Part shown: positions 1 to 64,000 of the stretch, piece by piece | Layout: the number at the start of each line of letters is the position of its first letter | Position numbering within the stretch: the first letter of the stretch is position 1 | Assembly (NCBI GenBank): GCA_963717965.1 | Contig: CAVQXS010000003.1 | Coordinates: 134,896 to 198,895, forward strand | Direction of reading: 5' to 3' | Source of the DNA: an uncultured Thermoleophilia bacterium | GTDB taxonomy: Bacteria > Actinomycetota > Thermoleophilia > UBA2241 | DNA length: 64,000 nt | Program-made: the position numbers and the translations under genes | Notes under the pieces: generated by a model | Databases searched by the model: none | The model's input: the letters and a program-made list of their open reading frames with translations, nothing else | What the model was told of the DNA's origin: nothing

Positions 1-290
1 TGTAGCTGTGGAACTCGGTGCCGTTGTCGGCCGAGATACGTCTTGACACGGTCGCGCCGCCGCTCGATGGGCTCGATGGTCCTGGCGGCGGCGTCGACGG
101 CGCAGTGGCGCACGAGCTTACGCCTTCCCTACGACGACCGCGCCGACGTCGCCGACGACGGTCTGCTCAACAGTCCGAGCTAGAGTTCGTCGACGGGTCC
201 GGAGCGACGTGACCCACCAGTTCGCGCCTTGGTGAGCCGGGCTGGGCGTGAGGCCGGCGACGAGCTCGAAGGGTCTAACGTCAGACGGCG
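1..290 (-). mobile_element. Decayed transposase/integrase-core (rve, IS3-like OrfB) remnant, running off the window start
   Basis: Minus-strand translation gives ...RISADNGTEFHSY (the DDE 'DNGxEF' motif) at nt 1-50. Upstream, in other frames, are KLVRHCAVDAAARTIEPIERRRD and NWWVTSLRT...VVGDVGAVVVGKA*, which resemble the W.TDITY and DL.SR.VVGW segments. Stops occur in all frames near 110-125, so the gene is broken. Confidence 0.4.
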
Positions 291-318
291 CCGAGCCTGG
301 CGAGCCTATTCCAGCAGC

Positions 319-747
319 TCACGGACCTTCCGCGCGCATGCTCGACGCGCGACGGCTTCTCAGGCCGCCGCCGGGTCCGGCTGCGAGCAGGCCGAGCACG
401 TTGCCGTCGGGGTCCTTGATGTACGCGATCCAGCCGATGCCGGTCACCGGCATCCTGGGGAGGGCGACGCCGGCGCCCAGCTCGTCGCCCTTCTCCAGCA
501 CCGCGTCCAGCGACTCGACCTGGACCGTGCAGACGAAGGCGTTCATGGACGGAGAGTCCGCCGGGCCGGGGAGCGGCCTCTGGACGAGCCCGCCGCCGAT
601 GCCGGGCTCTTCCTCCGGGCCGGTCCCGATGAGCCAGTAGTCCATCGGTCCGGCCTTCTCGAACGTCCAGCCAAGAAGGCCGGAGTAGAACGCCATCAGC
701 GCCTCCGGGTCCGAGGCATGGATCTCGAAGTGGATGACGCGTGGCAT
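319..747 (-). CDS. VOC family (glyoxalase/bleomycin-resistance fold) protein
   Basis: 142-aa ORF MPRVIHFEIHASDPEALMAFYSGLLGWTF...GIGWIAYIKDPDGNVLGLL, typical of glyoxalase-fold proteins. Confidence 0.8.
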   Translation of the reverse strand: MPRVIHFEIHASDPEALMAFYSGLLGWTFEKAGPMDYWLIGTGPEEEPGIGGGLVQRPLPGPADSPSMNAFVCTVQVESLDAVLEKGDELGAGVALPRMPVTGIGWIAYIKDPDGNVLGLLAAGPGGGLRSRRASSMRAEGP

Positions 748-762
748 GACGGCTCCTCCTTG

Positions 763-1076
763 TCAGGCGACGGCGCGAGCCGCGGCGAAGTCCTGCGCCT
801 CGGCGACTTCGGTGAAGCACGCCTTGGGCTCGAAGATGACCTGTCCTCGATGCGGCTCCAGACCCCGCGCAGGGCCGCCAGCATGGCGCGGGCCTGCTGC
901 TCGGTGTCGAACTCGAGGTCGATCATGACGTTGTTGGGATCGTCGACCGGCCGCAGCACCTGATGCCGGCGCACGCCGGACCGCTCACGACCGACGGGGT
1001 CGCTGTCGAACGCCTTCTTCCACTCGTCGTAGTCGTTGACTTGATGTTCATCCGCAGGACGTACATCGCTGCTCAT
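763..1076 (-). CDS. Small conserved protein of unknown function, about 104 aa, with an apparent 1-nt frameshift near 845
   Basis: MSSDVRPADEHQVNDYDEWKKAFDSDPVGRERSGVRRHQVLRPVDDPNNVMIDLEFDTEQQARAMLAALRGVWSRIE continues sensibly only after a frame change, as GQVIFEPKACFTEVAEAQDFAAARAVA*. The gene length is not a multiple of 3. Confidence 0.5.
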
Positions 1077-1177
1077 CTCCCGAGTGACGGAAGGCGGCTC
1101 CTCACCATGGTGTTCCCCGTTCCGTGTTCCCGCAAGGGGCCCCGACACGCCGTTGCCGTCGGCGAGTCGGTGCCGCG

Positions 1178-1657
1178 TCACTCCCGGTGGGTCGGCGCGG
1201 CGAGCGCCAGCATCATGAGGCGGTGGTCGACCGCCTCGAACCCGGCGCTCCGGTACACCGCCTGCGCGACGGTATTGTCCGCGCCGACCTCCACGCGCAT
1301 GGCGCGGATTTCGAGGTCCTCGCAGGCTCGGCGGACCTCGGCGAGGGCGGCCGTGCCCAGGCCCTCGCCGCGCATCTCCGGACGCATGAAGAAGTCGTCG
1401 ACCACGGCGATGCGGCCGCCGTACTCCATCGCGAACACGAAGGTCACGACGATGTAGCCGGCGATTTCCGGATCGGCGGCCGTCGAGCCGGCCGCGCCCC
1501 GCTCGACGAGCCAGACCCGGCCGAGGCTGGGCTCGTCGACCAGAGCCGCGAACGCGGCGCGGGCGCAGCCCTCGTCGAGCTCGTAGCCGGACTCGGCGTA
1601 GAAGTCCCTCATGAGCCCGAGCAGCGCGCCGATATCGGCGCGTCCGGCCGGACGCAT
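1178..1657 (-). CDS. GNAT family N-acetyltransferase
   Basis: 159 aa. Acetyl-CoA motif region RGEGLGTAALAEVRRAC and ...NTVAQAVYRSAGFE. Confidence 0.85.
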   Translation of the reverse strand: MRPAGRADIGALLGLMRDFYAESGYELDEGCARAAFAALVDEPSLGRVWLVERGAAGSTAADPEIAGYIVVTFVFAMEYGGRIAVVDDFFMRPEMRGEGLGTAALAEVRRACEDLEIRAMRVEVGADNTVAQAVYRSAGFEAVDHRLMMLALAAPTHRE

Positions 1658-1995
1658 CAGCCCTCCTTCCCCGCGGGCAGGAAGTCATCGCGCACGGGCG
1701 AGAAGACCTCGATCGCCACCGAGTCCTCGACGATCTCGGCGCCGTGCGGCACGCCACCGGGGATCGACCAGCTGTCGCCGGGCGTCGCCACGAACGTCTC
1801 GTCGCCGACCGTGAGGGCGACCCGGCCGCTCACAAGGTAGCCGGTCTGCTCCTGCGGGTGGTCGTGCGTCGGCAGCGGAGAGCCCGCGTCGAGCAGGAAC
1901 TCGCACATGAGGGTCGCGCCGCCGAAGCTGAGCGTCTTGCGGCGGATGCCGGGCGCCATATCCACGTACCCTTCGTCACTGCGGCTCGTGAACAC
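1657..1995 (-). CDS. Cupin domain protein
   Basis: 112 aa. PLPTHDHPQEQTGYLVSGRVALTVGDE...IPGGVPHGAE are the cupin motifs. ATGA-type start/stop overlap with the downstream GNAT gene. Confidence 0.8.
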   Translation of the reverse strand: MFTSRSDEGYVDMAPGIRRKTLSFGGATLMCEFLLDAGSPLPTHDHPQEQTGYLVSGRVALTVGDETFVATPGDSWSIPGGVPHGAEIVEDSVAIEVFSPVRDDFLPAGKEG

Positions 1996-2037
1996 CTCGG
2001 CCTCCTCTTGTCTGCACCGCGAGCTCCACGTCCGGCG

Positions 2038-2835
2038 TCACGCCCTGCGCGCCAGCACGTAGACGCGGTAGATGACCACCTCCAGCAGCCCGTCGGCGGC
2101 GGCCTGGGCCCGGAAGTCGGACAGGATCAGCTCGCGCGCCACGTCCGCGTAGTCCTCCGGCAGCGGCACGTCGTAGCAGCCGGGGTTCAGGTAGGCGGCC
2201 GCCGCTCCCGAGTCGAACATCTCGAGGGCCTTCTCCGGCGTCGTGCGCTGCTTCAGCTCCTCGATCTCCGACGAGACCACCGAGAAGCCCGCGTCGGCGA
2301 ACAGCCGCGCGTACTCCTGACCGGTCTCGCGGAACGTCCACGGGGAGCGGAAGTGCGCGAAGGTCTCGCGCGTACGCGGATCGCGCGCGAGCGACGCGAC
2401 CGCGCGCACGAACAGCGGGCAGTAGTTCTCGTGCGCCGGCGCCTGCATGGCCATGCGTCCGCCGGCGCGCAGCGCCGCGTGACAGTTCACCAGCGCCCGC
2501 GCGGCGTCGACGAACCACTGAAAGGCCGAGTTGCAGAAGATGGCGTCGAAGGCGCCGGGCATGTCCAGCTCTTCGGCGGTGCCGACGACGAACTCGATGG
2601 TGGGCGGCGCCGACCGCCGCGCGAGGTCGATCATCGCCGCGGAGGCGTCGATGCCCACGACTCGCCCGTCGGTGAGGAGCCGCAGCTCCTGGGCGAGATG
2701 TCCCGTACCGCAGCCGAGATCGAGGATGTCGTCGTCGCGCGTGATGACGAGCATCCAGAACAGACGCTCGGCGCCCGACATCTGCAATGTCGCCGACTGT
2801 CGATAGGTCGATGCGATAGAGGTGAAGTCACTCAT
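2038..2835 (-). CDS. Class I SAM-dependent methyltransferase
   Basis: Motif I ILDLGCGTGHLAQEL and later FDAIFCNSAFQW. Start taken at MSDFTS; an upstream ATG at 2871 is possible. Confidence 0.85.
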   Translation of the reverse strand: MSDFTSIASTYRQSATLQMSGAERLFWMLVITRDDDILDLGCGTGHLAQELRLLTDGRVVGIDASAAMIDLARRSAPPTIEFVVGTAEELDMPGAFDAIFCNSAFQWFVDAARALVNCHAALRAGGRMAMQAPAHENYCPLFVRAVASLARDPRTRETFAHFRSPWTFRETGQEYARLFADAGFSVVSSEIEELKQRTTPEKALEMFDSGAAAAYLNPGCYDVPLPEDYADVARELILSDFRAQAAADGLLEVVIYRVYVLARRA

Positions 2836-2904
2836 GCCGGCCCTCCCCGCGGGTCTCGCTGCTCCCAGCATAGTGCGCCGGGGAGCGGCGGGATAGAGGC
2901 CGCG

Positions 2905-3780
2905 TCAGCGCTGCGGCGGTCGCGGCACGAGCACCGGCGTGCGCGCCTTGTACGCCTCGTACTCCGGGTCGCCGCCCCAGCGCTCGTCGGCGCTCTTCTC
3001 CAGCAGCGGCACGCCGCTGACCCGCGTGAGCAGCAGGAAGACGAACAGCGGCGAGATGAGCGTCACCCACTGCCAGCCGCGCAGCACGGGGAGGGCCACG
3101 ATCGCGACGCCCACCCAGAGCAGGATCTCGCCGAAGTAGTTGGGATGTCGTGACCACGCCCACACGCCGGTGCGGATGAAGCGGCCCTTGTTGGCCGGGT
3201 CGGCGCGGAAACGGCTCTTCTGGGCATCGGCGGTCGCCTCGATGCCGATGCCGAGCACCCAGACGATGAGGCCGATGGCCGTCACCGTGCCCAGCCTCAC
3301 GTGGTCGGTCGTCGTGATCGCCGCGAGCGCCGCGGCCAGCGTGAGGCTCACCCAGAGCCCCTGCAGGGTCCACGTGCTCAGGAAGCGCGGGAAGGAAGGC
3401 TTGATGGCGTCGAAGCGCGAGTCGGCGCCGGCCCTGCGGACGCGGCGGAACAGATAGGAGCCCAGGCGCGCGGCCCAGACGACGACCATGACGAGCAGAA
3501 GGAGGGAGCGGGCGTCGGGATTCGGCGTGAGCAGGACGGCGGCGACCGTGACCGTCATGTAGGTGAGGCTGCCGGTAAGGTCGTAGAAGCGCTCGCTCTG
3601 GAGCGCGTACGCGGGCACGAACGCGACCCACTGGATGACGAACGCAAGCGCGACGCACAGGGCGAACACGGGGAAGCCGCCGACCGTGGCGCCGCCCTGG
3701 CTGCCGGCCAGCGCCACCAGGGCGGCCACCAGCACGACGATCGGGAGGGCGACGAGCGCGTTGCGGTCGGGCTTCTTCAC
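2905..3780 (-). CDS. DUF1295 / steroid-5-alpha-reductase-like membrane protein
   Basis: 291 aa with several transmembrane segments. C-terminal WSRHPNYFGEILLWVGVAI is typical of this family. Confidence 0.75.
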   Translation of the reverse strand: MKKPDRNALVALPIVVLVAALVALAGSQGGATVGGFPVFALCVALAFVIQWVAFVPAYALQSERFYDLTGSLTYMTVTVAAVLLTPNPDARSLLLLVMVVVWAARLGSYLFRRVRRAGADSRFDAIKPSFPRFLSTWTLQGLWVSLTLAAALAAITTTDHVRLGTVTAIGLIVWVLGIGIEATADAQKSRFRADPANKGRFIRTGVWAWSRHPNYFGEILLWVGVAIVALPVLRGWQWVTLISPLFVFLLLTRVSGVPLLEKSADERWGGDPEYEAYKARTPVLVPRPPQR

Positions 3781-3830
3781 GGCGCCATCCTACCCGTTCG
3801 CGCGCGGAGCGATCACTGCTCGCGGCGTCC

Positions 3831-4443
3831 TCACGCACCCGCGGCGATGGTCCCGACGGTGACCTCGAGGTCGCGGAGCAGCCCGTCCTCGAGGTCGTAG
3901 ATCCAGCCGTGCACGGCGAGCTCCGCCCCGCGCTCCCACGCCGACTGCACGATCTCGGAGGAGGACACGGCGTGCACCTGCGCGGCCACATTGAGCTCGC
4001 AGAGCCGGTCCCAGCGCGCCTCGGGCGAGGGCAGCGCGTCGAGCTCCTCACGGTGCTCCTCGGCGAGCAGCCGCAGCGGCTGCAGCCAGAGCGCCACGGC
4101 GCCCGCCTGGTGGCCCTCGAGCGCCGCACGCACGCCGCCGCAGCGGTAGTGCCCGCAGACGATCACGTGGCGCACGCCCAGCGAGGAGACCGCGTACTCG
4201 ATCACCGCCATCGCGTTGAGGTCCGTGACCGGCACGCACGTTGGCCACGTTGCGGTGCACGAAGAGCTCGCCGGGCGCGAGGCCGACGATCTCGTTGGCG
4301 GGGACCCGGCTGTCGGAGCAGCCGATCCAGAGCAGCTCGGGCCGCTGGAGGTCGCGCAGCCGCTCGAAGAACGCCGGGTCGGCGGCGACGTGCCCTTCCG
4401 CCCAGGCCCGGTTCCGCGCGAAGAGATCGGCGAGGTACCTCAT
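3831..4443 (-). CDS. Beta-class carbonic anhydrase, with an apparent +1 insertion near 4238
   Basis: N-terminal frame: [17 protein letters not shown]...[33 protein letters not shown]. It continues in another frame as [35 protein letters not shown]. The sequence aacgtgCgtgccggtcacg reads through if one base is removed. Confidence 0.8.
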
Positions 4444-5120
4444 GCGCCGCCTTTCCCCGTCGCGTCCGTCGCGTACACCCGCGTCTCGAGGTCGAGGCCC
4501 CGGTCGCGCGCCGCTTTGCGGGTGCGCGCGTTCACCATCGCGATCATGACCTTGAGCGGCAGCGGGAACGGCGACCTGTCGCAGCGCGCGACGGTGCCCG
4601 CGGAGAACGGGCGCACGGCCACGACGTCGGCGACCACCAGCGGCAGGCACTTGCGCAGCTGCCTGGAGAACATGCCCGCCTCGTCGAGCGGGCGACCGTC
4701 GATCGGGGAGGTGCCGCCGAACCCCACGCCGCCCATCCAAGGCCAGCACATCTGGTCGGCGAAGAAGCGCATGCTGTGCAGCTCGGCGCGGCGCTGGATG
4801 GGCTCGGGGAAGCCCGAGTGGGCGATGCCGTAGAACAGCGGCGCGTGGCCGTCCAGCTCCGCGCGCCGCTCGTATACCTGCTCGAGCAGGCGCTGGGTGA
4901 CGGTCGGCAGTTCGTCCAGGTAGAGCGGCGCGACCAGCAGGACGGCGTCCGCGCCGGCGAGCTTCTCCAGCGCCTCGTCGCTCGCCTCCGGCCCGGCGCT
5001 CCACCTGGGCACGCGCCAGAGGTCGGCCGTCGCGCCTGCGGCCGTGAGGCGCGCCTGAAGGTCCCTGGCGATGGCGCCGGTGTTGGACCGCGCGCGCCGG
5101 CTCCCGTCGATGACGACCAT
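4440..5120 (-). CDS. Flavodoxin-like-fold NAD(P)H-dependent oxidoreductase
   Basis: [21 protein letters not shown]...[20 protein letters not shown]...[11 protein letters not shown]. This is the real C-terminal part of track ORF 4440..5729. Confidence 0.7.
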
Positions 5121-5122
5121 CG

Positions 5123-5788
5123 TCACGGCGCCACTGCCGCGACGGCGTCGAAGGCTGCGGCGAGCTCCTCGCGCAGCACCCGGTCGTCGGCGCTCGTGAA
5201 CGCCGCGGCGGCCCACCGCGCGTCGACGTTGGCGGCGAGCCGGCCGATCAGGAAGCGGAACGCGTCCGCCTCGGTCTTCACGCGTTCCCCGCCGTGCGCG
5301 GCGCGGACCAGCCCGACGCCCACCAGCGCCGGCAGGTCGTAGCGGCCGCGGAAGTGCATCTCCCCGCCGCGCACCACGTAGATGGGTACCATCAGCGGCT
5401 GGAACCGGTCGACGACCTTCTTGAGCTCGGCGCAGTACGACCCGAAGCGGACGGGGGTGGCGAGGACCAGCACGTCGCTCGCCACGATCTTGCGGAAGAT
5501 GGCCTGCATCTCGTCCTGCACCACGCAGGTCCCGGGCGTCTTGAGACCGCAGCTTCCGCAGCCGGTGCACGGGATGACGTCGACTTCCAGGCAGTCGATG
5601 GTCTCGACGTCGCACCCGCGCTCGACGAGCGAGGCCTCGAGGGCGGCGCACGTCGCCGCGCCGTGCTCGGCGTCGGCGCCGAGCGCCGACAGGACCACTG
5701 CCCTCTTGCCTGCGAGACCGCTCACGCACGCATCATCCCCGGCGACCGCCCGACCGGCAAGCCGGCACAGCGGTCGCCCGACGCTCAC
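5123..5788 (-). CDS. Iron-sulfur-flavoprotein-like flavodoxin family protein
   Basis: [10 protein letters not shown]...[27 protein letters not shown]...[14 protein letters not shown], with a C-x2-C-x2-C-x7-C motif. The true start may be the internal GTG near 5725. Confidence 0.7.
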
Positions 5789-6414
5789 GGCTCGGGGATC
5801 TCGAAGCTTCCCGTGACGACGGGGCCGCCGCGCTCGTAGGTCGCGACGACGACCCCGGTGCTGGTCGTCGTCGCGTCGAGGAGCTTCAGCGATCGGGGCA
5901 CTGCGCCTTCCCGGAAGAGGCGCCGGCCGCTGCCGAGCACGACCGGATAGACGAACAGGCGGTACTCGTCCACGAGGTCGTGCGCGATCAGCGTCTGCAG
6001 GAGGTCGCCACTCCCGTGGACCTGCAGTTCCCCGCCCGGCCGGTCCTTCAGCCGGGTGATCTGCTCCGGCACATCTCCGGACAACAACTCTGTGCCCCGC
6101 CAGCTCACGGACTCAAGTGTCCTCGACGCCACGTACTTGGGCAGACGGTTCAGCCGCGACGCGACCGGGTCCGTCTCATCCGTGACCAAGGGCCAGTACG
6201 CGGCGAAGATCTCGTAGGTCCGTCGCCCCAGCAAGAAGGCGTCGGCCTGCGCAAACCAGCCGCTGACCAGCCTGCCGAAGTCCTCGTCCGCAAAGGGAAA
6301 GGACCACCCGCCGAACTCGAACCCGTCGCTGCGGTCCTCGTCTCGTCCGCCCGGGGCTTGCATGACGCCGTCCAGCGTCAGGAATGTCGACACCGTCAGT
6401 CGCATGTCCTCCAT
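5785..6414 (-). CDS. Dihydrofolate reductase family protein (RibD C-terminal domain type)
   Basis: MEDMRLTVSTFLTLDGVMQAPGG...LLGRRTYEIFAAYWP...LQVHGSGDLLQTLIAHDLVDEYRLFVYPVVLGSGRRLF. Confidence 0.8.
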   Translation of the reverse strand: MEDMRLTVSTFLTLDGVMQAPGGRDEDRSDGFEFGGWSFPFADEDFGRLVSGWFAQADAFLLGRRTYEIFAAYWPLVTDETDPVASRLNRLPKYVASRTLESVSWRGTELLSGDVPEQITRLKDRPGGELQVHGSGDLLQTLIAHDLVDEYRLFVYPVVLGSGRRLFREGAVPRSLKLLDATTTSTGVVVATYERGGPVVTGSFEIPEP

Positions 6415-6442
6415 TGTCCCACCGCAAGCGGCCGGCGAACCG

Positions 6443-7321
6443 TCAGCGAAACCCGCCGGCCGCCTCGATGCGCCGGGGAAGGTCCTCGTCGCCGAGCTCG
6501 GCGCAGAGCCGCGCGAAGCCGGGCCGAACGCCCCGCCACTCGAGGTCGCCGACCTCCTCATCGAGAGGCACGTCGAGCCGCAGCGTCGCCAGGCGGCGGA
6601 ACAGCAGGGCGTCGTCGCGGCCCGCCCTCAGGCTCTCCACGAGGCGGGCCGCCCGCGCCGCCGGAAGGCCGAGCTCGGCCGGATCCTCCGGGATGGCGTC
6701 GAGGTGACCGAACCTCGCCAGCACGACGGCGGCCGACTTGGCGCCCCAGCCCGGTATCCCGGGAAAGCCGTCGGCGGCGTCGCCGACGAGCGCCAGCCAG
6801 TCCGGGATCGAGGCCGGCGGGACGCCGAACTTGCGGATCACGCCGGCTGCGTCCAGGACGACGTCGCGGCGGCGGTCCCAGGCGACGACACGCTCGCCCA
6901 CCACCGCCTGCGCGAGGTCCTTGTCCGGCGAGCAGAGCACGATCTGGTCGACGCCAGGGAGATCGCGGAAGCGGGCCGCTGCCGCAGCGAGGGCGTCGTC
7001 GGCCTCGAAGTCCACCATGGGCCACACCACCAGGCCGAACTCCCGGGAGGCCCTCTCGGCGAGCTCGAACTGCGCCAGCAGATCGGGATCGACGCCGGCG
7101 CTCGTCTTGTAGCCGGCGTACAGGTCGTTGCGGAACGACTCGATGACGTGGTCGAAGGCGCAGGCGACATGCGTGACGCCCGGCGTCGAGAGGAGCAGCC
7201 ACAGGCTGCGCATCAGGCCGACGGTCGCACCGACCTCGCGGCCGGCGGCATCCCGCCGAGGGGGGGCGCCAAAGTGGCTGCGGAAGAGCTCGTAGGTCCC
7301 GTCGACGAGGTGGATCCTCAT
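6443..7321 (-). CDS. 5'-3' exonuclease / flap endonuclease (PIN plus H3TH domains)
   Basis: MRIHLVDGTYELFRSHF...FEADDALAAAA...SPDKDLAQ...LVGDAADGFPGIPGWGAKSAAVVL. Confidence 0.85.
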   Translation of the reverse strand: MRIHLVDGTYELFRSHFGAPPRRDAAGREVGATVGLMRSLWLLLSTPGVTHVACAFDHVIESFRNDLYAGYKTSAGVDPDLLAQFELAERASREFGLVVWPMVDFEADDALAAAAARFRDLPGVDQIVLCSPDKDLAQAVVGERVVAWDRRRDVVLDAAGVIRKFGVPPASIPDWLALVGDAADGFPGIPGWGAKSAAVVLARFGHLDAIPEDPAELGLPAARAARLVESLRAGRDDALLFRRLATLRLDVPLDEEVGDLEWRGVRPGFARLCAELGDEDLPRRIEAAGGFR

Positions 7322-7328
7322 CGCGCGC

Positions 7329-7598
7329 TCACGCGCCGAAGCGGCGGACCGCGCGTGCGTGCGCCCTGGCGGCTTCGACCTCGCGGTCCCGGGACGGGGC
7401 AGTCGTGACCAGCTCCCTCATGAGCGCCGCGGATGCCTCGGCCACCCGTTCGACCGCCCGGTCGAACGACTCCCGGTTGGCCGCAGAGGGGTTGGTGAAC
7501 CCGCTCACCTTCCTCACGTACTGGAGCGCGGCCGCCCGGATCTCCTCGTCGGTCGCGGGCGGCTCGAAGTTGAACAACGTCTTGATGTTCCTGCACAC
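7329..7598 (-). CDS. DUF2277 domain protein
   Basis: GTG start, then CRNIKTLFNFEPPATDEEIRAAALQYVRKVSGF, the characteristic N-terminus of this family. Confidence 0.75.
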   Translation of the reverse strand: MCRNIKTLFNFEPPATDEEIRAAALQYVRKVSGFTNPSAANRESFDRAVERVAEASAALMRELVTTAPSRDREVEAARAHARAVRRFGA

Positions 7599-7731
7599 AG
7601 TGCTCACCTCATCTCTTCCGCGGCGGCGTGACAGCCCGGCGCACGGGGTGGACGCTGAGGAGAGTGCCCGGGCGCGTCCGGCGTGAATCACCGCGGCGGT
7701 CCCGCGCCGGCTCAGAGGCGGCGGGAGGCGC

Positions 7732-8685
7732 TCATCTCCACCAGGCCGAGGTGAGCAACGCGGCGAGGCCGGCGGCGAGCGCGACGGTCGCGCCGCCGGC
7801 CGCCCACACCCGCCATACCGCGTCGTCGATCACGTCCGCCGTGAGCGGCCGGTCGGCCGTCCCGAGCGGCGTAGGCACCCGGCTTCCGCAGCTGGACGCC
7901 CAGGCTGCCGGCCATCGTCGCGATCGCGAGCGTCTTGTTCGGTCCGTACTCGGGCCGGTGCTGCGTGCGGAACGCCCACCAGGCCCGGCCGGCCGTCCCC
8001 GTGAAGGCGGAGACCGCGACCAGCAGCAGCGCGGCGATCCGCGTGGGCACCCAATTGGCCGCGTCGTCGCTGCGCGCCGCGGCCTTGCCGACGTACTCGC
8101 GCTCGTCGCGGTAGCCGAGCATCGCGTCCATCGTGTTGACGGCCCTGTACGCCAGCGCGCCCGGGAGCCCGAGGAGGGCGTAGTACAGCAGCGGCGAGAC
8201 GACGCTGTCGGTGAGGTTCTCCGCCAGGGACTCGATCGTCGCGGAGACGATGAGCGGCGGGTCCAGGTCGGGCGAGCGGCTGACGAGGGCGGCGAGGCGG
8301 GCGCGCGCCGCTTCGGTGTCCGAGGCGAGGGCGCGCCGCACGTCGCGGCCGGCGCGCACGAGCCCCTTGAGCGAGAAGGTGGTCTTGAGCGCGCAGGCGC
8401 CGAGCGGGCAGAGCGACCCACCAGGGGAGCCGGTCGAGGACGAGGGTCAGGAGGAGGCCGGCGGCGAAGGCCGCTCCGGCCGTCACCACGACGATCAGGA
8501 CGCCGTAGGCGAACTCGGCGCCGGGCCGGCTGCGCGGCCGGCGCCGCTCCAGGGCGCCGATCAGCCGGCCCATCCAGACGACAGGGTGGAGTGCGTTCGG
8601 GCGGCTCGCCGAGCGTCACGTCGATGACGCCGGCGAGCAGCACCGTGGCGAGCGCGAGCCGCCAGTCGTGAGGGACGAAGAACAC
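7732..8685 (-). pseudogene. cbiB: Adenosylcobinamide-phosphate synthase CbiB/CobD, split over three frames by about 3 single-base insertions near 8598, 8405 and 7870
   Basis: Four segments join only across frames: MFFVPHDWRLALATVLLAGVIDVTLGEPP | NALHPVVWMGRLIGALERR...[11 protein letters not shown] | [26 protein letters not shown]...[26 protein letters not shown]...[11 protein letters not shown] | [22 protein letters not shown]...AWWR*. Confidence 0.8.
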
Positions 8686-8712
8686 GGGAGGTCGGGCGGA
8701 GGGAGCGCCGGC

Positions 8713-9597
8713 TCAGTCGTCGTCGGACGGGACGTACCTGTCGGGCTCGAGCCCGGCGAGGTGGGCGGTCGCGTTGACGAAGCGGATGGTGACGCACCCG
8801 CCGGCGAACTCGAGCAGCGAGACGCCGCCGTGGGTGGTGGACAGCGTCCACCACTTGTGCGGCGGCACGCCCAGGTAGTGGTTCAGGATCGCGCGGATCG
8901 GGCCGTCGTGGGCCACGAGGCAGGCGCTGCCGCCGTCCTCGACGGGCAGGAACCCGGTGGCCACGGCGCTCGCGTCCATCGTCTCCGGGAGGCAGACATC
9001 GCCGATAGCGACCTCCGCCGCCGAGGCGGCGTCGAGCGCCGCCGCCGCGGCACCGGCCCTCATGGCCGCGGCCTCGGTTGCGGCATTGCGCTCGGTCGCG
9101 CTCGCGTCGCCCTGGCTGACGGCGTTCGCGCAGGAGTTGCCGCTGTCGTCCACGCCGAACGGCTGCAGGATGTCCACGACGGCCGCGTGTGCCCGAGCCT
9201 CGAGGCGCGCCAGTGACTCGCCATTGGGCAGGGCCGTGCGCCAAGGGTCGGCGGCGAACGCCGCGGTGAGCTCGGTGTCGGCCTCGAACTCCTGCCACGG
9301 GCGGCCCTCGTAGTCGCCGAGCGAGATCTCCCGCAGGCGCGGATCGAGCACGATCGTCTCGGGTCCGGGAGCCTCGGCGCCGCCGAATGCCCACGCCGCG
9401 ATGATGTACTCCGCAGTCGCTCGCGCCCGCGGCAGATCGCTCGAGTAGATGGGCATGGGGCCGAACGGCGCGAGCCGCGCGGCGGCCGCTCGCGCCTGGT
9501 CCTCGCCGAGCGGCGTCAGCAGGTGGTCGCTCTGCCCCATCAGGGTGCCGCCCACGTTGCCGGTCGACTGGCCGTGGCGGACGAGGTACAGCTTCAT
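8713..9597 (-). CDS. cobC: Histidine phosphatase family protein (alpha-ribazole phosphatase CobC-like) with a long Ala-rich insertion
   Basis: MKLYLVRHGQSTGN (RHG motif)...SSDLPRARATAE...LVAHDGPIRAIL. Operon position between cobS and cbiB. Confidence 0.7.
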   Translation of the reverse strand: MKLYLVRHGQSTGNVGGTLMGQSDHLLTPLGEDQARAAAARLAPFGPMPIYSSDLPRARATAEYIIAAWAFGGAEAPGPETIVLDPRLREISLGDYEGRPWQEFEADTELTAAFAADPWRTALPNGESLARLEARAHAAVVDILQPFGVDDSGNSCANAVSQGDASATERNAATEAAAMRAGAAAAALDAASAAEVAIGDVCLPETMDASAVATGFLPVEDGGSACLVAHDGPIRAILNHYLGVPPHKWWTLSTTHGGVSLLEFAGGCVTIRFVNATAHLAGLEPDRYVPSDDD

Positions 9598-9624
9598 GCG
9601 GGATCCCCGGTCATGTTGGCTCCA

Positions 9625-10439
9625 TCATGCGGCAAGGCCGACGATCGCGCACCCGACCACCAGCGCCGCTGCCTCAGCGAGCTCGATGCCCATGCCGTAG
9701 ACGTCGCCGGTGAGGCCGCCGAGCCGCTTCGCCACGGCGGCCTGCACGCCCAGCGCGACGGCCATCGAGAGCGCCGCGACGACGAAGCCGGCGTACCAGG
9801 AGCCGGCCGCGCCGGCCCAGAGGCCGGCCAGCCCGGCGACCACGACGCCGGCCACCAGCAGGCCGCCGGCCAGCTGCAGCGGCCCCGGCGTGTGCTCGCG
9901 CGTGAACGCCTCGCCGGTCCCGGCGGCGCGCGCGTAGGGCCACCAGTACACGTTGAGCGCCGGCAGCGCGCGCGCAGCGCACCAGCCGGCGAGCAGGGGC
10001 GCGGCCGCGTCGGCGCGCGCGAGCGCGCCCAGGGCCGCGACCTTGAGCACCAGCAGCAGCACGGCCGCGACCACGCCCATGGCGCCGACGTTGTGGTCCT
10101 TCATGATCTCGAGGGCGCGCTCGCGCGGCGCTCCGCTCAGGATGCCGTCGGCGGTGTCCATCAGGCCGTCCATGTGGAGCCCGCGCGTGAGCAGCTCGAG
10201 CAGGATGACGACCAGCGCCGCGGCGACCAGGCCGGGCAGGAAGGCGATCAGCCCCGCGTAGACCGCCCACGCGGCGGCGCCCATGGCCAGCCCGACGAGC
10301 GGGTACCAGCCCATGCTGGCCCACAGGTCGCCGGAACTGACCTCACCCTCGACCTTGAGTGGGATGCCGGTCAGGAAGGTGACCGCCAGCGTGAAGCGGC
10401 GAGCGTGGGAGCCGTCGCCTGACGCCGGCGCACCGCCAT
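9625..10439 (-). CDS. cobS: Adenosylcobinamide-GDP ribazoletransferase (cobalamin synthase) CobS; N-terminus uncertain, possibly another frameshift
   Basis: FTLAVTFLTGIPL...LLTRGLHMDGLMDTADG...KDHNVGAMGV...LGGLTGDVYG. The only nearby ATG (10439) is out of frame with the body. Confidence 0.8.
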
Positions 10440-10565
10440 CGGCGCGGCAGGCGCCGGCTCCGCCGCAGACGCCGGAGCTTGCGGCCCCGCTCGCGCCGCG
10501 GCGTTCTCGTCGATCCTGGTGTCCTCGGGTTCTGTCATCGCTCCAGCTGGTCGGGTGCCCCGACC

Positions 10566-11651
10566 TTACCGCGTCAGCTCGGCGTCGGCCTCGCTCGGGT
10601 CGCCGGCGACCCCGGCGCTCGCGAACGTCGCCATCTCGCTGAGGATGCGGGCGGAGGCCTCGATGATGCTCATCGACAGGGCCGCCCCGGTCCCCTCGCC
10701 GAGCCGCATCTGCAGGTCGAAGAGCGGCACCAGGCCGAGCTCGTCGAGCACCACCTGGTGCCCGACCTCGATGCTCACGTGGCTCGGCAGGATGTAGTCG
10801 ACGCACTCACGGCAGAGGCGCACGGCGGCGAGCGCCGCGGCGGCGCTGATGAACCCGTCCATCACCACGGGGACGCGGTGCGCCGCGCCGCCGAGGAAGA
10901 CGCCGGTCATCGCCGCGATGTCGAGCCCTCCGACCTTGGCGAGCACGTCGATCGGGTCGGTGGGATCCGGTGCGTTCGCGGCGAGCGCCTTCTCGATGAC
11001 GGCCACCTTGCCGGCCAGGGCGTCCTGGGTGATGCCCGTGCCACGGCCGGTGACCTTAGCCGGCGGCTCACCGGTGAGGGCGGCGATGACCGCCGAGGCG
11101 GCCGTCGTGTTGCCGATGCCGACCTCGCCGGTGGCGATGATGTCGAGGCCCTTCCCCAACTCCGCCTCGACGACCTCGATGCCGATCTCGATGGCGCGCA
11201 CCGCTTCTTCTCGCGTCATCGCCGGACCCTGGGCCATGTTGGCCGTGCCCATGCGGACCTTCTTCTGGCGCACGCCCGCGGCGCCGCTGAGGTCGGCGTT
11301 CACGCCGACGTCGGTGACGACGACCCGGGCGCCGACGTGGCGGCCGATCACGTTGATGCCGGCGCCGCCGGCGACCATGTTGAAGACCATCGCCGGCGTC
11401 ACCTCAGCCGGGAACGCGCTGACGCCCTCGGCGGTCACGCCGTGGTCGGCGGCCATCACGGCGATGGCCTTGTCCTCGATGACCGGCTGCTCCCTGCCCT
11501 GGATGCCGGCGAGCTGGATCGACAGGGTCTCCAGGCGGCCCAGGGCCTTGGGCGGCTTGGTCAGTTGCAGCTGGCGCGCCTCCGCGGCGCGCATCGCGTC
11601 GGCGTCGAGCGGGCCGATAGCGGCGATGGTGCGGTCGAGCAGGTCGGTCAT
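10566..11651 (-). CDS. cobT: Nicotinate-nucleotide--dimethylbenzimidazole phosphoribosyltransferase
   Basis: MTDLLDRTIAAI...LTKPPKALGRLE...VMAADHGV...GEVGIGNTTAASA...MRLGEGTGAAL. Confidence 0.9.
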   Translation of the reverse strand: MTDLLDRTIAAIGPLDADAMRAAEARQLQLTKPPKALGRLETLSIQLAGIQGREQPVIEDKAIAVMAADHGVTAEGVSAFPAEVTPAMVFNMVAGGAGINVIGRHVGARVVVTDVGVNADLSGAAGVRQKKVRMGTANMAQGPAMTREEAVRAIEIGIEVVEAELGKGLDIIATGEVGIGNTTAASAVIAALTGEPPAKVTGRGTGITQDALAGKVAVIEKALAANAPDPTDPIDVLAKVGGLDIAAMTGVFLGGAAHRVPVVMDGFISAAAALAAVRLCRECVDYILPSHVSIEVGHQVVLDELGLVPLFDLQMRLGEGTGAALSMSIIEASARILSEMATFASAGVAGDPSEADAELTR

Positions 11652-12367
11652 CGGAGCTCCTTCGGGGGTGACGAGAGATCGTCGGGGGATGACTCGGGCG
11701 AGGCGCTGGGGGCCGCGGGCGAGCCGGCGGCCAGCGCCTTGACGTCGAGGGGATAGCCGGAGACGAGGAAGTACACGCGGTCCGCGTCGCGGGCGAGGCG
11801 CTGGTTGGCCCAGCCGAGCTGGTCGCGGTAGAGGCGGGCGAGCGGGTACTCGGGCACCACGCCGAGCCCGACCTCGTTGGTGACGGCGACGAGCGTGGAG
11901 CCGGCCTCGGCGACGGCGGCGAGCAGGTCGGTGACGGCGGCGGTGACGCGCGCCGCGGCGGCGCGCTCCTGCTCCGCCGGCAGCAGGTCCTTGTCGTAGT
12001 TGTAGCCGTCCTCCGGCGGCTCGCTCCCGCCGAAGGCGCCGCCGCTGAAGAGCAGATTCGTCACCCACAGGGTGACGCAGTCGAGCAGGATAACCGAGCC
12101 GGCGGCGGCGGCGCGCACGGCCGCCGGCACCTCGACGGCGCACTCCACCGTCGTCCACGAGGCGGGACGCGAGGCCTGGTGCGCGCTGACGCGCTGTTCC
12201 ATCTCCGCGTCGTGCGTCTCGGAGGTGGCGATGTAGGTCACGCGGCCGCCGCGCGGCTCGGCCAGCTGCGCCGCGAGCCGCTCGGCGTACGTGCTCTTGC
12301 CGCTGCGCGCGCCGCCGGTCACGAGGATGAGCCGGCCGCGATCCGGCCGGTCGTCAGCTGTACTCAC
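11648..12367 (-). CDS. cobU: Bifunctional adenosylcobinamide kinase / adenosylcobinamide-phosphate guanylyltransferase
   Basis: LILVTGGARSGKSTYAERLA (P-loop)...VTYIATSE...LLDCVTLWVTNLL...VAVTNEVGLGVVPE. GTG start at 12367 behind GAGGAGG. ATGA overlap with cobT. Confidence 0.85.
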   Translation of the reverse strand: MSTADDRPDRGRLILVTGGARSGKSTYAERLAAQLAEPRGGRVTYIATSETHDAEMEQRVSAHQASRPASWTTVECAVEVPAAVRAAAAGSVILLDCVTLWVTNLLFSGGAFGGSEPPEDGYNYDKDLLPAEQERAAAARVTAAVTDLLAAVAEAGSTLVAVTNEVGLGVVPEYPLARLYRDQLGWANQRLARDADRVYFLVSGYPLDVKALAAGSPAAPSASPESSPDDLSSPPKELR

Positions 12368-12394
12368 CGCACGCCTCCTCACTCGTTCACGCAA

Positions 12395-12654
12395 AGAGCC
12401 CGGGCCGACTGCTTCGTCGGGCCCGGGCCTCCCGTCTTCGAGACCACCGCGTGCGTCGCCGCCGTCCCGTTCACCACGCGAGACGCGTCGACACACGAAC
12501 GGAGGCAGGTCTTCTGGCTCCCGGATCATCCTTCGGCCGCGCCTTCCCGCCAGCACGCTGGCAGTGGCTTCACGCGTCCGTCGTCCCCGGTCACAGCGGC
12601 GGGTCCGCGCCGGTCTTGCACCGGCTTCCCTCTGTGGCCCTCGCGGGCACCTCC
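12395..12654 (-). promoter_or_regulatory. Cobalamin (adenosylcobalamin) riboswitch with a terminator-like expression platform, upstream of cobU
   Basis: The minus strand reads GGAGGTGCC...AGGGAAGCCGGTGCAAGACCGGCGCGGACCCGCCGCTGTGACCGGGGACGA...GAAGCCACTG (B12 box)...GGGAAGGCG...GGGAGCCAGAAGACCTGCCTCC. A GC hairpin follows, CCCGGGCCCGAC/GTCGGCCCGGG plus CTCTTTG, at about 12395-12429. Confidence 0.85.
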
Positions 12655-12756
12655 AAGCGCCCGGATGCTAGACGACGCGCCTCCCGGCGGTCAAGCGGCG
12701 CGGCGCAGGACGCGGCGCAGGGCCTGGGCGTCATCACCCCGGGCAACGCCGATCGC

Positions 12757-12770
12757 TCGACTCTGGTCAA
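12757..12770. promoter_or_regulatory. Candidate FNR/CRP-type operator TCGAC-TCTG-GTCAA, 54 nt upstream of the DUF362 start
   Basis: One mismatch from TTGAC-N4-GTCAA. Same architecture as the perfect box at 18849. Confidence 0.3.
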
Positions 12771-12823
12771 ACCGTGGCCGAGGAGTACCATGGACGCGAG
12801 ACCGGAGCCCCAGGGGGTGGACC

Positions 12824-13792
12824 ATGGCACGCGAACCGCTCACCCGCGCCGAGTTCCTCAAGATCCTCGCCGCCGGCGCCGGCGGGATCGTCTTCCTGCG
12901 GGGCTCCGAGGATGCCCTCGCCGCCCTCGCGGGCGCGGACGACGAACTGGACGAGGCGGCCCTCAACGGCGACGCCAAGAGCGCCGCCCTTCCCTACATG
13001 ACCGTCGTCCACGGCACGCCGGTCGACGCGAACGTGAGGACGGCGATCGCCAAGCTCGGCGGCATGCGCCGCTTCGTCGGCGCCGGCGACGACGTGGTCA
13101 TCAAGCCCAACATCTGCGCGGCGCGAGCGCCGAAGTACGCGGCGACGACGAACCCGGTGGTGGTCGCCACGCTGGTCAGGCTGGCGCGCGGCGCCGGCGC
13201 CCGCCGCGTCCGCGTCATGGACAACCCCATCTCCTCGAGCCCGTCGACCTGCTACTCCGCCAGCGGGATCGGCTCCGCGGTCAAGGCGGCCGGCGGCTCG
13301 ATGCAGGTGATGAGCGCGTCCCGCTATGCGACCTACGACATCCCCGGGACGCTGCTGGACCGTCACCCGATCTACCGCGACATGATCGAGTGCGACGTGC
13401 TCATCAACGTGCCGATCGCCAAGGTCCACGGCTCGACCGGGCTCACGCTGGCCGGCAAGAACCTGATGGGCTGCACGAGCAACCGCGCGCGCATGCACAA
13501 CCTGGGCCTCAGCCGCAGCATCGCGGAGCTGAACGCCAAGCTGAAGCCGGAGCTCACGGTGCTCGACGCGATCCGGATCCTGGTGGCGCACGGCCCCACC
13601 GGTGGGAGCCTCGCCGACGTGCGCCGCAAGGACATCGTGATCGCCTGCAAGGACTGGGTCGCAGCCGACGCCTACGCGACGCGGCTGTTCGGCAAGACGC
13701 CGGCGTACGTGCCGTACATCGCGGCGGCGGCCAGGATGGGCCTGGGCAAGGCGAACCTCTCCGGCCTGACGATCAAGAAGTACGAGGTCTGA
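12824..13792 (+). CDS. DUF362 domain protein with a Tat-like signal peptide
   Basis: MAREPLTRAEFLKILAAGAGGIVFL (an RA variant of the RR-x-FLK motif)...VVIKPNICAA...VLINVPIAKVHGSTGLTLAGKNLMG...LDAIRILVAHGP. RBS GGGGGTGG. Confidence 0.8.
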   Translation: MAREPLTRAEFLKILAAGAGGIVFLRGSEDALAALAGADDELDEAALNGDAKSAALPYMTVVHGTPVDANVRTAIAKLGGMRRFVGAGDDVVIKPNICAARAPKYAATTNPVVVATLVRLARGAGARRVRVMDNPISSSPSTCYSASGIGSAVKAAGGSMQVMSASRYATYDIPGTLLDRHPIYRDMIECDVLINVPIAKVHGSTGLTLAGKNLMGCTSNRARMHNLGLSRSIAELNAKLKPELTVLDAIRILVAHGPTGGSLADVRRKDIVIACKDWVAADAYATRLFGKTPAYVPYIAAAARMGLGKANLSGLTIKKYEV

Positions 13793-13799
13793 GCCAGCC

Positions 13800-15473
13800 G
13801 TGACGGACGAGGAGCGGCCGGCGCACGCCGAAGCGGCACGAGAGGGCGCGGCGCCTGCCGCGGAGCGGGCGAGACCGGCGCGGCGCGGCACGAGCGGCTG
13901 GCAGGCCGCTCGATGGGTCCGGCGCGCCGTCCAGATCGTCACCTTCGTCACCTTCGTCTATCTGCTCTTCGCCGGGCTGCAGCGCCTCCGGCCGCTGCCG
14001 TACGCGAGCATCTTCTTCCGCTTCGACCCGCTCGTCGCGCTCACCACGATGCTCGCCGCCCGCGCCTGGCTCGCCCCGTTCGCGCTGGCGTTCGTCACGC
14101 TCGGGCTCACGCTCGTCCTCGGCCGCGTCTGGTGCGGCTGGATCTGCCCGCTCGGCACGCTGCTCGGCTGGCTGCGCTTCCGCTCGGCGCGGCGGCTCGC
14201 CGGGCGCATGCCCCCGGCCCTCCGCCGCGTCAAGTACGTGCTGCTCGGCGTCATCGTCGTGCTGGCCGCGCTCGCCAACCTCACGCTGCTCGTCCTGGAC
14301 CCGCTCTCGCTGCTGACGCGGACGATGACGACCTCGGCCATCCCCGGCTTCGTGTACCTGGTGGACTCGCTGGAGCGCGCGGGGATGACCTGGGGACCCA
14401 CGGTGGGCCTCGTCACCTGGGTCGAGGACCACTTCCGCGGCTCCGTGCTCCCCACGATCCAGCCGCGGTACGAGCAGGCGATCGCGCTCTTCCTCGTGCT
14501 CCTCGCCCTGATCCTGCTGAACGCGCTGGCGGACCGCTTCTGGTGCCGCTACCTGTGCCCGCTCGGGGCGCTGCTCGGCCTGGTCTCCAAGATCCAGGTG
14601 CTGCGCCCGGTCATGAGCGACGGCTGCGGCGCCTGCGGCGCCTGCGCCACCGCCTGCCGGGTCGAGGCGATCGAGGCCGGCGGCCGCGGAGACGTCGGCG
14701 GTGCGCCTGAGTCCCCGAGCGTCGTGAGCTCCGAGTGCACGATGTGCCTCGACTGCCTCGTCGCCTGCCCTCGAGAGGGCGGCATGACGCTCGGGGCGGC
14801 CCGGCCGGGCCCGTGGGCCGACTACGATCCCGGCCGGCGGGAGGCCGTGCTCGCGGTCGGCGCCGGTCTCGGAGCCGCCGTGCTCCTCGGCACCGGGGTC
14901 GCTCGCGCGGTCAAGCGCCCGGGCCTGATCCGGCCGCCGGGCGCCCAGGACGAGGGCCGCTTCCTCTCGAGGTGCCTGCGCTGCAGCGAGTGCATGAAGG
15001 TCTGCCCGACCTCCGGCCTCCAGCCGACGCTGGCGGAGGCCGGCCTCGAGGGCCTCTGGACGCCCGTCCTGCGGTCGCGGCTCGGCTACTGCGACTACGC
15101 CTGCAACGCTTGCGGCCAGGTCTGCCCCTCGGGAGCGATCCCTCCCCTCTCCCTCGCGAAGAAGCGCGCTCAGGTCATCGGCGTCGCCGTCATCGACAGG
15201 GACCGCTGCCTGCCGTGGGCGGCCGGCACGCCCTGCATCGTCTGCCAGGAGATGTGCCCCGTGCCGGACAAGGCGATCGAGCTTCGCGGCCAGCGGCTCA
15301 TCACGCGCGCCGACGGCAGCGAGGACTACCTCGCCCGGCCGGTGGTGATCGCGAGCCGCTGCATCGGCTGCGGCATCTGCGAGTACAAGTGCCCGCTCGA
15401 GGGCACCTCGGCGATCGTGGTCCTGCCGACGAACCCGGATCTCGCCGGAGGCGGCGCACCGCTCGCCGGCTGA
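13800..15473 (+). CDS. Membrane-anchored polyferredoxin (NapH/NosR-like transmembrane CxxxCP module plus multiple 4Fe-4S motifs)
   Basis: WCGWICPLGTLLGWL and WCRYLCPLGALLGLV in transmembrane segments. Then CGACGACATAC, CTMCLDCLVACP, CLRCSECMKVCP, CNACGQVCP, CIVCQEMCP and CIGCGICEYKCP. Confidence 0.8.
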   Translation: MTDEERPAHAEAAREGAAPAAERARPARRGTSGWQAARWVRRAVQIVTFVTFVYLLFAGLQRLRPLPYASIFFRFDPLVALTTMLAARAWLAPFALAFVTLGLTLVLGRVWCGWICPLGTLLGWLRFRSARRLAGRMPPALRRVKYVLLGVIVVLAALANLTLLVLDPLSLLTRTMTTSAIPGFVYLVDSLERAGMTWGPTVGLVTWVEDHFRGSVLPTIQPRYEQAIALFLVLLALILLNALADRFWCRYLCPLGALLGLVSKIQVLRPVMSDGCGACGACATACRVEAIEAGGRGDVGGAPESPSVVSSECTMCLDCLVACPREGGMTLGAARPGPWADYDPGRREAVLAVGAGLGAAVLLGTGVARAVKRPGLIRPPGAQDEGRFLSRCLRCSECMKVCPTSGLQPTLAEAGLEGLWTPVLRSRLGYCDYACNACGQVCPSGAIPPLSLAKKRAQVIGVAVIDRDRCLPWAAGTPCIVCQEMCPVPDKAIELRGQRLITRADGSEDYLARPVVIASRCIGCGICEYKCPLEGTSAIVVLPTNPDLAGGGAPLAG

Positions 15474-15500
15474 CGCGTCTACGCCCGATATACTCGAGAC

Positions 15501-16241
15501 ATGAGCCCCGACGACGGCCCCATGAGCACCGACGACCGCACGCTCGCCGATCTGCGCGCCGCCCCACTCTTCCGGCGCATGGACGGGGACCAGCTCCAGC
15601 GGCTCGCGACCCTGGCGAAGCCGCGGCGGCTGCCGGCGGAGGAGACCCTGTTCCTTCAAGGCGACCCGGCGACGGCGTTCTTCCTCCTCGCCGAGGGCCG
15701 CCTCAAGGTCTTCAAGCTCCTGCGTGACGGGCGGACGGCCACGGTGCGCCACGTCGAGGCCGGCCAGACGTTCGCCGAGGCGGCGCTGTTCCACGAGGCG
15801 TACCCCTCGAGCACGGAGACGCTGACGGAGTGTCTCGTCTACCGCTTCGACAAGGAGGCAACGCTCGCGCTGCTGCTGGCCGAGCCGCAGCTCTCCGTCA
15901 ACCTGCTGGCGGCCATGGCGCACCTCCTCGGGCTGCTCAACCGCCGCGTTGAGGAGCTCCTGCTGCCGGTGCCGGCGCGCCTCGCCAGGTACCTGCTGGC
16001 GCGCGCCGACGAGCAGCTCGAGCCGGCGGCCACGGGCGGCGCGGGTCCGGCCGACGGCCCGCGCGTCATCCGGCTCCCGGTGAGCAAGCGCGAGCTCGCG
16101 GCGCGTCTCGGGACCGTCCCAGAGACGCTCAGCCGCACCTTCGATCGCTTCAAGCGCGCCGAGGTGATCCGCATGAGCAGCGACCACCGGCTCATCGAGA
16201 TCCTCAGCTTCGTCAAGCTGCACCGGCTCGCCCAGGAGTAG
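15501..16241 (+). CDS. Crp/Fnr family transcriptional regulator with an FNR-type E--SR recognition helix
   Basis: cNMP-binding-like N-terminal domain (LFLQGDPATAFFLLAEGRLKVFK). HTH VSKRELAARLGTVPETLSRTFDRF, with ETLSR at 16122..16136. No N-terminal Cys cluster. Confidence 0.85.
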   Translation: MSPDDGPMSTDDRTLADLRAAPLFRRMDGDQLQRLATLAKPRRLPAEETLFLQGDPATAFFLLAEGRLKVFKLLRDGRTATVRHVEAGQTFAEAALFHEAYPSSTETLTECLVYRFDKEATLALLLAEPQLSVNLLAAMAHLLGLLNRRVEELLLPVPARLARYLLARADEQLEPAATGGAGPADGPRVIRLPVSKRELAARLGTVPETLSRTFDRFKRAEVIRMSSDHRLIEILSFVKLHRLAQE

Positions 16242-16331
16242 AGACTCGCCGACGGTGACACTGGCGCGGCGGGCGGGAATCATCACCGGTGTTCCCTGAC
16301 ATCCGACCTCACGAGAGGACGGTGGGCGATC

Positions 16332-16775
16332 ATGGCAATCACCCCCAGACTACGGACCATCGGGCGAGTGACCGGTGTGGCGGCGGCGACGGCCCCCAAG
16401 GTACGGCGGCTGGCCAAGGACGACGAACTGCGTGCCGAGGTGAGCGACCTCGTGCGCTCGGCCCGCGACCTCGTACGCGAGGTGACGACCGACGAGAGGG
16501 TCCGGAGTGACCTGCGCGGCATCGTCTCGTCGGCGCTCGACAGCGCCGGAAGGGTGCGGGAGGACGTGCGCCCGCGCCACCGGCTACGCCGGCTGTTCGC
16601 CCTCGGCGCCGGACTCGCGCTGGCGCTGTTCTCGATCGCCGCGGCCTTCGCCTACCCGCGCAGCCGCCAGGGCATCGTCCGCGTCGCCGGCGAGACCCGG
16701 CAGCGGGCGTCGGCGACGGTGCACGACGCGCGCGAGCGGTTCGGACGAGGCTCTTCCCTCGAGCAAGCCGCGTGA
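16332..16775 (+). CDS. Hypothetical protein with one C-terminal transmembrane helix
   Basis: 147-aa ORF with a helical charged N-terminus and LFALGAGLALALFSIAAAFAY. I recognise no family. Confidence 0.45.
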   Translation: MAITPRLRTIGRVTGVAAATAPKVRRLAKDDELRAEVSDLVRSARDLVREVTTDERVRSDLRGIVSSALDSAGRVREDVRPRHRLRRLFALGAGLALALFSIAAAFAYPRSRQGIVRVAGETRQRASATVHDARERFGRGSSLEQAA

Positions 16776-17002
16776 GCAGGGACGATGAGGGACGGGGTGA
16801 GCGCGCTCCGCGCGCCGAGATCCCCGTCCCTCACGACCTGCAGATCGAGCTGCACGACGACCCCGAGGCGGCGGCGGCGTTCGCGGGGCTGCCGCCGTCG
16901 CACCGCCGCGAGTACATCGACTGGATCCTCGAGGCCAAACGGCCCGAGACTCGCCTGCGCCGCGTCGAGGAGACGGCGGGGCGTGTCAAGCGCGGGCGCT
17001 AG
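16772..17002 (+). CDS. YdeI/OmpD-associated family protein
   Basis: VPHDLQIELHDDPEAAAAFAGLPPSHRREYIDWILEAKRPETRLRRVEE. 4-nt overlap with the upstream ORF. Confidence 0.65.
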   Translation: MSRDDEGRGERAPRAEIPVPHDLQIELHDDPEAAAAFAGLPPSHRREYIDWILEAKRPETRLRRVEETAGRVKRGR

Positions 17003-17028
17003 AAGCGCGACCGCCCAGGAGGCCGGCC

Positions 17029-17712
17029 TTGAGGTTCCTCGCCCTCGCCTGCGACTACGACGGGACCATCGCCCACGACGGGAAGGTCGCGGCGGCGACA
17101 CTGCGGGCGCTGCACGACGTGCGCGAGTCCGGCCGCAAGCTGATCCTGGTCACCGGACGGCAGCTCGACGACCTGCTCGAGGCGTTTCCCGGCGCCTTCG
17201 TCTTCGATCGCATCGTCGCGGAGAACGGCGGCGTGCTCTTTCGGCCGGAGACCCGCGAGCGGATCCTCCTGACAAGGCCAGTGGACCTCGGCCTCGTCGC
17301 TGCCCTCTGCTCACAGGGCGTCGAGCCGCTCTCGGTCGGCGAGGCGCTGATCGCGACCCTGGAGCCGCAGCGACAGCGAGTACTCGAGGCCATCCGGGAC
17401 CGGGGGCTCGAGCTGCAGCTGATCTGCAACAAGGGCGCCGTCATGGTGCTGCCGTCAGGCGTCGACAAGGCCTCCGGCCTGACGGCCGCGCTGATCGAGC
17501 TCGACCTGTCGCCGCGCAACGCGGCCGGCATCGGCGACGCAGAGAACGACCAGGCGTTCCTCCAGATCTGCGCCTGCGGAGCAGTTCTCGCGAACGCGCC
17601 GCCGGCGCTCCGGGAGCATGCCGACTACGTGACCAGCGGGGAGGACGGCGCCGGCGTCAGGGAGTTCATCGGCCGGTTGCTCGACGACGATCTCGCCGGC
17701 GTCGTGCCGTGA
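17029..17712 (+). CDS. HAD-IIB family hydrolase
   Basis: FLALACDYDGTIA (DxDGT motif)...LILVTGRQ...GIGDAENDQAFL. Confidence 0.8.
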   Translation: MRFLALACDYDGTIAHDGKVAAATLRALHDVRESGRKLILVTGRQLDDLLEAFPGAFVFDRIVAENGGVLFRPETRERILLTRPVDLGLVAALCSQGVEPLSVGEALIATLEPQRQRVLEAIRDRGLELQLICNKGAVMVLPSGVDKASGLTAALIELDLSPRNAAGIGDAENDQAFLQICACGAVLANAPPALREHADYVTSGEDGAGVREFIGRLLDDDLAGVVP

Positions 17713-17733
17713 GCGAGCGACGTTCGCCGCGCC

Positions 17734-18780
17734 TCACCGCCGCCAGAACAGCGCGCGCAGCGCGAGCAGCAGGATCGCGGCGATCGCGAGCATGAGTCCC
17801 AGCGCGCCCCAGAACACCCAGGGCTGCAGCATGTCCTTGGGCAGCATGTTCATGCCGAAGATCCCGGCGATGAGGCTCGCCGGCAGGAGGAGCACGGACA
17901 CGGTGGTGAGCACGCGCATGATCTCGTTGGTGTGCTGCGCCGTCTGCGTCATGAACACATCGAACGCGCCGACGATCATCTCCCGCGTCGTGTCCGCGGT
18001 CTGCACGGCCATCTCGAGCCGGTCGACGAGGACCTCGAAGTCCCGCGCGGCGGAGCTGCCCGAGATCACGTCGAAGCTCGGGTGTGACAGGCTCGCCAGC
18101 ACCTGCCGGTGAGGCGAGAGCTGCCGGCGCAGCTGGCCCACGTCGTGGCGCAGGCCGACGAGACGCTCGACCAGGCCCTCGCCGGTCCGCTCGCGCAGGA
18201 TGCTCACCTCGATCTCATCGATGGCCTGCTGGAGCTCGTCGAGCCGGTCGAAGTACGCGTTGATGACCCACTCGAGCACGTGCGCGAGGAAGCTCGGCGC
18301 GTCGAGCTTGCCGAGCGCCGAGTCTCCGCGCAGGTGGTCGGCGAAATCCCGGATGGAGCCGACGTCGCCCTCGTGCAGGGTCACCAGCCAGTTGCGGCCG
18401 ACGGCGCAGACCAGGGTCTCGGAGGCCGTCCCCGCGCGAGCGGCCGGCACCGGCAGCACGCCGAGCACGAACGCGTCGCCGTAGTCCCGGAGGTACGGCC
18501 GCGCGCCGGGCCGAGCCTCCAGGACCTCAGGCTCCAGGGGCAGGAGCCCGGCGACCAGCGCGATCGCGCCCTCCTCCGAGGAGTCGACGTCGATCCACAG
18601 CAGGTCTTCGTCCTCGAGGCCCTCGACCAGCGTCCTTTCGGGGGTCACCTCGCGGTCGTCGCCGTCGGCGTCGTAGAGGAAGGCGTTGACGCCGCCGCCT
18701 CCGACCTCCGGGGCGTCATGTTTCTCCGTACTCGTCGCGCCTGCCATCCCTGACCACCTCCCACGCTTCGGCTTCCCCAC
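17734..18780 (-). CDS. corA: CorA family magnesium/cobalt transporter
   Basis: C-terminal LTTVSVLLLPASLIAGIFGMNMLP (GMN motif) plus a final transmembrane helix. The start may be the internal ATG (MAGATS) near 18747. Confidence 0.85.
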   Translation of the reverse strand: MGKPKRGRWSGMAGATSTEKHDAPEVGGGGVNAFLYDADGDDREVTPERTLVEGLEDEDLLWIDVDSSEEGAIALVAGLLPLEPEVLEARPGARPYLRDYGDAFVLGVLPVPAARAGTASETLVCAVGRNWLVTLHEGDVGSIRDFADHLRGDSALGKLDAPSFLAHVLEWVINAYFDRLDELQQAIDEIEVSILRERTGEGLVERLVGLRHDVGQLRRQLSPHRQVLASLSHPSFDVISGSSAARDFEVLVDRLEMAVQTADTTREMIVGAFDVFMTQTAQHTNEIMRVLTTVSVLLLPASLIAGIFGMNMLPKDMLQPWVFWGALGLMLAIAAILLLALRALFWRR

Positions 18781-18848
18781 CTCGCGCCCGCGTAACCGTT
18801 CGCCGCTGCGGCGCCGGGCGCGGCCGCCGAGCGGCGGGCCGCCGGCCC

Positions 18849-18862
18849 TTGACGCACGTCAA
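18849..18862. promoter_or_regulatory. Perfect FNR-type palindrome TTGAC-GCAC-GTCAA in the corA / ferredoxin-cooS divergent promoter region
   Basis: TTGACGcaCGTCAA, with 6-nt half-sites that are exact reverse complements. A TGTAAT -10-like hexamer lies about 27 nt downstream (18889-18894), a spacing that would fit a class II activator site. Confidence 0.45.
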
Positions 18863-18935
18863 TGAGGCCGGCCGTTCATCGCTGGTAGTGTAATCACTGT
18901 CATCATCGTGAAAACCACGCGAAAGCGAGTACTGC

Positions 18936-19319
18936 ATGGCCCTGCGTAGCATCGTGAAGATCGACGAAGACCTCTGTACCGGGTGCGGCCTCTGCGTCAC
19001 CCCGTGCGCCGAAGGCGCGATCGAGATCATCGACGGCAAGGCCAAGGTCATGAAGGAGGAGTTGTGCGACGGCGCCGGCTTCTGCCTCGCCGTCTGCCCC
19101 GAAGGAGCCCTCACCGTGGAGAAGCGCGAAGCCCCCGACTTCGACGAAGACGCCGCCGCCGAGAAGATCGCGGAGAAGCTCGCCGCCCACGTGACCATCC
19201 AGCAGACCTGCATGAACTGCGGCCGCAGCGAGAACGAGGCCATCCTCTTCCCCGCCCGCACCAAGGGCGAGAGCGCCTGGGTGTGCGTCAAGTGCCTCCC
19301 GGCGCTCATCCACGGCTGA
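18936..19319 (+). CDS. 4Fe-4S ferredoxin-domain protein with a C-terminal CxxC...CxxC zinc-ribbon-like tail
   Basis: CTGCGLCVTPC and CDGAGFCLAVCP, then CMNCGRSENE...WVCVKC. Lies immediately upstream of cooS. Confidence 0.8.
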   Translation: MALRSIVKIDEDLCTGCGLCVTPCAEGAIEIIDGKAKVMKEELCDGAGFCLAVCPEGALTVEKREAPDFDEDAAAEKIAEKLAAHVTIQQTCMNCGRSENEAILFPARTKGESAWVCVKCLPALIHG

Positions 19320-19397
19320 GCCGCTCACCGCAGCCGACCACAAGCCCCTGACGGCGCCCCGGCGCCTGACGCTCCCCACCATCCCCAGGAGGGATCC

Positions 19398-21263
19398 ATG
19401 GCAGACAGTTATCACGAGTCCGTACACACCATGCTCAAGGAGTCCAGGGAGGCCGGCGAGAGCACCTCGTTCGACCGCATGGACGCCATGGGTACGCGCT
19501 GCAAGTTCTGTGAGCAGGGCATCCGCTGCTCGCTGTGTTCGCAGGGGCCCTGCCGGCTCACCGAGAAGGCCCCGCGCGGCGTCTGCGGCATCGACGCCGA
19601 CGGCATGGCGATGCGCAACTTCCTGCTCCAGAACACGATGGGCACCGCCACCTACACCTACCACGCAACCGAGGTCATGAAGACCCTGGCCCAGGCCAAG
19701 CCCGGCGGCACGTTCGAGATCAAGGACTGGAGCAAGCTCGAGACGCTCGCCGGCGTCGTCGACGAGGCCGTCGAGCCGCGCGACACGCTGCCGAAGCGCG
19801 TCGCCGACGCCATCCTTCGGGAGTTCAACCGGGACCACCAGAGCCCGTCGCCGTTCGTCGAGAAGCTGGCCCCGGCGAAGCGCGTCGCCAAGTGGAAGGA
19901 ACTCGGCATCATGCCGGGCGGCATCTTCCACGAGAGCATGTTCGCCACCTCGAGCTGCCTCACCAACGTCGACGGCAACTACGTGAGCCTCGCGCTCAAG
20001 GGCCTGCGCCTCGGCATCGCCACCGCCTACGGCGCCCAGATCCCGCTCGAGCTCGCCCAGGACGCGCTCTGGGGCACGCCGACGCCGCACCCGATCAAGG
20101 TCGACCTCGGCATCATCGACCCCGAGTACGTGAACATCGTCGTCAACGGCCACGAGCCGATGGTCGGCGCCGCCCTGATCGCCGCGGCCCACGAGGCTGC
20201 TGCCCAGGACCAGGCGAAGGCCGCCGGCGCCAAGGGCCTGCGCATCGTCGGCTCCATCGAGACCGGCCAGGAGCTCGTCCAGCGCTTCGAGGTCGACGAC
20301 GTCTTCGTCGGGCTCACCGGCAACTGGCTGACGGAGGAGCTCGCGGTCGCGACCGGCGGCGTCGACGTCTTCGCCGCCGACATGAACTGCACGGTGCCGA
20401 CCCTCGGTGCCACCTGCGCCGCCCACGGCACGCTCCTCGTGCCCGTCAGCGACCTCGTCGGCATCGACGGCGCCGAGACGCCGATCGTCTTCGACGCGGC
20501 CAACGCCGGCGCGCAGGCGCAGCAGCTCATCGGCCTCGCCGTCGCCAACTACCCCCAGCGCAAGGGACTCGGCCAGGAGACGCCGGACCTGCGCACCGGC
20601 GACGCCGTCGCCGGCTTCAGCACCGAGAGCATCCTCGGCGCCCTCGGTGGCAGCCTCGACCCGCTGCTCGACGTCATCAAGAACGGCACGCTCAAGGGCG
20701 TCTGCGGCCTCGTGAGCTGCACCACCCTGCGCGACTCCGACCAGGACAGCCACACCGTCGCCATCGCCAAGGAGCTCATCAAGAACGACGTGCTCGTACT
20801 GGCCATGGGCTGCGGCAACGCCGGCCTCCAGGTCGCCGGCCTCGAGACGGCCGAGGCGAAGAAGTACGCCGGCCCCGGCCTCACCGCCGTCTGCGAGCTG
20901 CTCGGCATCCCGCCGGTGCTCAGCTTCGGCACCTGCACCGACACCGGCCGCATCCTGCTGCTGGTGGGCGCCATCGCCGACGCCCTCGGCGTGGACACCT
21001 CGGACCTGCCCGTGGTCGCCACGGCCCCCGAGTACATGGAGCAGAAGGCCACCATCGACGCTATGGCCGCGCTGGCCTTCGGCCTCTACACGCACGTGAA
21101 CCCGGTGCCGTTCGTGACCGGCGCGCCGAACCTGGTCAAGCTCGTCACCCAGGACCTCCCGGGCGTCACCGGCGGCAAGCTCGCCGTCGAGACCGACGCC
21201 AAGGAAGCGGTCGCCGCCATGCTGGCGTGGATAGACGCAAAGCGGGCTGGCCTGGGCATCTGA
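19398..21263 (+). CDS. cooS: Anaerobic Ni-dependent carbon-monoxide dehydrogenase catalytic subunit
   Basis: 621 aa. N-terminal cluster motifs RCKFCEQGIRCSLCSQGPCRL and GVCGIDADGMAMRNFLL, then ...NGHEP...CTDTGRI; collinear with CooS throughout. RBS AGGAGGG. Confidence 0.92.
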   Translation: MADSYHESVHTMLKESREAGESTSFDRMDAMGTRCKFCEQGIRCSLCSQGPCRLTEKAPRGVCGIDADGMAMRNFLLQNTMGTATYTYHATEVMKTLAQAKPGGTFEIKDWSKLETLAGVVDEAVEPRDTLPKRVADAILREFNRDHQSPSPFVEKLAPAKRVAKWKELGIMPGGIFHESMFATSSCLTNVDGNYVSLALKGLRLGIATAYGAQIPLELAQDALWGTPTPHPIKVDLGIIDPEYVNIVVNGHEPMVGAALIAAAHEAAAQDQAKAAGAKGLRIVGSIETGQELVQRFEVDDVFVGLTGNWLTEELAVATGGVDVFAADMNCTVPTLGATCAAHGTLLVPVSDLVGIDGAETPIVFDAANAGAQAQQLIGLAVANYPQRKGLGQETPDLRTGDAVAGFSTESILGALGGSLDPLLDVIKNGTLKGVCGLVSCTTLRDSDQDSHTVAIAKELIKNDVLVLAMGCGNAGLQVAGLETAEAKKYAGPGLTAVCELLGIPPVLSFGTCTDTGRILLLVGAIADALGVDTSDLPVVATAPEYMEQKATIDAMAALAFGLYTHVNPVPFVTGAPNLVKLVTQDLPGVTGGKLAVETDAKEAVAAMLAWIDAKRAGLGI

Positions 21264-21316
21264 TCGACCAAGGGCTCGCGGCGTCAAGAAGCGCCAGCCG
21301 GCCGCAGCCCGACGTG

Positions 21317-21353
21317 ACGAGGGCGGGGAGTGCGATCCACTCCCCGCCCTCGC
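21317..21353. repeat. Palindromic hairpin element, copy 1 (ACGAGGGCGGGGAGTG-cgatc-CACTCCCCGCCCTCG); likely cooS terminator
   Basis: 15-bp perfect stem. The stem is identical to copy 2 at 21846. Confidence 0.7.
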
Positions 21354-21806
21354 TCGTTGATCCCCGGCTGGCAGGAGCGCGCCTACGACGAGGCCGCCTG
21401 GGCGGCCTTCGTGCGCGGCCAGGACGCCGACCCGCACGCCGTCGGCATGGATTACACGATCTTCAAGAAGACGCCCCCGGACGTGTCGATGGTGACCGCG
21501 CCGGTCTTCACCTACTACGGCGCCAAGGACACCTCGGTGCCCTACTCCCAGCGCTACGCCTGGGTGGCCGCCTACTCCTCGTCCAGCAAGATCATCCAGC
21601 GCAACTACCCCGACGGCGTGCACGACGTGCAGTACCGCCACTGGGACCAGATCCTGCTCGACGTCGCCGGCTACGGCGACTACCTCGTCATCGCCTACAA
21701 CGGGCGCACGTCCGTGATCCCGCAGAGCAGGTGGCCGAAGTACGAGGCGCGGGGCGCCATCCTCGGCATGCAGGCGTGGGTCACCGCGAAGGCGCCGGTC
21801 GACTGA
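21330..21806 (+). pseudogene. C-terminal fragment of an alpha/beta-hydrolase-like protein (5'-truncated remnant)
   Basis: ...APVFTYYGAKDTSVPYSQRY...YPDGVHDVQY resembles the Asp/His end of an alpha/beta hydrolase. There is no N-terminal nucleophile region. The ORF start lies inside the upstream hairpin. Confidence 0.4.
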
Positions 21807-21845
21807 GCCACGGCGAGCCTCGGCGACGGCCGAGCTCAGCGGCAC

Positions 21846-21882
21846 ACGAGGGCGGGGAGTGCATCGCACTCCCCGCCCTCGT
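21846..21882. repeat. Palindromic hairpin element, copy 2 (ACGAGGGCGGGGAGTG-catcg-CACTCCCCGCCCTCG); bidirectional terminator position
   Basis: Same 15-bp stem as copy 1. Lies between convergent ORF ends at 21806 and 21908. Confidence 0.7.
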
Positions 21883-21907
21883 CACGCTCGACCGGGCCGC
21901 CGCGGCT

Positions 21908-23527
21908 CTACCGCACTTCGAGCGCGGCGCGCGTGAGCACGGACCGGTGGCCGGCGACGTCCCAGGCGCGGGCGACGATCCGGTAGTCCCCGCGCCGCGC
22001 CGGCGCGGCGAAGCGCCACGTCTCGCGCTCGTTGACGGCGACAGCAGGGAGGCGGAGCGTGCGCAGCACGCGCCCGCTGCCGTTGCGCAGCCAGAGCTTC
22101 ACTACCGCGCTCCCGCTGGAGAACGAGGGGTCGGTCAGCGTGAAGCGGACACGCACGCCGGTAGCCGGCACCGCGGTCGTCCCCTCGAGCCTCACTCGTG
22201 GCGGCGCCGTGTCGGTCGCCCCCGACGAATCGACGAAGGCCTTCAGGCAGACGTCCGAGTTGCCGTAGCCGGAACGCCGCCTGATGTCCGTCCAGGTGCT
22301 GCCGTCGCGGCTGATGAAGGAACGCGCCACGGCCGCCTGGGGCACGAGCAGCCGGGACGGGTGCTCCACGGGGATCGGCGTGAGCGAGCCCGGCGTCGTC
22401 AGGAGGACGGCGACGACGAAGTCGGCGCCGGTCGTCACCGGGTCAGGCGTCGTGAGCCGTACCGTGTGGTAGCCGCCGACGGCAAGGGTCCCGGCGCCGG
22501 CGACCGGAGCCGCGGCGACCTCGGCGAGCGAGGGCGCCACGCGCACCTCGTAGGACGCGCCCGGCTTCGCCGTGTAGAAGCTCGCGGCGGTGACCCTGCC
22601 GTCGCCGCCGCTGGTGTAGCGCGCGGCGAACCAGGCAGTGCGGCTCTGGAAGCCGATGCTCTTCGACCAGCCGAGGGCGTCGTGCTGGTAGATGGCGTCG
22701 TAGTTCCCCCGGCCCTCGCTGCCGTTGAACACCGTCAGCGTCGTCCCGAGCATGCGGTCGTAGTACGAGACCCAGAAGTAGCCGCCCTGCCCATAGGAGG
22801 TGCCCCAGCTGTTCTTGATGAGGAAGGCGCCGGGGCCGGGCGGAGCGCGCAGGAACCGGCCGGCCGGATAGGCGTCGTTCCAGCCGACGATGCAGACATG
22901 GTGGTCGAGCTCCGTGTCGCGTGAGAAGTAGGCGCTGGTCGCGGGATTGAAGTCGCTGTGCTCGTACGCCATCGTCGCGTCGATCGCGCCGTACCGCATC
23001 ACCGCCCACTTGATGGCGGCGTTGGCGTGCGAACTGCTGTGGGGCGGGAGGAACAGCACCTCCTGGACGTGCCGGACCGCGCGCAGGCCTTCAGGGGAGT
23101 CTCCGGGGCGGGGATACGGGTCCTGGCTCTCGAGCACCGGGCCTTCCCAACGAGCGAAGTAGGCCGTGGAGATGGTGCTCGGGGCGCGCCCCCCTCCGAA
23201 GACGAGGCGTGAGCCCTGGAAATCCGCGAGGTGGTTCTCAGAGAGGTCCAGCCGGTGGCCGGGCAGCAGGCAAGACTCGAGGGAGCCGGCCGCGGCGAAG
23301 ATCCAGCAGGTGCTGCGGCGGTCCTGATCGCCGACGCGGGTGACGCGTCCCTGCACGCGCAGGTCATAGGACGAGGGGAAGCTCTTGCCGGTCCACGGCG
23401 CGGCCGCAGCCGTCGCCGCGGCGCCGGTGAGCGTCGTGACCCCGGCGACGGCGATCGCGGCGAGCACGATGAGGCCGCGTCGGGTCACCTGTCGCTCCTC
23501 ACTCCGCCCATGACCGGAAGGATACAC
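21908..23527 (-). CDS. Secreted papain-like C1 family cysteine peptidase with C-terminal beta-sandwich domains
   Basis: Signal peptide RRGLIVLAAIAVAG...AAAAP. Catalytic Cys QDRRSTCWIFAAAGSLES, His HHVCIVGW, and NSWGTSYGQGGYFWVSY. Confidence 0.8.
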   Translation of the reverse strand: MYPSGHGRSEERQVTRRGLIVLAAIAVAGVTTLTGAAATAAAAPWTGKSFPSSYDLRVQGRVTRVGDQDRRSTCWIFAAAGSLESCLLPGHRLDLSENHLADFQGSRLVFGGGRAPSTISTAYFARWEGPVLESQDPYPRPGDSPEGLRAVRHVQEVLFLPPHSSSHANAAIKWAVMRYGAIDATMAYEHSDFNPATSAYFSRDTELDHHVCIVGWNDAYPAGRFLRAPPGPGAFLIKNSWGTSYGQGGYFWVSYYDRMLGTTLTVFNGSEGRGNYDAIYQHDALGWSKSIGFQSRTAWFAARYTSGGDGRVTAASFYTAKPGASYEVRVAPSLAEVAAAPVAGAGTLAVGGYHTVRLTTPDPVTTGADFVVAVLLTTPGSLTPIPVEHPSRLLVPQAAVARSFISRDGSTWTDIRRRSGYGNSDVCLKAFVDSSGATDTAPPRVRLEGTTAVPATGVRVRFTLTDPSFSSGSAVVKLWLRNGSGRVLRTLRLPAVAVNERETWRFAAPARRGDYRIVARAWDVAGHRSVLTRAALEVR

Positions 23528-23710
23528 GTCCCCGGCGCCTGATCGTCGCCGCGGAGCTCCGGATCAGTCATCGGACGCAAACGATTGCCTCTGTAGACAG
23601 AACGTGTAGAATCCCGCGAATCGGCGGCTCTGCCGCCGATCCAGGTTTCTCGGACGCGGCGACGGACCTGGCCCTCGTGGGCCGGCGCCGGACACCGACT
23701 CCGGGCATCA

Positions 23711-23745
23711 AAGCCGGGGCGGGATCGCAGATCCCGCCCCGGCTT
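23711..23745 (-). terminator. Intrinsic terminator-like hairpin downstream of the PPC-domain gene
   Basis: AAGCCGGGGCGGGAT-cgcag-ATCCCGCCCCGGCTT, a 15-bp perfect stem. On the minus strand it runs into TTTGATG. Confidence 0.5.
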
Positions 23746-23790
23746 CTTCGTCCTTGGTCCGCGTCGGCCCGCGGTCCGTGGAGCTGGGCG

Positions 23791-24234
23791 TCAGACGTCC
23801 AGGAGCTCGAACCCGGTGTCCGGGTCGGCGCGGCGCGTCGCCTCGCTGCCGGTCAGCTCGATCACCACGACCTCGGCGACGATCCACGTGGTGACGCCGG
23901 TGCGGATGCAGCCGGCGGTCACCTGGACGTCGCGGCCGAAGGCCGCGTGCAGGTGCAGCACCGGCCGGCCGCTCTCGTCCGGGAAGATCGTGCCGGCGCC
24001 GGCCATCTCGTGCACGTCGTGGAGCACGCGCTGCATGGGCACGACCGGGGTGGCCTGCCCGTCCTCCGGGCCGACGACGACGCGGCTGCCTCCGGCGGCC
24101 CCTCCGAGCAGGATGACGGCGGCGCGCGCGATGCCTTCGGCTCGCGCCGCCTCCTCGATGCACTCGTGCACGACGTCGCCATCCTCCAGGCGGATGACGA
24201 GTGCGCGGCCGAGCGTGGCTGTGCTGTACTTCAT
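23791..24234 (-). CDS. PPC (DUF296) domain DNA-binding protein
   Basis: MKYSTATLGRALVIRLEDGDVVHECIEEAARAEGIARAAVILLGG...GTIFPDESGRPVLHLHAAFG. Confidence 0.8.
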   Translation of the reverse strand: MKYSTATLGRALVIRLEDGDVVHECIEEAARAEGIARAAVILLGGAAGGSRVVVGPEDGQATPVVPMQRVLHDVHEMAGAGTIFPDESGRPVLHLHAAFGRDVQVTAGCIRTGVTTWIVAEVVVIELTGSEATRRADPDTGFELLDV

Positions 24235-24323
24235 GACTGACCTCCTCGCGGGCTCCATCCTACCCGGCGCGGCGCAGATGAGCCGCGCGGCTCCCGTCCG
24301 TCAACCTTGCTAGACTCGGGCTC

Positions 24324-26321
24324 GTGATCCCCGCCCCGACCCCCACCGCCCCCGCGGCCTCTCCGCGCTCCGCTCGCGCCCTGCTGCGCGAGGTCTTCGG
24401 CTTCGCCGAGTACCGGCCTCACCAGGGGGAGATCGTCGAGCACCTGGTCTCGGGCGGCGACGCCTTCGTGCTCATGCCCACCGGCGGCGGCAAGTCGCTC
24501 TGTTACCAGCTGCCGGCCATGGTACGGCCGGGCACGGGCATCGTGGTGTCGCCCCTCATCTCGCTGATGAAAGACCAGGTCGACGCACTGCGGGCGGCCG
24601 GCGTCAGCGCCGCCGCCTACAACTCGTCGCTCGAGCCGAGCGAGGCACGCGGCGTGCTGCGCGCCCTGCACGCCGGCGAGCTCGACCTGTTGTATGTGGC
24701 ACCCGAGACGCTGATGACCGAGGGATTCCTCGCCCGGCTGAGCGGCCTCGGCGACGACGAAGAGGGCGGGACGGCGGGAGTACCGGTGCGACCCGGCCGC
24801 CCGCCGCGCGCCGGCGCGCCCGGCATCGCCATGATCGCCATCGACGAGGCGCACTGCGTCAGCCAGTGGGGCCACGACTTCCGCCCCGAGTACGTCCAGC
24901 TCGGGCAACTGCGCGGGCTGTTCCCCGGCGTGCCCATCCTCGCCTGCACGGCGACGGCCGACCCCGAGACGCGCGACGACGTGCGCCTGCGGCTGGGGCT
25001 CGACGACGCGGCCGTGTACGTCACCGGCTTCGACCGGCCCAACATCCGCTACACCGTCGTCGAGAAGCGCGAGCCGCTGCACCAGCTGCAGCAGTTCCTC
25101 GCCGGGCACGACGGCGAGTCCGGGATCGTCTACTGCCTCTCCCGCAAGCGCACCGAGGAGGTCGCCGAGAAGCTGCGCGCGCACGGCGTCGACGCCGCGG
25201 CTTACCATGCCGGCCTGCCGGCGGACGAGCGGCGGCGGGTGCAGGACGCCTTCGCCCGCGACGAGGTGACCATCGTCGTCGCCACCGTCGCCTTCGGCAT
25301 GGGCATCGACAAGAGCGACGTCCGCTTCGTCGTGCACTATGACCTCCCCAAGACCGTCGAGAGCTACTACCAGGAGACCGGGCGCAGCGGGCGCGACGGC
25401 CTGCCCGCCGAGGCGCTGCTCCTCTTCGGCCTCGGCGACGCCGCCGTCGTGCGCAGCCTCATCGAGGGCGGCGGCCGGGGAGCGAACGGAGGGGACGAGT
25501 TCGAGCGCGATCCGGAGCGCGTCCGCATCGAGATCCACAAGCTCAACGCGATGGTCGGCTATGCCGACGGCCTCAGCTGCCGCCGCGAGGCGCTGCTCGG
25601 CTACTTCGGCGAGCCTTACCCCGCGCCGTGCGGCAACTGCGACATCTGCCTCGAGCCGCCCGAGACGTTCGACGCCACGGAGCAGGCGCGGATGGCGCTC
25701 AGCTGCGTCTACCGGCTGTGGGAGCGCGACGGGTTCGGCTACGGCGTGGGCTACGTGATCGACGTCCTCCGCGGCTCCGAGAACGAGAAGATCGCCGCGC
25801 GCGGCCACGAGCAGCTCAGCACCTACGGCATCGGCGCCGAGCTCAGCCGCGACCACTGGCAGAGCCTCATCCGCCAGCTCATCCACCGCGGCTACCTCAC
25901 GCAGGACATCGCCCGCTACTCGGCGCTGCGGCTCACGGACGCGGCGCGGCCGCTCCTGCGCGGCGAGGAGACGGTCATCATGGCCAAGCCGAGGGTCCGC
26001 GTGCCGACCAAGAAGCAGCGCCTGCGCGTCGCGCGCACCGGCCGTGCGGCGGAGCTGGCCGGCCTGCCGGTCGACGAGGCGCTCTTCGAGGCGCTGCGCG
26101 CGCTGCGCAAGCAGCTGGCAGACGAGCAGAACGTGCCCGCCTACGTCGTCTTCAGCGACGCCACGCTGGCCGAGATGGCGGCGCGGCGCCCGGCCACGTA
26201 CGCAGAGCTCCTCGAGGTCAACGGCGTCGGTCAGGCCAAGCTCGAGCGGTACGGCGACGCCTTTCTGGAGGCGATCGCCGAGCGCGCCTCCGGCGGCTCG
26301 GCCGGCGGCGCACTCTTCTGA
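24324..26321 (+). CDS. recQ: ATP-dependent DNA helicase RecQ
   Basis: FGFAEYRPHQGEIV, MPTGGGKSLCYQLPA, IDEAHCVSQWGHDFRPEY, GIVYCLSRK, ATVAFGMGIDK, QETGRSGRDG, the Zn motif CRR...CGNCDIC, and a C-terminal HRDC domain (VFSDATLAEMA). Confidence 0.92.
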   Translation: MIPAPTPTAPAASPRSARALLREVFGFAEYRPHQGEIVEHLVSGGDAFVLMPTGGGKSLCYQLPAMVRPGTGIVVSPLISLMKDQVDALRAAGVSAAAYNSSLEPSEARGVLRALHAGELDLLYVAPETLMTEGFLARLSGLGDDEEGGTAGVPVRPGRPPRAGAPGIAMIAIDEAHCVSQWGHDFRPEYVQLGQLRGLFPGVPILACTATADPETRDDVRLRLGLDDAAVYVTGFDRPNIRYTVVEKREPLHQLQQFLAGHDGESGIVYCLSRKRTEEVAEKLRAHGVDAAAYHAGLPADERRRVQDAFARDEVTIVVATVAFGMGIDKSDVRFVVHYDLPKTVESYYQETGRSGRDGLPAEALLLFGLGDAAVVRSLIEGGGRGANGGDEFERDPERVRIEIHKLNAMVGYADGLSCRREALLGYFGEPYPAPCGNCDICLEPPETFDATEQARMALSCVYRLWERDGFGYGVGYVIDVLRGSENEKIAARGHEQLSTYGIGAELSRDHWQSLIRQLIHRGYLTQDIARYSALRLTDAARPLLRGEETVIMAKPRVRVPTKKQRLRVARTGRAAELAGLPVDEALFEALRALRKQLADEQNVPAYVVFSDATLAEMAARRPATYAELLEVNGVGQAKLERYGDAFLEAIAERASGGSAGGALF

Positions 26322-26417
26322 GGGCGGAGGCCGGGCGCTCGTCTGAGCGCGGAGGCACCGGGCGCCCGGCACCGCTGGGAGGCGAGGCCGGCGGCGGCCC
26401 CGTGGTAGCCTTGCGAG

Positions 26418-28869
26418 ATGACTGACCTCTCCCTCTTCGCCTCCGTCCCGCGCGGCCTCGAGTCGTTGCTGGCCGGCGAACTTCGCGGGCTCGGCGCGGC
26501 GCACGTCAAGCAGGTCCGCGCCGGCGTCGCCTTCGCCGGCTCGCTCGAGACGGCGTACCGCGCCTGTCTCTGGTCGCGGGTCGCCGGGCGCATCCTGCTG
26601 CCGCTGGCGAGCGGGCAGTCCGCCGACGGCGACGAGCTGTACGCCACAGCGAGCGGCATCGATTGGGGCGAGCACCTCGGCGCCGACGACACCCTGGCCG
26701 TCGACTTCACCGGCGTGAACCCGCGGATCCGCGACACGCGGTTCGGCGCCGTCCGCGTCAAGGACGCGATCGTCGACCAGCTGCGCGCGGCCACCGGGCG
26801 GCGTCCGTCCGTGGACCCGCGAGCGCCAGACGTGCGCGTGAACGCGCACCTGGCGAGCACGCGCGTGACCATCTCGATCGATCTCAGCGGCCAGAGCCTG
26901 CACCGGCGCGGTTACCGCGCCGAGAAGGTACAGGTTGAGGCGCCGCTCAAGGAGAACCTGGCCGCCGGCATCCTGCTGTACGCGGCCTGGCCGAGTGAGG
27001 CCGCCGCCGGAGCCAGCCTGCTGGACCCGCTCTGCGGGTCGGGCACGCTGCCCATCGAGGCGGCGCTCATGGCGGCCGACGTCGCGCCGGGACTGCTGCG
27101 CGCCGAGGCGGAGCCCAAGCCCGGCGCGGCTCCCGCGTTCGGCTTCTTGCGCTGGCGCGGGCACGACGCGGCGCTCTGGGCGGCCCTCGTACATGAGGCG
27201 CGCGAGCGCCGCGGCGCCGGCATGAAGCGCCTCGCCGCCACCCGACCCGACGCCGTCATCCGCGGCTCCGACCGCGACCAGCGCGCAGTCAAGGTCGCGC
27301 GGGACTTCGTGAAGCGTGCCGGGCTGCACGGCCTCGTCGTCATCGAGCACGCCCAGCTCGAGGCGGCCGCGCCACCAGCCGCGCGCGGCCTCCTCGCCAC
27401 CAACGCGCCCTACGGCGAGCGCCTCGCCGCAGGGGACGACCCCGAGGCCGTCTACCGGCTGCTCGGCGAGCGCCTGCGGACCGCCTTCGGCGGCTGGGCG
27501 GCGGCGGTGCTCGCCGGCGACCGCCGCCAGGTCACGGCGCTGGGATTGACCGTCAAACGCGACGTCGACCTGCGCAACGGCCCGCTCACCTGCGTGCTCG
27601 CCTACCTCGAGCCGGGGGCCGCCCGCCCCGCCGACGCGCCGCGCTCCGCGCGAGCGGCGGTCCGCTCGGCCGCGCCGCGACCGTGCCGGCGCCGGAGAGC
27701 GAGCGGCCGCAGGAGGGCGAGCCGCCTCAGGCGGCGACCGGCGAGCCGGCGCCCGCAGAGACGGGCCCGGCCACGACCGGCGACCGCCGCGTCGGCGACC
27801 TCGGCGAAAGCGTGCGCCGCGGCTCACTGGGCGGCGGCGCCGAGTACCTCGCCAACCGCCTGCGCAAGAACCAGCGACGCCTGGCTCGCCGCCTGCAGCG
27901 CGAGGAGATCACCTGCTACCGGCTCTACGACGCCGACCTGCCCGAGTACAACCTCGTCGTCGACGTCTACGGCGACCGCATCCACGTGCAGGAGTACGCG
28001 GCGCCGCCGGAGGTCGACCCCGCCAAGGCGCAGCGCCGCCTGGCTGAGGCGCTCGACGTCATCGGCGCCGTGATGGAGGCGCCGCCGGAGCAGGTGGTGC
28101 TCAGGCAGCGGCGCCGACAGCGCGGCGCCGCCCAGTACGAACGCCACGCCGCCGGCGGCACGCCGTTCACCGTGACCGAGGACGACCTGAGCTACCTGGT
28201 CGACCTCGGCCCGTACGTGGACACCGGCTTCTTCATCGACCAGCGGCTCACGCGCCGGCTGGTCCGGCGGCTGGCCGGCGGACGGCGGTTCCTCAACCTC
28301 TTCGCGTACACGGGAACGATGACCGTGAACGCGCTGGCCGGGGGATCCGCAGCCTCGACCACCGTCGACCTCTCGGCCCCCTACCTCGACTGGGCCGAGC
28401 GCAACCTCGCCGCCAACGGCTTCGCCGCGCAGCGGCAACAGTGGCCCCCGGGCAGCCGGCAGACGGGCGCGACAAGCGCGCCCGGGCGGGCGGCGGGCGG
28501 GCCGGCGCCGCCGAGGGCTCCGCCCACGCGCTCATGCACGCCGACTGCCTGCGCTGGATGGCCGAGGCGGAGGGCGAGTACGACCTCGTCTGGCTCGACC
28601 CGCCGACGTTCAGCAACTCCAAGCGCATGGGTCGCGCCACCTTCGACGTGCAGCGCGACCACGCCGACCTGATCCGCCTGACCGCCCGGCGCCTGCTGGC
28701 GCCGGGCGGCATCCTGCTCTTCGCCACCAACCGGCGGGGCTTCCGCCTCGACCTCCCCGCCCTCGCCGGCCTCGAGGTCAAGGACCTCTCGAAGGCGACC
28801 CTCGCCTTCGACTGCGAGCGCGGGGCGAGCCGGCACCACGTCTTCCGCATCGAGCGTCGCGCCGGCTGA
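26418..28869 (+). CDS. rlmL: Bifunctional 23S rRNA methyltransferase RlmKL (THUMP plus two MTase domains), with two apparent frameshifts near 27650-27700 and 28430-28530
   Basis: Frame 1: MTDLSLFASVPRGLESLLAGEL...DPLCGSGTLPIEAA...LATNAPYGERL. Frame 2: EYLANRLRKNQRRLARRLQREEITCYRLYDADLPEY...LNLFAYTGTMTV. Frame 3: LMHADCLRWM...LDPPTFSNSKRM. Confidence 0.8.
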
Positions 28870-29006
28870 CGACGGGTCGCGCGCCTGAGGGTGACGCGCC
28901 GCGGGCGCCGCAGCGCCCGCCCGCGGCCTCACCGTCCCTCCCTGCGTGTATGCTTCCACGGTGAGACGGCCGCCCGGCCGCCCAGTCTGGAGCGTCAGGA
29001 GGGTTC

Positions 29007-31375
29007 ATGCATTCTCGACGTCGGCACGCCGTGCGGACCCGCGGCGCCGCTCATCCCGCTGCTGCTCGCGCTGCTGTTGCTGCTCGCGTTCGCCCAAGCG
29101 GCGGCCGCGGCGCCGCCCGAGCCCACCATGGACCTCGAGCAGCTCGGCGCGGCACTCGCAGTCCGGGCCGCTCGACGGCCACCTCCTGACCACCATGAGC
29201 GGCACCACGCCCGAGGAGATCCCGCTGCAGGTGCAGAGCCTCGTCGACTACTCGTGGGGCTCGCTCATCCTCTTCGAGGCCTCGGGCCCGTGGATCGACA
29301 GGATCGGCGGCATCGCCGCCGGCATGAGCGGCAGCCCCGTCTACGTCGACGACGGCGGGGTCGACAAGCTCGTCGGAGCCCTGTCCTACGGCGACGCGTT
29401 CACCCTCGGCGGCCTCGGCCTCGCCACGCCGATCGAGTACATGGCGGCGATCGAGACCGACTTCGCGGTCGGCGCGCTGGCGGCGCTGCAGGCGCCGCGG
29501 CCGCCGGCGCCCGGCGCCTACTCGCTCGACGAGCCGGTGAAGACCTCGGCCGGCGTGGTGCGCAGCGTCGTGGTCGCGCGCAGCGCCGAGGCCGCCGCAA
29601 GCGTCCAGGCGGCGAGCGGCCAGACGGTGATGACGCCGCTCGGCATCCTCGAGATCGGCGGCGCCAAGCCGGGCAGCAAGGCGTTCGAGCGCGTCGCCGC
29701 CAAGTTCGAGAAGACCGGCCTGCTGGTGAAGGCGGCCAGCGGCGACGGCAGATGGGCCGGCGCGCCCCACGCCCGACCTCGCCGGCGGGTCGCCCTGCGC
29801 GATCCTCTTCTCCCAGGGCGCCGTCTGGGTCGGCGCCGCCGGCACCGTCACCTACGTCGACGGCGACTCGGTGATGCTCTTCGGGCACCCCTTCTCGCAG
29901 CTCGGAGCCATCGACGCCATCCTCACCGGCGGCGACGTGCAGGGCGTGTGGGCGAGCAGCTACACCCCCTACAAGCTGATCGCCCCACGCGACGTCAAGG
30001 GCGCCTGCGTCCAGGACCGCAACTGGGGCGTCCAGGCGCGCCTCGGACAGGTCCCGGATCTGTTCCCGGTCGCGACCACGGTGACCATCGCCGACCGCGC
30101 GGTCACCGTCACAGACGACTCCGAGGTCAGCGAGTGGCTGGTCACGGCCAACGCCTATCCCGGGCTGCCGGGCGACATCGTCGCCCAGGTCGTGTGGGAG
30201 GCGGTCGATCAGTACAGCTATCCGGGCAGCGCGGAGACCGTCACGACCGTGGTCGCGTCGGACCACACCGGGACGTACACCATCGAGCACGCGAACCTGT
30301 GGAGCGACCCTTGGGACATCTCGTTTGACACCGGCTGGGATGCGTACTTGATCGTGTCGGAACTGGCGGCGGACCCCGACGGCGTCATCCATCCGCGCGT
30401 CGAGTCCGTGGACGTGACGATGACCGTCTCGCCCGTCCAGCGCACGGCACGCATCGCCGCGGTCACGCTTCCCGACGGCATCGGCGTGGGCGACAACACC
30501 GTGCGCATCGAGTACTACCGCTACGGCTCCGCTGAGCTGCAGACCGTCGACGCCACCCTGGTCATCCCCGCGGGCACGCCTCTCTACGGGCGCCTGGTCG
30601 TGCAACCGGCGAATTGGCAGGGCGACGGCGAGGGTGGGGACGGGTCCACCACGGACTCAGCGCCGCCGCAGACGCTGGCCGAGCTCGCCGACGAGCTCAG
30701 CGGCATGCCGATGAACAGCGACCTCATCGTCTCGTACCAGCCGGGCGACGGGGGCGGGGAAGGCGAGCCGGGTGCGGCCGCGAGCATCGACGCGACGATC
30801 GCGACCGACTACGTCTTCGGCAACTCCTACTCGGCGCCGACCGCGCGCGTCATGATCGACGTACAGCCGCGCAAGGTCGCCTACGGCGGCGCCGTCCAGG
30901 TGACCGGCATCGTGGAAGCCTCGGGCGAGGCGACCGTCGACATCTACCGCCGCTACGCGGGCTCGAAGACGGCGGTCAAGGTGGCGACGACACCACGACC
31001 ACGGTGAACGGCATGGCGAGCTTCGAGGCGATGGTCCCGGGACTCAGGAAGAACGCGACGCTGATCGCACGCGTCGGGCCGATGGACGGCACGCTGCCCG
31101 GCAGCGCCTCGGCCACGGTCAAGGTCCTCGCCAGGGTGTGGCTGTCCAGGACCTCACGGCTGGCCATCCACGTGAGGCCCGCCGACGCCGACGGCACGGC
31201 CCGGCTCCAGAAGAAGAGGGGCGGCGTCTGGACCAACTTCAAGACGGTCAAGATCGTCGACGGTGTGGGCTTCACCGGCCTGCCGAAAGGCACGCACACG
31301 CTGCGCGCGAGGTTCTCGGGCAGCACGCTCTGCGCGGCGGGAACATCCCGCGCGTACACGATCACGGTGAGGTGA
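29007..31375 (+). CDS. Large secreted SpoIVB-like S55 peptidase with a C-terminal Ig-like domain; at least 4 apparent frameshifts near 29045, 29160, 29760 and 30975
   Basis: RBS AGGAGGG, then MHSRRRHAVR | PLIPLLLALLLLLAFAQAAAAA (signal peptide) | ...IAAGMSGSPVYVDDGG... | ...GTVTYVDGDSVMLFGHPF... | ...VNGMASFEAMV...THTLRARFSGS. The segments are collinear only across frames. Confidence 0.7.
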
Positions 31376-31802
31376 GGGCGAGAGGCGCGGGCGGCGCAGC
31401 CGCTCCCGCGCTCGCGTCGGAGGAGCGAACGCCGGCGGCCGGAAGGGCCGCCGGCGGTCGCTTGCGCCAGCGACGCCGCCGGGCGCCAACCGCGATTGCC
31501 GCGGCCGCGGGCCGGGTAGGAGCGGGCTGAGGAGGCGGCGAGACCACCCCGCCGCCCGCGGGAAAGCGGGGGGACCGTGAGCCGGAACACCGTAGTGATT
31601 CGCGTGGCCGTGCTGACCCCCGCCTGCCCCGGACGCAGCCGTGACCCGAACGACGCCGCGCGGGCGCTGCGCCCCGCGGCGCGCGACGAAGCCGTGCGCC
31701 CGGCAACGTGAGACCCCCCGCAGCCGGGAGCACCCGGAGGCGCGGCGAGACGCCAGAACCCCGCCGCGCCTCCACCATCGTACGAGACAGGAGAGGACCC
31801 CG

Positions 31803-33927
31803 ATGACAGGCCAGCCGGACGGACCAGCCGAGAAGACGGAACGCGGCCGAGGAGTCGCGCCCTACGGCTCCTGGCGGTCCACGGTCACGGCCAGGCTGAT
31901 CGCAGAGGGCGGCGTCGGCATCATGTGGCCACAGAGCGCCGGCGGGAGCCTGTACTGGACCGAGATGCGCCCACTCGAGGACGGCCGCTACGTGGTCGTG
32001 CGGCGCGCACCCGGCGGCGCGGTCGCAGACGTCACCCCGGCCGGCGTGAGCGCCCGTACCCTGGTGCACGAGTACGGCGGCGGCATGTACATCGCCTTTC
32101 TGACGGCCGGCGGCGGCGAGAGTGTCATCTTCAGCGACCAGGCCGACCAGCGGCTGTACCGGCAGGATCTGCCGGCGGCGGCGGATCAAGAGGGCGCGGG
32201 GAGAGATGAGGGCGCGGCAGCCGGCGCGCCTGCGGCGGGCGCGGCTGCGGCCGGCTGGAGCGTTCCGCGGCCGATCACGCCGGCTCCTCCCACGGACCGC
32301 GCCCACCGCTACGCCGACGGGCGCGTCACGCCGGACGGTCGCCTGCTCGTGAGCGTGCGCGAACGGCACGAGGCCGACGGCTCGGTGGTCAACGAGCTGG
32401 TCGTGCTGCCCACCGACGGGTCGGCCCCGCCCCGGGTCGTCGCCGCCGGACACGACTTCTACGCCGCGCCCCGACTGAGCCCCGACGGACGTCAGCCTCG
32501 CCTGGCTGGTCTGGGACCACCCACGCATGCCGTGGGACGGCACCGAGCTCTGGACGGCGGAGCTCGCTGGAGACGGCACGCTCTCCGGCGATCGTCTCGT
32601 CGCCGGCGGCCCCACCGAGTCGATCCTGCAGCCGCTCTGGAGCCCCGTCGGCGAGCTCCGGTTCGCGAGCGACCGGACGGGCTGGTGGAACCTGTACCGT
32701 CAGCCGCGGACTCGAAGCAGCGACCGGGCCGTGAGCGGGCCGCCCGACGCGCGCCCGCTCGTCCGGCGAGACGCCGAGTTCGCCAAGGTGCCGTGGGTGT
32801 TCGGCCTGCAGCACTACGCCTTCTTTGAGGATGGAACGATAGTCATGTGCTTCACCGAAGACGGCCGCGACCATCTGGCGCTGGTGAGCCCAGCGGAGGC
32901 CGCCGCCGCGACGCTTCGCCCCATCGACACGCCCTACGCCGTCGTCCACTCGCTCGCGCCGCTGGGCGACCGCGTCGGCATCGTGGGCGCGACCCACACC
33001 GAGGGCTCGCAGGTCGCGATCGTCAACCCCGGCACAGGTGCCGTGGACGTCGTGCGCCGCGGCCGCCCCATCTCCGTCGATTCGGCGTACGTCAGCCGCC
33101 CGGAGCCGATCGTCTTCCCCACCGACGGCGGCCTCACCGCGCACGCCAACTACTACCCGCCCACCAATCCCGACTTCGTCGCCCCGGACGGCGAGCTGCC
33201 GCCGCTGCTCGTCAACAGCCACGGCGGCCCGACCTCGGCGCACGAGGCGGGACTCGACCTCGACGTCCAGTACTGGACGTCGCGCGGCATCGCCGTCGTG
33301 GTCGTGAACTACGGCGGCTCGACGGGCTACGGCCGCGAGTACCGCGAGCGGCTGCGCGGCAGGTGGGGCGTCGTCGACACGGTCGACTGCATCAACGCCG
33401 CGCGGTACCTCGTGGAGCGCGGCGACGTGGACCCCATTCGGGTCGGCGTGCGTGGCGGCAGCGCCGGCGGTTACACCACGCTGAACGCGCTCACGCGCTT
33501 CGACTTCTTCAGCGCCGGCGCCAGCTTCTTCGGCCTCGCCGACCTCGAGTCGTTCGCCACCGGCGGCACGCACAAGTTCGAGTCGCGCTATCTCGACAGC
33601 ATGCTGGGGCCGTATCCGGAGCTGCGCGACGTCTACCGCGAGCGCTCGCCCATCCACCACGTCGACGACCTGGACTGCCCGGTGATCCTGCTTCAGGGCC
33701 TCGAGGACGCCATCGTGCCGCCGGCGCAGGCGGACATCATCGTCGACGCGCTGCGACGCAAGGGCCTGCCGTTCGCCTACCTCGCCTTCGCCGGCGAGCA
33801 GCACGGCTTTCGCAAGGCGGAGAACATCATCCGCGCGCAGGAGGCCGAGCTGTACTTCTACGGGCGCGTATTCGGGTTCGCGCCGGCCGACGAGATCGAG
33901 CCGGTCGAGATCGAGAACCTGACGTAG
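31803..33927 (+). CDS. S9 family (prolyl oligopeptidase / dipeptidyl aminopeptidase type) serine peptidase, with an apparent +1 insertion near 32495
   Basis: Beta-propeller N-terminus ...SPDGRQ | LAWLVWDHPRMPWDGTELW. Catalytic domain VRGGSAGGYTT (GxSxGG), LLLQGLEDAIVP, GEQHGF. Confidence 0.85.
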
Positions 33928-34031
33928 CCAGCGCGTCGGCGGCACCGTGGTTTGAGGCCGGGAACAAGCCGGTCAGAACGCAGCCGGACGACGCGCCGCC
34001 GGGATTCGAACTGACCACGGAGCGGACGAAG

Positions 34032-35141
34032 ATGGCAGAACACGCACGATTCATCGCCGACGACCTCGTGATCGACGCGGCCGCCGGAGGCCCGCTCCCT
34101 CAGGCTCCCCCCGACGAGGAGGCGCCGCTCGATGCCTACTCGCGCGCCGTCATCCGCGCCGCGGAGCTGGTCGGGCCGTCGGTCGTCAACATCGACGTGA
34201 CCCGGCGGCCGGCGCCGCAGGCGGGGCGCCGGCGGCGCAGCCCGCCCGGCGCCCCGGACGCTCGCCGCACCCCTGACCCTGGGCGCGCCCCCGGGGCCCC
34301 GCCCGAGCCCGGCTACGCCGGCTCGGGCTCCGGCTTCCTCATCACCAGCGACGGCTTCATCCTCACCAACAGCCACGTGGCCCACGGTGCCGACGGGCTC
34401 CGGGTGACGCTGAACGACGGCCGCGAGCTCGCGGCGCAGCTCGTCGGCGACGACCCCGAGACCGACCTCGCCGTCCTCCGCGTCGACGCGCCCGACCTCG
34501 TCCCGGCCCGGCTCGGCGACTCGCGCGGGCTGCGCGTCGGCCAGCTCGTCGTCGCCATCGGCAACCCGTACGGCTTCCAGGCGACCGTGACCGCGGGCGT
34601 CGTCAGCGCCCTCGGCCGGTCGCTGCGCTCAGATAACGGGCACCTCATCGACAACCTCGTCCAGACGGACGCGGCCCTCAACCCGGGCAACTCGGGCGGG
34701 CCGCTCGTCACCTCGCACGGAGACGTCATCGGCGTGAACACGGCGATCATCGCGCCGGCCCAGGGCATCTGCTTCGCGATCGCCATCAGCACCGCGTTCT
34801 ACGTGGCCGGCAAGCTCATCCGCGACGGGCACATCACGCGCGGGCGGATCGGCGTGGCCGGGCAGACGACGCCGATCCGCCGCCGCGTCGTTCGCTACTT
34901 CGACCTCCCGCTCGAGACCGGCGTACTGGTCGCCGGGGTCGAGCCCGGCAGCCCCGCCCAGCGGGCCGGGCTCCTGCCCGGCGACCTCATCGTCGCCGTC
35001 GACGGCGAGTCGCTGCCCGACGTCGATACCCTGCACCGGACGCTGACGGAGGCCACGATCGGCCGCCCGCTGACGCTGCGGATCGTGCGGCTGACCAGCC
35101 TGCGCGAGATCGAGGTGACGCCGGAGCGCGCCGGGGGGTGA
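34032..35141 (+). CDS. HtrA/DegP-type trypsin-like serine protease with a PDZ domain
   Basis: GSGFLITSDGFILTNSHV, DLAVLRV, TDAALNPGNSGGPLV. PDZ: GVLVAGVEPGSPAQRAGLLPGDLIVAVDG. Confidence 0.85.
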   Translation: MAEHARFIADDLVIDAAAGGPLPQAPPDEEAPLDAYSRAVIRAAELVGPSVVNIDVTRRPAPQAGRRRRSPPGAPDARRTPDPGRAPGAPPEPGYAGSGSGFLITSDGFILTNSHVAHGADGLRVTLNDGRELAAQLVGDDPETDLAVLRVDAPDLVPARLGDSRGLRVGQLVVAIGNPYGFQATVTAGVVSALGRSLRSDNGHLIDNLVQTDAALNPGNSGGPLVTSHGDVIGVNTAIIAPAQGICFAIAISTAFYVAGKLIRDGHITRGRIGVAGQTTPIRRRVVRYFDLPLETGVLVAGVEPGSPAQRAGLLPGDLIVAVDGESLPDVDTLHRTLTEATIGRPLTLRIVRLTSLREIEVTPERAGG

Positions 35142-35860
35142 GGCCACCGGAGGTTGCCCGTAGCGCGCGTCGTATACTCGGAGGCCATGAAGCGCATCCG
35201 CTCAGTCAGCTCGCGGCGCTCGTCGTGGCCATCGTCATCGCCGCCATGGCCATCCTCGTGGGGCCCGCGTTCGCGGCCAAGACCGTGCCCAAGCCGCCGG
35301 TCGTCAAGAAGTACATCCACTTCGGTGACGGCCGCAAGGCGCAGACCGCCGACTACGGCCGGCGGCACTACCACCAGCACACGTACTGGTTGTCCAACCC
35401 GAGGGCGATCGTCCTGCACCACACCGCCGGGTCCACCTGGCAGAGCGCCTGGTACACCTTCGACGGCAACACCGCCTACAACGGCGAGAAGCCGGGCGTC
35501 TCGGCGCAGTTCATCATCCACAAGGACGGCACCATCTACCAGACGATGCCGCTCAACCTGCGCGCGCGCCACTGCATCGGGATGAACTGGAAGTCGATCG
35601 GCATCGAGTTCGTCCAGGAGCCGCAGACGGGCAAGGACGGCCACTGGATGGACCGGCAGATCCTGAACCGTGACAAGCAGGTCAACGCCGGCATCCGCCT
35701 CGTGCGCTATCTGAAGGCGCGCTTCGGCATCGTGAACACGGACATCGTCGGCCACGCGATGGCCAACGACTCGCGCTTCTTCAGGGACTACAGCGGCGCG
35801 AAGAACGGCGCCGGCGACTGGTACGCCGCCGAGGTCAAGGTCTTCCGCGCCCGGCTCTAA
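35138..35860 (+). CDS. N-acetylmuramoyl-L-alanine amidase (Amidase_2 / PGRP fold), secreted; N-terminus uncertain
   Basis: AIVLHHTAG...VSAQFIIHKDGTIYQ...ARHCIGMNWKSIGIEFV...IVGHAM. An ATG at 35187 (MKRIRS) is in another frame, so an N-terminal frameshift is possible. Confidence 0.7.
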   Translation: MRPPEVARSARRILGGHEAHPLSQLAALVVAIVIAAMAILVGPAFAAKTVPKPPVVKKYIHFGDGRKAQTADYGRRHYHQHTYWLSNPRAIVLHHTAGSTWQSAWYTFDGNTAYNGEKPGVSAQFIIHKDGTIYQTMPLNLRARHCIGMNWKSIGIEFVQEPQTGKDGHWMDRQILNRDKQVNAGIRLVRYLKARFGIVNTDIVGHAMANDSRFFRDYSGAKNGAGDWYAAEVKVFRARL

Positions 35861-35871
35861 GGAGGGCTCCC

Positions 35872-36894
35872 ATGTGCACCGATCTGCGACTCGCGCAGCT
35901 GACCGACCTGCACATCTCGGGCAGGACGATGGACGTCGGGCACGAGTTGCGCTCGCGCGTCCAGGTCGTGCCCGCGGGCCAGCAGTGGTCGGCCACCGCC
36001 ACGGAGAGCGCGGTCGAGCCGCTCCGCTGGACCAACGCCCACGGCTACGTCGCCGTGGACGCCTTCGGCTTTGACGGGATCGCTCTCGACGGCCTCAACG
36101 ACGCCGGGCTCTCGGTCGCGGCGCTGTGGCTGCCCGAGACCGATCTCACCTCGATCGCGCCGATGTACGGCGATGAGCCGGCCATCGACCTGATCAACGT
36201 CGGCGCGTGGCTGCTGGGCACGTGCGCGACCACGGACGACGTGCGCGAGGCCTTCGGCGGCGTCCGCCTCTGGAACGCCCCGGCGCGCAGACTTTGGTCC
36301 GCCGACTTCCCGATCCCCGACGAGCTCACGCACCTGCTCACGTTCGCCTTCCCCCTGCACCTCGCCGTGCACGACGCCCGGGGCCGAGACATGGTGGTGG
36401 AGTTCCTCGGCGGCGAAGCCGTCTTCCACAGTGACCCGTGGGGCGTCCTCACGAACTCCCCGACGTTCGAGTGGCACGCGACCAACCTGCGCAACTACCT
36501 GAACCTCAGGGATGCGCAAGCGAGGCCGGTCGACCTCATGGGCAAACAGGTCCTGCGGAGCGGCGACGGCACTGGGCTCCTCGGCCTGCCCGGCGACGTG
36601 ACCCCGCCCTCGCGCTTCGTGCGCGCGGCCGCGCTCGCGGCGCTCTTCCGCGAGACCCCGGACGCGCGCGCCGCCGTCAACCAGGTCTTCCACATCCTCG
36701 ATCTGGTCAAGGTGCCGCGGGGCGTCGCGCGGGCGGGCGACTACACGCAGTGGTGCGTCGCCCGCGACCACGACGCCCTCGTCTACTACGTGCGCAGCTA
36801 CGACGGCTGGACGACGGACGTCCACGACCTCAAGGCGCTGCGCGTCTCCGATCCGCTGACGCCGCGCAGGGCGCTGCGCCTGCCCGTCGACTGA
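35872..36894 (+). CDS. Choloylglycine hydrolase family Ntn hydrolase (linear amide C-N hydrolase)
   Basis: Starts with MCT, where Cys2 is the Ntn nucleophile: MCTDLRL...GRTMDV...GLNDAGLSVAALW...LTNSPTFEWH. Confidence 0.8.
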   Translation: MCTDLRLAQLTDLHISGRTMDVGHELRSRVQVVPAGQQWSATATESAVEPLRWTNAHGYVAVDAFGFDGIALDGLNDAGLSVAALWLPETDLTSIAPMYGDEPAIDLINVGAWLLGTCATTDDVREAFGGVRLWNAPARRLWSADFPIPDELTHLLTFAFPLHLAVHDARGRDMVVEFLGGEAVFHSDPWGVLTNSPTFEWHATNLRNYLNLRDAQARPVDLMGKQVLRSGDGTGLLGLPGDVTPPSRFVRAAALAALFRETPDARAAVNQVFHILDLVKVPRGVARAGDYTQWCVARDHDALVYYVRSYDGWTTDVHDLKALRVSDPLTPRRALRLPVD

Positions 36895-36899
36895 CGCCC

Positions 36900-37881
36900 A
36901 TGACCGTCCGGCTCGAAGGCATCCACTTCCTCGTCACCTATCGCTGCACCTACGCGTGCGACCACTGCTTCGTCTGGGGGTCGCCGGACGCGGAGGGCAC
37001 GATGACGCTGGCGCAGCTCACGAGCGTCATCGACCAGGGCGGCGGAGCTGGGGCTCGCCGACGTGTACTTCGAAGGAGGCGAGCCCACGCTCGCGTACCC
37101 GATCGTGCTCGCGGCGGCGAAGCACGCCCGCGAGCGCGGCCTCGACGTCGGCATCGTGAGCAACTGCTTCTGGGCGACGTCGGTCGCCGACGCCAGGGTC
37201 TGGCTGGCGCCGTTCGCCGAGGTCGGCGTCGCCGACCTCTCGCTCTCGTCGTACGCCTACTTCGTGGAGGATGCGAACGAGGCGCAGCTGCGCAACGCCG
37301 TTGTCGCGGCGCAGGAGCTCGGCATCCCCGTCGGCGTGCTCGAGGTGGGGGCGCCGGCGGACATCGGCGTGCCCGGCGCCTGCTCCGGCGACGTCGGCGA
37401 GGTCATGCACAAGGGGCGGGCGGCCGTCGCGCTCGCGCCGGCGCGAGCGTCCCGGCCGCCCGAGACGCTCACCACCTGCCCCTTCGAGGACTTCACCGAC
37501 CCGGGCCGCGCTCACGTCGGCCCGGACGGGGAGCTCCAGGTGTGCCAGGGCATCAGCGCCGGCAACGTCTTCGCCGGAGGCGACGGCCCGCCGGCGCCCG
37601 AGGACCTGGCCGACCCACGTCCCGGCGGCCTCGCGGCCGTGCTGGACGCCTACGACCCGCACGCCCGCCCCGTGATCCGGGAGATCGTCGCCGGCGGCCC
37701 CTGGGCTCTCGCCCAGGCCGCCGGCCACACCCCGGCGCGCGCGCTCTACGCCGACGAGTGCCACCTCTGCTACGAGGTGCGCGCCGCGCTGCGCGCCGCC
37801 GGTCGCCACCCGGAGGTCGTCGCTCCGGGTCAGTGCTATGCCGAGAACGAGCCCAAGGAGGAGGAAGACGATGCCGTCTGA
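36900..37881 (+). CDS. Radical SAM protein with a Cys-containing C-terminal extension, with an apparent +1 insertion near 37045
   Basis: FLVTYRCTYACDHC (CX3CX2C at 36945..36968)...VIDQG | AELGLADVYFEGGEPTL...VSNCFW...CPFED...VCQGI...CHLCYEV. Confidence 0.75.
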
Positions 37882-38311
37882 GTGTGAAGGCTTCTGGGAG
37901 GCCGGCAGCTACGCGGTGATCGGCCACCAGGCCAGCAAGAAGCCGTACCCCAAGATCACGTACGGCGCGCTCAAGGAGAAAGGCAAGACCGTCTACGCGA
38001 TGGATCCGGACGGCGGCACCGTCGAGGGGGACGCGGCCTACGCCGACTTCGCCTCACTGCCCGGCCCCGTCCAGGCCGCCGTGCTGGAGCTCCCCAAGGA
38101 GGAGACGGCCGCCTGGGTGGCCAAGGCCGCGGACGCCGGCGTCGAGCGGATCTGGATCCATCAGATGACCGACACGCCGGAGGCGATCGCCGAGGCCGAG
38201 CAGCGCGGCCTCAAGGTGATCACCGGGCACTGCGCCGTGATGTACAACAAGCCCGGCATGAGCATGCACGCCCCGCACCGCTGGATCTGGAAGATGCTCG
38301 GCAAGTACTGA
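37871..38311 (+). CDS. CoA-binding domain protein
   Basis: SYAVIGHQASKKPYPKITYGALKEKGKTVYAMDP...VERIWIHQ. 11-nt overlap with the radical SAM gene. Confidence 0.8.
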   Translation: MPSECEGFWEAGSYAVIGHQASKKPYPKITYGALKEKGKTVYAMDPDGGTVEGDAAYADFASLPGPVQAAVLELPKEETAAWVAKAADAGVERIWIHQMTDTPEAIAEAEQRGLKVITGHCAVMYNKPGMSMHAPHRWIWKMLGKY

Positions 38312-38327
38312 GGAGGTACCGCCGCCG

Positions 38328-38528
38328 CTAGGACATCATCTCCGGCGGCTCCGGCCGCTGCTTCGCCGGGAGCAGCGCCACGACGATCAGGATGAGCACC
38401 GGGAAGAAGATGCAGAGGATGATCCAGAGCGCCCGGTTGAGGTCCTTGCGGTCGACCATCCGCCAGACCAGCCACAGGCAGACCACCCACACGATGAACC
38501 AGATCGTCGCCGCCAGGATCCAGGACAT
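38328..38528 (-). CDS. Small two-transmembrane membrane protein (PLD-nuclease-N-terminal-domain-like)
   Basis: 66 aa: MSWILAATIWFIVWVVCLWLVWRMVDRKDL...ILCIFFPVLILIVVALL. RBS GAGGAGGGG. Confidence 0.6.
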   Translation of the reverse strand: MSWILAATIWFIVWVVCLWLVWRMVDRKDLNRALWIILCIFFPVLILIVVALLPAKQRPEPPEMMS

Positions 38529-38821
38529 GGCCCCTCCTCAACAGATGGACGCCGCCGGCCGGTTCGACGCGACAGCTCACAGGTGGGTGTACCCCGTGAG
38601 GAAGCGGAACCCTCCTGCCGGCTGGTCGCCGGAGGGCGGCGCGAGCGGGACGGGCGAGGGGGGACGGTGCGCCCGCACTGTCCGCTGACATCTTCGAGGA
38701 TATCAAGGACCAGCGCGCGTCACGCACATCGCTGGGCGAGCTCTGAAGTCGTATCTACACTGTCTCTACGTCAGCAGAGGACCCCGCAGGCGACACCCCG
38801 AGCGGCTAGGGTCACGCTCGA

Positions 38822-40433
38822 CTAGTCTTCGAGGCCGTCGGCGGCGGGGACGTCGGGTAGCTGCGGCGGGACCTCGTCCTCGGGCAGGCCGCGGACGTGC
38901 TCGAGGGCGCGCTCCGCGGCGGCCGCGCCCTCGCGCAGGCAGTCGCCGATGCCGATGCCGTGGTAGGCGCCGCCGGCGAGCTCGATGCCGGGCACGCGGG
39001 CGACGGCGGCCTCGATGTGCCCCACGAGCTCGACGTGGCCGACGCGGTACTGCGGCATGCCGCGCGGCCAGCGGAAGATCTGCACGAACTCGGGCTCCGC
39101 CGAGATGCCCATGATCTCGCGCAGCTCGGCGCGCACGACCGCGGCCATCTCGTCGTCGTCCAGCTGGGCCGCGGCCTCGCGGCCGGCGCGGCCGAGGAAG
39201 CTGCGCAGCAGCACGTGCCCTTCGGGCGCGCGCCCGTCGAACTTGCTCGAGCTCCAGGTGGTCGCCATGACCGGGCGATTCTCAGCGCGGGGCACGACGA
39301 AGCCGAAGCCCTTGAGGTCGTGCCCCACCTGGTCGGCGCGGTAGGCGACCGACGCGGTCGCCGTCGTCACGTACTCGATGGACGAGAGGTCGGCGGCGGC
39401 GAGCGGCGCGACCGGGCGCAGCAGGTCGCCGCTCGCCCACGCCGGCGTCGCGAGGACGACGGCGTCGGCCACCACGCGGGCGCCGTCGCTGAGCTGCAGG
39501 GCGTAGGCACCGGAACCGGCGCGCGCGCCGCAGCCGGCGCCGCACTCCGCCATCGTCTTCACGCCGACCCCACCGTGCAGGCGCTCGGCCGGCAGCGACG
39601 CGACGGCGGCGTCGCTCAGGTCCTGGAGCCCGCCCTTGAAGGAGTAGAAGTACGAGCGCGGGCCCGTGGGCCTCGCGGGCCCCGCGCCGGCGCCCTGCCC
39701 CTGGCCGCCGCCTCCGGGCGCGCCCGGCCCGCCGCCGCGCGCGGCGGCGGCTTGGCGCGCCTTGCGGCGCTTGAGCATCGCGAGGATCAGGCTGCGGTGC
39801 TCGCGCTCCATGTCGAGGAACATCGGGAAGGTCGCGCGCACGCTCATCTGCTCGGGGTCGCCGGCGTGGATGCCGGCGACGATCGGCTCGGCGATGCGCT
39901 GCAGCGCCTCTTTGCCGAGGCGGCGGCGGACGAAGTCGCCGAGGCTCTCGTCGAGGGCCGGGCCGGCTGCGCCCGCCGGCCCTCCCGTCGCGCGCGCCGC
40001 CGCGCGGCAGCACGAGGTCCAGACCCATGCGGACCTTGCCCGGCCAGCTCATGAGGCCGCTCAGCGCGAACGGCACCATGCGCGTCGGGACCATCAGGAT
40101 GATGCCCTCGGGCAGCTCGTGCAGCCGCCCGCGCGTGTAGACGAAGCTCTTGCGGATGTCCTCGTTGCAGTCGAGGAAGCGGTCGGCGATGCCCAGCTCC
40201 CGGGCGGCCGTGATCGGCCAGTGCTTCTCGATGATCGCCGAGTCCGGGCCGCCCTCGACGACGAAGCCGTCGCGGCGCACGGTGTGGACCTTGCCGCCGA
40301 AGCGCGGCTCCTCCTCGTAGAGCTGCCAGTCGACGGAGGGGTCCTGCGCGCGCGCCGCTTCGAGCACGCGCGCGGCGCCCAGGCCCGCCATGCCGCCGCC
40401 GACGACGACGATGCGGAAGGAAGGGGTCGTCAG
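38822..40433 (-). CDS. hemY: Protoporphyrinogen/coproporphyrinogen III oxidase (HemY/CgoX type), with an apparent +1 insertion near 39960-40010; start codon unclear
   Basis: FRIVVVGGGMAGLGAA (FAD motif)...GGKVHTVRRDGFVVEGGPDS... | ...LDESLGDFVRRRLGKEALQRIAEPIVAGIHAGDPEQMS...WPRGMPQY...GGAYHGIGIGDC. Confidence 0.8.
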
Positions 40434-41396
40434 CCGTGCGAGTGCGGGCCGTCGGGCCGGTGGAGTGCGTGCTCCACCGGACGGCGAGCGAGGTAGTCGG
40501 TGACGACGTCGGCGAGCGCCTCGATGAAGACCGGCGAGTCGTTGGGCGCGTGCGAGCGGCGGTACTCCATGGCCGAGGCCCTCGATCTGGCCGCGCAGGA
40601 CGATGTCGAGGTCGTAGAGGGTCTCGACGTTGTCGCTGACGAAGCCGACCGGGACCACGAGGATCTTCTTCCAGCCCGCCTCGGCCAGCACGCGCACCGC
40701 GTCGTCGGCCTCGGGCTCCATCCACTCGCCGCCGCCGCGGCCCTTGCTCTGGAAGCCGAAGCGCCAGTCGCCGGGCATGATCTGCGGGACCAGCTGGGCG
40801 ATGGTCTGCTGCAGCTGGTCGACGTAGGGGTCGCCCTCGGCGATCGTCTCCACCGGGACGCTGTGCGCGGTGAAGAGGACGGCCCACTCATTGACGTCGC
40901 AGCCGTCGAGCGCCGCCGCGACGCGGCGGCTGAGCGCCTTGACGAAGCCGCGGCTCGCGTACCAGCCCTCGAGCAGCGGAATCTCCCGGCCGCGGCCGCC
41001 GGTGACGGGATCCTCCGCGGCGGCGATCTGCGTGCGGTACTTGCCGCTGGTCAGCCGCGACGAGAAGGGGCTCATCGGCAGGGCGATCACCTCGTGACCA
41101 TCCAGCGAGCGGACGCAGTCCGCGACGGTGGGCTCCGTATACAGAAAGCCGTGGCGCACGCGGATCGGGAAGGCGAGCTCCTGGACGAGCTTCGCCTGCA
41201 GCGCGGCGGCCTGGCGCACGGTGATGCCGGGGAGCGGCGAGGCGCCGCCGATGAGCGCGTAGCGCTCCTGCACGGCGGCGACCGTCCCCGGCTCGGGCGT
41301 GCGCCCCATCAGACGCTCGAGGAAGGGCACGATCTGCTCGGAGCTCTCCGGGCCGCCGTAGGCGAGCAGGGCGACGTCGACGAGGCTGTCGGTCAT
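40430..41396 (-). CDS. hemH: Ferrochelatase (HemH/CpfC type), with an apparent +1 insertion near 40568
   Basis: MTDSLVDVALLAYGGPES...FTAHSVP...VVPVGFVSDNVETLYDLDI...IEGLG | MEYRRSHAPNDSPVFIEALADVV. ggcctcggcCatggag reads through if one base is removed. Confidence 0.85.
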
Positions 41397-41416
41397 GAGG
41401 TCATCCCCTCGCCGGC

Positions 41417-42448
41417 TCAGAGCTGCGCGGCCGACAGCCGGTGCACGGCGTCGACAAGGTACTTGACGTTGTCCGGCGGCACCTGCGGGATCAGGCCGTG
41501 GCCGAGGTTGAAGATGTGCCCCGGGCGACCGCCGGCGCGACGCAGCACGTCGGAGACGCGTTCCTCGATCGCCTTGGGCGGCCCGAGGAGCGTGATCGGG
41601 TCGAGGTTGCCCTGCACGGCGACGTCGCCCAGCTGGTCCCAGGCGCGGTCGAGCTCGATCCGCCAGTCGACGCCGTAGACGTCGCTGCCGGCCTTGCCGA
41701 CCAGGTGGAGCATGGCCGAGGCGCCGTTGCCGAAGTAGATGACCGGCGCCCCCAGGCCCTTGACCTGGTCGATGACGAAGCGCACGTGCGGCAGCACGAG
41801 GAGCTCGTAGTCGTAGGGGCCCAGCCAGCCGACCCACGAGTCGAAGAGCTGCACGACCTGGGCGCCGGCGGCGATCTGCGCCTTGAGGTAGTCGACGACG
41901 ACCTCAGAGATGAGGCTCATGAGGCGCCCGAAGGTCACAGGGTCCTCGTACATGAGCTTCTTCACGTGTGCGTAGTTGCGCGAGTGGCCGCCCTCGACGA
42001 TGTAGCTGGCCAGCGTGAACGGCGCGCCGGAGAAGCCGATGAGCGCGATGTCGTCGTCGAGCTCGTGGCGGACGAGGCGGAGGGTGTCCATGACGTAGGC
42101 GAGGTCGGAGGCGGCGTCGATGCCGTGCACGCCCTCGAGGTCGCGGGCCCCGCGGATGGGCCGCTCGATGACGGGGCCGTCCTCGGGGGTGAAGTGGAAG
42201 CCGATGCCCATGGGCTCGAGCGGCAGCAGGATGTCGGCGAAGACGATGGCCGCGTCGAGGTCGAAGCGGTGGAGCGGCTGCAGCGTGACCTCCGCCGCGA
42301 TATCCGGCCGCCGGCACATCTCGACGAAGCTCATCTTCTCGCGGATGGCGCGGTACTCGGGCAGGTAGCGGCCGGCCTGGCGCATGAGCCAGACGGGCGT
42401 CGCGTCGACGGGCTTGCGGGCACAGGCATCGAGAAGGCGCATGGGCAT
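41417..42448 (-). CDS. hemE: Uroporphyrinogen decarboxylase
   Basis: PVWLMRQAGRYLPEYR...VTLQPLHRF.LDAAIVFADILLP...IGFSGAPFTLASY...QLFDSW...IFNLGHGI. Confidence 0.92.
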   Translation of the reverse strand: MPMRLLDACARKPVDATPVWLMRQAGRYLPEYRAIREKMSFVEMCRRPDIAAEVTLQPLHRFDLDAAIVFADILLPLEPMGIGFHFTPEDGPVIERPIRGARDLEGVHGIDAASDLAYVMDTLRLVRHELDDDIALIGFSGAPFTLASYIVEGGHSRNYAHVKKLMYEDPVTFGRLMSLISEVVVDYLKAQIAAGAQVVQLFDSWVGWLGPYDYELLVLPHVRFVIDQVKGLGAPVIYFGNGASAMLHLVGKAGSDVYGVDWRIELDRAWDQLGDVAVQGNLDPITLLGPPKAIEERVSDVLRRAGGRPGHIFNLGHGLIPQVPPDNVKYLVDAVHRLSAAQL

Positions 42449-42545
42449 CACCTGGAGAAGCGGGACGGGGTGGCAGGGAGGGTGATTGTACCAAACGGGA
42501 GCCCGCGGGCTCCCGTCGACGGCGAGGCTTCGGGCCGGCCTCGCT

Positions 42546-42782
42546 TCACTCGGCCGGCCGGTACCCCTCGCCGAGCGCCGCGTTACGGCACGTGTGGCAC
42601 ACCGTGATCGGCTCCTCGCAGCACTGCGGCGAGACGACCTGATAGCGCAGTGCCCGGGCGCTGAGCTTGGCGCCGCAGAGACCGCAGTGGGCACTGTCGA
42701 TGGAGCGGACGGTGGCAGGGGGCCCGGTCGCGGGAACGTCGCTGCCGTCCGTCTGAGTCGGCATCTGATGGACCTGGCCCAT
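42546..42782 (-). CDS. Small Cys-rich (zinc-ribbon-like) hypothetical protein
   Basis: 78 aa: HCGLCGAKL...PQCCEEPITVCHTCRNA. GC-rich third codon positions and RBS GGGGAGGG. Confidence 0.5.
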   Translation of the reverse strand: MGQVHQMPTQTDGSDVPATGPPATVRSIDSAHCGLCGAKLSARALRYQVVSPQCCEEPITVCHTCRNAALGEGYRPAE

Positions 42783-43111
42783 GGATCCCTCCCCTTCAGG
42801 CGGCGGAAGCCTCCGTTGTGGGGGCCACGACGCCGGTGCGGTGTCACTTGATTCGTGCCCCGAAAGGGGCCCGCAGTAACCCCCGACGGGGTGGACGACC
42901 ACGGGGGAAGTGGCGCTCCTCGAGCCTGCGGCCTCCGCCCTGTCGCCACGGTGAGCGACGCTTTCGCGCTTCTCTCCGTAGCGCATCGTAGACGGGCCCG
43001 ATAAGATGACGGCAGGCGTGCAGGCCTACCGGCCAGCCTCCAAGGTCACCGTCAGGTAGCCGTCACGCGGTAGACTGACGGTAAGATCGCGCGCCGGAGG
43101 CGCGAACGCGG

Positions 43112-43156
43112 CGAGGGCCGGGGCTGTGGAAGCAGCCCCGGCCCTCGCTTCTTCTC
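43112..43156 (+). terminator. Orphan intrinsic-terminator-like hairpin with no plus-strand ORF upstream
   Basis: CGAGGGCCGGGGCTG-tggaag-CAGCCCCGGCCCTCG, a 15-bp perfect stem followed by CTTCTTCTC. Confidence 0.5.
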
Positions 43157-43268
43157 GCCGGCGGCGGCCCTTATCCCCCTCGCGCTATCTATAAGCTGAG
43201 CTGATTTGCAGGAACAGCTTTACTTATGGACAATAGGTCGGTCGTCATCAACTGCTTCGAGGGGGAGC

Positions 43269-44228
43269 ATGAACATCGTCTCCAGGACTCCCGAGATCGA
43301 ACCCGTCACCGGCGGCGTGCTGCTGTTTCGCAGCTGCCTTGTCTCCAGCGAGTATCCCGGCGCCGAAGCGGCCACCAAGTGGCTCTTCGAGCGCTTCGGC
43401 ATCGAGTACACCGTGCATCCCGAGCAGACCTGCTGCACCGGCCTCGGCTACTACTCGGAGCTCGTCCCCGTCGCCACGTCGGTGGCGCTCGCCGCGCGCA
43501 ACGCCTGCGTCGCCGTGGAGGACGGCCACCCCGTCATGAGCTACCTCTGCTCCACCTGCTACGCGATCAACAAGAAGGCGCGCAACATCCTCAGCGTGGA
43601 CGACTTCCGCGCCGAGGCGAACAGGACGCTGGCCAAGGTCGGTCGCGAGTACGACGACTCCGTCGCCGGCGCGATCAAGCACAGTCACACGATGGAGATT
43701 CTCTGGAGCGCCCACCACAGCATCCCGGAGCTGATCCAGCGCCGTCTCGACGGGATCAAGGTCGCGACGCACCCCGCCTGCCACTACTGCAAGGTCTTCC
43801 CCGACGAGGTCGTGGGCGACAGCGAGAACTTCATGATCCCGGAGGACCTCCTCGAGGACACCGGCGTCATCAAGACCGGGATCTACAACGAGAAGACGAC
43901 CCACTGCGGCGCCGGCTTCCGCCAGCGCTTCGTGAACCCCTCGATCGCGGTCGCCGTGACGCGTGAGAAGCTGCGCCGGCTCGCGCAGGAGCAGGTCGAC
44001 GTGTGCGTGCACATGTGCCCCAACTGCGCGATCCAGTTCGACCGCCACCACAGCATCATCGAGGCGAGCTCCCAGGAGGAGTACCCCTTCGTGCACCTGC
44101 ACGTGCAGCAGCTCCTCGCCCTGGCGCTCGGCGCCGACCCCGCCAAGGACTGCGGGCTGGGCTCGCACTCGCAGGACGTCGAGCCATTGCTCGAGCGCAT
44201 CGGCGCCCCGATGAAGGCAGGTGTCTGA
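43269..44228 (+). CDS. hdrB: HdrB-like protein (two CCG-type domains with variant motifs)
   Basis: Domain 1: FRSC...EQTCCTGLG...CSTC. Domain 2: HPACHYC...THCGAGF...HMCPNC. RBS GAGGGGGAG. Confidence 0.8.
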   Translation: MNIVSRTPEIEPVTGGVLLFRSCLVSSEYPGAEAATKWLFERFGIEYTVHPEQTCCTGLGYYSELVPVATSVALAARNACVAVEDGHPVMSYLCSTCYAINKKARNILSVDDFRAEANRTLAKVGREYDDSVAGAIKHSHTMEILWSAHHSIPELIQRRLDGIKVATHPACHYCKVFPDEVVGDSENFMIPEDLLEDTGVIKTGIYNEKTTHCGAGFRQRFVNPSIAVAVTREKLRRLAQEQVDVCVHMCPNCAIQFDRHHSIIEASSQEEYPFVHLHVQQLLALALGADPAKDCGLGSHSQDVEPLLERIGAPMKAGV

Positions 44229-47200
44229 GATGCGCGCGGGAGTCTTTCTCTGCCAGTGCGGCGGCAACATCAGCGGCGTGCTCGACCTCGACGATCTCGC
44301 CGCGCACGCGCGCGCCATCCCCGGCGTCGCCAGCGTCGCCATCAACCAGTTCATGTGCGGCACCGAGGGCCACGAGCTCATCAGCGCGGCCGTGGAGGAC
44401 CGCGGGCTCGACCACCTGATCGTCGCCAGCTGCTCGCCGCGCTTCCAGGGCCCGACCTTCGAGCGCATCGCCCGCGACCTGCGCCTCGGCGAGAACGCCG
44501 TCGCCTTCGCCAACCTGCGCGAGGGCTGCAGCTTCATCCACAAGGACCAGCCCGAGCTCGCCCAGGAGAAGGCGAAGAAGATCCTCGAGGGCGCCATCGC
44601 GCGGGCGCGGCACCAGAGCGACCTGCCCCGGCAGCGCACCTTCCTGACCCGCTCCGCGCTCGTGGTCGGCGGCGGCATCGCCGGCATGACCGCCGCCGAG
44701 GAGCTCGCCGCCAGCGGCATCGAGGTGCACATGGTCGAGCGGCAGCCGTCGCTCGGCGGCTACATGGCGCGCCTCAGCAAGACGTTCCCGACCGAGGACT
44801 GCGCCATGTGCAGCCTGGCGCCGCGCCTCACGAGCACCGCCCTCGAGGGCCGCGTGCACGTGCACACGCTGACCGAGGTCGACGAGATCACCGGCCCGCC
44901 CGGCGAGTTCCGCGTCAAGCTGCGCCACAAGCCCCGCTACGTCAGCGAGGCCTGCGTCGGCTGCGGCGAGTGCGTGCCGGTCTGTCCGGTGCAGTACGCC
45001 AACGATTTCGACTTCGGCGTCAGCGAGCGCAAGGCGATCGACCGCCAGTTCGCCAACGCCGTGCCCAGCACGTTCGCAGTGGAGAAGAAGGGCTGGAGCC
45101 CGTGCAAGAGCGCCTGCGCCGTGCACACCTCGGCCCAGGGCTACGTGGCGCTGGTCGCCGCGGGCCGCTTCGACGAGGCCTACCGCGTCGCCAGCGAGCC
45201 CAACCCCTTCAGCAGCGTCTGCGGCCGCATCTGCACGCACCTCTGCGAGACCGCGTGCGCGCGCGGCAAGGTCGACGAGCCGATCGCCATCGCCGCGCTC
45301 AAGCGCTTCGTCGCCGACGAAGTCGGCCCGACGCTGCCGGTGCAGCCGGCGGCCGTCATCCACGAGGAACGAGTGGCCGTCATCGGCGCCGGCCCCGCCG
45401 GCCTCACCTGCGCCCGCGACCTGGCCGACCTCGGCTACGAGGTCACCGTCTTCGAGGCCCAGCAGGTCCCCGGCGGCATGCTGCGCACCGGCATCCCCGA
45501 CTACCGCCTGCCGCACGACGTGATCCAGCGCGAGGTCGACCAGGTGCTGGCCAAGGGCATCGAGCTCAAGCTCGGGCAGCGCGCCGGCGTCGGACTTCAC
45601 CGTCGACGGCCTCTTCGAGCAGGGCTACAGGGCCGTCTACCTGGCCACCGGCCTGCAGAAGAGCGCCGAGGCGCCGCTGCCCGGCGACGACCTCCAGGGC
45701 GTGACCCGGGCGGTCGAGCTGCTGCGCGAGCTCAACCTCGGCGGCACGCCGCAGGTCGGTGAGAAGATCGTCGTGATCGGCGGCGGCGACGTCGCCCTCG
45801 ACGCCGCCCGCTCCGCCATCCGCCTGCAGAAGCAGGCCGGCAAGGAGCCCGACGTCACCCTGGTCTACCGGCGCACCAAGGTCGAGATGCCGGCCAACGT
45901 CACCGAGGTCGAGGAGGCCCGCGAGGAGGGCCTCACGGTCGAGTTCCTCGTGCAGCCGCTCGCCATCGCCGGCGAGGACGGCAAGGTCGCCTCCATCAAG
46001 CTCCAGCGCTGCGAGCTCGGCGACCCGGACGAGTCGGGACGACGCCAGCCAGTCGCGATCGAGGGCAGCGAGTTCGACCTCGTCGTGGACACCGTGATCT
46101 TCGCCGTCGGCCAGGCGCTCGTCGACGACTTCGCGCAGGGCTGCGACGGCCTGACGCTCGAGAAGGGTCAGATCTGCGTCGAGCGCGACACGATGATGAC
46201 GACCCGCGAGGGCGTCTTCGCCGGCGGCGACGCCGCGGCCGTCGGCTTCTACACGGCGATCGAGGCCGTGGCGGCCGGCCGCAGAGGGGCCGCCTCCATC
46301 CACAACTTCCTGCGCGGCGAGCGCCTGCTCCCCGTCTGGCACGACGAGCGCGAGACCGCGCGCCCGACGGACGCGGAGCTGGCCGCCATCGCCATCGGCC
46401 AGCGCGTGCCCATGCGCATGGTCGACGGCCTCGAGCGCCGCACGGACTGGAACGAGGTCAGCCACGGCTACTCCGCCGAGGAGGCCGTGGCCGAGGCCGA
46501 GCGCTGCCTCAACTGCGCCGTCTGCAGCGAGTGCGACAGCTGCGTGCGCGCCTGCCCGAGCGGCGCCATCGACTGGGACCAGCAGGAGACCCTCGAGGAG
46601 GTGGCCGTCGGCGCCGTCATCATCGCCACCGGCCACAAGGAGTTCGACGCGCGCCGCAAGCTCATGCTGGGCTTCGGCCGCTACGACAACGTGTTGACGC
46701 AGAGCCAGCTGTCGCGGCTGCTCGCCGCGGCCGGCCCCACCGCCGGCGAGCTCGAGCGGCCCTCGGACAAGGGCGTGCCGAAGGACATCCTGATGCTCCA
46801 GTGCGTCGGCTCGCGCGACTGCCAGTCGAACGGCAACGAGCACTGCTCGGCGATCTGCTGCCTGTTCGCGACGCTGCACGCGTCGCTGATCAAGCAGCAC
46901 TACCCGGACGCCAACGTCACCATCGGCTACACCGACCTGCGCGCGCCCGGCAAGGCGCACGAGGAGTACTACCGCCTCGTGCAGGCGCGCGGCGTCCGCT
47001 ACGTGCGCGGCCGCGTCAGCGAGATCATCGAGGAGTCGGACAAGAGCCTCCGCGTCCGCTTCGAGGACACGGTGACGCAGGACAAGCACGAGGAGCTCTT
47101 CGACCTCGTCGTGCTCTCGGCCGGCCTGGAGGCGAGCGACGGCACCGCCGACATCGCCCGCGTCGCCGGCCTGCAGACCGCGGCGGCCGGCTTCATCAAG

Positions 47201-47587
47201 GAGTACCACCCCAAGCTCGCCCCGGTCGACACGCAGCGCACCGGCATGTTCCTCGCCGGCACGGCGCAGGGGCCGAAGAACATCCCCGACTCGATCGCCC
47301 AGGCGAAGGCGGCGGCGGCCCGTGCCGTCAGCATGCTGAGCACGGGCTTCGTCCTCACGCCGGCGCAGGTCGCGGCGAGCGACCCCGAGGTCTGCATCGC
47401 CTGCGGCGTCTGCGAGACGGTGTGCCCGCAGGGCGCGGTCGCCCTCACCACGGGCGCGGACCCGCACAGCGAGGTCGACCCGAACATCTGCCGCGGCTGC
47501 GGGATCTGCGCGGCGGAGTGCCCGACCGGGGCGGTCCAGCTCGGCGGCTTCAGCGACGACGAGGTGCTGGCGGAGGCGACGGTCTGA
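44221..47587 (+). CDS. hdrA: Large HdrA-like flavoprotein with an embedded GltD/NfnB-like NAD(P)H-FAD module ('HdrL-like'), with an apparent +1 insertion near 45593
   Basis: HdrA N-terminal domain VFLCQCGGNISG...SCSPRFQGPTFERI...REGCSFIH. FAD: VVGGGIAGMTAAE...FPTEDCAMCSLAPR. CVGCGECVPVCP. GltD-like: NPFSSVCGRICTHLCETACARG...VAVIGAGPAGLTCA...VVIGGGDVALDAA...VFAGGDAA. Back to HdrA: CLNCAVCSECDSCVRACP...LQCVGSRD...HCSAICC. C-terminal CIACGVCETVCP and CRGCGICAAECP. Confidence 0.85.
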
Positions 47588-48051
47588 TGGCGGTCCAGGG
47601 TGACGTCGCCCGCCGGGGTGACGGCGTGACCGGCGACGCCCGCAGCGTCGTCGCCTTCTGCTGCCGCGAGTGCGCCTACGCGGCCGCCGACGCGACCGCG
47701 AACGCGCGCACGCCGCTGCCGCCGACGGTGCGCCTCGTGCTCATGCCGTGTACCGGCCGCGTCAGCCCGCTGCACATCCTGAGCGCACTCGCCGACGGCG
47801 CCGACGGCGTCATGGTCGCCGGCTGCCTCGAGGGCCAGTGTCACTACCGCGAGGGCAACTTCAACGCCATCGACCGGGTCAAGTTCGTGCAGCGCCTGCT
47901 GAAGAGCGTCGGCGTCGAGCCCGACCGCGCGCGCATGTTCACGATGAGCGCCGGCGAGCCGCCCAAGTTCGTCGCCGCCGTCAAGGAGATGGACCGCATC
48001 GTGAAGTCGCTGCCGCCGCTCGAGCGCACCGCCGTGAGGGGGGCCGCCTGA
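47587..48051 (+). CDS. mvhD: MvhD-like (methyl-viologen-reducing hydrogenase delta subunit family) iron-sulfur protein
   Basis: VVAFCCRECAYAAAD...VRLVLMPCTGRVSPLHILSALADGADGVMVAGCLEGQCHYREGN. ATGA overlap with hdrA. Confidence 0.85.
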   Translation: MAVQGDVARRGDGVTGDARSVVAFCCRECAYAAADATANARTPLPPTVRLVLMPCTGRVSPLHILSALADGADGVMVAGCLEGQCHYREGNFNAIDRVKFVQRLLKSVGVEPDRARMFTMSAGEPPKFVAAVKEMDRIVKSLPPLERTAVRGAA

Positions 48052-48494
48052 TGCCGCTCACCAGCCGCGGCCGCGCGATCCTGAGCCGCGTGCCCGGCGG
48101 CTCGCTGCAGAGCACGACCGGCGTCGGCTGCGAGATCGTCCGCCACGAGGAGCTCTGCGTCGGCTGCGGCAAGTGCGCGACGAACTGCCCCTCGGGCGCG
48201 TCGACGCGCGGCGACCTCTTCGACGTGTACCAGTTGCTGGACGCGCCGGCCGACAGTCGCCGGGGCGCGCTCGGCACCGCGCTGCGGCGCATCATGCGCC
48301 ACGAGCCCGACGGCCCCATCGAAGTGCCGCCGCGCGTCACTGTGCTGCGCACCATCGCCTACGACGACGAGAAGTGCCTCGGCTGCGGCACGTGCGTGCG
48401 CGGCTGCCCGGCGGAGGCGATCGAGGCGCGGCCGCCGAAGGCCGATGCCGCGCCGGCAGACGCCGTGCCCGCCCGCGAGGAGGTGCCCGCATGA
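48051..48494 (+). CDS. 2x[4Fe-4S] ferredoxin-domain protein
   Basis: CVGCGKCATNCP and CLGCGTCVRGCP. ATGA-type overlaps at both ends. Confidence 0.75.
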   Translation: MPLTSRGRAILSRVPGGSLQSTTGVGCEIVRHEELCVGCGKCATNCPSGASTRGDLFDVYQLLDAPADSRRGALGTALRRIMRHEPDGPIEVPPRVTVLRTIAYDDEKCLGCGTCVRGCPAEAIEARPPKADAAPADAVPAREEVPA

Positions 48495-50986
48495 ATAGCC
48501 ACCGAAGGCAGGCTATCGAGCGGGGCACCGAAGGAGCACCGCTCTCCTCCTCCAGCGGCGCCGCGCGCCCGCTCGTCCTGCTCTGCGAGTGCGCCGGCAC
48601 GATGAAGAACGTGGACTTCGACCGCCTCGAGGCGCACGCCGGCGAGACGGCGGACACGCTGCGCGGCACGCACTGGTGCAGCCGCGAGGGACAGGCGCAG
48701 CTGCTGGAGCTTATGGAGGCCGGCGACGGACGCCAGCTCGTCTTCGCCGGCTGCTCCGAGGACTTCGCCGCCCGCCGCCTGCACAAGCTGTTCGCGCGCG
48801 GCCTCCAGCTCGAGATCGCCGACATCCGCGAGGGCTGCAGCTGGGTCCACGGCGACGCCGTCGCCGCGGTCACCGACAAGGCGATGCGCATCGTCGACTC
48901 GTCGGTGCAGTACCCGGACGCTCCGGCCGACAGCATGTCCTACGCGGAGCGCCGCGACACCGTGGTCGTGATCGGCGGCGGCGTGGCCGGCACGCAGGCC
49001 GCCGCCGAGCTCGCCAAGATGGGCCATCCGGTCGAGCTCATTGAGCGGCGGCCCTTCCTCGGCGGCCGCGCCGCCCGCATCGGCACCGTCTTCCCCACCA
49101 ACGACTGCGGCCAGTGCCTGCCCGCCGGCGACGCCCAGGCGGGCACGCGCAAGTGCTTCCACCGCAACGTGTCCATCGACCACCCCAACCTGACCATCCG
49201 CCGCCGCGCGACCGTCGAGGCCGTCGGTGGCCATCCCGGCGACTTCGAGGTCAGCGTCCGCCGCCTGCCGAACATCGTCACCGACGCCTGCGTGAACTGC
49301 GGGACCTGCGAGACGGTCTGCGAGGTCGAGTCCTCGGAGCCCGGCCGCAAGGCCATCTTCACCGAGTTCTACGACGGCCGCGTCGTGCGGACCATCGATC
49401 TCGACACCTGCACCTTCTGCGGCAAGTGCGCCGGCGAGTGCCCCGTGGAGGCGATCGACTTCGCCCAGTCGCCGGAGCGCGTCAAGATCCACGCCGGCGC
49501 GATCCTGACGGCCGTGGGCTGCGAGCCGGCGCCCGAGCGGTACTTCTCCGAGTTCCACCCCGACCACGAGAACGTGGTCACGCAGGTCGAGCTCGCCACG
49601 ATGCTCGACGGCTGGGAGGGCCAGGCGTCGCTCGGCCACATGCCGGCGAAGGAGCTGGTCATGATCCAGTGCGCCGGCTCGCGCGACAAGCGCCACCTGC
49701 CGCACTGCTCGCGCCTCTGCTGCATGATCGCCCTCAAGCACGCGATCCGCCTGAGGACCCTCTTCCCCGAGATGAAGGTCACGATCTGCTACCTCGAGAT
49801 GCGGACGGCCGGCGTGGGCTACGAGAACTGGTTCCTCGCCGCGCGCGAGGCCGGCGTCGAGTTCCTTCGCGGCACGCCGCCGGAGGTCCAGTTCGACGCG
49901 GCCGGCAGGCCGGTCATCGAGGTCGAGGACGTGACCGCCGCGCGCAAGCGCGTGCTGCGGCCGGACCTGGTCGTCCTCAGCACGGGCATGGTGCCGGCCG
50001 CGGAGACCGAGCGCCTTGCGCAGACGCTGGGCGTCGAGCGGGACGACGACGGCTTCATCGATATCCTCGATCGCAAGAACCGCGCCACCGAGACCAGCAC
50101 CGAGGGCGTCTTCGTGTGCGGCTCGGCCGCAGGTCCCAAGGCACTCATCGAGGTCAACACCGAGGCGGCGGCCGTCGCCGGCCAGATCCACAGCTTCCTC
50201 ACGTCGACCGGACGCCTTGGCACAGCGGCCTCGCAGGTCGACGCGGCCCAGTGCGTGGGCTGCGACACCTGCATGGCGATGTGCCCCTTTGGCGCCATCA
50301 CGCTTGAGGAGCGGCCGGCGGACGCGCCGCGGCCGGCCGAGGTCAAGGACGACGGCAAGCTCGCCGTCATCGACGCCCAGGTGTGCCGCGCCTGCGGCAT
50401 CTGCGCCGCCAACTGCCCCGAGGTCGCCATCGCGCACAACCTCGCCGACGACGCCCTGTTCGGCCGCATCGCGCTGATGAGCGAGGGCGTCGAGCGGCCG
50501 GTCATCGGCTTCTACTGCAAGGAGTGCGCCGGCGCCGCGATCGGCCTGAGCGGCCAGCACCGCGACCACTACCCGGAGAACGTGCGCCTCATCGAGCTGC
50601 CGTGCCTGGGCCGTGTCAGCGCGCTGCACATCGTCGAGGCGGCCCGCCTCGGCGCGGCCGGCGTGTTCCTCGCCGGCTGCGCGGAAGGCCGCTGCCAGTA
50701 CCGCAGCGGCGACACGAGCGCCCTCGAGCAGATGAGGATCGCCGACGAGGTGCTGGCCGAGAGCGGCGCCCCGCTGCCGCTCGAGCTCTGGCACCTCTGC
50801 GCCGTCGACCGCCTCAGCGTGGGCCGGCGCATCCGCCTGTTCGCCGCGAGAGCGGCCGGCGACGAGCTCTCGCTCGAGACGCTCGAGCGCGAGATGGAGC
50901 TGATCGGCGCCGGACCCGGCGCCCTTGCGGGCGCCGCCACCGGCGCCGCCTGCGCGGGAGGTGAGCGCTGTGGCCACGTCGCCTGA
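48491..50986 (+). CDS. hdrA: HdrA-like flavoprotein fused to a C-terminal MvhD domain
   Basis: LVLLCECAGTM...FAGCSEDFAARR...REGCSWVH. VVIGGGVAGTQAA...FPTNDCGQCLP. CVNCGTCETVC, CTFCGKCAGECP, IQCAGSRD...HCSRLCC, CVGCDTCMAMCP, CRACGICAANCP. MvhD part: IGFYCKECAGAA...LIELPCLGRVSALHIVEAARLGAAGVFLAGCAEGRCQY. Confidence 0.85.
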   Translation: MNSHRRQAIERGTEGAPLSSSSGAARPLVLLCECAGTMKNVDFDRLEAHAGETADTLRGTHWCSREGQAQLLELMEAGDGRQLVFAGCSEDFAARRLHKLFARGLQLEIADIREGCSWVHGDAVAAVTDKAMRIVDSSVQYPDAPADSMSYAERRDTVVVIGGGVAGTQAAAELAKMGHPVELIERRPFLGGRAARIGTVFPTNDCGQCLPAGDAQAGTRKCFHRNVSIDHPNLTIRRRATVEAVGGHPGDFEVSVRRLPNIVTDACVNCGTCETVCEVESSEPGRKAIFTEFYDGRVVRTIDLDTCTFCGKCAGECPVEAIDFAQSPERVKIHAGAILTAVGCEPAPERYFSEFHPDHENVVTQVELATMLDGWEGQASLGHMPAKELVMIQCAGSRDKRHLPHCSRLCCMIALKHAIRLRTLFPEMKVTICYLEMRTAGVGYENWFLAAREAGVEFLRGTPPEVQFDAAGRPVIEVEDVTAARKRVLRPDLVVLSTGMVPAAETERLAQTLGVERDDDGFIDILDRKNRATETSTEGVFVCGSAAGPKALIEVNTEAAAVAGQIHSFLTSTGRLGTAASQVDAAQCVGCDTCMAMCPFGAITLEERPADAPRPAEVKDDGKLAVIDAQVCRACGICAANCPEVAIAHNLADDALFGRIALMSEGVERPVIGFYCKECAGAAIGLSGQHRDHYPENVRLIELPCLGRVSALHIVEAARLGAAGVFLAGCAEGRCQYRSGDTSALEQMRIADEVLAESGAPLPLELWHLCAVDRLSVGRRIRLFAARAAGDELSLETLEREMELIGAGPGALAGAATGAACAGGERCGHVA

Positions 50987-52148
50987 GACCGTCACGCAGT
51001 CGCGCGCGGTGATCGACGCGTTCAAGCAGCTCGCCGCCGAGTGTGCGCCGTGCTACCAGTGCGGCACCTGCACCTCGAGCTGCCCGAGCGGCCGCGAGCT
51101 CTACCGCGGGCCGCGGCGCCTCGTGCGGCTCATCCTCGCCGGTGAGATCGAGGCCGTCCTCAAGAGCGACGACCTCTGGCGCTGCACCGAGTGCGGCACC
51201 TGCACCGACGTCTGCCGCATGGAGATCGACGTGGCCGGCGTGCTGCACCGGCTCCGCCGGCTGGAGCGGGAGCACGGCAGCGCCATCCGCTGCGCCGAGC
51301 GCTCGGCCGCCGACGTCGCCACCGAGCATCTGCGCAGGCGACCGCGCATCGACAACCTGCGCTTCGGTGCGGCCATGGTCGCTAGGGGCCACGTGCCCAA
51401 GGACAAGATCGGCGCCGCCGAGATGGGCGTCAAGATGGCCCGGCAGCTGGTGCCGGGAGGGAAGAAGCGGCCGGCGGGCGAAGCCGTCCCGGCCGCCGGC
51501 GGCGTCGCGCTGCCGTTCTACGCCGGTTGCGCGCTCCCGCAAGACCACGAGCTGCGCGCCTTGGTTGATGAGGTGGCCGCAGGCTTCGGCGTCCGCCTCG
51601 AGGAGGCGGCGGACGCCGGCTGCTGCGGCCACCCGAGCCGCGGCGCCGTCGGCACGCAGTTCACCACCGGCGACACCGTCTACACGGCCTGCCCGGCCTG
51701 CGACGCCAGCCTCGAGGAGGCCGGCGTCCCGACCGTGCCGCTGTGGGACGCGCTCACCGACCGGGCGCGGCGCACGGACGCCGGCCTGCGGGCCGCGTCG
51801 GCCTCCTTCGTCCCCTACGTGGGCTGCCTCACCGACCGCGACGCGGCCCTAGCCGCCCTCGACGACGCCGCCGAGCTGGCCGGCGCGACCATGAAGGTCG
51901 CCTACCCGACGCTTCACAACGGCTGCTGCGGCGCGCTCGGCGGCATGTACCGCGGCGCCACCAAGGCCAGCGCCATGCTGCTCGAGTTCGCGTCCGGCAC
52001 CGGCGCCCCTGTGGTCACGCCGTGCGTCCTCTGCCGCGACAACCTGCGCTCCGCCGCGCGTGAGCTCAAGCTCGCCGTCCCCGTCCACTTCTGGCCCGAG
52101 TTCTTCCGGGCTGCACCGACCGCCCCGGAGGTCACGACCGATGCCTGA
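50970..52148 (+). CDS. HdrC::HdrB fusion protein (2x[4Fe-4S] N-terminus plus two canonical CCG domains)
   Basis: CYQCGTCTSSCP and CTECGTCTDVCR. Then YAGC...AGCCGHP...CPAC and VGC...NGCCGALGG...CVLC. GTG start behind GGAGGTG. Confidence 0.8.
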   Translation: MATSPETVTQSRAVIDAFKQLAAECAPCYQCGTCTSSCPSGRELYRGPRRLVRLILAGEIEAVLKSDDLWRCTECGTCTDVCRMEIDVAGVLHRLRRLEREHGSAIRCAERSAADVATEHLRRRPRIDNLRFGAAMVARGHVPKDKIGAAEMGVKMARQLVPGGKKRPAGEAVPAAGGVALPFYAGCALPQDHELRALVDEVAAGFGVRLEEAADAGCCGHPSRGAVGTQFTTGDTVYTACPACDASLEEAGVPTVPLWDALTDRARRTDAGLRAASASFVPYVGCLTDRDAALAALDDAAELAGATMKVAYPTLHNGCCGALGGMYRGATKASAMLLEFASGTGAPVVTPCVLCRDNLRSAARELKLAVPVHFWPEFFRAAPTAPEVTTDA

Positions 52149-52872
52149 CGACAAGACCGCAAAGGACGACGCCGTCGCCACGGCCAAGGCCGGCAAGGCC
52201 ATCGCGCCCGAGGAGGACGGCCCCAATCTCGACAACCCCTACGCGCACATCGCCGAGACGTCGTTCAAGGGCCGCTCCGAGGCCCGCGAGGACCTCGTCG
52301 AGCGGATCATGAACGACCCGCGCATGCACGACCACAAGGACGGCTTCCAGAGCTGCATCCAGTGCGGCATCTGCACGTCGGGCTGCCCGGCGGCCCGCTT
52401 CACGGACTACGTCCCGCGTGAAGTGGCGCGCCGCGCCCTCGAGGGCGACCCCACCCTGCTCGAGGACGACACCGTCTGGTTCTGCTACTACTGCTACACC
52501 TGCCAGAGCCGCTGCCCGCGCAAGAACAGCGTCGCCGTGATCAACCAGATCGTGCGCAGCATGCAGGTCGAGAGCGGCTACGGCGTCAAGCACGTCGAGA
52601 TGTTCGCCGCCTGGGGCGAGCAGTTCTACGACAAGGGCATGGGCGGCACGCCGCACGTCTTCTTCAGCGCCATCGCCGAGGCCTGGGGGCCGAAGTGGAA
52701 GGAGTTCATCGCGAGCCGCGACGCGATGCGCGAGGAGATGGGTCTCGGCGGGATGTATCCGGCAGAGGAGGCGGTCAAGGAAGTCCAGGTGATCATGGAG
52801 GACACCGGCTTCTTCGACCGCGTCAAGAGCGTGGGCGGCTGGAAGGACCACGAGCCGAACAAGCTCAAGTAG
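52141..52872 (+). CDS. hdrC: HdrC-like 2x[4Fe-4S] protein
   Basis: CIQCGICTSGCP...FCYYCYTCQSRCP. 8-nt overlap with the upstream gene. Confidence 0.8.
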   Translation: MPDDKTAKDDAVATAKAGKAIAPEEDGPNLDNPYAHIAETSFKGRSEAREDLVERIMNDPRMHDHKDGFQSCIQCGICTSGCPAARFTDYVPREVARRALEGDPTLLEDDTVWFCYYCYTCQSRCPRKNSVAVINQIVRSMQVESGYGVKHVEMFAAWGEQFYDKGMGGTPHVFFSAIAEAWGPKWKEFIASRDAMREEMGLGGMYPAEEAVKEVQVIMEDTGFFDRVKSVGGWKDHEPNKLK

Positions 52873-52980
52873 CGCGGCCGGCGCCGGCCGGCGCCGATAC
52901 GACTACCACAAAAGGGCCGGGCGGGACGATGTGTCCCGCCCGGCCCTTCGCGCCGTACGCCGCCGTCGTGCGCGGTCCGC

Positions 52981-53514
52981 TCAGGCGGCCCGCGTCTGCG
53001 GCGGCTTCATGAATCCCGCGATGATGCGCAGGATGCCGAGCGCCACCAGGTAGACGCCCACCACCCAGAGCAGCGCCAGGACGCCGGTGACCGGGTGGAC
53101 GAAGAAGTAGATGCCGACGCCGATGCCGAGTAGCCCCACGATCACGAGCCAGATGCGCTGGCCCCCGCTGATGCCGCCGGCGAAGGCGCCAAGGAGGTCG
53201 GCGATGCCGCTGATGATGGCCCACGCGGCGATGATGTAGAGGACCGCCAGGCTCGTGGCGCCCGGCCACGCGAGCGTGACGATCCCCATGATGACGGCGA
53301 GCAAGCCGACGGCGATCGCCCAGCCCCCGCCTTCGGCGCGACCGGCGATCCCCGAGATGACCAGGAAGACGCCGTAGACGATCGTGAAGATCCCGACCAG
53401 CCAGATGATGGTGGCGAGGCTCAGTCCGGGCTGGGCGAGAAGGATCCCGCCGAGCACGATCATGAGCAGGCCGGTGATGATGGACAACGCCATCCAGGCG
53501 CCTCTGCTCTGCAT
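52981..53514 (-). CDS. HdeD/DUF308 family membrane protein
   Basis: 177 aa with six transmembrane-like repeats: GILLAQPGLSLATIIWLVGIFTIVYGVFLVISGI... Confidence 0.75.
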   Translation of the reverse strand: MQSRGAWMALSIITGLLMIVLGGILLAQPGLSLATIIWLVGIFTIVYGVFLVISGIAGRAEGGGWAIAVGLLAVIMGIVTLAWPGATSLAVLYIIAAWAIISGIADLLGAFAGGISGGQRIWLVIVGLLGIGVGIYFFVHPVTGVLALLWVVGVYLVALGILRIIAGFMKPPQTRAA

Positions 53515-53568
53515 TTCTGTCTCCTCTGTCGTTCCGGCGCGCGCTCGACGACCCGGCGCCCGCACTGA

Positions 53569-54534
53569 GTGGTTCGCCGCCGGCGGCGCGTCGCCTCCAA
53601 CCGGTCGGCGCCGACGTGCGATAGGCTTGCCGCGACCCACGACGTGGGAGGGCAGTTGGGCTCCAGCGAGGGGACGGCGGCGCGGGTGTGGCGCGAGGTG
53701 GTCGCGTTGGTGCAGACCGTGCTCGCCCACGACCTCCCCAAGCTCGCCGCCGGCCTCACCTACTTCACAGTCCTCTCGCTGCTTCCGGCGCTCATCGTCG
53801 TGGTCGCCCTGCTGGGCCTCGTCGGCCTCTCGTCCGACACCGTGACCGCGCTGCTCGACACGCTCGGCGAGCTCGGCGCCACGTGGGCGGCGGACTTCGT
53901 CTCCGCCGCCCTCGGCTCCGTGCTCGGCTCGCAGAGCTCGGGCCTGGTCCTCCTGATCAGCTTCCTGACCTCGCTCTGGGCGGCCTCGGCCTATGTCGGC
54001 GCCTTCATGTGGGCGTCCGACGGCATCTACCGCGTCGAGGCGCGGCGCCCGTTCTGGAAGAGCCTCCCGCTGCGCGTCGGCCTCGCGCTCCTGCTCCTGG
54101 TGCTGCTGTCCCTGACGGCGGCGGTGATGGCCTTCGTCGGCCCTCTCGGCCGCTGGGTCCTCGACCTCAGCGGGATCGGGTCCGGCCCCCTGAACCTCTG
54201 GTCCTGGATCAAGTGGCCGCTGCTGATCGGCCTGGGACTCCTGCTGTTCGCGGTGCTGTACCGGTTCACACCGTCCAGGCGCCAGCCCGCCCTGTGGCGG
54301 CTCCTGCCCGGCGCCGTCGCCGGCGTCGCCCTCTGGGTCCTCGCCTCCGTGGGGTTCAGCATCTACCTCGACCACTTCGCCTCGTACAACCGCGTCTACG
54401 GCACGCTGGGTGCCGGTGTGGCTTTCCTCGTGTGGGCGTGGGTCATGAACCTCGCCCTGCTGGTCGGCGTCGAGGTCAACCGCGAGGTCGAGGAGCGCCA
54501 CGCCCGGGACCCCGGCGCCGACTCCGGCGTATAA
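53569..54534 (+). CDS. YihY/BrkB family membrane protein; start uncertain
   Basis: LAAGLTYFTVLSLLPALIVVVALLG...YVGAFMWASDGIY...YGTLGAGVAFLVWAWVMNLALLVGVEVN. Confidence 0.8.
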   Translation: MVRRRRRVASNRSAPTCDRLAATHDVGGQLGSSEGTAARVWREVVALVQTVLAHDLPKLAAGLTYFTVLSLLPALIVVVALLGLVGLSSDTVTALLDTLGELGATWAADFVSAALGSVLGSQSSGLVLLISFLTSLWAASAYVGAFMWASDGIYRVEARRPFWKSLPLRVGLALLLLVLLSLTAAVMAFVGPLGRWVLDLSGIGSGPLNLWSWIKWPLLIGLGLLLFAVLYRFTPSRRQPALWRLLPGAVAGVALWVLASVGFSIYLDHFASYNRVYGTLGAGVAFLVWAWVMNLALLVGVEVNREVEERHARDPGADSGV

Positions 54535-54569
54535 TCGGGGCCCACGCCAACCGACCTTCCGGTGACCCC

Positions 54570-55499
54570 ATGCCCGAGCTGAACGAACTCCAGAGAGAAC
54601 TCCGTCGCCTCGCCGCCGAGCGCGACGTCGTGATCCTCGCCCACAACTACCAGCGCCCCGAGGTCCAGGACGCCGCCGACTACACCGGCGACTCGCTCGA
54701 GCTCTCGCGCATCGCCCAGAAGGACGAGCGCAGCGTCATCCTCTTCTGCGGCGTGCACTTCATGGCGGAGACCGCCTACATCCTCTCGCCGCACAAGACC
54801 GTCCTCATGCCCGACAAGCGCGCCGGCTGCCCGATGGCCGACATGGTCACGGTGCACGGGCTGCGCGAGCTCAAGAAGCAGCACCCAGACGCGGTGGTCG
54901 TCGCCTACGTCAACACCTCGGCCGACATCAAGGCCGAGACCGACGTCTGCTGCACCAGCGCCAACGCCGTCCAGATCGTGGAGCGGTTCCCCAAGGACCA
55001 GAAGATCATCTTCGTGCCCGACAGGAACCTCGGCGACTACGTCGCCCGCCAGACCGGCCGCGAGGAGACGATGATCCTCTGGCAGGGCTGGTGCCACGTG
55101 CACGACGACTTCCGCGCCGCCGAGATCGAACAGATCCGCGCCGAGTATCCCGGCAGCGTGCTCATGGCACATCCGGAGAGCCGGCGCGAGGTGCTCGAGA
55201 TCGCCGACGTCGTCACCAGCACCTCGGGCATGCTCCGCTACCCGGCGACGAGCGACGCGACGACCTTCGTCGTCGCCACCGAGACGGGGCTCCTCTACCG
55301 GCTGGGCGTGCTCTACCCGGACAAGAAGTTCCTCCCCGCCTCGAGCCAGGCCGTCTGCCCGAACATGAAGCGCACCACACTGGAGAAGTGCGTCGCCACC
55401 CTCAGCGACGAGTGGGACGACGTGCTCGACCACGAGGTCACCGTGGGCGAGCACACACGCCTCAAGGCGCTCCAGGCCGTGGAGCGGATGCTCGCGTAG
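54570..55499 (+). CDS. nadA: Quinolinate synthase
   Basis: VILAHNYQRPEVQD.AD..GDSLELS...FCGVHFMAETA...GCPMAD...YVNTSA..KA..DVCCTSANA...HPE....CPNMK. Confidence 0.92.
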   Translation: MPELNELQRELRRLAAERDVVILAHNYQRPEVQDAADYTGDSLELSRIAQKDERSVILFCGVHFMAETAYILSPHKTVLMPDKRAGCPMADMVTVHGLRELKKQHPDAVVVAYVNTSADIKAETDVCCTSANAVQIVERFPKDQKIIFVPDRNLGDYVARQTGREETMILWQGWCHVHDDFRAAEIEQIRAEYPGSVLMAHPESRREVLEIADVVTSTSGMLRYPATSDATTFVVATETGLLYRLGVLYPDKKFLPASSQAVCPNMKRTTLEKCVATLSDEWDDVLDHEVTVGEHTRLKALQAVERMLA

Positions 55500-55526
55500 C
55501 GGCGAGAGGCCGAGGCACGTTCACTG

Positions 55527-56021
55527 ATGCGCCTGGAACTGCCCGAGCACCTGAGCGAGTACACGGCGAGAGCGGCCACCCTTGACGACGCCCCCGGGGT
55601 GGCCGCATGCGTCCACGCCGCCTACCGGCACTACGTCGCCCGCAACGGCATGATCCCCGTGCCGATGCGCCTGGACTACGAAGACGTCATCCGTACCTCC
55701 CCCGTCACGGTCGTGGAGCACGGCGGCGGCGTCGTCGGCGTACTCGTGCTCACGGTCGGGACCGAAGGCTTCCTGCTCGACAACATCGCCGTCCAGCCGG
55801 CCCACCAGGGGAAGGGACTGGGCAGGTGCCTCCTCGGCTACGCCGAGTCGGAGGCGGTCCGCCAAGGCTTCGGCTCGATCTACCTCTTCGCGCAAGAGGT
55901 GATGACTGAGAACATCGCCCTCTACGAGCGGGCCGGCTACGTCGAGTACGCGCGGCGCACCGAGCTCGGGCTGCACCGCGTCTACCTGCGCAAGCAGCTC
56001 GCACGGACCGCGCCGGGCTGA
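55527..56021 (+). CDS. GNAT family N-acetyltransferase
   Basis: LDNIAVQPAHQGKGLGRCLLGYAE...ENIALYERAGY. Confidence 0.8.
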   Translation: MRLELPEHLSEYTARAATLDDAPGVAACVHAAYRHYVARNGMIPVPMRLDYEDVIRTSPVTVVEHGGGVVGVLVLTVGTEGFLLDNIAVQPAHQGKGLGRCLLGYAESEAVRQGFGSIYLFAQEVMTENIALYERAGYVEYARRTELGLHRVYLRKQLARTAPG

Positions 56022-56130
56022 GGCTGCCCGCGTCCCGCCGGCAGCCGGGGACGGCTTCGACGGCCGGTTGTAGACTTGTCCGCGGATGCGGCCCCGCCCG
56101 AGACGGCCACTGCAACAGAGAGGAAGCACG

Positions 56131-57468
56131 ATGGATGACGACGCCGTCGCACCGGCGCCCCTCCCCCTGGACTGGGACACCGAAGCCGTCGCCGAGCGCC
56201 GACGCCGGTTCCTCTCCCCCGCTCTGGGCACCTTCCTCACGTACGACCAGCCGGTGGTGTGGCGGCGCGGCGAGGGCCAGTATCTATGGGACAACCACGG
56301 GCGGCGCTTTCTCGACTGCATGGCCCAGAACGTCTGCATCAGCGTCGGCCACGCGCATCCAGGCGTGCTGGCCGCGGTGCGCGAGCAGATGGAGCAGCTT
56401 CCGCACATCACGACCGCCTACCACCACCCGCAACCGGGCCACTTCGCCGAGGAGCTGATCGCCCGCCTGCCGCAGGGACCCGACTGGGTGGCGCACTTCG
56501 TGAACAGCGGCGCCGAGGCGGTCGACCTCGCCGTGCTCCTCGCCCGCGCCTCCACCCGCAACTACGAGCTGCTCGCGCTGCGCGACGCGTACCACGGCAT
56601 GCACTACGGGGCGCAGACGGCCACGGGGATCGGTCACGCGCGGCAGCTCGTGCCGCCGGCGCCGGGCTACGTGCAGGTCATGGCGCCGCACCCGTACCGG
56701 GGGCCCTTCGGCGCCGAGGCGGCGCCGTACCTCGAGGAGCTGCAGCGCACGCTGCAGACGAACACGAACGGCGCCGTCGCCGGCCTCATCGCCGAGCCCA
56801 TCCAGGGCTACGGCGGCATCGTCGAGATGCCCGAGGGCTGGCTGCGCGGCGCCGCCGAGCAGGTCCGCGCGGCGGGCGGCCTGCTGATCGTGGACGAAGT
56901 GCAGACCGGCTTCGCCCGGACGGGCACGCACTTCTGGGGCTTCGCGGCCCACGAAGTGGTGCCCGACGTGATCGTCATGTCCAAGGGCATCGGCAACGGC
57001 TTCCCGCTCGCCGCCGTCGTCACGCGGCGCGAGATCGCCGAGGGCATGGCGACGCGGATGTTCTTCAATACCTACGGCGCCAACCCGACGTGCTGCGCCG
57101 CGGGACGGGCCGTGCTGCGCGCCATCGCCGAGGAGGGCCTGCAGGCCAACGCCGAGCACGTCGGCGGCATCATCCTGGGAGGCCTGCGCGAGCTCCAGAC
57201 GCGCCACGAGCAGCTCGGCGACGCCCGTGGCCGAGGCCTGCTGATCGGCGCGGAGATCATCAGGGAGCGTGAGTCGCGCGCCGCCGACGCGAACGCCGCC
57301 GAGCGCGTCCAGCTGGCGCTGCTCGCGCGCGGCGTGGTCGTCGGCCTCTGCGGCCGCGAGCACAACGTCGTCAAGATCAACCCACCGCTCTGCGTGAGCG
57401 CGGACGACGCGGCGTCGTTCCTCCAGGCGATGGACGAGGCCCTGGACGAAGCGCTGGCCGCGAGGTGA
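56131..57468 (+). CDS. Class III pyridoxal-phosphate-dependent aminotransferase
   Basis: FVNSGAEAVDLAV...DAYHG...LIVDEVQTGFARTG...DVIVMSKGIGNGFPLAAV. Confidence 0.88.
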   Translation: MDDDAVAPAPLPLDWDTEAVAERRRRFLSPALGTFLTYDQPVVWRRGEGQYLWDNHGRRFLDCMAQNVCISVGHAHPGVLAAVREQMEQLPHITTAYHHPQPGHFAEELIARLPQGPDWVAHFVNSGAEAVDLAVLLARASTRNYELLALRDAYHGMHYGAQTATGIGHARQLVPPAPGYVQVMAPHPYRGPFGAEAAPYLEELQRTLQTNTNGAVAGLIAEPIQGYGGIVEMPEGWLRGAAEQVRAAGGLLIVDEVQTGFARTGTHFWGFAAHEVVPDVIVMSKGIGNGFPLAAVVTRREIAEGMATRMFFNTYGANPTCCAAGRAVLRAIAEEGLQANAEHVGGIILGGLRELQTRHEQLGDARGRGLLIGAEIIRERESRAADANAAERVQLALLARGVVVGLCGREHNVVKINPPLCVSADDAASFLQAMDEALDEALAAR

Positions 57469-57487
57469 CCCCGGACCCGCTGCTGAC

Positions 57488-58441
57488 TCAGATGCTCGAG
57501 GATGCTTCCGTCGCCTCGGGTTCCTCGAAGAGCACCGTCGAGAGATACCGCTCGCCGGTGTCGCAGAGCACGGTCACGACGAGCTTGCCCTGGTTCTCCG
57601 GACGGCTGCCCACCAGGTAGGCGGCGTACACGTTCGCGCCCGCGGAGATGCCGACGAGTATGCCCTCGGAGGCCAGTTCGCGGGCGGCCTCGAACGCCTG
57701 CTCGTTGGTGACCTGCACGACCTCGTCGTACACCTTCGTGTTGAGCACTTTGGGGACGAACCCGGCGCCCATGCCCTGGATCTTGTGCGGGCCGGGATCG
57801 CCGCCGCTGAGCACCGGCGATGCGGTCGGCTCCACCGCGACGATGCGCACGTCGGGCTTGCGCTCCTTGAGCACCTCGCCGACGCCCGTCACCGTGCCGC
57901 CGGTGCCGACACCGGCGACGAAGACGTCGACCGTGCCGTCGGTGTCGTCCCAGACCTCCTCGGCGGTCGTGCGCCGGTGGACCTCCGGGTTGGCCGGGTT
58001 CTCGAACTGCTGAGGCACGAAGGCGCCCGGGACCTGCTTGCTGAGCTCTTCCGCCCGGGCGATCGCGCCCTTCATGCCCTGCGCGCCCGGCGTGAGCACC
58101 AGCTCGGCGCCGTACGCGCGCAGCAGGTTACGGCGCTCCACGCTCATCGTCTCCGGCATCGTGAGCAGCACCTTGTAGCCGCGTCCGGCGGCGACCATCG
58201 CCAGGGCGATGCCCGTGTTGCCGCTCGTCGGCTCGATGATGGTCGTCTTGTCGGGCGAGATGAGCCCGGCCTCCTCGGCGGCATCGATCATGGAGAGCCC
58301 GATCCGGTCCTTGACGCTGCCGCCGGGATTGAACGACTCCAGCTTGCCGACGATGGTCGCGCCGGACCGCTCCGAGATGCCGCGCAACTTCACGAGCGGC
58401 GTACCGCCGATCAGGGCGGTGATGTCGTCTGCGATCTTCAC
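57488..58441 (-). CDS. cysK: Cysteine synthase A (O-acetylserine sulfhydrylase)
   Basis: IGGTPLVKL...[14 protein letters not shown]...[12 protein letters not shown]...[10 protein letters not shown]...GISAGA. Confidence 0.92.
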
Positions 58442-58465
58442 TTGTCTTCTCCTCTGTCGGGACGG

Positions 58466-58921
58466 TCAGATCTGGTACATGGGGCCGCCGGCGCCCAGCT
58501 GCAGCTCGCGCTCCGCGAGGTCGCCGATGGTGGTGTGGGCGAGCACTCCCTCGTAGGCCGCGCCGGCCGCGCGCCAGACGGCGCCGGAGCCGGCGCGCTC
58601 CTCGAGGCCGCACTCGCCCGGAACGCACTCCTCGATGCCGGGCGGGCCGTCGAGCGCCTCGACGACCTCCAGCACGGTGACCCGATCGGGGGTGCGCGCG
58701 AAGGTGAACCCGCCGCCGGCGCCACGCTGGCTACTCAGCACGCCGGCGCGGCGAAGGCTGGCGAAGAGCTGCCCGAGGAACTCCTCGGGGATAGCGCGCT
58801 CCCGGGCCAGGTCGGCGAGGCGCACCGGGCGTACTTCGCCGCGCGTGCGCAGGTCCAGCTCGACCAGCGCCATGAGGGCGTAGCGACTCTTCGACGATAC
58901 CTTCACCGGGACTCCTCGCAT
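58466..58921 (-). CDS. Rrf2 family transcriptional regulator
   Basis: VKVSSKSRYALMALVELD...VRLADLARERAIPEEFLGQLFASLRRAGVLSSQRGAGGGF, with Cys residues in ...IEECVPGECGLE. Confidence 0.88.
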   Translation of the reverse strand: MRGVPVKVSSKSRYALMALVELDLRTRGEVRPVRLADLARERAIPEEFLGQLFASLRRAGVLSSQRGAGGGFTFARTPDRVTVLEVVEALDGPPGIEECVPGECGLEERAGSGAVWRAAGAAYEGVLAHTTIGDLAERELQLGAGGPMYQI

Positions 58922-58955
58922 GTGGCGGATCGTGGCTCCGCATTGAATCTCCTTA

Positions 58956-58978
58956 TTCCCGATATGTTTTATCGGAAA
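58956..58978. promoter_or_regulatory. Inverted repeat TTCCCGATA-tgttt-TATCGGAAA in the Rrf2 / ThiS-like divergent promoter; candidate Rrf2 operator
   Basis: 8 of 9 positions are symmetric. Sits in the only AT-rich stretch of this intergenic region, 35 nt from the Rrf2 start. Confidence 0.4.
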
Positions 58979-59102
58979 TCATTCTCGACGCACGGCGTCG
59001 TGGCGTCAAGCGAGTCGGCGGCCACCATGCGAGATCGTGATGAGATGGGCGTGTGGCATACTCCCGGTGAAGGCCAAGGTCAGAGCCACGAGGAGAGGGT
59101 CC

Positions 59103-59369
59103 ATGCCCGCGATCACCGTCGGCCTGCCGGCCGCGCTCACGTCACCCGAACCCCCGCGCGACATCGCCTGCGAGGCCGCGACGGTGGGGGAGGCGCTGCT
59201 CGCGGTCGTGGCGCAGGCGCCACGGTACGAGCAGCGCATCTTCTACGGCGACCGCCTGCTGGTCGTCGTCACTCTCAACGGCCGCCACCTGCCGCCGACC
59301 GAGGTCAAGGCCATGAAGCTGGCGACCGGCGACCGGATCGAGGTCATGGCGCCGGTCGCCGGGGGCTGA
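59103..59369 (+). CDS. ThiS/MoaD/CysO-like sulfur-carrier (ubiquitin-fold) protein ending in Gly-Gly
   Basis: 88 aa: MPAITVGLP...VGEALLAVV...VVVTLNGRHL...LATGDRIEVMAPVAGG*. Confidence 0.7.
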   Translation: MPAITVGLPAALTSPEPPRDIACEAATVGEALLAVVAQAPRYEQRIFYGDRLLVVVTLNGRHLPPTEVKAMKLATGDRIEVMAPVAGG

Positions 59370-59473
59370 CCCTCGGAGCGGGCGCCCGACGTCGTCCCTT
59401 CGCTCGCGCCGGCGGCGCGTCACCCCCGGGGCGAGCGGGTACGGTCTTCCTGACGACGAAGGAGGGCCGTTGC

Positions 59474-59962
59474 ATGAGCTTGTGGGCGACACGTGAGGGG
59501 CGCACCGAACTGCTGATGGCGGGGCTGCGCGTCCTGATGGGCGCCATCTTCCTCGCGGTCTGGTCCGACAACCTCATCAAGGGCTACTACTCGGCAAGCG
59601 GCTGGGCCGACTTCGTGCAGCACTACGCCGACACCACGAAGGTCGCGCCCTACGCGTGGGTGCTGGATCACGTGCTCATCCCTCACTCCGCCATCGTGGC
59701 ACCGGCGCAATTCACCATCGAGCTCGTGGTGTTCGGCCTGTTCCTGGTGTTCGGGCTGTTCACCCCGGTGTCGGGGTTGCTGGCCGCCGGCTTCCAGCTC
59801 AACCTGCTCGTCGCGACATCGGGCACCAAGGACTGGCCCGGCACCTACATCATCATGTGCCTGCTGCTGGTCGCCATCGCGCTCTCGCAGTCCGGGCGCA
59901 CGCTCGGCCTGGACGCTCGTTTGGCGCGGCGCGACCCGCACCCGCGGCTGCCGATCTACTGA
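59474..59962 (+). CDS. DoxX/DoxD-like membrane protein
   Basis: 162 aa with four transmembrane segments: LRVLMGAIFLAVWSDNLIKG...ELVVFGLFLVFGLFTP... Confidence 0.7.
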   Translation: MSLWATREGRTELLMAGLRVLMGAIFLAVWSDNLIKGYYSASGWADFVQHYADTTKVAPYAWVLDHVLIPHSAIVAPAQFTIELVVFGLFLVFGLFTPVSGLLAAGFQLNLLVATSGTKDWPGTYIIMCLLLVAIALSQSGRTLGLDARLARRDPHPRLPIY

Positions 59963-60690
59963 CGGCGGAAGCCGAACAACCCCAGGCGCAGGAGACACCA
60001 GCCGATGTCGCGCACCGCGAGCGCCGAGCCGCGCCACGTGCCGGCGATCTTCGAAGCGCCGGCGCGGGAGCGGTAGCGCGTGTCGCGGACGACGATGCGC
60101 GCGCCGAGGAGGCGCGCCTTCACCGCCATCTCGGTCGGGAACGCGTAGGCGCGCTCCTCCAGCCGCAGATCCTCGAGCAGGTCGGTGCGCACCGCCCGAA
60201 ACGGCCCGTCGTCGCTCAGGCGTATGCCGAAGAGGAGCCACAGACTCACGGCGAGGCAGTCGTTCCCCAGCCGCTGGTGCAACGGCATGCGGCCGGTCGC
60301 GGCGCCACGCACGGCGCGGCGCCGCGACCCGACGACGAGGTCGGCGGCGCCGGCGAGGACAGGACCGGCGAGATAGCGCGCCTGCGCCGGGTCGTCGGTC
60401 CCGTCCGCCTCCATGAAGACGACGGCGCGGGCGCCCGCGGCCGCAGCCGCGCGGGCGCCGGTCAGGCACGGGTAGCCGTAGCCGCGGCGCGGCTCGTGCA
60501 GCAGCGTCGCCCCGGCGGCGCGGATGAGCTCCGGGCCGCCGTCGATGGAACCGTTGTCGACGAAGAGCGTGCGCTCGAGCAGGCCGAGGCCCCGGAGCTC
60601 CGCAAGGAGCGCGCGCAGGGCCTCGGCCTCGTCGAGCACGGGCACGACGATGCAGTACGCTGGCGCTGATGACGGTCCTGAAGACTCCAC
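59956..60690 (-). CDS. Family 2 glycosyltransferase
   Basis: GTG start, then YCIVVPVLDEAEAL...LFVDNGSIDGG...VFMEADGTDDP. The 5' end overlaps the divergent gene start at 60669. Confidence 0.75.
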   Translation of the reverse strand: MESSGPSSAPAYCIVVPVLDEAEALRALLAELRGLGLLERTLFVDNGSIDGGPELIRAAGATLLHEPRRGYGYPCLTGARAAAAAGARAVVFMEADGTDDPAQARYLAGPVLAGAADLVVGSRRRAVRGAATGRMPLHQRLGNDCLAVSLWLLFGIRLSDDGPFRAVRTDLLEDLRLEERAYAFPTEMAVKARLLGARIVVRDTRYRSRAGASKIAGTWRGSALAVRDIGWCLLRLGLFGFRRQ

Positions 60691-61961
60691 GCGTGCGCGC
60701 CTACCTCGGGCTGGCCCTCCTCGCCGCAGGGCTCGTCGGCCTGGCCGTGTCCGGCGACCTGCGGGCGCACTCGGCACTGTTCGTCTCATTCTACGTACTG
60801 GCCGGCGCCGGGTTCGCCGTGCTCGCGACGGCGGCGACGAGCCTGCCGCTGCGCGGCGCCATCGTCGCCGCCGTCGTCCTGCGGCTCATCTTCCTGCCGG
60901 CGATGCCCAGCCTGAGCGACGACTACCACCGCTACGTCTGGGACGGGCGCGTGCAGTTGGCCGGCATCAATCCCTACAAGTACCGGCCCTACGAGCACGC
61001 GCTCGACCGCGTCCCCTACGCCGGGCGCGACCTCATCAACCACGATGAGCTCAAGACGATCTACCCGCCGCTGACGCAGGCGGTGTTCGCCGGGGTCGAG
61101 GCTGCGACGCGGGCGCTGGGACTGGACGACGCCGCGACGCCCCGCGCCGATGTCATGCTCTTCAAGCTGGTCTTCGGCGCGTTCGACCTGGCCACGGCCG
61201 CAGCCGTCTGGTTCCTCGCCGCGCGCAAGCTCCGTCTGCAGGCGACGGTGCTCTACCTGCTCTGCCCGGCGGTGATCGTCCAGACCTGGGAGTCGGCGCA
61301 CGCGGAGGCGGCGACGGTCTTCTTCTGCGTGCTCGCCGCCGCCTTACTCCTGCGCCGGCGCGACGGCTGGGCCGGGATCGCGCTCGGCGTCGCCGCCGCC
61401 TTCAAGGTCACGCCGCTGGGGCTGCTCGTGCCCGCCCTGCTCGGGCGGGCGCGCCTCGCCCGGCCGCTTCCTCGCCGGCTTCGTACCGGCCCTCGCCATC
61501 CCCTACGTCCCCTACCTCGTCACCGGCGGCTCATTCGGCTCGTTGTTCCAGAGCGGGACCGGCTGGACGGGCGGTTCTCTGGTCTTCACCCTGCTCGCCC
61601 AGCTCACCTCTCCCCAGCTCGCGCGCTGGCTCGCGCTCGGTCTGTTCATCGGGGGAGCGGTCTGGATCGCCGGCAGCTTCCGTGGCCGCGAGAACACCGC
61701 CGAGGCCTTCGCCTGGACGTTCACCCTGCTGTCCTGTGTCTGCCCGTGGTCCACGCCTGGTACTGGCTCTCGCCGCTGGCCCTGGGGCTCGCCGCAGGCA
61801 TCTGGCTGCCGCTGCTCGTCGGGATGGTGGCGCCACTTGTCGAGTCCTTGCCGCTCGCCGCCTGGCTGGCCCGCGCGCGGCACCTGACCGTGACCGGCGG
61901 CGCCGTGAGAGCCGAGGTCGTGTTGTCGCTTCACCGCACGCTCGGCATACTGAGACGATGA
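60669..61961 (+). CDS. Polytopic membrane glycosyltransferase-like protein (DUF2029 / GT-C-like), with two apparent frameshifts near 61445 and 61740
   Basis: LSDDYHRYVWDGRVQLAGINPYKYRP...IYPPLTQ..., then many transmembrane segments. The middle section GRFLAGFVPALAIPYVPYLVTGGSFGSLFQSGTGW...AWTFTLL reads in another frame. Confidence 0.65.
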   Translation: MTVLKTPRVRAYLGLALLAAGLVGLAVSGDLRAHSALFVSFYVLAGAGFAVLATAATSLPLRGAIVAAVVLRLIFLPAMPSLSDDYHRYVWDGRVQLAGINPYKYRPYEHALDRVPYAGRDLINHDELKTIYPPLTQAVFAGVEAATRALGLDDAATPRADVMLFKLVFGAFDLATAAAVWFLAARKLRLQATVLYLLCPAVIVQTWESAHAEAATVFFCVLAAALLLRRRDGWAGIALGVAAAFKVTPLGLLVPALLGRARLARPLPRRLRTGPRHPLRPLPRHRRLIRLVVPERDRLDGRFSGLHPARPAHLSPARALARARSVHRGSGLDRRQLPWPREHRRGLRLDVHPAVLCLPVVHAWYWLSPLALGLAAGIWLPLLVGMVAPLVESLPLAAWLARARHLTVTGGAVRAEVVLSLHRTLGILRR

Positions 61962-61979
61962 CCGAGGCGGACCGCCCGA

Positions 61980-63837
61980 ATGAGCAAGCGGACGATCGTG
62001 GTGATGGCGCGGCCGCTGGTTCGCGGCGCGGCCAAGTCCCGCCTTACGCGAGCGCTCGGCGACGACGGCGCTCTCGGCGTGTACGAGCGCCTGCTGCGAG
62101 AGACGCTGGACAGCGCCGAGCGCGTGCCGGACGCGGCGCTGGTCCTGGCGGAGACGCGGCCGCCGCCGGGCCGGCGGGCGAAGCCTCTGCGGCCCTCACC
62201 GGCGGCGGCCAAGCCGCCGTCCTCGACGCGCTCTCCGGCCGCGACGCTCGCTGGTCCAGGCTGGAGCAACGCGGTGAGGGTCTCGGACGGCGGCTCGCCA
62301 GCGTCTTCAGCGATCTCTTCGCCGCCGGCGCCGGCGCCGTGGTCATCGTGAACAGTGATAGCCCCGCACTCCCTTCCGAGTACCTGGAGCAGGCGTTCGC
62401 GGAGCTCGCCCCCGGCCGGATCGTCCTCGGTCCGGCGGCCGACGGCGGCTACTACCTCGTCGGCGCCGGCAGGGAGACCTGGGATGCCGGTGCCCGCCAT
62501 CACGGAGCTGCTCACCGCGTCACCGATGAGCAGCGCGCGGCTCCTGGACCACACGCTGCGCACGGCGCAGGCCGCTGGCCTGCAGGTCGCGCAGCTCCCG
62601 CTCTGGGTGGACGTCGACGAGCCGGCCGACCTCGGCATGCTGGACCGCCTCACCGGCGCGGCGCCGCTGCGCGGCGAGCCGGCCGCAGGCCTGCGCGAGG
62701 TGTACCTGCACGTCACCCACCGCTGCGGCCGCGCCTGCCTGCACTGCTACGATGCAGACGCGTCCGCCGTCGACGAACTGACCACCGGCGAGTGGCGCGA
62801 CGCGATCGACCAGTGCGTCGCCCTCGGCGCGGGCAGCTTCGTGTTCATCGGCGGAGACCCGCTGGTCCGGGACGACTTCGCGGACCTCGTCGACTACATC
62901 ACCGGCGTTCACGAAGCCAAGGCGCGGTTCTTCTTCAACAGCCTGATCGGCGAAGAGCTGGCCGGCCAGCTGAGCCGGGTCGGCAGAGGCCTGCTGACGC
63001 CGCTCGTGAGCATCGACGGGCCGCCCGCGGTCAACGACGCCCTGCGCGGCGCGGGGAGCTATGACGACGTGATGACCTCGGTGGCGAACCTGCTGGAGGT
63101 CGGTCTCGAGCCGGTCGCCAACACGGTGCTCGTGCGGCCGGCCTTGCCCGGTCTCACGCAGCTCGCGCGCGAGCTGCGTGCCGCCGGGGTCCGCCGGCTC
63201 CACCTGATCCTGCCGCACCAGCGGGGGATGGGCGGCGACGGACCCGCAGACGGCGACGTCGACAAGCTGGTGCCGTCCGGCGAAGAGCTGCTGGCCGCCG
63301 TGCGCGAGCTACTGGCGGTCGCCGGCGAGATCGGCCTCACCGTCGACAACCTGTCCAGCTGGCGACGGCGGATCGGCAAGCGGAACGACCTGTGCGCGGC
63401 GGGATGTCGTGACGTCTCGATCGACCCAGCCGGCCACGTGCACGCCTGCGTCATCACGGCCGGCGACCCAGCGTTCGTCGCCGGCTCGCTGCGCGAGCAG
63501 CCCGCTCGCGCGAGATCTGGCGCGAGTCGAGCAGCCTGCGGCTGCTGCGCGCGGCTCGCGCCCGCGACCGGGCCGAGTGCCTCGCCTGCCCGGTCGCCGA
63601 CGCCTGCGGCGGCGAGTGCTGGGTGCAGGCGCACTACGCTGCCCGCGCCCGCGGGGAGCGCGCCGGCTACGCCGCGCCCTTCCCGTACTGCGACCTCGTG
63701 CGGCCGCTGCTCGAGGAGCTCGTCGGCGGAGGGCGGAGGCCGCCGCGCCGGCCGCCGGCGACTGCGTCGCCGCCGGCGCCTGCGGCGGCCAGTCCGCCGC
63801 CGGCAGCGAGGACTACTCGCTCTTCGACTGCATATGA
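61980..63837 (+). CDS. DUF2064 (GT-A-like nucleotidyl/glycosyl-transferase fold) fused in frame to a radical SAM / SPASM-type enzyme; about 4 apparent frameshifts near 62170, 62480, 63500 and 63735
   Basis: MSKRTIVVMARPLVRGAAKSRLT... | ...LEQRGEGLGRRLASVF...VIVNSDSPALP...LGPAADGGYYLVG | ...LPLWVDVDEPADL...LHVTHRCGRACLHCY (CX3CX2C at 62724..62747)...FIGGDPL...CAAGCRDVSIDPAGHVHAC | ...ECLACPVADACGGEC... | ...GDCVAAGACGG...SLFDCI*. The DUF2064 C-terminus and the radical SAM core share one uninterrupted ORF (62355..63860 frame). Confidence 0.6.
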
Positions 63838-64000
63838 GGGTACTGACGGCGCGGGCGTGACCCGCGCGACGATTCGCTCTCATGACGGAGGTGTCGTCGT
63901 GACGCACCCCGAGGCCCGCCGCTCACGGGTCCCGCGCTGCCCGCCGGCATCATCGTCGCCTTCGGCAGGGTCGACGATGTTGCCGTCCTGCGCTCGCTGC

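Follow-up and report, generated by a model that had tools for sequence, protein, structure and literature searches.

A conserved putative HcpR/DNR-class activator site upstream of a ferredoxin-CooS-V operon in uncultured Thermoleophilia

A palindrome conserved upstream of a two-gene ferredoxin-cooS operon in Thermoleophilia is probably bound by a Crp/Fnr-family regulator encoded nearby, and the enzyme of this operon is of the CooS-V type and probably not a CO-oxidising dehydrogenase. We analysed a 64-kb stretch of DNA (64,000 nucleotides, hereafter the window) from an uncultured Thermoleophilia bacterium (Actinomycetota) together with orthologous loci. The initial annotation of the window had described two matching TTGAC-N4-GTCAA boxes, one upstream of ferredoxin-cooS (the cooS box) and one upstream of a DUF362/polyferredoxin operon. 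Both sequences are present where they had been described, but only the cooS box is conserved across related loci and behaves like a binding site.

In MAGs of soil Actinomycetota, annotated cooS genes are taken as a sign that CO could be oxidised anaerobically. The cooS gene here and those of 21 related loci carry the CooS-V substitutions, and the characterised CooS-V, a nickel-free enzyme with an Fe/S/O hybrid cluster, does not oxidise CO (PMC9311411). If the replacement of Hcp-FrdX by CooS-V and its ferredoxin that is suggested below is true, many soil 'cooS' genes would not mark CO metabolism. CooS-V, whose structure dates from 2022, has so far lacked an assigned cellular role, and such a replacement would, if true, give the first physiological handle on the family; a search of the literature found no paper linking CooS-V to an HcpR/DNR-class regulon.

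Results

The conserved palindrome upstream of ferredoxin-cooS

The final base of the cooS box lies 74 nt ahead of the ferredoxin ATG, at the position first reported (Table 1). A total of 22 related loci from Thermoleophilia have TTGAC-N4-GTCAA 5' of the ferredoxin gene, counting two contig or window ends at which it sits at the expected place. The box is kept in 20/20 genome-contig loci covering the ferredoxin upstream region; it is also kept in L004, a locus cut by a contig end, and is identical in L081, these two being counted separately from the 20. The half-sites are perfect in all loci except one.

Table 1. Features of the window discussed in the text. Positions count from the first nucleotide of the window.
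Feature	Position	Strand	Remarks
TCGACTCTGGTCAA, one-mismatch look-alike, judged not a conserved site	12757..12770	.	absent from orthologous promoters
TACCAT, inferred -10 of the DUF362 operon promoter	12786..12791	+	inside conserved block CGAGGAGTACCATGG
DUF362 protein, Tat-like N-terminus, first gene of operon	12824..13792	+	Pfam PF04015, E = 3e-45
Membrane polyferredoxin, NapH-like and NapG-like parts, immediately 5' of regulator	13800..15473	+	Pfam Fer4_5/Fer4_7
Crp/Fnr-family regulator, 246 aa, last gene of DUF362-polyferredoxin operon, proposed box binder	15501..16241	+	Pfam cNMP_binding and HTH_Crp_2
Codons for P207-E208-T-L-S211-R212, DNA-recognition residues	16119..16136	+	RLGTVPETLSR invariant
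cooS box TTGACGCACGTCAA, conserved putative regulator box	18849..18862	.	centre about -42 from inferred transcription start
TAGTGT, inferred -10 hexamer (TANNNT) of the ferredoxin-cooS-V promoter	18886..18891	+	conserved spacing from box
Ferredoxin, 127 aa, 2x[4Fe-4S]-type, extra C-terminal Cys motif, first gene of target operon	18936..19319	+	Pfam Fer4 families
CooS-V-type Prismane-family enzyme, CODH scaffold, Glu for Cys295 ligand, extra Cys41-equivalent	19398..21263	+	best PDB match 7B7Q

The motif is rare elsewhere. With at most one mismatch it occurs 22 times in the 619 kb of the 38 orthologous loci; 20 of these occurrences lie 72-115 nt 5' of a ferredoxin start, and one further occurrence closes a contig, just ahead of the place expected for a ferredoxin gene. 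A PWM scan of 683 kb gave 22 cooS-promoter sites (the window's own included) at or above 21.5 bits, with the next best hit at 12.9, and outside the ferredoxin-cooS promoters the box is almost absent from the scanned sequence. The window itself holds just the two matches with at most one mismatch, against 0.36 expected, and two or more matches arose in 6/100 shuffles, so the pair of boxes is by itself weakly significant.

A TANNNT hexamer follows the box by 22-24 nt (mostly 23) on its 3' side in 21/21 promoters, across spacers of divergent sequence. The TGTAAT -10-like element noticed initially (18889-18894) is present but not conserved, and the overlapping TAGTGT fits the conserved TANNNT instead. 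No -35/-10 promoter of the sigma-70 type was found in the cooS box/-10 region. The centre of the box lies 30.5 nt from the -10 and near -42 from the predicted transcription start, which is the layout of a putative class II activator site.

The regulator and its linkage to the box

FNR-class DNA recognition pairs an E--SR helix with a TTGA(T/C)-N4-(A/G)TCAA target. The regulator here has such a helix, as first described, and is linked to the box ahead of ferredoxin-cooS: E208, S211 and R212 are invariant, and the box is found in 22 loci. Across 37 regulator orthologues the recognition helix (RLGTVPETLSRTF) is invariant, RLGTVPETLSR being kept in all and the following TF in 36/37. The initial annotation had read PETLSRTF at 16122-16136; the helix is there, and these positions encode ETLSR, the P207 codon being included from 16119.

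The regulator gene lies 2.7 kb upstream of the palindrome in the window and 0.13-8 kb 5' of ferredoxin-cooS in 22 loci, although ferredoxin-cooS was missing within 10 kb of the regulator in some loci, e.g. L003, L010, L012 and L024. The cooS box might be real and yet be bound by another FNR-class protein encoded elsewhere, such as an O2-sensing FNR or a FixK-like protein, with the syntenic regulator serving other targets. TTGAC-N4-GTCAA differs little from the generic FNR/Anr/FixK consensus, a paper on the P. aeruginosa katA promoter reportedly discusses this palindrome, FtrB-like relatives with a PE-x-L-SR helix also occur among such boxes, and our paralogue search was confined to the 64-kb window. 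We consider this reading unlikely, since the regulator stays linked to ferredoxin-cooS in 22 loci across 59-96% regulator identity, directly adjoining it in two (L013 and L028), neither the helix nor the half-sites vary, and no other Crp/Fnr gene was found in the window.

By full-length similarity, HTH included, we place the regulator in the DNR/DnrT-like part of the family, with Thermus DnrT as its closest tested relative. Its alignment to Thermus thermophilus DnrT spans 218 aa at 39% identity (E = 2e-30), and its best PDB sequence matches are 3FX3/3H3Z and DNR 3DKW, the last in third place (E = 6.9e-15). The AlphaFold model has a pLDDT of 87.8; residues 1-12 are unconserved and of low pLDDT.

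Three other identities were rejected. An O2-sensing FNR has three N-terminal Cys and one central Cys ligating a [4Fe-4S] cluster; the regulator has no N-terminal Cys cluster and a single Cys, C111, conserved in 25/37 orthologues, which bears out the earlier view that it is not such a sensor. In CRP an Arg/Ser pair binds the phosphate of cAMP (R82/S83 in E. coli; RTSS motif in Mtb CRP), and in the alignment to Mtb CRP 3D0S the Arg position is occupied by Y101 of a nearly invariant Y101-P102 pair. CooA carries a conserved N-terminal haem ligand and serves a CO-oxidising target operon. The initial annotation had seen no obvious CooA-like haem-ligand pattern in the regulator, and CooA was absent from the 60 best phmmer and the 50 best Foldseek PDB matches; the N-terminus is unconserved and the target is of the CooS-V type.

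The DUF362 operon and its look-alike box

The one-mismatch copy ends 54 nt ahead of the DUF362 ATG, and the DUF362 operon does close with the Crp/Fnr-family gene, as originally described. Matches of the polyferredoxin to NCBIfam NapG/NapH fall under the family cut-offs. The comparison of orthologous loci that the initial annotation had proposed, once run, separated the two boxes: the cooS box is conserved, but the DUF362 box is missing from 10/10 orthologous DUF362 promoters examined. These include that of the closest relative, L081, where the regulator is 96% identical and the aligned sequence reads TCGGC-CTGGCGAA; it reads TCAATCTGGTCGTA in L004, TCACCCTGGCCAAC in L008 and TCACACTGGCCATT in L015. 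The box is lost although the adjacent block CGAGGAGTACCATGG does not vary among the five closest sequences (window, L081, L004, L015 and L008) and is near-identical in more distant orthologues.

The DUF362 box scores 6.7 with the PWM and ranks about 52nd in the 683 kb. The distance from its centre to the -10 is 22.5 nt, 8 bp less than at cooS, so that the two boxes lie on different faces of the helix, and its GGTCAA half overlaps a -35-like hexamer conserved as nGnCAA. We regard the DUF362 box as most likely a chance resemblance, helped by the -35-like hexamer.

These results bear on the original model, in which one regulator would use both boxes to co-control the DUF362/polyferredoxin operon together with a CODH that oxidises CO, and would autoregulate via the DUF362 box. 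That both matches in the window lie in promoter regions, in excess of the expected number, and that the regulator closes the DUF362 operon are consistent with this model. The loss of the DUF362 box in L081, the 8 bp shift and the -35 overlap leave both the shared-box regulon and autoregulation unsupported, and the enzyme is of the CooS-V type, with Glu for Cys295; we judge the model very unlikely. The sole remaining coupling is the position of the regulator gene as the last gene of the polyferredoxin operon, adjoining the polyferredoxin gene, in about 30/38 loci. As a lesson of method, a second box with one mismatch, though a priori unlikely in a genome of 71% G+C, can still fail a conservation test.

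The target operon

The ferredoxin is 83-94% identical across orthologous loci and always lies directly 5' of the Prismane-family gene. Contigs from soil and mangrove metatranscriptomes contain relatives of the ferredoxin and cooS genes, but yielded no 5' ends. Among PDB entries the enzyme scores 692.8 bits against 7B7Q (CooS-V of C. hydrogenoformans), compared with 382.9 for the best canonical CODH. Its GSIETGQE aligns to GSIESGQE of 7B7Q and its RCKFCEQG to RCNYCELG; GSIETG also aligns with GMCCTG of canonical CODH 6T7J, so that Glu replaces Cys295, and it is found in 21/21 orthologous copies covering the site. The substitutions Cys295->Glu and Gly41->Cys are synapomorphies of CooS-V (PMC9311411), and both are present here, with 7B7Q the closest structure. 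Identity as a Ni,Fe-CODH (a CO-oxidising CooS) was rejected because Cys295, one of the six C-cluster ligands, is replaced by Glu. On these residues the enzyme is assigned to the CooS-V type and is not expected to oxidise CO; with Glu at 295 and Cys at 41, control of CO oxidation, as first suggested, is probably wrong.

The enzyme shares with C. hydrogenoformans CooS-V a full-length alignment, Glu at 295, the extra Cys41 and a neighbourhood lacking CooC, CooF, ACS and hydrogenase genes, but differs in having a dedicated ferredoxin and a conserved putative activator site upstream. The arrangement resembles CooA in that a Crp/Fnr-family regulator, a proposed activator, lies near a gene annotated cooS, and departs from it in having an FNR-type box and a target enzyme for which CO oxidation is not expected.

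Discussion

Comparison with HcpR, DnrT and DNR

Regulators of the HcpR1 branch, from Geobacter, Desulfuromonas, Desulfotalea and cyanobacteria, have Ser/Pro at CRP position 180 and Glu at 181 and recognise wyTTGACnnnnGTCAArw upstream of hcp and frdX, Pro/Glu at 180/181 being tied to TTGACnnnnGTCAA (Rodionov et al. 2005, PMC1274295). The CRP/FNR-family regulator here likewise combines Pro and Glu at these positions (P207, E208) with a TTGACnnnnGTCAA-type core palindrome and is encoded nearby, and in its presumed target operon a ferredoxin-like gene stands beside the gene of a Prismane-family enzyme with a hybrid cluster, the ferredoxin taking the position of FrdX in frdX-hcp operons, a likeness by gene position. 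It differs from HcpR1 systems in that the enzyme is of the CooS-V type, on a CODH scaffold, and not Hcp; the host is an uncultured member of the Thermoleophilia; the box flanks, CC...TG, are off the wy...rw consensus; and the regulator terminates a DUF362-polyferredoxin operon. The box, the helix code (Pro-Glu-x-x-Ser-Arg) and the ferredoxin-plus-Prismane target thus appear to match the HcpR1-branch pattern, and the arrangement seems to mirror the HcpR -> frdX-hcp module. In C. difficile, NO acts through HcpR to induce frdX-hcp about 200-fold (PMC12915319).

Thermus DnrT shares the LGTVPExxSR helix with the regulator, and both are without the FNR Cys cluster; DnrT activates by recruiting RNA polymerase, as is proposed here. 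The Thermus nrc/nor/nirJ promoters carry CTTGACCNNGGTCATGG, overlapping the DnrT footprint, and DnrT is reported to be oxygen-insensitive, with no known ligand (PMC5748679). DnrT differs in partnering with the GAF-BTAD protein DnrS and in controlling nar, nrc, nir and nor respiratory genes, whereas no DnrS-like or denitrification genes were seen beside the regulator in the window. P. aeruginosa DNR (3DKW) and P. gingivalis HcpR (9DAY) have the same fold as the regulator and, like it, no cAMP-binding Arg; both are haem-based NO sensors that activate genes handling nitrogen oxides, but identity to them is just 21-27%. P. gingivalis HcpR is distant (phmmer E = 5.5e-5, Foldseek rank 34) and recognises a different motif from the cooS box, and no equivalents of its reported haem ligands, Met68 and His149, were mapped onto the regulator.

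Proposed mechanism and signal

We propose that the palindrome is the operator of the Crp/Fnr-family regulator, whose dimer would bind it via the Pro-Glu-x-x-Ser-Arg recognition helix. With its site centred about 42 bp ahead of the transcription start, at the usual place of a -35 element, the dimer would recruit RNA polymerase in class II activation of the two-gene operon. The signal may be NO or some other cue from nitrogen oxides or nitrosative stress, perhaps perceived by a bound haem, and the DUF362 box would stand outside the circuit. Taken as a whole, we hold this the best explanation and reasonably likely to be correct.

The DNR/DnrT-like affiliation together with the HcpR-like layout makes NO or a nitrogen-oxide cue the most likely signal, and the nearest relatives and the target appear to point to nitrogen oxides rather than CO as the effector. 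By analogy, the likely role therefore lies in responding to nitrogen oxides or nitrosative stress. The conserved putative HcpR/DNR-class activator site and the ferredoxin suggest the hypothesis that nitrite, NO or hydroxylamine induces the operon and that the ferredoxin donates the electrons.

The regulator and box might instead act as proposed on a signal other than NO or nitrosative stress, either by ligand-free control of regulator abundance (FixK/DnrT-like) set by the DUF362-polyferredoxin promoter or by sensing redox state, O2, CO or another small molecule. The properties of DnrT, the predicted co-transcription of the regulator with a membrane redox module and the failure to map the HcpR haem ligands fit such a reading, and CooS-V reduces hydroxylamine slowly, its reduction of NO being undetected in vitro (PMC9311411). 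The sensor domain, however, is well conserved, with Y101-P102 and the candidate haem ligands H84 (36/37), M139 (37/37) and H229 (36/37), named by conservation only, invariant or nearly so, which suggests a ligand or cofactor pocket; moreover, the closest characterised relatives DNR, DnrT and HcpR all serve nitrogen-oxide metabolism, and the target resembles Hcp in cluster chemistry. We think a different signal somewhat unlikely and retain the nitrogen-oxide cue as the preferred one.

More tentatively, and at somewhat less than even chances, a CooS-V-type enzyme with its dedicated 127-aa ferredoxin may in Thermoleophilia have replaced Hcp-FrdX as the output of a nitrogen-oxide-responsive HcpR/DNR-type regulator.

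Gene organization and related loci

The gene neighborhood of the Crp/Fnr-family regulator is as the initial annotation described it, and both of the boxes reported there, the cooS box (the TTGAC-N4-GTCAA palindrome 5' of ferredoxin-cooS) and the DUF362 box (a one-mismatch copy 5' of the DUF362 gene), are present where they were placed. By scanning one genome per species we collected 38 loci, from MAGs of uncultured Thermoleophilia and of related Actinomycetota, with regulators 59-88% identical to that of the window; the locus of the closest relative, L081, was obtained separately and has a 96% identical regulator copy and the same gene order. A homologous-protein search with the regulator gave at least 120 matches, of which the 120 listed are close orthologues without exception. 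Of the 38 loci, about 30 have the regulator gene directly 3' of the polyferredoxin gene. In 22 loci, the window and L081 among them, the distance from the regulator down to the ferredoxin and Prismane-family pair is 0.13-8 kb; regulator and pair are immediate neighbors in L013 and L028.

Genes and regulatory features of the window around the regulator and the ferredoxin-cooS operon
Feature	Position	Strand	Remark
Cobalamin riboswitch	12487-12669	-	Rfam RF00174, 110 bits; 5' of cobU-cobT operon
Riboswitch promoter, TTGACC-18-TAGCAT	12665-12694	-	Intergenic region common with DUF362 promoter
DUF362 box, TCGACTCTGGTCAA	12757-12770
Conserved block CGAGGAGTACCATGG	12778-12793		Holds TACCAT, 12786-12791
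DUF362 protein	12824-13792		Tat-like
Membrane polyferredoxin	13800-15473
Crp/Fnr-family regulator	15501-16241
Small protein without family match, 147 aa	16332-16775		3' of regulator gene
HAD hydrolase			3' of small protein gene
CorA			Divergent; between HAD hydrolase and ferredoxin genes
cooS box, TTGACGCACGTCAA	18849-18862
Conserved ferredoxin 5'UTR	18893-18935
Ferredoxin, 127 aa	18936-19319
Prismane-family protein	19398-21263		Directly after ferredoxin gene

The ferredoxin-cooS promoter contains a conserved, probable operator

When up to one mismatch is allowed, the 64-kb window has no match other than the two boxes. Taken alone, the window gives weak statistical support for the pair, since 0.36 matches are expected and 6 of 100 shuffles held two or more. 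In 619 kb of related loci the pattern, again with at most one mismatch, was found 22 times; 20 of these matches precede a ferredoxin start codon by 72-115 nt and one further match is at a contig end, at the spot where the ferredoxin gene would come next. Every locus that covers the ferredoxin upstream region has the box, and its ten half-site positions are unchanged in 20 of 21 promoters, the remaining one having a single G-to-A change. We scanned the orthologous loci together with the window (683 kb, as a stand-in for a whole genome) with a symmetric PWM, which scored the 22 cooS-promoter sites, that of the window included, at 21.5 bits or more and everything else at 12.9 bits or less. The initial annotation was right in pointing to the cooS box, a probable operator, and to this kind of regulator.

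A TANNNT hexamer follows the box by 22-24 nt (23 nt in 17 of 21 promoters) across a spacer of divergent sequence. The TGTAAT named as a -10 in the initial annotation overlaps the conserved TAGTGT at this place; TGTAAT itself is not conserved. No sigma-70-type -35/-10 promoter was found in the cooS-box region, and the box halves do not serve as -35 hexamers, being 31 nt from the -10, which is too long, with no -10 on the minus strand. Placing the -10 at -12 to -7 centres the box at about -42, as in class II promoters activated by FNR/CRP.

Contigs of relatives in four metatranscriptomes cover the ferredoxin and cooS genes; no usable 5' ends for placing the transcription start were found among them. 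The ferredoxin 5'UTR, CACTGTCA(C/T)CATCGTGAAAACCACGCGAAAGCGAG(C/T)A(G/C)TGCATG, is near-invariant in about 14 orthologous loci, and the promoter spacer just upstream diverges. Its predicted RNA fold is not significant (z = +1.06) and it has no Rfam match, the cobalamin riboswitch being the only Rfam match reported. Possible roles for this 5'UTR are those of a second operator or of a signal for translation. In another clade (L025-L035) the 5'UTR differs and is about 110 nt long.

One related locus, L015, has two ferredoxin-cooS copies in tandem (13889-18361 of that locus), the first cooS being cut off at residue 542, where it meets the second copy's 5'UTR without a gap; the chimeric ferredoxin of that second copy is the only ferredoxin copy without a box. 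This arrangement looks like a repeat assembly artefact.

The DUF362 box is not conserved

Alignment of the DUF362 upstream regions revealed the block CGAGGAGTACCATGG, which shows no difference among the five closest sequences, is near-identical in more distant orthologues and is kept in all orthologous promoters. The TANNNT hexamer that it holds, TACCAT, is likely the DUF362 -10, and the block is conserved beyond what a -10 alone needs. It has GGAGTACC in common with many cooS promoters of relatives.

The box itself gives way to TCGGC-CTGGCGAA in the closest relative (L081), to TCAATCTGGTCGTA, TCACCCTGGCCAAC and TCACACTGGCCATT in L004, L008 and L015, and to unrelated sequence in deeper relatives. 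What persists is nGnCAA 16-17 nt 5' of the -10, a weak -35 that explains the GGTCAA half. The DUF362 box has a PWM score of 6.7. Its centre lies 22.5 nt from the -10, against 30.5 nt at cooS, so that, even with a regulator bound, the activating geometry of the cooS box would be lacking. At the distance required of a class II -10 (about 12793-12799) the DNA reads GACGCG/ACGCGA and not TANNNT. Its sequence and position thus make the DUF362 box most likely a chance resemblance; it could conceivably act as a strain-specific repressing site. The two-box regulon with autoregulation that had been proposed is not upheld, as the second box is not conserved and differs from the cooS box in both position and score.

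The regulator resembles DNR and DnrT

The regulator reads P207-E208-T-L-S211-R212. All 37 orthologues share the unchanged helix RLGTVPETLSR, in parallel with the constancy of the box half-sites. Its reading as an O2-sensing FNR was rejected for lack of the FNR Cys cluster (it has a single Cys), and that as a cAMP-binding CRP on account of Y101, which in an alignment with Mtb CRP occupies the phosphate-binding Arg position; Y101-P102 is nearly invariant, distant relatives included. The AlphaFold model (pLDDT 87.8) fits the general family fold. A CooA-like reading was likewise rejected, CooA being absent from the 50 best fold matches of this model, where P. gingivalis HcpR comes 34th. Among proteins with solved structures, the regulator is closest to one from Ruegeria pomeroyi without known function (3FX3/3H3Z) and to P. 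aeruginosa DNR; NCBIfam gave matches to FtrB, LdrP and FixK, all sub-threshold. H84, M139 and H229 are conserved and are put forward solely as candidate ligands.

Among plasmids searched by tblastn, Thermus thermophilus DnrT turned up, encoded beside dnrS and narCG. It is 39% identical to the regulator over 218 residues, and both proteins have an LGTVPExxSR helix. DnrT is placed in the DNR subgroup and is described as recruiting RNA polymerase; the palindrome CTTGACCNNGGTCATGG, which overlaps its footprint, is reported from the promoters of nrc, norC and nirJ (PMC5748679).

The alphaproteobacterial relatives L044-L080 are 26-35% identical and have the helix RLGLKPESLSRAF, like PDB 3FX3 and FtrB, with several TTGA(C/T)-N4-(G/A)TCAA boxes around their regulators, which fits the same helix-to-box code. 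As relatives of the module, L039-L080 were set aside as FtrB/FixK-like, without CooS or ferredoxin neighbors.

The target enzyme is of CooS-V type

The Prismane-family protein passes the NCBIfam cooS model, and its best PDB match is 7B7Q, CooS-V of C. hydrogenoformans (692.8 bits versus 382.9 for the next). GSIETGQE of the target aligns with GSIESGQE of CooS-V and GMCCTGNE of canonical CODH, and RCKFCEQG with RCNYCELG and QCAFGQLG, respectively; both CooS-V subclade synapomorphies, Cys295 to Glu and Gly41 to Cys, are therefore present. GSIETG is found in all 21 orthologous copies covering the site. CooS-V of C. hydrogenoformans has an Fe/S/O hybrid cluster. From these residues the target is predicted not to be a CO-oxidising CODH, and the control of CO oxidation suggested in the initial annotation is not borne out for this CooS-V-type enzyme with Glu for Cys295.

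Comparison with HcpR and DNR systems

HcpR, as defined by Rodionov et al. (PMC1274295), is a CRP/FNR-family protein that controls hcp and frdX, a ferredoxin-like gene. Its motif in Geobacter, Desulfuromonas, Desulfotalea and two cyanobacteria is wyTTGACnnnnGTCAArw, which is correlated with Glu at CRP position 181 and either Ser or Pro at position 180; these residues correspond to P207-E208 here. The module resembles that of HcpR in its regulator, its TTGAC-N4-GTCAA site, its ferredoxin and its Prismane-family hybrid-cluster enzyme, but has a CooS-V-type enzyme where HcpR systems have Hcp. In C. difficile, NO induces frdX-hcp about 200-fold through HcpR (PMC12915319), and haem-based NO sensing is described for both P. 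gingivalis HcpR and P. aeruginosa DNR (PMC12750200).

By analogy, we treat the regulator as a DNR/DnrT-like member of the family, DnrT being the nearest of the relatives tested, and expect it to work like HcpR/DNR-type regulators. These relatives and the target chemistry suggest that its effector would be NO or nitrosative stress, perhaps perceived through haem. The regulator is probably co-transcribed with the polyferredoxin operon and is likely to activate the ferredoxin-CooS-V operon, a one-directional coupling.

The polyferredoxin has a NapH-like membrane part (residues ~23-325) and a NapG/MauM-like 4-cluster part (~350-556), every NCBIfam match being under its cut-off; the polyferredoxin and the Tat-like DUF362 protein jointly look like a quinol-linked extracytoplasmic redox module. 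The 147-aa protein encoded after the regulator, in the same order in at least 11 related loci, has no match in Pfam or NCBIfam; it has a hydrophobic segment at its C-terminal end and could be a partner of the regulator.

Follow-up and report, generated by a model that had tools for sequence, protein, structure and literature searches.

The name HdrL dates from 2009, when a fusion of HdrA with a glutamate-synthase part, with mvhD next in order, was defined in Desulfobacterium autotrophicum (PMC2702500). In Syntrophobacter fumaroxidans the genes Sfum_0819-0824 encode HdrABC, an FeS protein, MvhD and HdrL; this set was detected by proteomics and has been proposed to confurcate, with DsrC/DsrAB as the proposed partner (PMC5947623). 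For ANME archaea, both an HdrA with an NfnB/GltD insert and heterodimers of two HdrA paralogues have been proposed (PMC9012536), and HdrA types are already classified, among them type Ia (MvhD-fused) and type III (GltD-inserted) (PMC12054007). An HdrA of the MvhD-fused type is part of HdrA2B2C2, a proven bifurcating enzyme for which neither hydrogenase nor formate dehydrogenase is needed (PMC5296606). Here we describe seven genes, all on the + strand at positions 43269-52872 of a 64-kb stretch of Thermoleophilia DNA (the window). Judged from its sequence, the operon most likely encodes a soluble iron-sulfur flavoprotein complex of the Hdr type that contains its own NADPH module. Its composition is not new in kind; comparable gene sets are known from sulfate reducers and archaea.

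Gene layout and the break in hdrL

Pfam and NCBIfam profile searches yield the order HdrB, HdrL, MvhD, ferredoxin, HdrA::MvhD, HdrC::HdrB-like and HdrC, which essentially upholds the domain map of a preliminary description of this DNA. All subunits score below the NCBIfam equivalog cut-offs. The features are as follows.

43269..44228, + strand: G1, HdrB-like subunit, 319 aa (Pfam CCG 60 bits; NCBIfam HdrB 326 bits, below the cut-off of 450)
44221..47587, + strand: G2, HdrL or type III HdrA, 1121 aa after repair (Pfam, NCBIfam, 8rvu_a alignment)
45088..46519, + strand: GltD/NfnB-like insert, about residues 290-766 of HdrL (structure-sequence matches, motifs)
45589..45595, + strand: frameshift site, extra G at 45592 in GTC-G-GAC (frame and GC3 analysis)
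47587..48051, + strand: G3, free-standing MvhD, 154 aa, [2Fe-2S]-type Cys pattern (Pfam FlpD 145 bits)
48051..48494, + strand: G4, 2x[4Fe-4S] ferredoxin-like protein, 147 aa (Pfam Fer4 families)
48491..50986, + strand: G5, HdrA::MvhD fusion, 831 aa, type Ia or HdrA2-like (Pfam, NCBIfam)
50970..52148, + strand: G6, HdrC::HdrB-like fusion, HdrD-like, soluble, 392 aa (HdrC alignment, Cys pattern, AF2/Foldseek)
52141..52872, + strand: G7, separate HdrC, 243 aa (NCBIfam HdrC 203 bits, below the cut-off of 270)

HdrA, MvhD, HdrC and HdrB(-like) are each represented by two non-identical copies, accompanied by one ferredoxin, and none of the seven proteins contains a transmembrane helix. As described before, the genes are co-directional and joined; the joints, however, are not overlaps of 4-11 nt or tiny gaps but successive overlaps of 8, 1, 1, 4, 17 and 8 nt from G1 to G7.

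The HdrA of about 1120 aa noted in the preliminary description agrees in size with the repaired product, but it is not a single open reading frame in the window. Hereby, an extra G at 45592, which had been overlooked, divides the gene into a part in frame 1 (44221-45591) and a part in frame 2 (45593-47587). This base is missing in all 25 relatives aligned at that position; relatives encode an intact HdrL of about 1118 aa, and the best 120 HdrL homologues listed are mostly uninterrupted (1112-1156 aa), apart from about nine shorter partial sequences. Since, in addition, hemY and hemH near the operon are likewise frameshifted and a 95% identical relative (L067) is broken at another place, the one-base insertion is very probably an assembly error. 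Alternatively, hdrL could have decayed to a pseudogene, leaving the system non-functional in this organism. While a +1 frameshift is indeed present in the window and was seen in no aligned relative, GC3 remains at about 1.0 on both sides of it, with no second lesion across the 3.4 kb of hdrL, the nearby frameshifted hemY and hemH are essential genes, and the breaks in sister long-read assemblies lie at other, differing places, as is typical of indel errors. Decay is thus very improbable.

Cofactor sites of the subunits

In G2, Pfam finds HdrA, then Fer4_20/Pyr_redox_2 (GltD-like), then HdrA again. Residues 1-289 align to residues 9-298 of the HdrA 8rvu_a and residues 767-1118 to residues 300-648 (546 bits), so that, in the inserted-ferredoxin domain, the insert comes to lie exactly between the one cluster motif and the other. 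Profile searches and alignments identify both HdrA paralogues, G2 and G5, as complete HdrA and not as generic pyridine-nucleotide-disulfide oxidoreductases: each Fe-S cysteine motif that the alignments with solved methanogen HdrA show is kept in both, and so are DCxxC and the FAD motif GGGxAG. G5 matches solved HdrA with 277 bits, all cluster motifs being kept, and its best NCBIfam match is HdrA2 (472 bits, family cut-off 1100); its MvhD domain covers about residues 671-760 (about 50501-50770; Pfam FlpD 671-759). In the free-standing MvhD G3, Cys 26, 29, 55, 80 and 85 are invariant among 36 orthologues. The ferredoxin-like G4 has an unusually long spacer of 62 residues between its two CxxCxxCxxxC motifs, the cysteines of which are kept in 51-52 of 52 orthologues.

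The insert of HdrL carries the FAD motif GAGPAG, an NADPH-type GGGDVA ... YRR signature and two [4Fe-4S] sites. Compared to NfnB it is circularly permuted, so that the "ERCLNC" segment is C-terminal and abuts the second HdrA cluster motif. Its matches are 9bov_A (385 bits), the Bfu-type NfnA 9n5u_A (364 bits), StnC 8oh5_C (312 bits) and NfnB 4ylf_B (297 bits), and at the position of K170 of StnC it has a Lys where NfnB has a Glu. Experiments on StnC showed its module to be non-bifurcating, supplying a separate site that bifurcates (PMC10482914). On the evidence of its motifs the GltD-like module is intact, of the NADPH-binding type and StnC-like, in line with the complete NAD(P)H module described previously. 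StnABC and Bfu-type NfnABC share with it, apart from being its best solved relatives (312-385 bits) with NADPH-type motifs, the permutation, with an "RCLxC" segment after the Rossmann domains, and the Lys at the cluster site (PMC10482914). There, however, electrons from the module go to an FMN bifurcation site of the HydBC type, whereas the HdrL insert is predicted to feed the HdrA flavin.

G1, which contains two Pfam CCG stretches and matches M. wolfeii HdrB (5odc_B) over its full length with 144 bits, is HdrB-like as described. Its first CCG domain is near-canonical (C23-x31-C55C56-x37-C94xxC97), but in the second, a point that the preliminary description lacked, the motif is H212-C213-G instead of CCG (C171xxC174 ... 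H212-C213-G ... C250xxC253); H212, C213 and C174 are kept in 51-52 of 52 orthologues. The N-terminal half of G6 is HdrC-like with 2x[4Fe-4S] (74 bits to HdrC 9sfi_E; hhalign probability 98.6% against G7). The two CCG domains of its C-terminal half, formerly called canonical, reach 20.1 bits against the Pfam CCG cut-off of 20.6, and their spacing (C-x30-CC-x21-CxxC and C-x32-CC-x31-CxxC) departs from the canonical C-x31-39-CC-x35-36-CxxC. All ten cysteines of this half are nevertheless invariant among 39 orthologues, and the AF2 model (pLDDT 70.6) retrieves LutA (1.4e-5), EtfD (5.6e-5) and HdrB (2.2e-4) in Foldseek. The G6 family is limited to the clade of the operon itself, the best 120 of 364 matches all being at least 71% identical. 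In G7, the eight cluster cysteines are invariant among 31 orthologues. Given the H-C-G site of G1 and the non-canonical spacing in G6, the chemistry at these sites may differ from disulfide reduction.

Conservation, neighbourhood and related gene sets

Among 63 species-level Thermoleophilia MAGs, 46 loci are long enough to show gene order, and all 46 keep the seven genes in the same order and strand. The arrangement is therefore far beyond chance. For all seven genes dN/dS amounts to 0.18-0.46, which indicates purifying selection across Thermoleophilia. The hosts of the conserved operon are uncultured soil Actinomycetota of this class.

As stated before, the usual partner modules are lacking: neither hydrogenase, formate dehydrogenase, MetFV, Flx nor DsrE/LbpA was found among the candidate open reading frames scanned in the window. 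In the 46 relatives, too, the flanking genes that were examined include no usual Hdr partner, and the recurrent ones are housekeeping genes only. Nor does the window show a catabolic system that would generate a disulfide. The Ni-CODH reported at 22 kb is real (CooS, 19320-21263, 22.0 kb upstream of the operon; 724 bits to TIGR01702, cut-off 478).

The partner or substrate could be encoded elsewhere in the genome, e.g. DsrC/DsrAB, MetFV or a donor that depends on F420 and acts on the HdrA2-like G5; the operon would then supply only the electron-handling core for a pathway already known. F420 is common in Actinomycetota, which counts in favour of this explanation. Moreover, HdrA2, the best NCBIfam match of G5, is an F420H2 user (PMC5296606), dsrAB occurs in some uncultured members of the Thermoleophilia, which are predicted to reduce sulfate (PMC9326234, PMC13503563), and the HdrL cluster of a Syntrophaceae contig (L072) is flanked by MetV/MetF genes. 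The scanned frames and examined flanks hold no such gene, however, and the flanks vary between lineages while the seven genes remain together, so that we regard a distal partner as possible, if somewhat unlikely.

Within the literature that could be searched, no complex of this composition has been purified and characterised biochemically, which agrees with the preliminary description. The novelty that it implied does not hold, since the S. fumaroxidans set, the ANME proposals and the classified HdrA types precede this operon, and clusters of HdrL, MvhD, a second HdrA and HdrB/C are present in three other, distantly related contigs (L070, L071 and L072, the last with the order HdrC-HdrB-HdrL-MvhD-HdrA-MvhD). 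Colinear proteins (1113-1152 aa, 39-43% identity) are encoded by Asgard archaea, by Dehalogenimonas and by marine Pseudomonadales.

The sets of S. fumaroxidans and D. autotrophicum resemble the operon in that MvhD and a small FeS protein come directly after HdrL, in the second HdrA plus HdrB/HdrC, and in being soluble, without hydrogenase catalytic subunit and with NAD(P)H as proposed hydride partner (PMC5947623, PMC2702500). In contrast, deltaproteobacterial HdrL has about 1495 aa, matches only residues 142-1037 of the query and contains an extra HdrA-like part; the second HdrA is of a 1007-1037-aa tandem type, about 30-33% identical to G5; the clusters have one B/C set instead of two and lack a G6-type HdrC::CCG fusion; and their context is sulfate reduction/DsrC or MetFV, none of which is found at the Thermoleophilia operon. 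Type III HdrA of ANME-1 and Bathyarchaeota is likewise complete except that its inserted-ferredoxin domain is interrupted by a GltD/NfnB-like insert (about 480-500 aa), and an asymmetric heterodimer of two HdrA paralogues has been proposed there (PMC9012536, PMC12054007). For the archaeal inserts a GxGxxG motif, read as NADH-type, is reported, whereas the Thermoleophilia insert has GxGxxA plus YRR (NADPH-type); archaeal clusters adjoin mvhADG or methane-metabolism genes, with CoM-S-S-CoB as substrate, and no such genes are in view in the bacterial host.

G5 shares HdrA with a C-terminal MvhD fusion with Methanosarcina acetivorans HdrA2B2C2, but its 472 bits lie far below 1100, and that enzyme uses F420H2 or ferredoxin as donor and CoM-S-S-CoB as substrate and is without HdrL, a second B/C set or an extra ferredoxin. 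The sulfur-oxidising sHdr operons (hdrC1B1A-hyp-hdrC2B2) likewise contain two differing HdrB/HdrC sets; their HdrA, however, is short, at about 350 aa (6tjr_A aligns to no more than a part of G5 and G2, with only 93-138 bits), MvhD and the GltD insert are missing, and their loci carry dsrE/tusA/lbpA, none of which occurs here.

Proposed assembly and electron path

The methanogen MvhAGD-HdrABC and Fdh-Hdr complexes (5odc, 7bkb, 8rvu) share subunit families and cofactor motifs with the operon. The seven genes could fill the methanogen dimer of HdrA-MvhD-HdrC-HdrB units exactly once, asymmetrically. Based on the duplicated 1:1:1:1 content (two HdrA, two MvhD, two HdrC, two HdrB-like) and the overlapping genes, they may thus form one asymmetric version of the methanogen (HdrABC-MvhD)2 core, fed by NADPH and splitting electrons between a disulfide and ferredoxin, as suits the heteromeric complex suggested earlier; we consider the chances of this reading about even. 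One half would consist of HdrL (type III HdrA), MvhD G3, HdrB G1 and HdrC G7, the other of the type Ia HdrA::MvhD G5 and the fused HdrC::HdrB-like G6, with the ferredoxin G4, encoded between the two MvhD units, as wire or carrier. Compared to the methanogen complexes, such an assembly would have non-identical halves, no MvhAG/Fdh, an NADPH module on the ferredoxin branch, an H-C-G second site in HdrB, and one B/C pair that is fused and divergent.

The operon could instead encode two separate, co-regulated complexes, an NADPH-linked (HdrL-MvhD-HdrB-HdrC)2 and an (HdrA::MvhD-HdrD-like)2 served by G4, which may handle different thiols. Methanogen HdrA forms homodimers in the solved structures matched by G2 and G5, and HdrA2B2C2 works alone (PMC5296606). 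Furthermore, no second HdrA accompanies the HdrL of Dehalogenimonas (L068, HdrD-HdrL only) or that of a marine Pseudomonadales contig (L069, HdrC-HdrB-HdrL-MvhD-HdrD), so that HdrL does not need G5. Although sequence alone cannot tell a heterodimer from two homodimers, the interleaved order favours a single assembly: in 46 of 46 loci, the other half is bracketed by G1 (HdrB), the gene at the 5' end, and by G7 (HdrC), its presumed partner, at the 3' end, a layout that is easier explained by one assembly. Moreover, HdrL, MvhD and a second HdrA co-occur in L070, L071, L072 and S. fumaroxidans (PMC5947623). Two complexes hence appear unlikely.

A further possibility is a confurcating or transhydrogenase-like valve, in which reduced ferredoxin (e.g. 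from CooS or 2-oxoacid oxidoreductases) together with thiols would reduce NADP+. The site at which the GltD module is attached is the inserted-ferredoxin domain, which in methanogen HdrA is the proposed ferredoxin-output branch (PMC12054007), so NADP+ could be an acceptor instead of NADPH a donor; a confurcating role has been proposed for the S. fumaroxidans set (PMC5947623), and genes for CooS and a ferredoxin lie at a distance of 22 kb. Yet the step in which reduced ferredoxin passes electrons to NADP+ is exergonic and does not require coupling, CooS is unlinked to the cluster, lying beyond its 10-kb flanks, and sequence gives no reaction direction. We consider such a valve quite unlikely.

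In the asymmetric single core, NADPH would pass its hydride to the GltD module's FAD, which would not bifurcate, and from there single electrons would proceed via the two GltD [4Fe-4S] clusters and the inserted-ferredoxin clusters to the HdrA flavin. Bifurcation at this flavin would send the high-potential electron through HdrC to HdrB, where its non-cubane clusters would reduce a disulfide, and the low-potential electron via MvhD/G4 to the second HdrA, where a second bifurcation, with G6 as second disulfide site, is conceivable; the low-potential electron would end on a low-potential ferredoxin. In vivo the reaction may run in reverse. The same wiring has been derived for type III HdrA in a published structural prediction (PMC12054007).

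Operon layout and the split hdrL frame

At its G+C content of 72% the window yields many spurious frames in raw ORF lists, and coding frames were chosen by third-position GC. Consecutive genes of the operon do overlap, as the preliminary description had stated, with sizes of 8, 1, 1, 4, 17 and 8 nt from G1 to G7 in place of the 4-11 nt or tiny gaps given there, and the 17-nt overlap of G5 and G6 is present also in the gene calls of relatives.

Genes of the Hdr operon, with Pfam and NCBIfam assignments
43269-44228, +, G1, 319 aa: HdrB-like (Pfam CCG 60 bits; NCBIfam HdrB 326 bits, cut-off 450)
44221-47587, +, G2 (HdrL), 1121 aa after repair: HdrA broken by a Fer4_20 and Pyr_redox_2 (GltD-type) block
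47587-48051, +, G3, 154 aa: MvhD (Pfam FlpD 145 bits)
48051-48494, +, G4, 147 aa: 2x[4Fe-4S] protein (Pfam)
48491-50986, +, G5, 831 aa: HdrA with C-terminal FlpD domain (top family HdrA2, 472 bits)
50970-52148, +, G6, 392 aa: HdrC-like N-terminal half and Cys-rich C-terminal half
52141-52872, +, G7, 243 aa: HdrC (NCBIfam 203 bits)

The Pfam and NCBIfam HMMs bear out the domain map previously assigned to the seven genes. None of the subunits reaches its NCBIfam equivalog cut-off, and judged by these scores the seven proteins are relatives, not orthologues, of the CoB-CoM enzyme subunits; the products should not be named CoB-CoM heterodisulfide reductase in annotations. A convincing transmembrane segment was found in none of the seven proteins. 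A promoter and terminator consensus scan of 42800-53700 gave no signal above shuffled expectation, a result that is uninformative for an actinobacterium of 72% GC.

In the window G2 is split: the coding frame changes from frame 1 (up to 45591) to frame 2 (45593 onwards), and deleting the one surplus G of GTC-G-GAC restores the 1121-aa HdrL. The earlier assignment of a ~1120-aa HdrA with a GltD-type module is thus correct once the frame is repaired; the presence of two reading frames had been overlooked. One base fewer is found at this site in all 25 related loci aligned there, and the best 120 HdrL homologues are mostly unbroken with lengths of 1112-1156 aa, about nine being shorter partial sequences. 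A relative with 95% identity (L067) is broken at another place, and matches are fragmented in many loci of soil MAGs that belong to the same long-contig family. Two essential heme-biosynthesis genes of the window are split in the same manner, each 86-92% identical to the intact proteins of relatives:

38825-39955 (frame -1) and 40005-40370 (frame -3), -, hemY (split)
40572-41396 (frame -3) and 40433-40591 (frame -1), -, hemH (split)

That both hemY and hemH are split by frameshifts points to frequent indel errors in this assembly. Moreover, codon bias is unchanged on either side of the hdrL frameshift, and dN/dS of both HdrL halves resembles that of the other six genes. Taking together the intact relatives, the split hemY and hemH, the undisturbed codon bias and the like dN/dS, the split HdrL is almost certainly an indel artefact of the assembly, which matters for annotation, a very recent pseudogene being improbable. 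A programmed +1 frameshift is rejected, the sequence being in-frame in every relative aligned at the site.

HdrA paralogues and HdrB/HdrC modules

HdrA proteins were recognised by a thioredoxin-reductase-like FAD domain (GGGxAG), an N-terminal Cys domain, two 2x[4Fe-4S] ferredoxin domains, one inserted and one C-terminal, and the DCxxC motif, which is the source of the shared-cluster Cys. With solved HdrA as reference, HdrL aligns to 8rvu_a with 546 bits (residues 1-289 to HdrA 9-298 and 767-1118 to HdrA 300-648), and the entire HdrA part of G5 aligns with 277 bits (8rvu_a/5odc_A). In residue alignments, HdrL and G5 each retain the N-terminal C-x-C...C...C set, DCxxC, C...CxxxCC and GGGxAG as well as both CxxCxxCxxxC pairs of the inserted and C-terminal ferredoxin domains, so that every cluster-motif Cys visible in the alignments is kept. 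Both are full HdrA proteins, as previously called, and not generic pyridine-nucleotide-disulfide oxidoreductases. The NCBIfam HdrA/HdrA2 cut-off of 1100 bits is not reached (G2 714, G5 472), which makes them family relatives, not equivalogs, of CoB-CoM HdrA. A 2025 survey of archaeal HdrA terms the GltD-insert architecture 'type III' and the MvhD fusion 'type Ia' (PMC12054007). G5 belongs to type Ia, with a C-terminal MvhD domain fusion that carries the [2Fe-2S] Cys pattern (FlpD at residues 671-759, 83 bits in Pfam; PDB MvhD chains align to 668-767).

HdrL shows the features of type III, namely a GltD/NfnB-like FAD-NAD(P)H-2x[4Fe-4S] module in the inserted-ferredoxin domain and mvhD directly downstream, the start of G3 coinciding with the HdrL stop codon. 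The insert of ~477 aa falls between positions 298 and 300 of 8rvu_a and thus, according to the two alignment blocks, exactly between the two cluster motifs of the inserted-ferredoxin domain. It shows full-length homology to GltD-type modules, its top solved relatives being 9bov_A (385 bits), the Bfu-type NfnA 9n5u_A (364) and StnC 8oh5_C (312), and scores 297 and 287 bits against NfnB 4ylf_B and 5jca_L. The FAD motif reads GAGPAG, and the second Rossmann motif GGGDVA (GxGxxA) is followed by YRR, as in NADPH-binding relatives. The counterpart of the N-terminal 40 residues of NfnB (...EEAxxEAxRCLxC) is found at the end of the insert (EAERCLNC). Compared with NfnB/GltD the module is thus circularly permuted, a permutation common to StnC, Bfu-type NfnA, 9bov_A and the HdrL insert. 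At the permuted end (HdrL residues ~723-777, window about 46390-46560) six Cys lie within 19 residues, and the junction string C-LN-C-AV-C-SE-C-DS-C-VRA-C-P joins a GltD-type cluster half-site straight to the second ferredoxin motif of HdrA.

For type III proteins the insert has been predicted to block ferredoxin access, and the HdrA flavin to receive electrons from NAD(P)H over the inserted-ferredoxin clusters, which are thereby put to a new use (PMC12054007). According to the cryo-EM study of Stn, the StnC module binds NADPH, and its non-bifurcating FAD passes single electrons to a separate bifurcating site (PMC10482914). An Nfn-like, self-bifurcating role is rejected for the insert. Such a role calls for Glu as a ligand of the special [4Fe-4S] cluster and for a partner, NfnA ([2Fe-2S] and a-FAD), that takes the high-potential electron: HdrL has a Lys at the StnC K170 position, where bifurcating NfnB has Glu (PMC10482914), and no NfnA/PyrK-like gene was detected by Pfam within the seven-gene cluster.

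In canonical HdrB, two non-cubane [4Fe-4S] clusters are held by two CCG domains, each C-x31-39-CC-x35-36-CxxC. G1 matches HdrB 5odc_B over the full length (144 bits), and its first CCG domain is near-canonical (C-x31-CC-x37-CxxC). In the second, H212-C213-G replaces C-C-G in 51 of 52 orthologues, and residues 171-253 hold an extra invariant Cys174 (C-H-Y-C); H212/C213-G and Cys174 are kept in 51-52 of the 52. Judged by this pattern, one ligand of the second non-cubane cluster of G1 may have been swapped.

HdrD-like proteins are defined by an N-terminal 2x[4Fe-4S] HdrC-like domain fused to two CCG domains. While the N-terminal half of G6 is HdrC-like (74 bits to 9sfi_E; hhalign probability 98.6% vs G7), its C-terminal half carries two C...CC...CxxC sets of shorter than canonical spacing, in which ten Cys are invariant, scores 20.1 bits against Pfam CCG (cut-off 20.6), gives no PDB sequence match and has no profile similarity to the G1 alignment (hhalign probability 2.5%). 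Structure prediction was therefore used to assess HdrB-likeness beyond the sequence. The AlphaFold2 model of G6, built from 42 sequences, is of moderate confidence (mean pLDDT 70.6), most 10-residue blocks of the CCG-like region reaching 73-95 with dips to 42-64 around the two CC-motif loops, and its fold matches LutA (E 1.4e-5), M. smegmatis EtfD (5.6e-5), HdrB (2.2e-4) and HdrC (6.7e-4). The reading of G6 as an HdrC::HdrB fusion thus holds at the level of the predicted fold; the CCG domains, given their spacing and their score below the Pfam cut-off, are not 'canonical' as had been proposed. With 364 matches in 5.8 billion proteins, the best 120 of which are all at least 71% identical, the fused family is small and clade-restricted. 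With their altered cluster sites, G1 and G6 may carry out a different chemistry.

Known Hdr systems and a proposed electron route

The HdrL/HdrABC kind, implied to be novel in the preliminary description, has already been described (PMC2702500, PMC5947623, PMC9012536, PMC12054007). HdrL received its name in Desulfobacterium autotrophicum, where mvhD follows each of the HdrA/glutamate-synthase fusions (PMC2702500). The cluster Sfum_0819-0824 of Syntrophobacter fumaroxidans (hdrABC, an FeS protein, MvhD and HdrL) is abundant only with sulfate and was proposed as a confurcating complex acting on DsrC (PMC5947623). In ANME-1, HdrA9-11 contain an insert of the type found in HdrL, and two HdrA paralogues have been proposed to form heterodimers in ANME clusters (PMC9012536).

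Homologues number more than 4700 for HdrL (E <= 1e-30) and more than 2000 for G5 (E <= 1e-20), the few source names given being 'Actinobacteria bacterium', 'Thermoleophilia bacterium' and 'Gaiellaceae bacterium'. In an exhaustive HMMER search of 1.84 billion cluster representatives, Thermoleophilia HdrL falls into one 50% cluster. The next relatives, 39-43% identical, are of two kinds: colinear proteins of 1113-1152 aa from Thorarchaeota, Heimdall/Asgard archaea, Dehalogenimonas sp. WBC-2 and marine Pseudomonadales MAGs, and a ~1495-aa type from Syntrophaceae.

HdrL loci compared
L068:1-13357, Dehalogenimonas sp. WBC-2, CP011392.1: HdrD-HdrL, next to ACS/CODH genes
L069:8578-16532, marine Pseudomonadales MAG GCA_030751975.1: HdrC-HdrB-HdrL-MvhD-HdrD-GlcD-like
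L070: HdrD-HdrL-MvhD-FeS-HdrA(1007 aa)
L071: HdrC-HdrB-HdrC-HdrB-HdrL-MvhD-HdrA(split)
L072, Syntrophaceae: HdrC-HdrB-HdrL(1495)-MvhD-HdrA(1037)-MvhD-MetV, with a divergent HdrA-MvhD-MetV-MetF set

The Dehalogenimonas locus holds a minimal pair of HdrD-like protein and HdrL, without MvhD or a second HdrA, ~5 kb downstream of genes for CdhC, CdhD and a pterin-binding protein. In the Pseudomonadales locus, an HdrL system in a presumed aerobe and possibly linked to 2-hydroxyacid oxidation, the GlcD-like gene following the HdrD-like gene encodes an FAD_binding_4 oxidase; a protein of this locus is indexed in 92 collection blocks. From these gene contexts, HdrL with MvhD, a second HdrA and one or two B/C sets emerges as a recurrent design. 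However, the second HdrAs of the other HdrL clusters are only about 30-33% identical to G5 and their HdrBs 24-29% identical to G1, and they possess no counterpart to the C-terminal half of G6; the accessory subunits are lineage-specific. The Thermoleophilia operon adds a variant to the known but biochemically uncharacterised HdrL/HdrABC kind, one that is new, unexpected for its taxon and unusually complete. Thermoleophilia are usually pictured as aerobic heterotrophs, and no description of the seven-gene cluster was found in the literature on Thermoleophilia or Gaiellales and heterodisulfide reductase.

Among the ORFs scanned in the 64-kb window there are no hydrogenase, FDH, MetFV, Flx, Dsr, DsrE/TusA/LbpA or AOR genes, and the flanking genes examined in relatives include no mvhAG, fdhAB, flxABCD or metFV, in agreement with the lack of usual partners noted before. 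An Mvh/Fdh-, Flx- or MetFV-coupled Hdr complex, for which such genes should be adjacent, is thus not indicated. The sHdr sulfur-oxidation system, marked by a short sHdrA, the order hdrC1B1-A-hyp-C2B2 and linked dsrE/tusA/lbpA, is rejected despite the two B/C sets: both HdrAs are of the long type, and DsrE/TusA/LbpA are likewise missing from the relatives' flanking genes examined. BamCDEF resemble Fd, HdrD, HdrA and MvhD; a Bam-type class II benzoyl-CoA reductase is rejected, as neither a BamB/AOR-type nor a NuoEFG-type gene was seen in the window or the flanks examined.

From the gene inventory and its wiring points, which are directly observed, we infer the following electron route. NADPH would reduce the GltD FAD, non-bifurcating as in StnC, and electrons would reach the flavin of HdrL over both clusters of the GltD module and those of the inserted ferredoxin. 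The HdrL flavin would bifurcate, one branch leading through HdrC (G7) and HdrB (G1) to the reduction of a disulfide and the other through MvhD (G3) and Fd (G4) to MvhD::HdrA (G5). With G6 as its own high-potential outlet, G5 could bifurcate again and pass a very low-potential electron to ferredoxin. The interpretation in the preliminary description is reasonable as to mechanism, but its novelty was overstated. Two homodimeric complexes would be an alternative arrangement; the 2:2:2:2 duplication of HdrA/MvhD/HdrC/HdrB, the order HdrL-MvhD-Fd-HdrA::MvhD and the bracketing by G1 and G7 lead us to favour one asymmetric complex formed by the seven proteins. Alternatively, the complex could run in the reverse, confurcating direction, or NADP+ could be the acceptor on the former ferredoxin branch.

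As dsrAB is present in some uncultured Thermoleophilia (PMC9326234, PMC13503563), DsrC is a possible substrate, and use of F420H2 by the HdrA2-like G5 is conceivable by analogy (cf. PMC5296606). The favoured asymmetric complex can be specified further as a single HdrL/HdrA heterodimer with two serial flavin-based bifurcations from NADPH and two different thiol/disulfide sites (H-C-G-type and clade-specific HdrD-like), acting on an actinobacterial thiol couple (e.g. mycothiol-type or a protein disulfide) and not on CoM-S-S-CoB or DsrC; in this full form we consider the proposal rather unlikely. If it were true, widespread soil Actinomycetota could use NADPH to generate ferredoxin of very low potential and would need no hydrogenase, formate or F420 partner for it. 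Few bifurcation-type gene sets that lack an assigned reaction are as widespread as the Hdr complexes of non-methanogens. The present operon is compact and self-contained, with the hydride donor module inside HdrA, and offers a natural asymmetric HdrA pair (types III and Ia), each with its own B/C module. Heterologous expression, if achieved, could reveal the NADPH wiring into the HdrA flavin and the disulfide used by bacterial Hdr systems.

Distribution and genomic neighbourhood

A scan of one genome per GTDB species returned 63 related loci with 62-94% identity, all from MAGs and nearly all named Thermoleophilia, Gaiellaceae or Actinomycetota (sole exception a 5-kb contig labelled Deltaproteobacteria). 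The operon is strictly conserved across at least 63 Thermoleophilia lineages at species level. Judged by isolate names, the apparent sources are Danish soils, fen, palsa, Chersky permafrost, lake sediment and an anaerobic membrane bioreactor. Gene order and strand, traced by tblastn with the seven proteins, are identical in each of the 46 loci that extend far enough.

Flanking ORFs were compared by clustering and Pfam. Upstream backbone genes are hemE/hemH/hemY, a radical-SAM/CoA-binding protein and an amidase, and downstream ones NadA, BrkB, DUF308, ThiS and an alcohol dehydrogenase; Gaiellaceae flanks are wholly different (SufBD, Band 7; aldo-keto reductase, MerR, PII-Amt). The flanks thus show backbone synteny only. 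The Ni-CODH reported 22 kb from the cluster is indeed CooS. A functional link to the Hdr operon is unsupported, unrelated housekeeping genes lying in the 22 kb between them; the region 11693-21263 is possibly a CO/ferredoxin-linked neighbourhood.

Genes in and around the CooS region
3831-4439, -, beta-class carbonic anhydrase
7712-8446, CobD (cobalamin-tail)
8713-9624, CobC-like histidine phosphatase (cobalamin-tail)
9625-10806, CobS (cobalamin-tail)
11693-13792, DUF362 Fe-S protein
13770-15473, fused NapH/NapG-like membrane polyferredoxin
15474-16241, Crp/Fnr-family regulator
17734-18858, -, CorA
18912-19319, small 2x[4Fe-4S] ferredoxin
19320-21263, CooS (TIGR01702, 724 bits)
21908-23563, -, papain-family cysteine protease with lectin-like domain

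Between hemE and the Hdr operon, window 42555-42782 (- strand) encodes a small Cys-rich, zinc-ribbon-like ORF of ~80 aa (CxxC ... CxxC), which is 62% identical to an ORF at the matching place in the relative L002. Immediately upstream of the operon, and on its strand, 12 related loci encode a protein of 450-560 aa that has a signal-peptide-like N-terminus and no Pfam match and is missing from the window (e.g. L002:3058-4410, L067:4216-5610, L049:7165-8844). In a Gaiellaceae MAG (GCA_049591255.1, L003:1-1623), SufB upstream of the Hdr operon contains an intein with a LAGLIDADG endonuclease domain, recognised by Pfam Intein_splicing and LAGLIDADG_3 inside SUFBD.
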